Origin: Opitutales bacterium
GTDB lineage: Bacteria; Verrucomicrobiota; Verrucomicrobiia; Opitutales; PNEW01
Length of the DNA stretch: 32,000 nt
NCBI GenBank assembly: GCA_965219535.1
Contig: CBDCNV010000001.1
Location: forward strand, 1,710,001-1,742,000
Reading direction: 5' to 3'
Shown here: positions 1 to 32,000 of the stretch, in pieces
Numbering within the stretch: position 1 is the first letter of the stretch
How the letters are laid out: each line of letters opens with the position of its first letter
The notes under the pieces: model-generated
The model's database searches: none
What the model saw: only the letters and a program-made list of their open reading frames with translations
What the model was told of the DNA's origin: nothing
Program-made: the position numbers and the translations under genes

Positions 1-138
1 ACCGCCTTCCAGGCTGTATCGCATCGCCTCATGTAATCGAGGGGGTCGATCATTGGCGGTGGGCAGATAACGGTTTATTCCTTTTCTCGCCAATTCACTA
101 TAGTGATCAAGCATGGATTCAAATTCTAAATCATTCAT
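1..138 (-). CDS. Polyprenyl (FPP/GGPP) diphosphate synthase family, N-terminal fragment; the gene continues beyond the left window edge
   Basis: Not in the ORF track. Reverse-strand translation from ATG (complement of 136-138) gives MNDLEFESMLDHYSELARKGINRYLPTANDRPPRLHEAMRYSLEGG, open to position 1. The 'L.EAMRYSL..GG' stretch matches the conserved N-terminal helix of trans-isoprenyl diphosphate synthases. Confidence 0.6.
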   Translation of the reverse strand, partial: MNDLEFESMLDHYSELARKGINRYLPTANDRPPRLHEAMRYSLEGG

Positions 139-382
139 AATCTTATCTGAAATTATTCGCTTAAGACTAATAAGTAAAAAATAACGCAATTAACATTTAT
201 TCTCCTCGTCCCAGTTTTACTTCTTTGCAATGATAAGGGGAGCTGTCAGACGTCACGTTGTATGGGTTTCCTTTTTTCCTTGGCTTTTATTAGATTTTAG
301 AATACCAAAAATAGTGTTTTTTTTAAGATGGAAAAAGGGGCGGATCAAAGGCCAATAAATAGAAGATGTATTTATTGATAGG

Positions 383-700
383 ATGCCGACATACGAATAT
401 AATTGTAAATTTTGCGGTGAAGAAATCGAAGTATTTCAATCTATCGTTGCTAAACCGCTCGTAAAATGTCCAGCTTGTAATCGGCGGGGATTAGTGCGTC
501 AAATCGGATCAGGAGCTGGTATTATTTTTAAAGGCAGTGGTTTTTATCAAACGGATTATAAGAATAACGGGGATTCAAATAGAGAATCAGAATCAGCTTC
601 TAAGAGTGACAAACAGGCGGACAAGTCTAAAGATTCAAAAGAGTCGAAAGAGAAAGTAACGACTCCACCGGCGAAATCAGAAAAACAGAGTAAAGAATAA
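383..700 (+). CDS. FmdB-family zinc-ribbon protein with a Lys/Ser/Glu-rich tail
   Basis: The N-terminus MPTYEYNCKFCGEEIEV...VKCPACN has two CxxC pairs and the 'YEY.C..CG' signature of the FmdB/CxxC_CxxC_SSSS family. 'GSGFY.TDY' follows. The C-terminus is low-complexity. Confidence 0.85.
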   Translation: MPTYEYNCKFCGEEIEVFQSIVAKPLVKCPACNRRGLVRQIGSGAGIIFKGSGFYQTDYKNNGDSNRESESASKSDKQADKSKDSKESKEKVTTPPAKSEKQSKE

Positions 701-712
701 ACGATAAATTTT

Positions 713-1387
713 ATGGCAAAGCAAACAGAAGAATACGACCCCAGTCTAATTGGTATTATTCTTACGGCAGTTTTAGGGAGTCTTTTAGGATTACTTCTAG
801 CCGGGATAAACACTGCTTTTTTACCTATTAAAACGGTAAAAGAACTTCCTGCACTGGAAGATCGCGAGAAAAAAATGGTTTACTATGTCCCCGGAGATGA
901 GAAGGGAGGTAGTACTTGGAAAGCTAAATCGAGAGCTTATATGCAACAAAGTGCTGGAACTTTAATCCTTACTGAGGGAGAACTGAATTCCTGGTCTCGC
1001 AATTCATTTAAACCTGATCCCAGCAATAAAGATGAAGGGGGGCTTCTTGGTTTTAAATTGAAATTAACCGCACCGAATTTCAGGATTTCCGATGGTGAAT
1101 TTCAAATATCGGCAAAAATGGATGTATCCGTAATGGGAAAGAGTGGCAGTATTATATGTCAGTCAACCGGTTCATTTTATAACATGGGCGGTTCTTATAC
1201 ATACCATGCAGATACTGGATTCCTGGGATCTTGTCCTATCCCCACCATAGCTGATCTTCCGAACCGCATATTTAATCTTTTGGGGAGAGGTTTTTTGGAA
1301 AGTGAGGCATCTGATGAGCTAAGTGGTCCCTGGAATCAATTGAATGATGTTTTGGTCGAAGGGAATCGATTAAAACTGGTGAGATAA
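713..1387 (+). CDS. Hypothetical membrane-anchored protein
   Basis: 224-aa ORF starting 12 bp after the FmdB stop. It has a single N-terminal hydrophobic helix (LIGIILTAVLGSLLGLLLAGINTAFL). I recognise no family. Confidence 0.55.
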   Translation: MAKQTEEYDPSLIGIILTAVLGSLLGLLLAGINTAFLPIKTVKELPALEDREKKMVYYVPGDEKGGSTWKAKSRAYMQQSAGTLILTEGELNSWSRNSFKPDPSNKDEGGLLGFKLKLTAPNFRISDGEFQISAKMDVSVMGKSGSIICQSTGSFYNMGGSYTYHADTGFLGSCPIPTIADLPNRIFNLLGRGFLESEASDELSGPWNQLNDVLVEGNRLKLVR

Positions 1388-1477
1388 GTGAGACGGCATA
1401 AGCTGGTTCTAATTACCAGATAGAGACAAAAAATTTACCTGCGATTCTCTCGTTAAAAAGTGAGCTTAAAAAAAAGC

Positions 1478-2848
1478 TTACAATAAGAGCCAAGTTCCCA
1501 AGCTTAGAAATATAAAAAATCCGGCTACGTCAGACACGGCGGTAAGAAAAATTGATGAACTTTGGGCGGGGTCTAAATTAATCTTGCGCAAGAGTAAGGG
1601 TATGAGTGCGCCTAAAAGGCAGGCTAAACCCATATTCAGGATTAGTGCGATAATTATGATTAAGGCGATGCCCAAACTATGCGTAACAAAGTAAACGGGA
1701 AAGGCAGCAATGATTCCAACCACCGTACCATTGATTAAGCCTTTAGACGACTCCCTGAGACAGAGTTTTAATTGGTCGTCACTATTCACTTCGCCAAGGG
1801 CCATACTCCGTATAGCTACGGCTGGTGTTTGAGTACCGGCATTGCCTCCCAGGCTGGCAATTACGGGCATAAATACCGCCAATAAAGTGAGTTGTTTAAT
1901 TTGATTTTGAAATAAAAAAATGATTCCTGCGGCCATGAACGCGGTCAATAAATTCACTTGTAACCAGGGATGTCTCTTCCCCAGGCTGTATGATATTTTA
2001 TCGTGAATGCTTTCATCAGAGCCGGCACCGACGAGCTTTTGTATATCTTCTGTGGCTTCATCCTGTATAATATCGATAACATCATCGACCGTAACGATGC
2101 CCAAAAGATCATTATTCGCACCGACCACAGGAAGGGAAACTAGATTGTGTTCTGCTATTAGAAGAGCAACTTGCTCGCGGTCCATTTCCGGCGCACAGAT
2201 ACCTTTAACCTGAATATTCATAAATTCTCCAATTTTATGAGTGGGTTGTGCCAGGATGAGGTCACGGATGGAAACAACACCCAGGAGATGGTTTTCTTTG
2301 TCCACAACATATATATAGTAGAGATCTTCCGTTTCACGGAAATGTTCGCGCAGGTGATTGATAGCTTGATCCGCGCTCATCTCAGGATAGACGGAAGCAT
2401 ATTCCGGAGTCATGATACCACCGGCGGTATCCGAATCATAAGCGAGGAGAGTTTGAACGGTATGGGCAGTTTTTGGATCGACTTTATCTAAGAGGCGTGT
2501 ACGATCATCATCGTCCAACTCGGCGATTATATCAGCGGCATCATCAGGATCAAATTCTTCTATAATTTGAACAGCTCGTGATTCCCTCATTGCGCCGACT
2601 ACTTCAGCGGAATCTTCGGGGTTCATTTCGGAGAGAATCTCAGAAGCGAAATCTTCTGAATATTTACGTAGTACCGTACGCCGATCATCGACGGGTATAC
2701 GTTCAAGCATACGTGCGACTACGGTTGGTGATGTCACCGCGAGTCGCTGACGATCGAGTTCATTCAGTTCTTCTCGAGGATAGGCGAGGAGCTCATCGAA
2801 AGTATAAGCTTCGACATTCTGCCCTGGAGCTGGTCTTTTATTTTCCAT
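1478..2848 (-). CDS. mgtE: Magnesium transporter MgtE
   Basis: 456 aa with the full MgtE architecture. The acidic N-domain reads 'DAADIIAELDDDDRTRLL'. A CBS pair follows ('GGIMTPEY', 'LPVVGANNDLLGIVTVDDVIDII'), then a C-terminal five-helix TM domain ('GGNAGTQT', 'DPAQSSSIFLTAVSDVAGFFIFL'). Confidence 0.95.
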   Translation of the reverse strand: MENKRPAPGQNVEAYTFDELLAYPREELNELDRQRLAVTSPTVVARMLERIPVDDRRTVLRKYSEDFASEILSEMNPEDSAEVVGAMRESRAVQIIEEFDPDDAADIIAELDDDDRTRLLDKVDPKTAHTVQTLLAYDSDTAGGIMTPEYASVYPEMSADQAINHLREHFRETEDLYYIYVVDKENHLLGVVSIRDLILAQPTHKIGEFMNIQVKGICAPEMDREQVALLIAEHNLVSLPVVGANNDLLGIVTVDDVIDIIQDEATEDIQKLVGAGSDESIHDKISYSLGKRHPWLQVNLLTAFMAAGIIFLFQNQIKQLTLLAVFMPVIASLGGNAGTQTPAVAIRSMALGEVNSDDQLKLCLRESSKGLINGTVVGIIAAFPVYFVTHSLGIALIIIIALILNMGLACLLGALIPLLLRKINLDPAQSSSIFLTAVSDVAGFFIFLSLGTWLLL

Positions 2849-2929
2849 CTATAAAAATATTCAATATTAAGCAGGGTAAGTGCTTGAACTCCTTTATTTT
2901 CAACTAAGAAAATCGGCCTGACGAGAGAT

Positions 2930-3493
2930 TCAAATATATTTTTTCACTAATGCGGTCATTGACCGAAATTTAGGGTGGTCCGCTCCTCCAAGGATACTGT
3001 AAAAAACAGCTTCAGAGGGTAAAGTATGACACTTGGCATGATGAAGAAACTTTAATATAGTCTCTCCATCATTAGATCGGCGACAGCCAGTACAATCGTC
3101 AAGGATTGTGACAGAAAAATCTTTTTCCAAGGCATCAATAACTGTTTGATAGACGCAAATAGGTGTTTCTATTCCTCCAATGAGCAGGTGCTCAATATTC
3201 TGATTTTCCAGATATTCCAAAAGGCCTGAAGCTTTGATCGAAGAAAATGAAGATTTGGAATAAACAGCTGTTTGCGGGGCCAATTTAGAAAGTTCTGGAT
3301 GTTGCGGTCCTAATTTATCGGGTACTTGCTCGGTAAATAAAACCGGAATATCCAGTAACTGAGCTGCTTCAACCGCGAAACAGCACCGCTTTAGGAGCAA
3401 TTTTGAGGATTCTATAACTTTCATAATAGATTCCTGCATATCGACAATAAGCAAAGCTACAGTTTGAGTGGAGTTGGTTTCATTTACAGTCAT
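2930..3493 (-). CDS. Isochorismatase-family cysteine hydrolase
   Basis: 187 aa. 'ALLIVDMQ' supplies the catalytic Asp and 'LLIGGIETPICVYQTVIDAL' supplies the catalytic Cys. Length and order fit the isochorismatase/nicotinamidase fold. Confidence 0.85.
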   Translation of the reverse strand: MTVNETNSTQTVALLIVDMQESIMKVIESSKLLLKRCCFAVEAAQLLDIPVLFTEQVPDKLGPQHPELSKLAPQTAVYSKSSFSSIKASGLLEYLENQNIEHLLIGGIETPICVYQTVIDALEKDFSVTILDDCTGCRRSNDGETILKFLHHAKCHTLPSEAVFYSILGGADHPKFRSMTALVKKYI

Positions 3494-3665
3494 CTGAAGT
3501 GTTAGAGTTGTCGGTGTGAGACAGATTACAGGTATAGGCGATGAAGGTTTTCAGTTAATGATGTATCATTTCTTAATCGAGGTAAAAAGTACGATGGGCA
3601 AGCTTTAAAATAATTACTCCGTTGCGAAATCAGATCAATCGAGCGACGATCAATAAATATTTTAA

Positions 3666-4214
3666 TTGATTGGCAAGGCATCAGGAAATGTTACTTTTCT
3701 AGAAATCATGGTGAATACTGAGTGGCAATTAAAGACGATATCAAGGCAATCGCAAATAACTGGGAGTCCTTTCGAAGTAGGGCAGAGAATTATCAGTTAT
3801 ATTTATAAAGATGATAGTGGTGAAATACATCGCGATGACATACATGCCGATGATGCAAATGAATACAATCCGCCCGGTATCCTGTTGGGGTGGTGGGAGC
3901 AAATAGTGAAAAACTATGATAATGAGGCTGAGGCAAGAAGGCAGGCCATTAATTCCAGCGAAGAATTATTTCTCTCTCTTTATGAAGAGGAAGGGGTTAA
4001 AACTCGAGAACGGGAAGTAATTAAGTTTCTGCTGGCCCTGATGCTTGAACGTAAGAAGATTTTAAAACCACTGATTAAAACGCCCGCAGACGCAGTCCAA
4101 AAATATTTACATAATCGGACAAATAGAGAATACAAAGTGCCGATTATTGATCTTACGGCTGAGTCCGTTCAGGAGGTGATGGGGCAGTTAAAGGAAGTGG
4201 TAGTAATGGAGTAA
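3666..4214 (+). CDS. Hypothetical protein
   Basis: 182-aa ORF starting at TTG 3666. An internal ATG at 3708 (MVNTEWQL...) is a more likely start. No family recognised. Confidence 0.5.
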   Translation: MIGKASGNVTFLEIMVNTEWQLKTISRQSQITGSPFEVGQRIISYIYKDDSGEIHRDDIHADDANEYNPPGILLGWWEQIVKNYDNEAEARRQAINSSEELFLSLYEEEGVKTREREVIKFLLALMLERKKILKPLIKTPADAVQKYLHNRTNREYKVPIIDLTAESVQEVMGQLKEVVVME

Positions 4215-4283
4215 CCCCTCCGAGTAAGAAATCCATTACCCTATAAAAGTAATAAGCATCTAAATCAAAAGCCTGGTATAGGG

Positions 4284-4550
4284 CTAGGATTTATCGTTTT
4301 CAGAAGCTTCTATTGTGTTCTCTTCTTTATTTTCTTCTGACTCCTCAGCATCGATCGAAGTGCGTATGTCTTCTTCAACTTCGTGGGCTGCTTTCTTAAA
4401 TTCTTTAATCGACTTACCCATACCCCGTGCTAACTCAGGAAGTTTTTTTGCACCAAAAAGTAAAAGGATAGCAAAAAAAATAATAAGAATCTCTGTCGTT
4501 CCGATTCCCTGTAAGAAAGCGATAAAATTACCATTCAGTAATTCGTACAT
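4284..4550 (-). CDS. tatA: Twin-arginine translocase subunit TatA/E
   Basis: 88 aa. '[38 protein letters not shown]' is the TatA TM helix plus amphipathic helix (the 'FG..KLPE..R..G' motif). The tail is acidic. Confidence 0.9.
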
Positions 4551-4656
4551 AAGTTGAAAGTACTAGAATTTACTAAAGTGTAAATAACCAATATCATCAA
4601 AATGCTCAAGAGGAGTTGAACACTACGCTAAGCGTTTTGAGTGCTGTTAAATGAAA

Positions 4657-6399
4657 TCAAGCACGCTTCTGTGAGATTTCCAATTGACGCGTTGCATGAT
4701 CGGGTTCGAAGAATCCGTGCAATTGGCGAATACGTGTTGGGTGGCGCATTTTACGCAGCGCTTTTGCTTCAATCTGCCGAATGCGCTCGCGCGTTACATT
4801 AAATTGCCGGCCCACTTCTTCCAGCGTGCGACTATATCCATCGACAAGCCCAAATCGCAACGAGAGTACGCGGCGTTCACGCTCCGTAAGACTATCAAGG
4901 ACGTCCATGATCTTTTCGCGCAACAAACTGTAAGCGGTCATATCGTATGGGTTTTCAGCGCCCTTATCTTCAATGAAATCTCCGAAATTTGTGTCATCAC
5001 TCTCACCGACGGGGCTTTGTAGTGAAATCGGTTGTTGGGCCATTTTCATTATTGCTTGAACGCGTTCCACAGGAAGTTGCATTTCTTCTGCGACCTCCTC
5101 AGCGGTTGGTTCGTGACCCAGTTCCTGTAACAATTGCTTTTGAATCTGCATCACCTTATTGAGAGTTTCGATCATATGAACGGGGATACGTATGGTACGC
5201 GCCTGATCGGCGATCGAGCGGGTAATAGCCTGTCTAATCCACCAAGTAGCGTAAGTAGAGAACTTATATCCTCGGCGGTATTCGAATTTCTCAACAGCTT
5301 TCATTAAACCCATATTGCCTTCCTGTATAAGATCGAGGAAGGAGAGCCCCCGGTTGGTGTATTTTTTTGCAATACTGATTACGAGGCGCAGGTTGGCTTC
5401 AACCATTTCTGTTTTCGCGCGGTGTGCGTGTCTCATTCCTTTTCGCACTTCACTAATGATGCGCACCAGTTCCTCTGGATCGATGCACATATCATTCTCA
5501 ATTTTCTTTAAACGAACATGAATTTTTCGCGTATTTATCGAACGATGCTTTTTCGTGCGCGCTTTTTCTGCAAGGGTGAGATTTTCTAAATGCTCAATAA
5601 TTTCTCTTTGCAAGGGATCAATTGTTCGAAGAAATTCTTCAAATACTTTTAATTTGAAGCAGTATTTTTTAAAAATTGGTTTGAGGGTATCCTGATGTTT
5701 GCAAAACCGTGTGAGCGCTCGTTTTTGCCCCAGTTTGCTTGGTGCTTTATCGAGATATTCAGCCCAGGTCTTATCCATTTTTTCACTTATATCCTCGGCC
5801 TTTTCAATCAACTTAGGGAGGGTTTTGAAGTAATTTTCGCGACTGTTAATTTTTTTATCGAGAACTACACGATCAAATCGCTCTTCACGGTTGAGCAATT
5901 TGTGCGCTAATTGGATTTGAAACTTGGTCGACAAGCCAATTGAAAATAACTCGTTTTGTGCCTTTTGTTCCGCTGACTCGATCCGTTTGGATATCGCGAC
6001 TTCTTGTTCCCTTGTAAGCAGTGGAACTTGCCCCATCTGCTTCAGATACATGCGTACCGGGTCATCGAGGATATCGAGGTGACTGCTTTTCATCTGCGCC
6101 TCGTTATGTTTTTCGAGGCGTTCCTTATACATTTCGACTTCCTCAGCATCGATAATATCGATTTCCAGGTTCTCGAGGATGACAATGAATTTTTCTATTT
6201 CATCGGGAGTGTTAACTGATTCAGGAAGAATCTTATTAATATCTTTAAAAGTCAGGTATCCCTGTTCTTTAGCTAGACGTATAAGCGACCGGATTTTATC
6301 ATTTATCTGTTCTTTCTTAGAACCTGATAAGGTTGATTTACGGGTAGCTTTTTTCGCTGTTTTCCTGGTTGCTTTCTTTTTTACTTTAGTCTTTGGCAT
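4657..6399 (-). CDS. rpoD: Primary RNA polymerase sigma-70 factor RpoD
   Basis: 580 aa. Region 1.2 reads '[11 protein letters not shown]'. Region 2 reads '[58 protein letters not shown]'. Region 3 and region 4.2 ('[30 protein letters not shown]') are present. The N-terminus is Lys-rich. Confidence 0.97.
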
Positions 6400-6417
6400 C
6401 TGAGGTGTTAATTAATT

Positions 6418-8250
6418 TTAACTATTTTGAATAGGTGGAATATTTTTTTTCAGGTTTCGCAGTTCGATAATATTTCGCTGAAGTTGCGGAAACTTGTCTG
6501 ATGGAGTAGGTAAGTTAGCGATTTTTTCTTCCAATTTTATCAACCGTTGTCGGAGAAATTTTTCTAAAATAGCTTTGACGCAGGCATTAGCCACTTTGAT
6601 TGGGTCTTCAAAGTGCCTTTCGTCGGCAAGAAGGGAGTAAAAACAATTCTTTTCTTCCTCGTTTTCAAGTAATTGATCGAGATTCTTAATTCCTTCCCAA
6701 AGCCCTTCCTGAATATCTGCAATAACACGTACGAGGAGCCTTCCATAAACTAATTCTGTGTCAATCCATTCAACATCAAGAATTTCGGCAATAGGTAGGC
6801 TCAATGTTGGGCTCTGGAAAACGCAACACAATAGCTCAAATTCTGCAGTTGTCAACTGGGATGTAGCAGATTTCCCCTCAGAATTCTCGTTTTCACGGTC
6901 AGGTTTTCTGCTCTTTTTCCTTTTAAATCGATTAAAATCCGCGCGCATTGACACTGGATCCGCGCCGATAAGCCCAGCTGCTTTTTGCAGGTATTCATCC
7001 TGAGTAACGAGGAGGTCCGATTCATTGATGATTTCAAATAATTGTAATAATGCTTCCGCCTTGGCTTGAGGTGAGGGGTTTTTTTTAGGTAGGAGCGAAT
7101 GAACGAGGAAATCGATCGCGTCTAGCGCCTGTTCCTGCGATTGCTCGAAAGCTTCCTTTCCCTTTTCTACAAGCAAGCTATCGGGGTCAGAATCTGGAGG
7201 CAGTACAATAAAGCGAATCTCGAGCCCCGTACGTAAAGCCATGGGCAGAATACGCAATGCGGCCTTCTGTCCAGCGCTGTCACCATCCAGAACACAATCA
7301 ATAGTATTCGTATAGCGTTTAAGTAAGAGTAATTGAGACTCGGTTATGGATGTTCCCTGTGGGGCGACGGCAGTATTTATTCCGTATTGCCAGCAACGTA
7401 TTGCATCGAGCTGACCCTCAACGAGGACAAAATTTCCGGTCTCATCGACATGGTGGCGAGCATGGTCGAGGCCAAATATCACTTTGCTTTTATAAAATAC
7501 CGGCGTTTCCGGGGAATTAATATATTTCGCCTGACGAGAGGGATCGTCAACCGGGGTGATTGGGAGCTGACGAGCAGTGAAAGCTATCACTTGACCTTGA
7601 TAATCGCGAATCGGGACGAGCAATCTGCCGCGAAATCGCGGTTTGAAATTTCTTGGCTCAGTTTCCCGGTCACGAAAGTAGAAGAGGCCACATTTCTTTA
7701 AAGCCTCGAGGGAGTACCCTTGTTTAAAAAGGAGCTCGATCAATCTAGAATCTTTGGGCGGGGCAAGACCGATTTTGTATTTTTCCGCAATTTGCAGTGT
7801 AAACTTCCTCTCTTCGGTCCAATAGTCCTGAACTTCTTTCGAGAGAGGGTGTTCGCCCATAAAGTTACGATGGTAATAATCACAAGCGCGGTCGTGGATT
7901 TCTATAATTTCTTTACGGACGGATCTCGATTCACTGGTCGGGGCAGCCCCCTGCTCATACTCGAGAGGTTGGTTAAACCGATTGGCAATAGCTTCGACCG
8001 ATTCTGCAAATGTCAATTTCTCATATAATTCGATAAATCGAAAAATATCGCCCGCGTAATTACTTGAGAAACATTTGAACATGTTTCTCTCTGGATGGAT
8101 AAAAAAAGAGGGGGTCTTTTCCGTTGTAAACGGACTCAAGCCGACGAAGTTTCGCCCGCTTTTCTTAAGTGAAACTACAGGGGATACGACATCATAGATA
8201 TTAACATGCTGTTTAATATCATCGATACATTTGCGCGAAATTCGCGACAT
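6418..8250 (-). CDS. dnaG: DNA primase DnaG
   Basis: 610 aa. The N-terminal zinc-binding-domain homologue reads 'GLSPFTTEKTPSFFIHPERNMFKCF', and the ligands are degenerate (see findings). The RNA polymerase/TOPRIM core reads 'VLVEGQLDAIRCWQYG' and 'DGDSAGQKAALR'. The gene ends 18 bp upstream of rpoD. Confidence 0.95.
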   Translation of the reverse strand: MSRISRKCIDDIKQHVNIYDVVSPVVSLKKSGRNFVGLSPFTTEKTPSFFIHPERNMFKCFSSNYAGDIFRFIELYEKLTFAESVEAIANRFNQPLEYEQGAAPTSESRSVRKEIIEIHDRACDYYHRNFMGEHPLSKEVQDYWTEERKFTLQIAEKYKIGLAPPKDSRLIELLFKQGYSLEALKKCGLFYFRDRETEPRNFKPRFRGRLLVPIRDYQGQVIAFTARQLPITPVDDPSRQAKYINSPETPVFYKSKVIFGLDHARHHVDETGNFVLVEGQLDAIRCWQYGINTAVAPQGTSITESQLLLLKRYTNTIDCVLDGDSAGQKAALRILPMALRTGLEIRFIVLPPDSDPDSLLVEKGKEAFEQSQEQALDAIDFLVHSLLPKKNPSPQAKAEALLQLFEIINESDLLVTQDEYLQKAAGLIGADPVSMRADFNRFKRKKSRKPDRENENSEGKSATSQLTTAEFELLCCVFQSPTLSLPIAEILDVEWIDTELVYGRLLVRVIADIQEGLWEGIKNLDQLLENEEEKNCFYSLLADERHFEDPIKVANACVKAILEKFLRQRLIKLEEKIANLPTPSDKFPQLQRNIIELRNLKKNIPPIQNS

Positions 8251-8277
8251 AAAAACTGAGGATCCTTTGCTCTGAGA

Positions 8278-9774
8278 TTAGGGTGTTGGTGATAACGACT
8301 TAAATTCGATATTAGCTTTTTGCCATTGGGGATGATTCGGCGCCATTTGCAAAAACTCTTCATAGAAAATTATAGCATTATGAGGATTATTGATAATATT
8401 GTTGTACCCTCTGGCAAGTGAAAGAGTTATTTCCGGGCTATAAGGAAATTTTTCTTTCGCATTTTTAAGTTCTCTAAAATAACGAAATTGATTTTCATCC
8501 TGGTTGAGTATGTTTAATAACTGCTGGGTGTATGTTATATTCAATGTATCTCGCCGGATAGCTTCCAGTGAGGTCGCTTCAGCATAGCGCAATTGTCCAT
8601 CAAGTTCGAGGGTTTCCGAGAGTTCGTTCCAGGTAGAAGCCTCTCTATCGTTTAAAGCCAGAGATTGTCTGAATTTCAAAATTGAGGATTTATTATTACC
8701 GGATTCTTTTAGTTCACGGGCCTCCAGAAGTAAACTACTGGAAGTGGGAGGCGGGGGTACGGCTAATATATGCGCCACCTCTTGAGTATTGTCTACTAAA
8801 TCGGGGGGTGAAGCAATTTCTGATACGGGTATTTCATCGGATACTTCTTCAGGTGACTCGTTACTTTCTTCATTTTCATCAATTGAGGTGTGAGCCTCAA
8901 TTGAATGTGAGAGAGTATTGTTTTCATTAATATCTTGTTCAAAGACCAGGGATTGCTCACGTATTTCCTCGGTAAGCCGATTCTGTTCGGCCAGGCTTTC
9001 TTCCAATTTCACCTGGCGTTCTCTCCAAATGCGCAATTCTTCCCGCGCAGAGAAAAGAGGCGAAGTAGCGAGCAAGTTGGGGTATTCGTCGTCAATCTTT
9101 TGTAACCATTCTTCAGCTAGTGAGTAATCTTTCTGATCCAGGGCAATTTTCATGAGACCGAGCAGAGGTTCATCGGCATCGTCAATCATTAAGTCCAGTC
9201 CCGCTTGATACCAATTCTTTGCTTGGATTAAGTTCCCCATTCCATGAAACAGTCGACCTAATTGGGTGGCGGTCCGTCCGTCCGGTTTCAATTGATAGCT
9301 TTGGAGATAAGATTCAATCGCGTTATTGGAATCTTTCAAATCCTCATAAATTTTGCCCAGTGATTTCCACACTGCTTGATCATGAGGAAATTCTTCAAGG
9401 TAACGCCTGTAGGCATTAGCCGAGCCTCGTAAATCACCTCCTTGGATAAAACTTTTGGCCGCGTAAATAAAATAATGCTTCTGTGTCGGGTCTACTTCGC
9501 CTAGTTTCGTGAAATAAAAAGCAGCGAGGATATTATCTTCTTTTTCTGCGTATGCGAATGCCAGCGGCTCCAGAATAATAGCCATCCCTGGATGCTTATC
9601 GTTAAGGTCTTCAAAGATATTTATCGCCCGATCTGTATTACCCGTCTCAAGATTATGATTGGCGAGAGATATAGATTCCTCAATAGTTGGTTCCCGTTGA
9701 CTACAGCTTATTTGAAGAAAATATGCTGTGGAGAGGAACATAATCATCAAAGTTCTGCCTCTATTTAGATTCAT
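8278..9774 (-). CDS. TPR-repeat lipoprotein
   Basis: 498 aa. The signal peptide has a lipobox-like 'FLQISCSQ'. TPR-like helical repeats sit at both ends, with an acidic/Pro-rich low-complexity centre. The gene ends 27 bp upstream of dnaG. Confidence 0.75.
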   Translation of the reverse strand: MNLNRGRTLMIMFLSTAYFLQISCSQREPTIEESISLANHNLETGNTDRAINIFEDLNDKHPGMAIILEPLAFAYAEKEDNILAAFYFTKLGEVDPTQKHYFIYAAKSFIQGGDLRGSANAYRRYLEEFPHDQAVWKSLGKIYEDLKDSNNAIESYLQSYQLKPDGRTATQLGRLFHGMGNLIQAKNWYQAGLDLMIDDADEPLLGLMKIALDQKDYSLAEEWLQKIDDEYPNLLATSPLFSAREELRIWRERQVKLEESLAEQNRLTEEIREQSLVFEQDINENNTLSHSIEAHTSIDENEESNESPEEVSDEIPVSEIASPPDLVDNTQEVAHILAVPPPPTSSSLLLEARELKESGNNKSSILKFRQSLALNDREASTWNELSETLELDGQLRYAEATSLEAIRRDTLNITYTQQLLNILNQDENQFRYFRELKNAKEKFPYSPEITLSLARGYNNIINNPHNAIIFYEEFLQMAPNHPQWQKANIEFKSLSPTP

Positions 9775-9826
9775 ATGGGGATACTTTAAACTTCCGCGTT
9801 CAAGAATTACCTGTCAAGAACTGAAA

Positions 9827-10870
9827 ATGCCTAAAAGCCTTATTCTGACCTTTCTTTTAGTTCTCTGTTCCCCATTAGTAGGACAGGGGTTCTGGGAACA
9901 TGAGGAAGAGAGAAGCGCCTATCTTGATTTGGTATGGGAATATCACTTGGATAATTTCAGTCAGAGAAACTATAGCCGCGGTGTTGAAAACCTCTTCCGC
10001 AGCTTTGAAGAAAAAACGAAAAAGATGCTTGTTCCGGGAAAACGGCGTAAAGCAGGGATAAAAATTTATACTAATTCAGGTAGCGGCATTGCCACCCCAA
10101 CTGAATTAGTAATAGCAGTTATTGATAAATTAGTTCAACGTGGGTTTAAGCGAAGTGAACTCTTTATCCTCGATGTCAGTGAGCGTGATTTAAGAAATAG
10201 TGGATTCCTCCCCCCTCTCAGTAAAAAAGCAATAGAAGTGACTTTCGATAGGGTGCCTGTCTACATCTTAGAAACTGAAAACTACTACGATGAACTCTGG
10301 TACCACGAAAGTCCACTGCCATCACAAAGCCAGTTGGCGCATTCCGCAGAATTGATTGGTGGTTACGGTGAAGAAAAAGGCGTCTCAGATCGGAAAAGTT
10401 TCCTCGCCAAGCCATTAATAACGGATGTGGATTTTTGGATAAACCTGCCAATGGCCCTCGACAACCAGATTTTTGGAATAACCGGGGCGTTGACTAATGC
10501 GACACTTTGGGCTATTAGCAACCGGGATAGGTTTTTTGTCAGTCCCGCTAATGGTCCTATTGCGATCGCAGAAATCGCAGCTATTCCTGAATTGAAATCA
10601 GGATGGGTTTTTTCAATTATAAGCTTAGAGCGATATCAATTCATTGGAGGCCCCATTTTTAACTCACTCTATACACGGTCTGAACCCTTGTTATGGATGA
10701 GTATAAATCCCGTTGTTCTCGATGCATTGGTGATGGAACGAATTAATTATCATAAAAAAGAAAATGGATTTACGAGGATCGTTAGAAACACCCAAGTATT
10801 TAACTATGCCCAAAGCTTGGGCTTGGGACATTACAATCGGAAGAAAATCCGCTGGATTCATTTACCTTAA
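9827..10870 (+). CDS. Secreted hypothetical protein, possibly DUF362-like
   Basis: I start at the internal ATG at 9827 (MPKSLILTFLLVLCSPLVGQG, a signal peptide). The track's start at 9728 would overlap the divergent TPR gene. 'AGIKIYTN...ATPTELVIAVIDKLVQRGF..ELFILD' resembles the DUF362 N-terminal pattern, but that assignment is tentative. Confidence 0.55.
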   Translation: MPKSLILTFLLVLCSPLVGQGFWEHEEERSAYLDLVWEYHLDNFSQRNYSRGVENLFRSFEEKTKKMLVPGKRRKAGIKIYTNSGSGIATPTELVIAVIDKLVQRGFKRSELFILDVSERDLRNSGFLPPLSKKAIEVTFDRVPVYILETENYYDELWYHESPLPSQSQLAHSAELIGGYGEEKGVSDRKSFLAKPLITDVDFWINLPMALDNQIFGITGALTNATLWAISNRDRFFVSPANGPIAIAEIAAIPELKSGWVFSIISLERYQFIGGPIFNSLYTRSEPLLWMSINPVVLDALVMERINYHKKENGFTRIVRNTQVFNYAQSLGLGHYNRKKIRWIHLP

Positions 10871-10992
10871 ACATAACTATTTATTTTCATAATACCGAAT
10901 TTTGTGGTATAAGTTAATTTAAGTTTTGCCGGTAAGCTCAATCTTTTCTCCGTAGATTTTATTTATCTTCTGGCTTAAATCATTAATATAAT

Positions 10993-12354
10993 ATGCCTCT
11001 CGAAAGATATCTCGCCAAATCACGAATCATTGAAATCCAGAGTGATGACTTGAATGGTGCTTTGGAAGAATTGCTAAAAGTTGCAACCAAGCGTCTTTCT
11101 GCAAGGCTGTCGCCCAATCGTTTGCTCAACGATCTTTTAAATCGTGAAAGTATAATGACGACCTATTTGGGAAATGGAGTGGCGATTCCTCATTTGCGGG
11201 TAAAAATGAAAAGATCCTTTGTCTTTGCGATCGGGCGATGCCGTGAGGGCTTTAAGTATGATGGGGTTCCAAAAGGCACGGAAGTACGCATCTTACTTTT
11301 ACTTCTCGCCTCGGATAAGGTGAAGAATTACCTTAACGTTCTGGCTTCTCTAGCGCGTCTCTTTCGTGAAAAAACTCTGATCGATAATATTTTAGGTGCA
11401 CCCAATTTAGAGATTTTTCAAGAGCGAGTCATTCAAGGGTTCAGTGGGTTACCGGTAAGGCCGGGGAGACGTCAATCCAGGTTTAATAAGCTTTTACTCA
11501 AAGAAGGGGAGAAGGTGGCTAAAGCCTCCCGATGTTCAGCCATTCTTATCTTTAGTGACACCTTCGAAGGCGGTATTGATTTAAGCCCGGATTTCCCGAA
11601 ATACAGAACGGTCATGGTAACACGATCGGCTCCTGAACGACTGTTAGAGCAGAATAATAATACGACGACGATTGAAGTAAAACCTTATTCCAATCATCGT
11701 CTTTCACAATTGAGAAGTGCGGTTTTGATCGGGCTGACACGTGGTGTTTTTAAATATTATGATCGGTTGTGCTGTGTGGCTGGTATATTAAACAGCAATC
11801 AATTTGATACATTGGTTGTGGTCGATGTTGAACGGGAGTTTCAATCGGTACTCACGCGTGAGGCGGATCTTTTACCCTCATCCGTGTCGTTCGAAGTGCT
11901 TGAAAGAATCCTCGCAATTGCCACTGATTTATCGCTCGAAGGGCGTGAAGGAAGATCGATTGGCTGTTTATTTGTCTTAGGAGACACGAAAAAGGTTAAT
12001 ACGATGATAAAACCTTTGGTCTTAAATCCATTTCATGGCTACAAGGAAGAGGATCGCAATGTTTTGAATCCTTTCATGGATGAAACGATCAAAGAGTTAT
12101 CCTTCATGGATGGAGCATTTATCATTAAAGGAAACGGAATTATTGAATCTGCAGGTAGCTTGATAAACACACCCAGTGATTACTATCAAGAAATGCCTAG
12201 CGGTTTCGGTGCGCGCCACGCGGCTGCTTCCGCTATTTCACGGGCAACCGATAGCATTGTAATCGCCGTTTCCGCTACTTCAGGTCGGGTTACCTTATTC
12301 CGTCGCGGTGTAATGCTGCCATTGATTGATAATTCTATGGGAGGAGTACAATAA
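10993..12354 (+). CDS. PTS EIIA(type 2)-domain / PK_C-like / diadenylate cyclase (DAC, DisA_N) domain fusion protein
   Basis: 453 aa. Residues 1-150 carry the EIIA-2 signature 'YLGNGVAIPHLRV' (His67). Residues 298-445 carry DAC motifs: 'GCLFVLGD', 'MDGAFIIKGNG' (DGA) and 'GFGARHAAASAIS...VIAVSATSGRVTLF' (RHR position reads RHA). The middle segment 'AILIFSDTFEGG...TVMVTRS' looks like a pyruvate-kinase C-terminal-like domain. Confidence 0.8.
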   Translation: MPLERYLAKSRIIEIQSDDLNGALEELLKVATKRLSARLSPNRLLNDLLNRESIMTTYLGNGVAIPHLRVKMKRSFVFAIGRCREGFKYDGVPKGTEVRILLLLLASDKVKNYLNVLASLARLFREKTLIDNILGAPNLEIFQERVIQGFSGLPVRPGRRQSRFNKLLLKEGEKVAKASRCSAILIFSDTFEGGIDLSPDFPKYRTVMVTRSAPERLLEQNNNTTTIEVKPYSNHRLSQLRSAVLIGLTRGVFKYYDRLCCVAGILNSNQFDTLVVVDVEREFQSVLTREADLLPSSVSFEVLERILAIATDLSLEGREGRSIGCLFVLGDTKKVNTMIKPLVLNPFHGYKEEDRNVLNPFMDETIKELSFMDGAFIIKGNGIIESAGSLINTPSDYYQEMPSGFGARHAAASAISRATDSIVIAVSATSGRVTLFRRGVMLPLIDNSMGGVQ

Positions 12355-12426
12355 AGGATCGTGTTAACGATTTTCATTGCTTTTGATCACAGACTATTGA
12401 TAGCTTATCCCTTAAATCTTTAGCAA

Positions 12427-12594
12427 ATGCCGAGAGAAAATGTCATATTAGAGTGCACTGAAGCTGCCAAGGAAGGAAAATCGCCCTCCCGCTATATGTC
12501 GACGCGCAATAAAAAATTGCAACAGGGACGATTGGAAAAGAAGAAGTATAATCCTTTTTTAAGGCGTCATACGCTTCACCGGGAAGTCAAATAG
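12427..12594 (+). CDS. rpmG: 50S ribosomal protein L33 (Cys-poor 'C-minus' form)
   Basis: Not in the ORF track (55 aa). ATG 12427 to TAG 12592-12594 translates as [55 protein letters not shown]. The L33 hallmarks 'Y.T.KNKK', 'LE.KKY.P..R.HT.H.E.K' are present. Confidence 0.85.
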
Positions 12595-12676
12595 ACTTAC
12601 CTATTTTTAAAATTATCCTTTAAGAGCGGATTGGTCGTTTCTGCAGGTCGATAATTTTTTACCAACCGTGAGCCTA

Positions 12677-12910
12677 TTACCCATTTGAAACTTGGGTAGA
12701 GGCGGTGCGCCGACTCATGCGCCAGGAGTCTCGATGTTTACGTATCCAATCAAGTAGGGCACGTTCAAAACCGATATCCTGCCCGGCTTTTTCTGACTCC
12801 AACCACTTGTGCTTGAGGATTTCATCTCGCTCAGCGAGAAACTCAGCATAGAGACTAGAGCTTTTCATCATATCCTGATTTTTTTTTGAGATTGATTGAT
12901 TGGCTCTCAT
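12677..12910 (-). CDS. Small hypothetical protein
   Basis: 77-aa ORF. A later start at Met14 (12871) is plausible. It contains 'ILKHKWLESEKAGQDIGFERALLDWIRKH', which looks like a conserved small-protein motif that I cannot name confidently. Confidence 0.45.
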   Translation of the reverse strand: MRANQSISKKNQDMMKSSSLYAEFLAERDEILKHKWLESEKAGQDIGFERALLDWIRKHRDSWRMSRRTASTQVSNG

Positions 12911-13023
12911 TGCAGCTTAGATAATTGAAAGTTATTCTGGATATTGGTTTTAATCTTCAAAGTGACGCTTAATAATTAAAGAAGCAATTATAATATAGAT
13001 TTAATCGCAATAAAAGCGCTAAA

Positions 13024-14169
13024 TCAACTAATTGAATTAATAAGATCTTCTGCGATTTTTTTATAGGCAACTGCAGGTGAGCTCTGTGGCTCACTAATGA
13101 CAAGGGGAATGCCATTGTCGCATCCCACGCGTATTCCTTCATAAAGGGGTATTTGTCCAAGAAATTTAGTATCCAGGTCGAGAGCGGTTTTTTCTCCGCC
13201 ACCCTTACCAAATATGTAATGACGTTCTTCGGATGAGGGAAGTTCAAGAAAGCTCATATTCTCAACCACACCCAGGATCGGAACGTTCACTTTTCCAAAC
13301 ATCGTTGCGCCTCGGCGGGCCACGTTAAATGCTGCTATCTGGGGGGTGGTTATGACGATAGCGCCATCGAGGGGCATCGTTTGGACAATTGTCAGTTGAG
13401 CATCCCCCGTCCCCGGTGGCAAATCAACAAGGAGAAATTCAAGTTCACCCCAATTCACATTACTTACAAACTGCGTGATCGTTTTTGTCACCATTGGGCC
13501 CCGCCAGACTACAGGTGTATCTTCATCAATCAAGAATCCCATGGACATGACCCGAATACCGAAATTCTCTAACGGGTGAAGATTGTTATCCTCTATTTCA
13601 GGTCGGCCATTTATTCCGATCATTAAAGGGATGGAGGGCCCATAGATATCACAATCCATAATACCGACCTTATTAGATTTACCGAGACTTGATAAAGTAT
13701 CGTTTAAAGCACAGGCGAGATTGACCGTAAAAGTTGATTTACCAACCCCACCTTTTCCACTGGCAATCGCGACGATTCGTTCAACCTTTTGCAATTGGTT
13801 TTTAACACCGAGTTGACCGCTATTCTTTTCAGTTGATGAAGCTGGTGAAGTCGTGGCCTTAACATTGATTCTAACTTCTACTTTACCTATTTCGGAGATC
13901 GTAGCGAGAGCATCTTCAACAGCATTCTTTAGATTTAGAGGTAACTTTGGGTCTGCAGTATTAACTTCAAGGTTTACAATTACATTTTGGTTTTCGATAT
14001 CAATATTACGCAATAATCCGAACGAAACTATATCCCTGCTAAAGCCTGGATACTTAACTTCCTTGAGCGCGGTTTCTATTGTCTCTTTATTCAATTCTTT
14101 ACTGAATTTATCGATTAAATAAGGTATACTTTTCTGAGTAACAAAAAATGTTCTGCAATCATATGGCAA
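13024..14169 (-). CDS. apbC: Mrp/ApbC/NBP35-family Fe-S cluster carrier ATPase with an N-terminal DUF59/MIP18-like domain
   Basis: 381 aa. The deviant Walker A reads 'IAIASGKGGVGKST'. Other hallmarks are 'DCDIYGPSIP', 'LLVDLPPGTGD' and 'GVVENMS'. The N-terminus 'VKYPGFSRDIVSFGLL' is DUF59-like. The start codon is TTG at 14169. Confidence 0.92.
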   Translation of the reverse strand: MPYDCRTFFVTQKSIPYLIDKFSKELNKETIETALKEVKYPGFSRDIVSFGLLRNIDIENQNVIVNLEVNTADPKLPLNLKNAVEDALATISEIGKVEVRINVKATTSPASSTEKNSGQLGVKNQLQKVERIVAIASGKGGVGKSTFTVNLACALNDTLSSLGKSNKVGIMDCDIYGPSIPLMIGINGRPEIEDNNLHPLENFGIRVMSMGFLIDEDTPVVWRGPMVTKTITQFVSNVNWGELEFLLVDLPPGTGDAQLTIVQTMPLDGAIVITTPQIAAFNVARRGATMFGKVNVPILGVVENMSFLELPSSEERHYIFGKGGGEKTALDLDTKFLGQIPLYEGIRVGCDNGIPLVISEPQSSPAVAYKKIAEDLINSIS

Positions 14170-14203
14170 CGGTTAAGTTAACTATTGCGTTCTGAAATTT
14201 GCT

Positions 14204-15442
14204 ATGCTTAATCACCCCTCTATAATAATTATGAGGATCCTATTTATTTTATCAGTGACAGGTTCACTATTACTCTGGACATCAGTTCCAGTGATAGGGC
14301 AAACGCGTGAAATTAACATGGGAGAGATTGTCCGTCAGAGTGACCGTAAGGTTAAATTAATATCTATTCTATCTTCTGACAAGGCTGTTCAAAATCGTAT
14401 CATCACAGCTTTTAATCTTCACGGGGCATACGCGATTAAACCCAGCGGGCAAAGTAATTTTACTTTTAGATTCATCCCGGTTGGATCAGATCGTATGCAA
14501 CTGGCGATCGAAAGTGGAAATCCTTTAAAAACTCAGTACACGGAGACAGTATCGGGCGGTGATCGAGAGGAGGCAGCTCTGCGCGCCGCGGATCTCGCCG
14601 TATTCAAAACACTCGGTGCACCTGGTTTCTTTGCCGGAAAACTGGCATTTGTCGGTGATCGATCCGGGCATAAAGAAATATATACGACCGATTTACTCTT
14701 CACACGCGTCCGCCAAATTACTCGTGACCAGTCTCATTCAGTATTACCTCATTGGTCACCTGATGGGAGTAGAATAAATTATACCAGTTATTATCGAAAT
14801 GGCTTTCCAGATATTTATACTATCGACCTGGCTACTCTCCAGCGTAATACGATGGCCAGTTTCAAGGGGACTAATACGGGTGGTGAGTACAATTCACGCG
14901 GGACAGAAGTGGCAATGGTGCTTTCTGGAACGGGAAATACAGAAATCTATATTGGGAATTCACTGGGGCGTAATTTAAGGCGTATTACTCGTAGTCCAGC
15001 GGTGGAATCCGACCCCACCTGGTCTCCCAACGGTGAGCGGATTGCCTTTACTTCGAATCGACTTGGAAAACCGCAACTATTTGAAGTGTCAACAAGAGGA
15101 GGGGATGCGAAGCGGATTCCCACCAATAATAGTGGAAATTGCACCGAACCTTCGTGGAACCCAAGGCATGCTAATATTATAGCCTTTACGGCTGCGGTTG
15201 GTAAAGAGTTTGAGATTGCGCTCTTTGATTTTAATAAAAAACAGAGCAGGTGGTTGACGCGAGGTGCAGGGGATGCGATTGAGCCTTGCTGGACTCAGGA
15301 TGGCCGGCATTTAGTTTATACTGCGAGAACTAAAAAGTCTCGGCGACTTATACTCATTGATACGGTAACCGGGAAAATGCAGAGACTCAGCCCGGATAAT
15401 TTAGGGAACGTCTTTCAAGCCGCTTATGTTTCTACCCGTTGA
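14204..15442 (+). CDS. TolB-like periplasmic beta-propeller protein
   Basis: 412 aa with a signal peptide (the likely start is Met10 at 14231, MRILFILSV...). Repeated WD40-like TolB blades are present: 'PHWSPDGSRINYTS', 'PTWSPNGERIAFTS', 'PSWNPRH..IAFTA', 'PCWTQDGRHLVYTA'. No tolQRA/pal neighbours are present, so I do not assert orthology to TolB. Confidence 0.75.
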   Translation: MLNHPSIIIMRILFILSVTGSLLLWTSVPVIGQTREINMGEIVRQSDRKVKLISILSSDKAVQNRIITAFNLHGAYAIKPSGQSNFTFRFIPVGSDRMQLAIESGNPLKTQYTETVSGGDREEAALRAADLAVFKTLGAPGFFAGKLAFVGDRSGHKEIYTTDLLFTRVRQITRDQSHSVLPHWSPDGSRINYTSYYRNGFPDIYTIDLATLQRNTMASFKGTNTGGEYNSRGTEVAMVLSGTGNTEIYIGNSLGRNLRRITRSPAVESDPTWSPNGERIAFTSNRLGKPQLFEVSTRGGDAKRIPTNNSGNCTEPSWNPRHANIIAFTAAVGKEFEIALFDFNKKQSRWLTRGAGDAIEPCWTQDGRHLVYTARTKKSRRLILIDTVTGKMQRLSPDNLGNVFQAAYVSTR

Positions 15443-15987
15443 TGGGGAAAACATATACTTTCAGCGATTTCCTCCGCTTTTTCTCTCCCCCTAAGCTTTG
15501 CGACGAGAGCGAGTGAAAATTCTGTCGCGGTACCAGCTCCTTTTGAGGTAATTATCTCACCATCGACAACGACCGCTTGATTGGAAACTGGATCCTGGAG
15601 GTCATCGATGACACTGGGATGTGATGTGTATTGCTTCCCATTAAGTATTCCCGCATCGCTCAAAACAGTCGGCGCCGCGCAAATGGCACCTGTTATACCC
15701 CCTTTTGCTGCGTGCTGCTTTATTAGAGCAATAACCCGCGCGTCTTTTCGCATGCGTTTATAACCGGGGCCCCCTGGCACGATAATAGTATCGAAGTCTT
15801 TATCGATAACTGATTCGAGTAGTGCGTCCGCTTTTACTTTTATGCCATCACGTCCCGTGACAAGCAGTGTATCTTCGGTAGAAGCAATAGTGCAGTTGAC
15901 GTCGGCCCTACGCAATAAATCTATTGGACAGATCGCTTCTATCTCTTCAAAACCTTCAACCAATAAAATTAACGCAGTTTTACTCAT
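15424..15987 (-). CDS. DJ-1/PfpI-family protein
   Basis: 187 aa. 'FDTIIVPGGPG' and the nucleophile-elbow 'GAICAAPTVL' (conserved Cys) are typical of DJ-1/ThiJ/PfpI. Confidence 0.9.
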   Translation of the reverse strand: MSKTALILLVEGFEEIEAICPIDLLRRADVNCTIASTEDTLLVTGRDGIKVKADALLESVIDKDFDTIIVPGGPGYKRMRKDARVIALIKQHAAKGGITGAICAAPTVLSDAGILNGKQYTSHPSVIDDLQDPVSNQAVVVDGEIITSKGAGTATEFSLALVAKLRGREKAEEIAESICFPHQRVET

Positions 15988-15999
15988 GCATAATTAGGG

Positions 16000-16848
16000 T
16001 CACATCATTTTTGGATTACGTTCATATTTTTCGATATCAATTCGAAACTTTTCCAATGTATCCCAATAAGTTTTTCCGGCAAAAATGATTAAATCATTAT
16101 GACCCGCACCTTCGACCCAGAGATAGAGTTTTGGTTTGTTCGCTTTTTCCATTAAAGCTTTTCCGTGCCAGAAAGAAACAACTTCATCTTCTGTTCCGTG
16201 AATAAATAAGATCGGACACTGCACAGAATTTATTTTGCTGATGTTACTGAATTTATCCCAGGGGAGGAGAGGGTATTTAGTCATTACCCGAAAGGCACTG
16301 ACAAATGTACTCTCTAATATTAGCCCTCCCAAAGGTTTTCGTGAGGCCAGGTCAACGGCGGGTCCACCGCCTACCGATCTACCGAGAGCAATTATCTTTT
16401 CCGGCTTGATTTTAAGTTTATCTACGAGGTATTCATAAGCCGCATTGATTGATGCATAGGCTCCTTTTTCTGTCGCGCGGCCGTCACTTGTGCCATAGCC
16501 TGGATAGTCATAGGCAAAGACGGAAAAACCAAATTTTTGAAAACCCTCGAATGTGGGATAAAGCTCACCGATGTCTTCATAATTGCCGTGGCTATAAAGC
16601 AAAGTGTATTGGGAACGCTTATGAGGAAGATAGATTCCAGAAATCGTTTTTCCATTATCAATCGGAATTTTTATTATACGTTGGTTGTCCGTATAGCTGG
16701 ATGGCTTGTTAGGGAAAATCATCCCGTCAGAAAAGAGCAATGCTATAACTGCTAATATTCCATAGGCAAACAGGAGCGTAATGGCTATAATTTGAAGCGT
16801 ATCCATAATCATCTCACTAATCTTTTTATTGTATTTTTGCATGCTCAT
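16000..16848 (-). CDS. Alpha/beta-fold hydrolase with an N-terminal membrane anchor
   Basis: 282 aa. It has an N-terminal TM helix, an oxyanion 'LYSHGN', the GxSxG elbow 'GRSVGGG', then 'FIHGTEDEVV' and 'GAGHND'. It lies 12 bp upstream of the DJ-1 gene, so the two probably form an operon. Confidence 0.85.
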   Translation of the reverse strand: MSMQKYNKKISEMIMDTLQIIAITLLFAYGILAVIALLFSDGMIFPNKPSSYTDNQRIIKIPIDNGKTISGIYLPHKRSQYTLLYSHGNYEDIGELYPTFEGFQKFGFSVFAYDYPGYGTSDGRATEKGAYASINAAYEYLVDKLKIKPEKIIALGRSVGGGPAVDLASRKPLGGLILESTFVSAFRVMTKYPLLPWDKFSNISKINSVQCPILFIHGTEDEVVSFWHGKALMEKANKPKLYLWVEGAGHNDLIIFAGKTYWDTLEKFRIDIEKYERNPKMM

Positions 16849-16910
16849 TAAAAGTTAGATGAATCTATTTAGGCTTAAAATATTTAGCAATAGTTTTTCA
16901 GTATCGGATA

Positions 16911-18245
16911 ATGGTTGCCATCAATGCCTGGATTAAAAAAATGAGAAGCATGAGAAGTCTGGAAAGGGGAAAGCTCGCCTATTCTCGGATGGGTAATCAG
17001 ATAACAGATCCTGTCATTACTCAGCTGATGATTGAAGCGCTAAGTAAACCTGATCTTTTATCACTAGCGGCTGGATTTACTGATAACCACGTGCTTCCCG
17101 TAAATCTGGTAAATAATGTGGTTAGTAATCTTTCTGGAAACACCGAGAACACTGAGTACTTGCAATATGGATTCAACCAGGGCCGGTTACTGCTGAGAGA
17201 ACTAACCTGTCAGTTTCTCGCTGCTTATCCGAGTGAGGCGGGTAAGAAGTTTAATCCTGAGCAGATGTTAATTACTAATGGGTCGCAACAAGCACTCTAC
17301 CTTGCCGTGCAGGTGTTGTGTGATCCTGGTGATATTATTTTAGTCGAGCGGCCCACTTATTTTGTATTTCTTGAAATGTTGAAAAGTTTAGGGGTCGAAG
17401 CGATCTCTATTCCCACTGAAGATGATGGAGGGATTGATTTCGAGCAGTTTGCGGCAATGATTGAGGCTTTATCTGTTTCAAGCAAGAGAGAGAGACTGAA
17501 AGGAATCTACCTCGTTAGTTATTTTTCAAATCCATCGTCACGCTGCATGCCGGAAGAAGATAAAAGCCGCCTTGGAAGATTATTGCAGAGTTTGGACTTT
17601 AGCTTACCTGTAATTGAAGACACCGCCTATCGTGAGCTGTATTACGATGTTCCTTACCCGTCTCGAAGTATTCTCAGTCTGCCAGAATACGAAGGCATTC
17701 CCTGTCTCTATACCGGAACTTATACCAAACCTTTTGCCACCGGGTTGAAAGTTGGATTTGCCTATAGTTCTGATTATGAGTGGTTGAAGAAGATGGAGCG
17801 CGTGAAAGGCTGTCAGGATTTTGGCACATCAAATTTTACCCAGGCAATTATCGAATCGGTCTTAAGTAACAATCATTACCCTGAAGTCCTGAATGGTCTT
17901 CGCAAACACTATAAACGCAAGATGAAGCTGCTGCAGGATTCTTTGGACGATTATGGTTTGCGCGATCTTGGATGGGATTGGGAAATTCCTGAAGGGGGGC
18001 TGCTCTGTTGGATTAAAGGTCCTGTCGATTTAAATACAAATATCGATTCATCCTTTTGTAAATCCTGCGTGGATCATGGAGTACTCTATGTGCCGGGCAG
18101 TATTTGCTTTGCCGACGATGAGCCCACTTATTATGTAAGACTGAGTATAGGCTCTCTCGATGATGAACACTTGCAAGAAGCAGTGAAACGATTCGTTGAG
18201 GTAGTGAAAGATATTAGCAGCCTAACCTCTGATCAGGGGAGGTAA
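16911..18245 (+). CDS. PLP-dependent aminotransferase, class I/II (2-aminoadipate/MocR-like catalytic domain, no HTH)
   Basis: 444-aa ORF; the true start may be a downstream Met. Hallmarks are 'ITNGSQQALYL', 'GDIILVERPTY', 'NPSS', 'IEDTAYRELYY' and 'TYTKPFATGLKVGF' (the PLP lysine). Confidence 0.85.
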   Translation: MVAINAWIKKMRSMRSLERGKLAYSRMGNQITDPVITQLMIEALSKPDLLSLAAGFTDNHVLPVNLVNNVVSNLSGNTENTEYLQYGFNQGRLLLRELTCQFLAAYPSEAGKKFNPEQMLITNGSQQALYLAVQVLCDPGDIILVERPTYFVFLEMLKSLGVEAISIPTEDDGGIDFEQFAAMIEALSVSSKRERLKGIYLVSYFSNPSSRCMPEEDKSRLGRLLQSLDFSLPVIEDTAYRELYYDVPYPSRSILSLPEYEGIPCLYTGTYTKPFATGLKVGFAYSSDYEWLKKMERVKGCQDFGTSNFTQAIIESVLSNNHYPEVLNGLRKHYKRKMKLLQDSLDDYGLRDLGWDWEIPEGGLLCWIKGPVDLNTNIDSSFCKSCVDHGVLYVPGSICFADDEPTYYVRLSIGSLDDEHLQEAVKRFVEVVKDISSLTSDQGR

Positions 18246-18336
18246 TATATGCTTTAACTATTTGCCTGTTTTTGCATAATAGGATAATTGCAGACAACTG
18301 CATTTAACGAGCGTAATCTAGAAGACTTATCTGTTT

Positions 18337-19722
18337 ATGAATATATGTTGCATAGGAGCTGGATATGTAGGCGGACCGACCATGGCGGTCATTGCCGATA
18401 AATGTCCTCACATCAAGATTACCGTTGTCGATATCGATAAGCAGCGCATCGAAGCCTGGAATTCTGACTCCTTGCCGGTATTCGAGCCTGGATTGCACGA
18501 TATCGTTATGCAGGCACGTGGCAGAAACCTGTTTTTTTCCTATGAAGTTGAAAAAGGAATACACGATGCAGAGATAATTTTTATGTGTCTGCCTACGCCA
18601 ACGAAAACATACGGTATTGGCGCAGGACGCGCAGCAGACCTGAAATTTATTGAAAATAGTTCAAGGCAGATTGCTGAAGTCTCAAAGTCAAATAAGATAG
18701 TGGTAGAAAAATCTACACTCCCGGTGCGCACTGCGGAGTCGATTAAACGGATATTGGATGCCAATAAAAATGGAGTGGATTTTCAGGTCGTCTCCAACCC
18801 TGAATTCCTGGCCGAAGGCACAGCGATGATAGATTTGGGCAATCCCGATCGCGTCCTCATCGGGGGTGAAAAAACTCCTGGAGGTGAGAAAGCGGTGGAA
18901 ACGATTGCAAATATCTATTCTAGCTGGGTTCCACGGGAAAAAATTATTAAGACAAATATCTGGTCTTCCGAATTATCCAAGCTTGCCGCCAACGCCTTTC
19001 TTGCCCAACGGATTTCTTCTATCAATTCAATATCCGCGCTTTGTGAAGCGACAGGAGCGGATATTGAGGAAGTGGCCCTGGCGATAGGCATGGATTCACG
19101 AATCAGTTCTAAATTTCTGAAATCTTCGATCGGGTTTGGCGGATCCTGTTTTCAGAAAGATATCCTTAATTTGGTCTACCTTTGTGAACATTTTGGTCTC
19201 CATGAGGTAGCGGCTTACTGGGAGCAAGTAGTGACGATGAACGATTACCAGAAGCGTCGCTTTTCCCAGCGCATAGTAAAATCTTTATTTAACTCAGTTG
19301 CGGGTAAGCGGATCGCAGTATTCGGATTTGCCTTCAAGAAAGATACTAATGATACGCGTGAATCCGCGGCGATTACTGTCTGTCGCGATCTATTGGCTGA
19401 ACAAGCAATAATCAGCATCTACGATCCTAAAGTTGAGCCAGATAAGATCTACGCTGATCTGAATATTAAAAAGGGTTCACAGGATGCAAAGCATCCCGAT
19501 CAATGCATAGCCGCCAGGGATGCTTATGAAGCTGCGGAGGGTTCTCATGCTATAGTGGTACTGACGGAGTGGGACGAGTTTAAAGATTTGGATTTTGAAC
19601 GCATTTTCCAATCGATGCTCAAACCTGCTTTTATTTTTGACGGGCGGAATATACTCGATCTTGAAAATCTTCAGTCCATCGGGTTTGAGGTATTTGGTAT
19701 TGGTAAAGGTGACAGCCTTTAA
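18337..19722 (+). CDS. ugd: UDP-glucose 6-dehydrogenase (long, eukaryote-like type)
   Basis: 461 aa. '[13 protein letters not shown]' is the Rossmann motif and '[19 protein letters not shown]' holds the catalytic Cys. '[15 protein letters not shown]' is also present. Confidence 0.95.
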
Positions 19723-19839
19723 TTTGACTTGTGTCGTACCCCGCAAAATCTAAATTGATCTGTCTTTAACACCTCCTGGATAAATTTATTATTCAGAGCG
19801 TGTAAATCAAGTAAACATCCAACTACTGGGGAGAGTATA

Positions 19840-20898
19840 ATGGCAGAACTGTATGGCCAGGTTTTAAGCAAAAATGATATTCTTAAAAGCGTAGGAAATA
19901 TTAATCAAGTAGCGGGGATTAAAGCGTTGGAGTCTACCGATGGTATTGAGCGAGGGAACAGAGTTTTTCAAGTGTGGACCGGCAGCGGATTGACTTTCAA
20001 TGTCGTAGCGGAAAAAGCTTTGGATATTACCGCCTGTCATTACAAAGGGATACCGATATCCTGGGCAGCACCCAGCGGTGAAGTCCACCCCAGTTATTTT
20101 GAAACAAAAGGTTTTGGCTTTCTTCGCTCTTTTCAAGGAGGTCTCGTCGCAACCTGTGGTCTCGATCAGTTTGGAATGCCATGCATTGATGAAGAAGCCG
20201 AATTTGGATTTGAGGGAGGAGTGGAATTTGGACTTCACGGTCGAGTTGGCAATATACCCGCAACTTCAGTGGGATATCGCAGTGAATGGGCGGGTGACGA
20301 CTACCTGCTTGAAATTACGGGTGAAGTCAGACAGGTAAGTTTTTTTGAAGAAAATCTCGTCCTTCGACGAAAAATCAGCACTAGACTCGGATCGAATACA
20401 ATCCATATTAACGATACGGTTACTAATGACGGGTTTAACGCCAACCCGCATATGATATTGTATCATTGTAATTTTGGATTCCCCCTGGTATCTGAGAATT
20501 CTCAGCTGAAATTGGAATCTAATAATACAGAAGGACGAGATGAAAATTCAGCAGCGGGCATTGATCAATGGGATAAATTTCAAGCCCCCACTGCCGGTTA
20601 TACAGAACAGGTATTTATGCACGATCTGAAAGCGGACAGCGATGGATTAGTTAATGTTGAATTGGAAAATCCCGATTTAGGACTCAGTGTGAGACTTGCC
20701 TATAAAAAGTCTCAATTACCAACGCTTTATCAGTGGAAGATGATGAGGGAGGGCGCCTATGTTACCGGGATTGAACCTGCTAACACCGAGGGCATCATGG
20801 GCAGAGTGGATGCTCGAAACCAGGGTCTACTTCCTCAACTAGAACCGGGAGAAAGCAAAGCCTACTCCTTGGATTTGTCGATTATCGATAAAGGATAG
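19840..20898 (+). CDS. Aldose-1-epimerase/mutarotase-like protein (DUF4432-like)
   Basis: 352 aa. The overall pattern ('GIERGNRVFQVWTGSGLTFNVVAEKALDI', 'HMILYHCNFGFP', 'TGIEPANT') resembles DUF4432 and galactose-mutarotase-fold proteins. I recognised this by eye only. Confidence 0.55.
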   Translation: MAELYGQVLSKNDILKSVGNINQVAGIKALESTDGIERGNRVFQVWTGSGLTFNVVAEKALDITACHYKGIPISWAAPSGEVHPSYFETKGFGFLRSFQGGLVATCGLDQFGMPCIDEEAEFGFEGGVEFGLHGRVGNIPATSVGYRSEWAGDDYLLEITGEVRQVSFFEENLVLRRKISTRLGSNTIHINDTVTNDGFNANPHMILYHCNFGFPLVSENSQLKLESNNTEGRDENSAAGIDQWDKFQAPTAGYTEQVFMHDLKADSDGLVNVELENPDLGLSVRLAYKKSQLPTLYQWKMMREGAYVTGIEPANTEGIMGRVDARNQGLLPQLEPGESKAYSLDLSIIDKG

Positions 20899-21138
20899 AT
20901 GCTCGTCGATTGAGGGCTGAGCAAGGGGAAGTTTGAAATAATCTTCGTCATCGTCTGCTACACGACTTCGTCCATCCAGTTCTTTACTACATTCTAATGG
21001 TGGAACGGGCTGTCCCCAGCGCGTTTGATTTTTGCGACATTGAAGAAGCGTGCTAGGATAGCCCGCCTCGGTAACCACGGATGAAACAGTCTCGCAATGA
21101 CAATAGTGGTAAAAACGAAGCTGTATTGTGTGATTTAA

Positions 21139-22029
21139 CTACACAATCGTTTGCTCACTCTCATTGTATAATCGGAAGAGAGCTTGCGTGCCGTCATTTT
21201 CATAACCTAGTTCCGCAAGCTTGTCATAAAGCTTTTTAGCGAGCGAAAGTCCGGGTAGATCCAGATTCATCTCTCTCGCCGAATCGATAGCGATTCCCAT
21301 GTCTTTTATGAAATGTTTAACATAAAACCCGGGAGCAAAATCCTCTTTAAGGGCCCGGGGGGTAATGTTGCTTAAGGACCAGCTTCCGGCTGCTCCACTC
21401 TCGATGCTTTTAAGGACGGTAAAAGGGTCGAGGCCGGATTTTTTCGCGTATTCCATCGCTTCAACGACACCTATCATCAATGTAGAGATGGCAATCTGGT
21501 TACACATTTTTGTGTGCTGTCCAGAACCTGCAGTTCCTTGAAGGACAATATTTTTCCCCATAATTTCTAATACCGGCTTCGCGCGTTCAAACGCATCTTC
21601 GTTAGCCCCGACCATAATAGATAGTCTTGCTTCTTTCGCCCCGAGATCCCCTCCAGAGACGGGAGCATCCACACTTGCGATATTTCTGGCTGCCGCGTCG
21701 TTCGCAATCTGTTGCGCGAGGTTAGGTTTAGAGGTTGTCATATCGATCAATAGTGAACCAGGTTCAGCATTAGCGATAATACCCTCTGCTCCCAGGTATA
21801 CTTCTTCTACGTCATGAGGAAAGCCTACAATCGTAATAATAATATTCGAATTTGCAGCTACATCGGCAACCGAATCCTGCCATTTTGCCCCCTTGTCAAT
21901 GAGTGACTGGGCACGCTCTTTTGTTCGATTATAGACATTAAGAGCGTAGCCGGCGTTCTGTAAATGACCAGCCATACTATTGCCCATGACTCCCAACCCA
22001 ATAAATCCAATTACATCATCTTTGTTCAT
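21139..22029 (-). CDS. NAD(P)-dependent 3-hydroxyisobutyrate dehydrogenase-family oxidoreductase (HIBADH / tartronate semialdehyde reductase-like)
   Basis: 296 aa. 'IGFIGLGVMGNSMAGHL' is the Rossmann motif. 'DMTTS', 'DAPVSGG..GA' and 'GSGQHTKMCNQ' (the catalytic Lys region) also fit. Confidence 0.9.
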   Translation of the reverse strand: MNKDDVIGFIGLGVMGNSMAGHLQNAGYALNVYNRTKERAQSLIDKGAKWQDSVADVAANSNIIITIVGFPHDVEEVYLGAEGIIANAEPGSLLIDMTTSKPNLAQQIANDAAARNIASVDAPVSGGDLGAKEARLSIMVGANEDAFERAKPVLEIMGKNIVLQGTAGSGQHTKMCNQIAISTLMIGVVEAMEYAKKSGLDPFTVLKSIESGAAGSWSLSNITPRALKEDFAPGFYVKHFIKDMGIAIDSAREMNLDLPGLSLAKKLYDKLAELGYENDGTQALFRLYNESEQTIV

Positions 22030-22286
22030 ATTATTTATACTCGTGTTATAATTCTCCTCGTTCTTCTAAACATTTCATTATGTGATTTAGTTGACTTGCA
22101 GATTTATACAAGAAAATAGAAAAATTTGAAGCAACTGAAAGGCAATACTGAGGTGTTGCCGTTAATAGTAGTGTATTTAAATTATAACTTACTTAATTAA
22201 ATTACTGGCCGAGATTTAGAGAGAATTTAATTAAAGATATTCTGCTTTCAACCGATAATTTGGGTTAACGAAAAAATTTACCCAAA

Positions 22287-22733
22287 ATGTCAAAACGGCT
22301 AAAAGATATCTACATTATCGAAGATGATGAAATGCTTCGAGATACTATTGCTAACCAGTTAGAGGATTTCTTTCCTGATCTAGATATAGTCGGTGCTAGA
22401 GGAACGAGCCATAAAGCGTTGATTGAATGCTGGGAGCTCGAACCTGATCTCGCTATTTTGGATATCGGCTTACCGGACATCTATGGATTAGAAATATTAC
22501 ACTTTTTTAAAGCAAAATTTCCAAAAAATTTAGATTTTAATCTATTCAGGATTAGCTGATGAGCATACCGCAGATATTGCAAAACTGAGTGAAGCCGACG
22601 GATTTGTGACGAAGAAATCCGGGATGAGTGAAATAAGAAAAGCAATAACGACAATATAGATGGTGGGTACTATATCAGCCCCGAGCTAGAGAATCTGGGC
22701 ATGCCGCAAAAAGACTTAGCTATCCTAAATTAA
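22287..22733 (+). pseudogene. NarL/LuxR-type response regulator remnant: receiver domain broken by two frameshifts, with the HTH output domain missing
   Basis: Frame 1 (22287-22559) reads 'IYIIEDDEMLRD...LAILDIGLPDIYGLEIL..FKAKFPKN' and then stops at a TGA. The receiver homology continues in the +1 frame from 22534 ('ILIYSGLADEHTADIAKLSEADGFVTKKSGMSEIRKAITTI' followed by TAG). It then returns to frame 1 from 22659 ('DGGYYISPELENLGMPQKDLAILN' followed by a stop at 22731-22733). The conserved Ser and Lys sit in the shifted segment. Confidence 0.6.
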
Positions 22734-22735
22734 TT

Positions 22736-23194
22736 TTATTCCTCTATTACGAGTGCATAGCGGTCCCAATTTATTCTACGAAAACGCCCCGTAGCCAAAT
22801 CTCCGTCGTCCATCTGTTCATCAATCATTTGCATTTGTTGAGCTGTTGCATTGGATAATCGAATACTTATCGCAGCAGTAACCCCCCATTGGTTATAATC
22901 CCAGATCCATTGTCCGCCAACAGGTGAATTCAACCACGCGTTGCCTAAGTAGGGTTCCATATTTGTCGGTATGGGGTTGAATGCTCCATCAGGCGGGTAC
23001 GCCCCGTTTTCAATGGAATAGCGTTTGAATCCTTCAGCGAATGTAGAGTAGTCATGCATGAGACGAGAATTTTCCGAGGCAAGTTGAACTCTCCTGAATG
23101 CGGGTATAGCCATCGAGGCCAATATCCCAATAATCACCACAATAATCATAATCTCGACGAGAGTGATTCCAGAATTATCGTGTCTTTTCCTCAT
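22736..23194 (-). CDS. Prepilin-type N-terminal cleavage/methylation domain protein (type II secretion pseudopilin / type IV pilin-like)
   Basis: 152 aa. 'GITLVEIMIIVVIIGILASMAIPAF' is the class III signal (G|xTLxE plus a hydrophobic helix). The following 'A....L..D......F..Y..ENGAYP' resembles GspG. Confidence 0.9.
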   Translation of the reverse strand: MRKRHDNSGITLVEIMIIVVIIGILASMAIPAFRRVQLASENSRLMHDYSTFAEGFKRYSIENGAYPPDGAFNPIPTNMEPYLGNAWLNSPVGGQWIWDYNQWGVTAAISIRLSNATAQQMQMIDEQMDDGDLATGRFRRINWDRYALVIEE

Positions 23195-23623
23195 TATAAA
23201 TGACGTTAAATATTATTAAAAATGGTGCTTATACCTATATTATAATAGATGGTAAGCTTAGTCTATAATAGGTATATTGCCCTATTAAATTACTAATTAC
23301 AACTCCATTTTACATTTTTTTATATATTCATTAACCCTTTTTATAAAAAGAGATAGGTTATTAATTGTCGTTAATATTGGAAATTATAACCAGTAAAATG
23401 AGCTGCATTTAAGAGTGAAAAGGAAGATTCCGGACTTATCAGCCTATAAATGGGGAAATTCAGGAACAGAAATAGCCACCCTGGGAGTAATAATTCTCTC
23501 TATAATGATTAGTGAGGGGAGTGACTTAAGTGTCCTGAAAAGAGGCGCTTAAAAAGAGCGAGTATAAGTCGATATTTTAAAAAACTGATAAGCAGTTTCA
23601 TCCGAAACTGTTTCACTACTTTT

Positions 23624-23812
23624 ATGTCAAATATTACATTAGGTGATGTAAAAATCACGAGCGAAGAGGGGCATCTAATTTTTGAGGATCGGCGCTTTGA
23701 AAATCAGTATGGTATATTCTTTCCCGATTGTATGCGACAGGGAATATTGGATCCTCCTGAGCAACTCTCTTACATCGTAGGTGAACTGGAAAGAGAGTGG
23801 TTAAGCGATTAG
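23624..23812 (+). CDS. Small hypothetical ORF (62 aa)
   Basis: It is the only ORF in an otherwise non-coding stretch. There is no recognisable motif and the coding status is uncertain. Confidence 0.25.
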   Translation: MSNITLGDVKITSEEGHLIFEDRRFENQYGIFFPDCMRQGILDPPEQLSYIVGELEREWLSD

Positions 23813-23964
23813 TTGGATCGCCAGGAATCCAGTTAAAGAGAATAAGCATTCATGCGATGCACTTTATCCGGTAGCAAACAGGGATGTTCGGGTCCTAACA
23901 GATTTAATCTATTGACGAAATGGCTATTTGTATCGCCGTGTGACACCTTCAAGTAGAGCAGAAA

Positions 23965-24871
23965 TTATGCTTTCCAGTAATCTGCATGCACATAACGGTA
24001 AGTCTCAGGGCCATCGGCTGGCATATCGTCAAACTGATCAAAAGGCGCGGGTGGAGCATAGACAAAAGACATTTCATCCTGATGTATGTAGTCCGCTTGA
24101 TTCCGCTCTTCAATGCAAGCCCGCAGCACATTCTGCTTGAGAGGAATATAGTCTGGGGTATGCGGGCCGTTTTTAACTTCCAGGTGCGCGGTTCTGAATT
24201 CATAGTAAACGACACGCCGTAATTTTTGCGAGCTACTGTCAGGTGAGCCATGTAAAAGTCGAATTTCATGAAAAAGCACATCACCGGGTTGCATGTATAA
24301 GGGGACGGCTTCAGATAATTTAAAATTCAGACTTTTGAAATAAGGTTTCGCACGTTCCTCGCTCCAGCGATGACTGCCGGGGATACCCCAGACACAGGTA
24401 TCATGATCCGCTTCATCCAGATAAAAATCCACATTGAACACCGGGTTTTCATCGGCGCATTGAACGGCGGCGTCACGATGCCAGGGGACTTCAATACCTT
24501 CGCGTGGCATCTTGATCACAATAGCGTCCCAGGTTGGAATCATGTCGGAGCCCATTGAGTTTCTCCACCGACCGTAAGATTGTCGGGTGACCTAAAAGAA
24601 CACGAAATACCGCGCCCTTATCCACCACATAATCGATCCTTCTTAAGATGCTCTTTCCTGTACGTTTTCCTTCCTTGTACAAATAATCCTGAAGAGTTTG
24701 TTGCGGGTTTTCACCTGCAGTGATCAGCTTGTGGGATGCCTCCTGGAGACGTTTCAGTTCAGCTGATACCAAAACGTTCTTAAGTATCAGATAGCCGTTC
24801 TCGTGAAAGAACTGAACCTGCTCATTGGTGATAACGGTCCCTGGTTGAGGGCAGTTTGACGCAATGGACAT
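23965..24871 (-). pseudogene. Phytanoyl-CoA dioxygenase (PhyH)-family Fe(II)/2OG oxygenase, split by a 1-nt frameshift near 24555
   Basis: ORF 24491..24892 carries the PhyH N-terminus ('TNEQVQFFHENGYLILKNVL...HPTILRSVEKL'). ORF 23965..24555 carries the core ('MGSDMIPTWDAIVIKMP...VPWHRDAA' as HxD, 'WGIPGSHRW', 'GDVLFHEIRLLHGSPDSSSQKLRR' as distal His and Arg). The two overlap by 65 nt in different frames, and joined they give about 300 aa, a normal PhyH length. The likely start is Met8 (24871). Confidence 0.75.
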
Positions 24872-24966
24872 GCCTGAATCTGCCATCCACAAATGTTTTG
24901 AAATTCACGCTGATTAGTCGAATCAAAAAAGTAGACCCAACAACCTGTGAAAATAAAAACCCTATG

Positions 24967-26013
24967 CTAAGCCAACCCGCCTTTGACCGCGATTTTGATA
25001 GCATCTTTACCGTCGAGATTGTAGCTACTATGTAAGGCATCAAACCCATCTGAGACTTGCTCTAAGGGAATGATGTGGCTGACAAATCCTTCAAAGAAAG
25101 AGGCGTACTTATCCAGCATAGGCAATGTGCGAAGGAAGTGCTCATTTTCAAACCCCCAGGCTGCTTCGAGACGAAGATTCTTGCGCATAAGCATCTGGTT
25201 GGGATTGCATTCGAATGTACCCACGTCCACGAAGTGTCCAAACTCTACATAGGTGCCGCCATACCGAATATATTCCAAACCTTCGGGGATAGCGCTGAGG
25301 AAACCGCAGCATTCGAAGACGACGTCAGCACCTTTGCCCTGAGGGGTATTATCGCGGACAATTTTTATTCTCTCCTCAGGGTTTGGAACTTCCGCGATGT
25401 CAATCGTGATATCCGCGCCCATCTTTTCAGCCATTTCCATTCTCCCTGCAGGGCCACCAACAACAATGAGTCGCGCCGCGCCTGAGAATTTGGCCCAAAT
25501 GAGTGCGAGCAATCCGATTGGACCTGAACCTTGAATTACAACGGTGTCCCCTAATTGGATTTTCCCTCGTGAAACACAATGGGCTGCACAAGCAGCAGGT
25601 TCTGTGAGGACCGCGATCTCAGGGGTGAGCTCGGTCTTTAGGAACATGGTTTCCGGGTACGAAAGATAGATGTATTCGCTGAAGCCGCCTCGCAAGTAAG
25701 GTGGTTCTTCTGAGGGGGAGAAACCATAACCAGACTTGGGTGAAAGGGCGACACGGTCGCCCACTTTGATCGGCTTACCCACATAGTCAGTTTCGACACC
25801 GGAACCCAGGGTATCAATGATCCCGACATTTTCATGACCGAGTATAAGATCGAAATCCATACGCTGGTATTCCCAGTTGTGAAGATCGGTGCCGCAGATA
25901 CCGCAAAGCTCCTGTCTTAATAGCACTGTCCCCGGAGCGGTCTTGGGTATTGGATACTCGCGCAGTTCAAAATTTTTACCTACCATGACGGATGCGCGTG
26001 CGGTCTTAGCCAT
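24967..26013 (-). CDS. Zinc-dependent alcohol dehydrogenase (MDR superfamily)
   Basis: 348 aa. 'CGICGTDLH' and 'GHENVGII' are catalytic zinc ligands. 'VVIQGSGPIGLLA' is the Rossmann motif. The usual four-Cys structural zinc loop after 'GDRVA' appears to be absent. Confidence 0.92.
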   Translation of the reverse strand: MAKTARASVMVGKNFELREYPIPKTAPGTVLLRQELCGICGTDLHNWEYQRMDFDLILGHENVGIIDTLGSGVETDYVGKPIKVGDRVALSPKSGYGFSPSEEPPYLRGGFSEYIYLSYPETMFLKTELTPEIAVLTEPAACAAHCVSRGKIQLGDTVVIQGSGPIGLLALIWAKFSGAARLIVVGGPAGRMEMAEKMGADITIDIAEVPNPEERIKIVRDNTPQGKGADVVFECCGFLSAIPEGLEYIRYGGTYVEFGHFVDVGTFECNPNQMLMRKNLRLEAAWGFENEHFLRTLPMLDKYASFFEGFVSHIIPLEQVSDGFDALHSSYNLDGKDAIKIAVKGGLA

Positions 26014-26093
26014 ATGATTAGTTAATTAATGCGGATAGTAGAGTCAAATTTTTCCAATACTTAGATACTGTTGTTACAATTAAGACACGAGAA

Positions 26094-27602
26094 TTAAGAG
26101 ATTAATTCGTAGTCCGCCAATTTGACAGTTGAAGTCGCATCGCCATAGGCCCGGATAGGGTTCGACCAGTTTTGCGTTATGCGCCCAGCACTGTTTTTAT
26201 ACCAGGAGGTGCAATTTGGATCGGACCATACCCGCATTGCGAGTTCTTTCTGGAGCTGGTCATTGAAACGGATTTGAGCTTCATGAGTAGGGACCATTGC
26301 TTTTACCCCCTGTTCATCAAGAGCGAGAAGTGCTTTCACAGCATAGTTGACCTGGTGTTGCAGCATTCTTGTGATCGTGCCATGGCCGAGATTCGTGTTC
26401 GGTCCATAGAGCATAAAGAGATTTGGAAAACCGGCGACTGTGATGCCAAGATAAGCCTCCGGTCCTTTTGTCCAGAGTTCGTGCAGGTTCTGACTGTGGC
26501 GGCCAATGACATCCATCGACCAGTGCCAGCCGGTTGTTTCAAAACCGGTAGCGAATATCAACACATCGAAATCGTGAATAGCCCCATCACAGGTTTCAAT
26601 GCCCTGTTTGTTGATCCGGGAGATCCCGTCGGTGACCAGTGAAACATTGTTTCGCATCAATGCCGGATAGTAGGCGTCGGTTGGGAGAACGCGTTTGCAG
26701 CCGATGGGGTAGTCTGGCCTGAGTTTTTTACGCAATTCAGGATCGGATACCTGGGCTTCCATATGATTGAGAGCAATGCGTGTAAAAGCGGCACGACCGA
26801 CCTCGTTCCATTCAAATGCCTGCCAAAAGAAATACTCACTTCGGTCGAAGATCATTTGCCGGTTGTGCTGCCCAAGGCTTGCCGCGCGGTCGGGATTAGT
26901 CATCATGAGCGCTTTTTCCTCGTCTGTGACTTCCCGGTCGACTTTAGGGATAATCCAATTGGGCGAACGCTGGAAGACGGTGAGTTCGGCGGTTTCCTTC
27001 GCGACTTCGGGGACGAGTTGTACCGCGCTCGCTGCCGAGCCAATCACACCAACGCGTTTTCCCTTGAGGCTGACAGTGTCATCCCAACGGGCTGAGTGCA
27101 TGGAGGGACCGGCAAAGCTATCAAGGCCTTCGATCTCCGGCAGGGCAGGGCGGTTCAACTGGCCGAGTGCGGTGATAATCGCATCTGTTTCAATTTTTCT
27201 GCCCGACTCGGTTGTGACGAGCCACAAACAAAGTGATTCATCCCAGGTTACATTTGCCACCCCTTCAGACAGACACAGATGACTCGCAAGCTGGAAGTCT
27301 CCAGCGATAGCCTCCGCATACGCCTGGATTTGCGCGGCGCGGGGGTAGAGGTGACTCCAATTAGGATTGGGCGCGAAAGAAAATTCATATTCCGCGACCT
27401 GTGTATCGCAGCAGCAGCCGGGATATTTATTTTCGTACCAGACCCCGCCAACTTTCGGATGGCGATCGAAAATTAGAAAATCTTCTATACCTGCTTCCTT
27501 GAGTTTAACACCAGCACACAGACCACCAAGTCCTGCGCCAATCACCGCTACTCGGGTTTTATCAGGCATTTGTTTATTCTCCAGAATCGCTTTAATTGGC
27601 AA
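26094..27602 (-). CDS. Type I Baeyer-Villiger monooxygenase (FAD/NADPH-dependent)
   Basis: 502 aa. 'VAVIGAGLGGL' binds FAD. 'GGVWYENKYPGCCCD' matches [A/G]GxWxxxx[F/Y]P[G/M]xxxD. 'FAGPSMHSARWD' matches the BVMO fingerprint FxGxxxHxxxW[P/D]. 'GKRVGVIGSAASAVQ' binds NADPH. The start may be Met12 (27569); the 27602 start overlaps the upstream gene's stop by 11 nt. Confidence 0.92.
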   Translation of the reverse strand: MPIKAILENKQMPDKTRVAVIGAGLGGLCAGVKLKEAGIEDFLIFDRHPKVGGVWYENKYPGCCCDTQVAEYEFSFAPNPNWSHLYPRAAQIQAYAEAIAGDFQLASHLCLSEGVANVTWDESLCLWLVTTESGRKIETDAIITALGQLNRPALPEIEGLDSFAGPSMHSARWDDTVSLKGKRVGVIGSAASAVQLVPEVAKETAELTVFQRSPNWIIPKVDREVTDEEKALMMTNPDRAASLGQHNRQMIFDRSEYFFWQAFEWNEVGRAAFTRIALNHMEAQVSDPELRKKLRPDYPIGCKRVLPTDAYYPALMRNNVSLVTDGISRINKQGIETCDGAIHDFDVLIFATGFETTGWHWSMDVIGRHSQNLHELWTKGPEAYLGITVAGFPNLFMLYGPNTNLGHGTITRMLQHQVNYAVKALLALDEQGVKAMVPTHEAQIRFNDQLQKELAMRVWSDPNCTSWYKNSAGRITQNWSNPIRAYGDATSTVKLADYELIS

Positions 27603-29205
27603 TTAATACAATCCTCCCTATTCTAATACTCTCATCCCAACGTCTTGACAGTAAATATTCCATCGCGCTCTCCATTGCTAAAGGCGTTCCAATTCGCCGC
27701 AATGCAGCCAAGTCAAATGCGGCAACATAGCCATTGGGATCGGCCAATTTATCGATCAAGATTTCCTCTGCTGACGCGGCATCTTTCCCTAAACGCGCAA
27801 AAGCCAACGCTGCATTGACCCGGACTTGATCGTACGGTGACCAATCACGTCGAATAATAGTTTGCCATTCAGGTCTACCCATCTTGAGTAAGCGCCCAAG
27901 CGAAGGTAAAAATTCCTCGCTGTGTTGTTTTATCGTACCCAAGGCTTCCGTTGCCGTTCTCACCACGCAATGAGACGGATCATCCAGACAATGTGTCAAA
28001 ACAGGCACAGCTTTAGCTGCAGTTGAATCCATCTCACCCAGGGCGAAGGCTGCATTGATGCGCACCCACTCACTCGAATCATCTAATAGCCCAATCAGAG
28101 AATCCAATGACGGCTCACCATTTGAAGCTAGGGCAAAAGCAGCATCGTTCATCAATATAGAGTTTTCATTCCAAATTTCATTAGTGGGATCACCCGCTTC
28201 ACCCTTAGCCGAATCTTTAAGCGCGGTTACCAGAGGATCCACCGCGGGTTGACCCAGCGCACCCAGGGTGTAGATAGCTGTCAATCGCTCCCATTGCAAA
28301 TCGCAATTCAAGCGTTCGATCAATGTTGGTATCGCAGGCAAATCAACTGAAGTGGCAATCGAATGCATGGCCGAAATGCGGGTATCCAAATCGACGGCAT
28401 TCAGGGCATCCAGCGCCCCTTTCATAGAGTCAGCATTTGAAGCGTGAAAACTTTCATACCGATCCTTTTTTCCACACAGCCAATCCCAAATATGCGACCA
28501 CATCAGGTTTAAGTTATGAGAAGTTTCAAATTGCTCTGGATTTATCCAGGCTCGATCCTGGCAATCCCAAGAGGGTTCACTCGGTTCTTCAGCCCGCGCG
28601 TAAATAAATTTAATCATAGCACGAGGTTTATTAATCTTATTGATACCCGCGCCATGCCCGATATCAAAATGGCTAATCGACACCGTCCCCGCTTCTCCTG
28701 CAATTGGGACAGCTTTTTGTCGGTCTTCCTCGGGCAACACCTTGTGGCCGTATGAACCAGGGATTAAATGCGTAGGGCCAATCTCAACCGGTGAATCCTG
28801 TGGATAGTACATAATGCGTGCAAAGCGAGGGTAGTGTTGTCGCTGCCGTGCTAAGGGAGTATATCCATCCTGGTGACATTTTTGCGCTACCGGGACTGGT
28901 TCTCTGCCGGGGGGTATAAAATGAGAATGACGATTGGGGTGTTCAATATATCCCGGCCCGAGAACACTGATCAAAGCACCTCTCACTTCAGGGCTGTTCA
29001 ATACACGATCCATTTCTGGAACGCGAGGCAGCACATTATTGCCACAATTGAACTCTTCCTCCTCCATAAATTTAAGTTTCTCATGTACCACCTTGTGCAC
29101 CTCACCTGGCACATCAGGTTTAAAGATAACGTACCCATCCGCAACAAACTGTCGCATTTGCTTATCGTTAAAAAGTATTGGGTCTTCTTTCTTCCCATAT
29201 GCCAT
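27592..29205 (-). CDS. PhyH-like Fe(II)/2OG dioxygenase domain fused to a C-terminal HEAT-repeat domain (paralogue 1)
   Basis: 537 aa. The N-terminal half has 'FNDKQMRQFVADGYVIF', 'CHQDG' (HxD, His111/Asp113), 'GPTHLIPGS' and 'VSISHFDIGHGAGINKINKPR'. The C-terminal half has PBS-lyase-type HEAT-like repeats: 'EWVRINAAFALGEMDSTAAKAVPVLTHCLDDPSHCVVRTATEALGTI' and 'DQVRVNAALAFARLGKDA...LADPNGYVAAFDLAALRRIGTP'. Confidence 0.8.
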   Translation of the reverse strand: MAYGKKEDPILFNDKQMRQFVADGYVIFKPDVPGEVHKVVHEKLKFMEEEEFNCGNNVLPRVPEMDRVLNSPEVRGALISVLGPGYIEHPNRHSHFIPPGREPVPVAQKCHQDGYTPLARQRQHYPRFARIMYYPQDSPVEIGPTHLIPGSYGHKVLPEEDRQKAVPIAGEAGTVSISHFDIGHGAGINKINKPRAMIKFIYARAEEPSEPSWDCQDRAWINPEQFETSHNLNLMWSHIWDWLCGKKDRYESFHASNADSMKGALDALNAVDLDTRISAMHSIATSVDLPAIPTLIERLNCDLQWERLTAIYTLGALGQPAVDPLVTALKDSAKGEAGDPTNEIWNENSILMNDAAFALASNGEPSLDSLIGLLDDSSEWVRINAAFALGEMDSTAAKAVPVLTHCLDDPSHCVVRTATEALGTIKQHSEEFLPSLGRLLKMGRPEWQTIIRRDWSPYDQVRVNAALAFARLGKDAASAEEILIDKLADPNGYVAAFDLAALRRIGTPLAMESAMEYLLSRRWDESIRIGRIVLIAN

Positions 29206-29216
29206 GGCAAATTGAT

Positions 29217-30848
29217 TTAAAAGGTTCGATCTTTCATAAGACTGTCATCGTACCTTCTTGTCATCAAATATTCCAACACGCCCTCTATAGCCTTAGGGGT
29301 ACCAATGCGTCGCAAAGCTTCTGATGCAAAGGCGGACACATGGCCATTGGGATCGGCTAATTTGTCGAGCAATAATTCCTCTGAGGATGTCGCATCATTT
29401 CCTAACCGCGTCAATGCCATGGCCGCATTGATCCTGACTTGGTCATAAGGTGTCCAGTAGTTGGAACGAACAGGAGTTTTCCATTCAGGCCGACCGTCTT
29501 TGAGCAATCGTCCAAGCGAGGGCATAAATTCTTCGCTCTTTTGATGTATAATACTCAATGCGTCGGTTGCTGTTCTCACCACGCAATGAGAGGCATCATC
29601 CAAACAGCGGGTCAAAGCAGGCACGGCTTTAGCCGCCTCAGAATCCATCTCACCAAGAGCAAAAGCGGCATTGATGCGTACCCACTCACTCGAATGATCC
29701 AACAGACTAATCAGAGAATTCAATGAAGGTACTCCAATGGCAGCCAGTGCATGAGAAGCATCGTTCATCGAAATAGAACATTGCAGATCCGAGGAATCAC
29801 GCGAAAAATCTAAGATATTAGTCGAAAGGTCTTCATCTTTATCATTGGCTGAATCCTTAAGCACCGTTACCAGAGGATCCACGGCCGGCTGACCAAGCGC
29901 GCCCAGGGTGTAGAGAGCCATTAATCGTTCCCATTGTGGGTCGGAATTTAACCGATTAATGAGTGATGGGATCGCCCCCATATTTTTCAATGCAGCAATC
30001 GAATGCATGGCCGAAATTCGCGTATCCAGATCGGCGTCATTCAGGGCATCTAGCGTCTCATCGGTTGAATCAGCTTTGGTTGCGCGAAAACTTTCGTACC
30101 TATCCTTCTTTCCGCACAGCCAATCCCAAATATGCGACCACACCAGGTTTAAGTTGTGAGGGGCTTCATAGTTTGCCGGATTCCTCCACATTCTATCCTG
30201 GCAATTCCACGAGGGTTCCTTCGGTTCTTCGGCCCGCAGGTAGACAAATTTTATCATGTGCCTAGGTTGATTAAGCTTATTAATGCCCGCAGCGTGTCCG
30301 ACATCAAAATGCGTAATCGATACCATGCCTGCTTTTCCCGCGATTGGTATGGCTTTTTTGGGATCATCGGCGGTCAACCATTTTTGATACTGTGTACCCG
30401 GAATTGCATGGGTGGGTCCGATTTCAATGGGTGAATCCTGCGGATAGTACATAATGCGCGCAAATCGAGGATAATGATGTCGGGGCCGTCCTAAGGGGGA
30501 ATATCCATCCTGGTGAAACCCTTCATTCATGGATGTCTTCTGTTTTGTTTCAGGGCCGATATAATGACAATAACGGTGCGGGTGTTCAATATACCCCGGC
30601 CCGAGTACGCTGATTAATGCCCCTCTCACTTCCGGGCTGTTTAAAATACGATCCATCTCTGGGACACGAGGCAGCACGTTGTTGCCATAATTATATTCTT
30701 CATCCACCATATATTGAAGCTTCTCTCTGACTGTCTTGTGCACCTCCTCTGGTACGTCGGGTTGAAAGACGACGTACCCGTCAGCAACAAACTGACGCAT
30801 TTGTTCATCATTAAATAGCGTTGGCTCTACTTGCTTACCGTATATCAT
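29217..30848 (-). CDS. PhyH-like Fe(II)/2OG dioxygenase domain fused to a C-terminal HEAT-repeat domain (paralogue 2)
   Basis: 543 aa, colinear with paralogue 1 along its whole length and sharing the same motifs ('FHQDG', 'GPTHAIPGT', 'VSITHFDVGHAAG', 'WSHIWDWLCGKKDRYESF', HEAT repeats). It lies 11 bp upstream of paralogue 1. Confidence 0.8.
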   Translation of the reverse strand: MIYGKQVEPTLFNDEQMRQFVADGYVVFQPDVPEEVHKTVREKLQYMVDEEYNYGNNVLPRVPEMDRILNSPEVRGALISVLGPGYIEHPHRYCHYIGPETKQKTSMNEGFHQDGYSPLGRPRHHYPRFARIMYYPQDSPIEIGPTHAIPGTQYQKWLTADDPKKAIPIAGKAGMVSITHFDVGHAAGINKLNQPRHMIKFVYLRAEEPKEPSWNCQDRMWRNPANYEAPHNLNLVWSHIWDWLCGKKDRYESFRATKADSTDETLDALNDADLDTRISAMHSIAALKNMGAIPSLINRLNSDPQWERLMALYTLGALGQPAVDPLVTVLKDSANDKDEDLSTNILDFSRDSSDLQCSISMNDASHALAAIGVPSLNSLISLLDHSSEWVRINAAFALGEMDSEAAKAVPALTRCLDDASHCVVRTATDALSIIHQKSEEFMPSLGRLLKDGRPEWKTPVRSNYWTPYDQVRINAAMALTRLGNDATSSEELLLDKLADPNGHVSAFASEALRRIGTPKAIEGVLEYLMTRRYDDSLMKDRTF

Positions 30849-30888
30849 AGCAAAAAGTTCCTGAACTGCGTTTTATTATCAATCTGAA

Positions 30889-32000
30889 TTAAAATGTTCG
30901 ATCTTTTATAAGACTGTCATCCCACCGCCTTGTCATCAAATATTCCAACACGCCCTCAATGGCCAAAGGGGTACCAATGCGTCGCAAGGCTTCCGCTGCA
31001 AAGGCGGACACATGGCCATTGGGATCAGCTAATTTATCGAGCAGTAATTCCTCTGCGGATGTCGCATCTTTTCCCAAACGTATGAATGCCATGGCCGCAT
31101 TGACTCGAACCTGATCGTAAGCGGTCCAGTTCCGTCTTAGAGGTTTAAGCCATTCAGGCCGACCCTCTTTTAGTAACCGTCCAAGTGAGGGCATAAATGA
31201 TTCACTGTTTTTCTGTATAGTACTCAAAGCATCCGTTGCCGTTCTCACTACACTATGAGACGCATCATCCAAACAGCGCGTCAAAGTGGGAACGGCTTTA
31301 GCTGCATCAGAATCCATCTCACCCAAGGCAAATGCGGCATTAATGCGTACCCATTCATTCGAATTGTCCAACAGACCAATCAGAGAGTCCAATGATGCTA
31401 CACCCATGGACGCCAGTGCATGAGTAGCATCATCCATCGAAATAGCCCCTTCATTCCAAAATATGGTCATAGGATCATCATCTTTGTCGTTGGTCGAATC
31501 CTTAAGCGCGGCCAACAGAGGCTCGATGGCGGGTTGACCGAGCGCACCCAGAGTGTAGACAGCCGTCAATCGTTCCCATTGTGGATCGGAATTCAAGCGT
31601 TCGATGAGTGTGGGTATCGCATTTAAATCACCTGATGTGGCAATCGAATGCATCGCCGAAATACGGGTACCCAGATCGTCAGCACTCATGGCATCCAACG
31701 CCTCATTCATCGATTCATCTTTTGATGAACGAAAACTTTCATACGGATCCTTTTTTCCACATAACCAATCCCAAATATGTGACCACACCAGACTCAAGTT
31801 ATGAGGTGTTTCAAAAGTCTCAGGATCTCTCCACCTTTGATCCTGGCAATCCCACGACGGTCCGCTCGGTTCTTCGGATCGAGCGTAGATAAATTTTATC
31901 ATATGCCGAGATTTATTAACCTCATTGGCACCGGCGGCGTGTCCAATATCAAAATGAGTAATCGACACCGTGCCCGTTTTTCCTTCTAGTGTGATGCCAT
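30889..32000 (-). CDS. PhyH-like dioxygenase / HEAT-repeat fusion (paralogue 3), partial; the N-terminus lies beyond the right window edge
   Basis: The track starts it at GTG 31968, but the frame stays open to position 32000 ('..GITLEGKTGTVSITHFDIGHAAG'). That stretch aligns with 'IPIAGKAGMVSITHFDVGHAAG' of paralogue 2. The remainder is colinear with paralogues 1 and 2. It lies 40 bp upstream of paralogue 2. Confidence 0.8.
   Translation of the reverse strand, partial: GITLEGKTGTVSITHFDIGHAAGANEVNKSRHMIKFIYARSEEPSGPSWDCQDQRWRDPETFETPHNLSLVWSHIWDWLCGKKDPYESFRSSKDESMNEALDAMSADDLGTRISAMHSIATSGDLNAIPTLIERLNSDPQWERLTAVYTLGALGQPAIEPLLAALKDSTNDKDDDPMTIFWNEGAISMDDATHALASMGVASLDSLIGLLDNSNEWVRINAAFALGEMDSDAAKAVPTLTRCLDDASHSVVRTATDALSTIQKNSESFMPSLGRLLKEGRPEWLKPLRRNWTAYDQVRVNAAMAFIRLGKDATSAEELLLDKLADPNGHVSAFAAEALRRIGTPLAIEGVLEYLMTRRWDDSLIKDRTF

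Follow-up and report, generated by a model that had tools for sequence, protein, structure and literature searches.

A PhyH-HEAT gene array in a marine Opitutales bacterium

At the right-hand end of the window, by which we mean the whole 32,000-nucleotide stretch of DNA analysed, lie tandem minus-strand genes that each join a PhyH-type Fe(II)/2-oxoglutarate (2OG) oxygenase half to a HEAT-repeat half. The array and the genes downstream of it are listed below.

23965..24886, minus strand: stand-alone PhyH gene, 306 aa in relatives, with one frameshift near 24551-24555 in the window
24967..26013, minus strand: Zn-dependent medium-chain alcohol/polyol dehydrogenase (Zn-ADH), 348 aa, Pfam ADH_N and ADH_zinc_N
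26094..27569, minus strand: Type I Baeyer-Villiger-type flavin monooxygenase (BVMO), 491 aa, 22 nt downstream of paralogue 1
27592..29205, minus strand: paralogue 1, PhyH-HEAT fusion, 537 aa (ORF, Pfam, AlphaFold2 and Foldseek evidence)
27595-28425, minus strand: HEAT solenoid of paralogue 1, aa 261-537
28426-28590, minus strand: Trp-rich connector of paralogue 1, aa 206-260
28591-29205, minus strand: jelly-roll of paralogue 1, aa 1-205
28621..28656, minus strand: codons of paralogue 1 from His184 (predicted distal Fe ligand) through Arg195 (predicted binder of the 2OG C5-carboxylate)
28867..28875, minus strand: codons for His111-Gln112-Asp113 of paralogue 1, the predicted HxD of the Fe(II) facial triad
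29217..30848, minus strand: paralogue 2, same architecture, 543 aa
30889..32000, minus strand: paralogue 3, C-terminal 369 residues only, running off the window

An ORF check bore out the frames, strand and lengths originally predicted, with spacers of 11 nt between paralogues 1 and 2 and 40 nt between paralogues 2 and 3. The proposed extension of the contig was achieved through ENA contig L001, which is 100% identical to the window across 22644-32000 and continues beyond its end. There paralogue 3 has a full length of 533 aa (11756-13357 in L001), and a fourth copy, also of 533 aa, lies directly upstream, so that the host, a marine Opitutales bacterium, carries four tandem copies rather than the three first counted. 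Pairwise identity among the paralogues is 70-76%. All sequence motifs quoted in the original prediction were found, with the variants YHQDS and CHQDS in copies 3 and 4 and GPTRVIPG in copy 3.

The BVMO assignment draws on Pfam matches to FMO-like (51 bits) and Pyr_redox_3 (65 bits), on a GAGLGG motif at aa 11 and on FAGPSMHSARWD at aa 152, which matches the fingerprint FxGxxxHxxxW[P/D]; its best NCBIfam match is PtlE, itself a BVMO, at a sub-cutoff score (211 vs 1100 bits). Translation probably starts at the ATG at 27569, leaving the 22-nt spacer to paralogue 1 rather than an overlap. The Zn-ADH gene follows 80 nt downstream on the same strand, an order kept in related islands, and its NCBIfam matches, all sub-cutoff, are to threonine, scyllo-inosose and idonate dehydrogenases. 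The stand-alone PhyH gene scores 69.6 bits against Pfam PhyH on a 196-aa part and is recovered in two frames by tblastn with the orthologue from locus L003.

The full gene order is a secreted GH32/43-like protein, the four PhyH-HEAT paralogues, BVMO, Zn-ADH and PhyH, all co-directional with short spacers. Six Opitutales islands combine the array with a GH32/43/130-like secreted protein, BVMO, Zn-ADH and stand-alone PhyH genes; BVMO comes after the array in all six, and AKR and ThuA genes are present upstream on contigs long enough to include that region. The BVMO/ADH pairing occurs only in this Opitutales lineage.

The N-terminal half is a predicted PhyH-type oxygenase

All four copies exceed the Pfam PhyH (PF05721) gathering threshold of 22 bits, paralogue 2 marginally (29.1, 22.8, 34.2 and 34.7 bits for paralogues 1 to 4). 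The AlphaFold2 model of paralogue 1, a structure prediction that had been suggested as a check, has a pLDDT of 88.6 and a pTM of 0.91, and Foldseek matched its N-terminal half to the PhyH-family oxygenases SptF, FtmOx1, TlxI/J, KanJ, SnoN and ThoJ (E about 1e-7 to 4e-6, probability 1.0, TM about 0.5-0.6 relative to the target). The best sequence-profile match in the PDB was ThoJ (E 4.3e-5), followed by PHYHD1. Judged by profile and modelled fold, this half is the PhyH-type Fe(II)/2OG oxygenase domain that had been proposed, a double-stranded beta-helix of about 205 aa.

In alignments, H111, D113 and H184 coincide with the WHQDA/IHQDH motifs and distal His of ThoJ, SptF and PHYHD1, and R195 with the 2OG-binding Arg of the same three enzymes. 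These four residues are invariant in 51 family sequences (at least 47% identity) and in 28 further N-half sequences with identity down to 33%. The predicted ligand set is His111-x-Asp113...His184 for Fe(II) and Arg195 for 2-oxoglutarate; His112/Asp114/His185 and Arg196 correspond in paralogue 2. His111 and Asp113 had been named correctly at the outset, and of the two candidates then offered for the distal ligand the alignment to solved enzymes retains His184 and discards His179. A halogenase of the SyrB2 type, which has HxA/G with Ala or Gly in place of the carboxylate, was rejected on the invariance of Asp113 in both sequence sets; retention of this Asp points to hydroxylase-type chemistry and not halogenation.

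The solved PhyH enzymes (ThoJ 6zyk/6zyl, PHYHD1 2opw, SptF 7eyw, FtmOx1 4y5s, KanJ 6s0s, SnoN/SnoK and TlxI/J) share with PhyH-HEAT the jelly-roll and, in register, the HxD...H triad and an Arg about 11 residues past the distal His, at an identity of just 15-20%. PhyH-HEAT adds to this fold a Trp-rich connector and a HEAT solenoid of about 275 aa, whereas every solved PhyH-type match is a chain of 236-319 aa without a solenoid, as the original prediction had maintained of characterised members.

The C-terminal half is a conserved, acidic HEAT solenoid

The reading of the C-terminal half as HEAT-like repeats of the PBS-lyase type held by Pfam, sequence and fold alike. HEAT_2 (PF13646, cutoff 27.7 bits) scored 88.9, 100.7 and 89.4 bits in paralogues 1 to 3 and 89-102 bits over the four copies, and HEAT_PBS (PF03130, cutoff 20.9 bits) scored 44-50 bits; matches to alphaRep proteins had E values of 4e-22 by sequence and 5e-8 by fold. 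The AlphaFold2 model of paralogue 1 places 14 helices between aa 264 and 520, an alpha-solenoid of about seven HEAT-like hairpins. Its connector has a pLDDT of 94-98 and contains the invariant residues W213, W220, W236, W240 and W242. The model predicts that the oxygenase and solenoid domains are rigidly docked. The fusion family also has an invariant N-terminal motif of its own, NxGNNxLP.

In each of the four paralogues the solenoid is acidic, with a pI of 4.6-5.1 and a net charge between -8 and -16. The helix-B faces of three central repeats are near-invariant (W380, N384, E391, R416, D459, Q460, R462 and N464). We take the solenoid to be an accessory module, serving either to enlarge the surface that binds substrate or as a device for docking or oligomerisation.

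Divergence between copies is spread over both halves

The original prediction placed the most divergent segment inside the HEAT half. Such a segment exists, at aa ~333-352 of paralogue 1, a loop left unplaced by AlphaFold2 (pLDDT <50 at 337-346) in which paralogue 2 has an insertion of 8 additional residues. The peak is not confined to it: two stretches of the catalytic half, aa 91-114 and 151-174, comprising the loops that flank the HxD motif, are equally divergent. The accompanying proposal, that diversification concentrated in HEAT reflects recognition over chemistry, found no support, given equal identity in both protein halves (70-77% vs 68-76%) and an equal density of paralogue-specific fixed differences (8.3 vs 7.9 per 100 aa).

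Orthologue dN/dS was 0.14-0.41 per copy, with paralogue 2 the most relaxed (0.25-0.41). By this measure every copy is under purifying selection, and we therefore regard the genes as functional. The tandem array is limited to one Opitutales lineage and probably originated by inter-phylum transfer followed by amplification.

A widespread family in sponge-associated phyla

The PhyH-HEAT fusion was found in Opitutales, Latescibacterota, Poribacteria and Gemmatimonadota, making it a large, widespread family in phyla typical of sponge microbiomes. A search with the N-terminal half returned 1187 cluster representatives at 50% identity, the top matches being mostly 450-550 aa long. A C-terminal HEAT region was present in 8 of 10 matches sampled, and one of the two short ones is a fragment, since its sequence visibly runs into a HEAT repeat; within this N-half clade, as far as the sampled sequences indicate, fusion is the rule. 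Most lineages have a single copy. Several divergent PhyH-HEAT subfamilies can occur per genome, and tandem sets reach 3-4 copies.

Members are currently annotated as 'phytanoyl-CoA dioxygenase [Candidatus Poribacteria]' or 'HEAT repeat protein'; we found no NCBIfam model or other curated family for the fusion and no paper describing it. In Poribacteria, phyH-domain proteins whose function was left open make up >1.9% of genes (Kamke et al. 2014, PMC3909097). HEAT is enriched in sponge MAGs and belongs to the 'eukaryote-like repeat' class of proteins, to which a mediating role between sponge symbionts and their host is ascribed (Robbins et al. 2021, PMC8163846). These surveys dealt with phyla and Pfam domains that our family shares, but counted the two domains separately and left the fusion undescribed, whereas here both belong to one cytoplasmic enzyme family. 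On this evidence at least part of both the phyH and the HEAT signal in sponge symbionts comes from one cytoplasmic enzyme type, which changes the reading of such domain counts. For the 2OG-oxygenase field, the family is a large and conserved one whose architecture is uncharacterised and whose predicted active site is intact.

Gene neighbourhoods and a proposed catabolic role

In the loci examined, no neighbour was conserved over all lineages. Latescibacterota clade A has galactokinase-like, UxuA-like, BNR_4, TonB receptor, GFO, fuconolactonase-like and SDR genes, and Poribacteria have PhyH, SDR, galactonate-dehydratase-like, HpcH-aldolase and UxuA-like genes. Locus L083 combines sulfatase, permease, GFO, alginate-lyase-like and heparinase-II/III-like genes, co-directional and with 37-39-nt gaps around the PhyH-HEAT gene. 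By their annotation, PhyH-HEAT neighbours are mostly carbohydrate or sugar-acid catabolic genes. The host phyla are rich in carbohydrate-active genes (PMC8163846), so part of this association could be background, and because loci are syntenic within a phylum they amount to only about five or six independent contexts. In one large Latescibacterota clade the gene stands directly behind NAD-biosynthesis genes, and in Gemmatimonadota it adjoins a divergently transcribed DeaD helicase gene; both settings run against a catabolic role.

Our preferred reading, to which we give about an even chance of being right, is that the product of each gene is a cytoplasmic Fe(II)/2OG hydroxylase of two domains that acts in the oxidative catabolism of imported compounds. 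Decarboxylation of 2OG would generate a ferryl species that hydroxylates a substrate C-H bond, and the imported organic compounds would be glycan- or host-derived. The pathway would run from hydroxylation through oxidation to a ketone to Baeyer-Villiger cleavage of a ring or chain, a logic that the co-directional, closely spaced Opitutales gene order fits; the four copies would cover related substrates. Counting against this reading, the acidic solenoid is a poor fit with binding anionic glycans. The four-copy array beside BVMO and ADH is a concrete operon to express and screen, and it may act on a marine or host-derived compound by a degradation route not yet described.

Alternative readings of the solenoid

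A realistic though minority possibility is a protein or peptide hydroxylase in which the HEAT solenoid docks a (basic) protein or peptide and presents a side chain to the PhyH site, in analogy to TPR-plus-oxygenase enzymes such as aspartyl/asparaginyl beta-hydroxylase (AspH) or collagen prolyl 4-hydroxylase. HEAT/alphaRep solenoids, to which the C-terminal half is matched, are generic protein binders; an acidic solenoid could bind basic proteins, and the near-invariant helix-B faces suggest a conserved binding surface. The housekeeping neighbours in some lineages (NAD synthase, DeaD) and the top profile match to ThoJ, which we take to be a peptide-modifying hydroxylase, point the same way. The likeness to ThoJ is weak, however, and no better than that to small-molecule enzymes; no gene for a RiPP precursor, ribosomal protein or translation factor recurs beside the family in the loci examined; and a housekeeping protein modifier would not typically have 3-4 tandem copies, several divergent subfamilies per genome and a place in catabolic islands.

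It is on the whole unlikely, though not far-fetched, that PhyH-HEAT forms a distinct class of 2OG oxygenases whose solenoid is part of the binding site for an oligomeric or bulky host or algal glycan ligand. Modified sugars could then be hydroxylated, desulfated or oxidatively O-demethylated. If true, this would account for part of the 'phyH expansion' and 'HEAT eukaryote-like repeat' enrichment of sponge symbionts, and the family would have spread by lateral transfer among unrelated symbiont phyla.

We consider it improbable that the solenoid is an oligomerisation or scaffold module without a recognition role, possibly assembling hetero-oligomers of paralogues, with the jelly-roll alone binding a small molecule. 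PhyH-type paralogues can work as heterodimers, and TlxI/J (7vbq) is among the top structural matches; the pTM and highly confident connector of the model imply that the protein is rigid and not built around a flexible arm for recognition, and inter-copy divergence is not enriched in HEAT. Yet most lineages are single-copy, so hetero-oligomers cannot be the general function, and the solenoid, kept in >1000 divergent clusters and bearing strongly conserved surface residues, probably does more than serve as a passive scaffold.

HEAT-like domains bind tRNA or DNA in QueG and AlkD, and by analogy the solenoid might hold RNA or DNA for a nucleic-acid-directed oxygenase such as an RNA 2'-O-methyl or base demethylase, a reading we find very improbable. 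PHYHD1 is the second-best PDB profile match, and the Gemmatimonadota loci have the adjacent RNA helicase; that helicase is divergently transcribed and found in one phylum only, and the strong acidity of the solenoid, common to the four copies, also speaks against nucleic-acid binding. The PhyH-family enzymes FJS and PHYHD1 demethylate 2'-O-methyl nucleosides but are inactive on RNA (PMC12709175).

Scarcely credible is a bilin or tetrapyrrole enzyme, in which the PBS-lyase-type HEAT half would bind a linear tetrapyrrole for the oxygenase to modify or degrade. In its favour are the HEAT_PBS scores, sub-threshold NCBIfam matches to CpcE, CpcF and NblB and a CpcE structure match (E 0.047). Against it, those NCBIfam matches score 19-37 bits vs cutoffs of 220-330 (18-37 vs 220-600 over the CpcE/CpcF/CpeY/NblB equivalogs), matches span generic repeat units only, the hosts are heterotrophic Opitutales, Latescibacterota and Poribacteria, and none of the neighbourhoods examined, the window included, encodes a phycobiliprotein, haem oxygenase or bilin reductase.

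Helical repeats in other systems

The two analogies drawn in the original prediction, to bilin lyases and to deoxyhypusine hydroxylase (DOHH), both fail as family assignments. The alphaRep and HEAT_PBS solenoids, CpcE/CpcF and NblB included, have in common with PhyH-HEAT the 31-residue 'VR..AA.ALG' repeat and the alpha-solenoid fold; here, in contrast, the solenoid is fused to an oxygenase, in non-photosynthetic hosts and outside any phycobilisome context. DOHH is likewise a hydroxylase with HEAT repeats and gives a weak one-repeat sequence match (E 0.016). It is a di-iron enzyme in which His-Glu motifs of the HEAT repeats themselves form the metal site, whereas in PhyH-HEAT catalysis is assigned to a separate jelly-roll, and the family alignment shows neither an invariant His in the HEAT half nor an HE motif in the consensus.

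In AspH (TPR plus oxygenase) and collagen prolyl 4-hydroxylase (with a TPR-like peptide-binding domain), a helical repeat domain helps hold a polymeric substrate. The design principle of a helical repeat joined to a 2OG oxygenase is common to these enzymes and PhyH-HEAT, though no sequence relationship between them was detected. These eukaryotic precedents are protein hydroxylases, which speaks against the catabolic reading; they are also ER enzymes of another oxygenase subfamily, with TPR and not HEAT repeats, and the domain order of AspH is opposite to that of PhyH-HEAT.

A co-directional array of four PhyH-HEAT genes

ORF calling in the window recovered the three minus-strand genes at the positions, and with the 11- and 40-nt spacers, that the original prediction had assigned, and the motifs quoted for them were found in these ORFs. 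The array is larger than the three paralogues then described. A public contig (L001; ENA ERZ25067264, 137.5 kb) is 100% identical, in reverse orientation, to window positions 22644-32000 and therefore extends the window. This extension, which had been proposed as a way to recover the rest of copy 3, completes that gene (533 aa) and reveals a fourth tandem copy, also of 533 aa, 153 nt upstream of it. Pairwise identity is 70-74% among the three window ORFs and 70-76% among all four copies.

Genes of the array and its flanks (window positions unless L001 is named)
27592-29205, minus: copy 1, ORF of 537 aa
29217-30848, minus: copy 2, ORF of 543 aa, 11 nt from copy 1
30889 to past the window end, minus: copy 3, ORF 40 nt from copy 2, complete in L001
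26094-27602, minus: flavin monooxygenase, mechanical ORF whose TTG start overlaps the copy 1 stop
23965-24886, minus: stand-alone PhyH, 306 aa in relatives, with one frameshift near 24551-24555
L001 8056-9951, just past the window end: secreted 631-aa protein (P0270) with a signal peptide, directly upstream of the array
L001 5072-6268: 398-aa ORF, no Pfam or NCBIfam match

The co-directional order in the window lineage is the secreted 631-aa protein, copies 4, 3, 2 and 1, the flavin monooxygenase, a Zn-alcohol dehydrogenase (Zn-ADH) and the stand-alone PhyH. Spacers from the 631-aa gene to the Zn-ADH are 49, 153, 40, 11, 22 and 80 nt, and the stand-alone PhyH follows after about 80 nt. The 22-nt spacer reflects the public gene call for the monooxygenase (ATG at 27569, 491 aa), a protein that carries the type I Baeyer-Villiger monooxygenase (BVMO) fingerprint FAGPSMHSARWD. 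A scan of the array for terminators and promoters gave none above shuffled expectation and has no bearing on operon structure. Residues 1-112 and 111-306 of the stand-alone PhyH lie in different frames, with 90-93% identity to the orthologue in a related locus (L003); to judge by the contig name, coverage is about 6x, and the frameshift could be either an indel introduced in assembly or the mark of a genuine pseudogene. Upstream, on the 631-aa gene side, are four further stand-alone PhyH genes, an aldo-keto reductase, ThuA and the 398-aa ORF, which is kept inside this PhyH island in all Opitutales relatives.

The 631-aa protein matched nothing in Pfam or NCBIfam. Its family runs to at least 6652 clusters (90% identity), and most of the members listed first are about 500 aa long; the few for which an organism is named belong to Planctomycetota, Verrucomicrobiota, Armatimonadota and Calditrichaeota. 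Its structural model (pLDDT 78) resembles the beta-propeller plus beta-sandwich enzymes of GH32, GH130 and GH43 (probability 1.0, low TM), and on this resemblance it may represent an unclassified glycoside-hydrolase-like family. In three related loci (L002, L003 and L081), copy 1 is separated from the monooxygenase by a paralogue of the 631-aa protein. A 530-aa GH43-related gene that relatives carry between copy 1 and the BVMO (cf. L002 11665-13263) is absent from the window genome. In Latescibacterota, a 631-aa gene also lies upstream of the PhyH-HEAT gene, yet despite its equal length and position it is unrelated to the Opitutales one, encoding an NAD synthase.

An intact oxygenase site coupled to a HEAT solenoid

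Pfam PhyH matched all four copies above its gathering threshold (22.8-34.7 bits; cutoff 22), and HEAT_2 matched them at 89-102 bits, with HEAT_PBS matches as well. The predicted division into a PhyH oxygenase and C-terminal HEAT repeats was borne out by Pfam, by structure prediction and comparison (AlphaFold2/Foldseek) and by an N-half profile. Copy 1 was modelled with AlphaFold2 from an alignment of 51 family sequences; the model reached pLDDT 88.6 and pTM 0.91, and was unreliable only at its two ends and over residues 337-346. In the connector (aa 204-232) pLDDT is 94-98, and for a protein of two domains a pTM of 0.91 implies that their relative arrangement is fixed. Against the PDB, Foldseek paired the N-half with the PhyH-family oxygenases SptF, FtmOx1, TlxI/J, KanJ, SnoN, AndA and ThoJ (E 1.6e-7 to 4e-6), and the C-half with alphaRep HEAT solenoids. 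The N-half-only profile matched ThoJ (4.3e-5), PHYHD1 (2.7e-4), SptF and FtmOx1.

In the profile alignments, His111-x-Asp113 falls on the HxD motif of the matched enzymes, His184 on the distal His and Arg195 on the 2OG-binding Arg. All four residues are invariant in 51 family members and in 28 N-half sequences with identity down to 33%. Alignment to solved enzymes and invariance together identify the predicted metal triad as His111/Asp113/His184; His111 and Asp113 had been proposed correctly, and the choice then left between His179 and His184 falls on the latter. Retention of Asp113 indicates hydroxylase-type rather than halogenase chemistry. Direct reading shows no hydrophobic leader at the N-terminus, which makes a cytoplasmic location probable. 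All copies have an acidic HEAT half (pI 4.6-5.1, net charge -8 to -16), in which the helix-B faces of three central repeats are nearly invariant. By computation, the PhyH-type Fe(II)/2OG site is intact, and it is joined rigidly to a HEAT solenoid that is acidic and conserved.

A widespread and uncharacterised architecture

A word-indexed search returned full-length relatives in at least 372 clusters (90% identity). Among the matches listed, nearly all are 500-600 aa long; the names given are solely 'HEAT repeat protein' or 'hypothetical protein', all have HEAT domains, and PhyH is annotated in about half. Searched exhaustively with phmmer, the N-half by itself matched 1187 cluster representatives (50% identity), of which 637 reach E<=1e-10 and 151 reach E<=1e-30; the top matches are mostly 450-550 aa long with the domain N-terminal. 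Eight of ten sampled matches have C-terminal HEAT repeats, some at merely 37-43% identity over the N-half, and at least one of the short relatives (249-285 aa) is a fragment visibly entering a HEAT repeat. We confirmed 333 stretches in GTDB species representatives; the best 80 belong to Opitutales, 'Ca. Moanabacter', Latescibacterota, Poribacteria and Gemmatimonadota. Distant subfamilies of 496-502 aa, named 'phytanoyl-CoA dioxygenase' or 'HEAT repeat domain-containing protein', are also poribacterial.

NCBIfam holds no model for the family, giving just far-sub-threshold repeat matches to CpcE, CpcF and NblB, and literature searches on the two domains combined found no description of the fusion. 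In Poribacteria, phyH is the most abundant Pfam family, with function unknown (Kamke et al. 2014, PMC3909097). Sponge MAGs are enriched in eukaryote-like repeats, HEAT included, and lateral transfer has been noted for sponge-enriched genes (Robbins et al. 2021, PMC8163846); an association of Opitutales with sponges is on record (Sizikov 2020, as cited in PMC12648040). Judging by how the contig and MAG are named, the window too may derive from a sponge metagenome. The fusion is a genuine domain architecture, well supported and uncharacterised, though not a categorically new one, and its interest lies in its abundance in sponge-symbiont phyla and its tractable operon.

Old duplications retained by selection

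Among the loci compared, tandem arrays are confined to a single lineage of Opitutales. Four copies are present in L001, L002, L003 and L081, whereas L004 and L082 lack copy 1 and have three. Two unclassified MAGs have two convergent copies, and all other loci are single-copy within +/-10 kb. The four paralogue groups are monophyletic in a neighbour-joining tree (bootstrap 100/100), with orthologues in 3-4 genomes apiece. Their sister is a Latescibacterota clade at 67-68% identity (bootstrap 100/100), and other Opitutales and Moanabacter copies (about 50% identity) fall elsewhere. This topology fits an inter-phylum transfer, in either direction, that would have been followed by tandem amplification.

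Paralogue dS is 0.7-1.0, and dN/dS between orthologues lies at 0.14-0.25 in copies 1, 3 and 4 but at 0.25-0.41 in copy 2, pointing to old duplications with all copies kept by selection. Copy 1 looks the most dispensable of the four: besides its absence from L004 and L082, its orthologue in L081 is broken by an IS1595 transposase element (13364-16283), and its C-terminus (window 27592-27640) reads ...IRIGRIVLIAN where the family consensus is ...KDRTF.

The suggestion that recognition had diversified rather than chemistry, with the HEAT half most divergent, holds for the conserved chemistry; divergence is equal in the two halves. Identity between copies is 70-77% in the jelly-roll versus 68-76% in the HEAT half, and scoring with orthologues gives 17 fixed paralogue-specific differences in aa 1-205 (8.3 per 100 aa) versus 22 in HEAT (7.9 per 100 aa). 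The least conserved jelly-roll segments are the loops flanking HxD (aa 91-114 and 151-174); elsewhere they are the linker (252-272), a loop that the model cannot place (331-354, the segment singled out in the original prediction), 445-458 and the C-terminus.

Gene neighbourhoods and candidate function

Neighbours of PhyH-HEAT genes in other lineages
Latescibacterota clade A: galactokinase-like, UxuA-like, BNR_4, TonB receptor, GFO/IDH/MocA, fuconolactonase-like amidohydrolase, SDR
L083, a further locus: sulfatase, permease, PhyH-HEAT gene (gaps of 37-39 nt on either side), GFO, alginate-lyase-like, heparinase-II/III-like
Poribacteria: PhyH, SDR, galactonate-dehydratase-like, HpcH aldolase, UxuA-like
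Gemmatimonadota: enolase-superfamily gene, SDR; divergent DeaD helicase
Latescibacterota clade B: NAD-biosynthesis genes immediately upstream

From these neighbour sets, an association with carbohydrate or sugar-acid catabolism recurs in four or five independent settings, as a raw recurrence that is not universal. Within 6 kb of its PhyH-HEAT gene, a poribacterial locus (L024 15507-17674 and 11651-12490) also has a stand-alone PhyH and two tandem HEAT-only proteins of about 350 aa that share 71% identity. These are not split ('Rosetta stone') halves of the fusion: the family HEAT-half HMM matched none of the poribacterial HEAT-only proteins, and the stand-alone PhyH genes scored just 25-31 bits against the N-half HMM.

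We consider it highly probable that the proteins act as 2OG oxygenases and that their accessory solenoid is functional. They would perform hydroxylase chemistry as part of oxidative catabolism, the solenoid presumably offering an accessory binding or docking surface; in the window genome, the product may feed an alcohol to ketone (Zn-ADH) to ester or lactone (BVMO) sequence. Tentatively, the substrates could be glycan- or host-derived small molecules or oligomers. That the substrate would instead be a protein or peptide, by analogy with AspH and P4H, seems doubtful. Nucleic-acid-directed and bilin readings are unlikely, because the solenoid is acidic and membership tests were negative.

Other ORFs in the window

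Two plus-strand ORFs, at 9728-10870 (380 aa) and 3666-4214 (182 aa), have no Pfam match. A 453-aa protein at 10993-12354 (plus) combines PTS EIIA-2, DacZ_P sensor and DAC diadenylate-cyclase domains, and looks like a c-di-AMP synthase, possibly under the control of a PTS-type phosphorylation domain.
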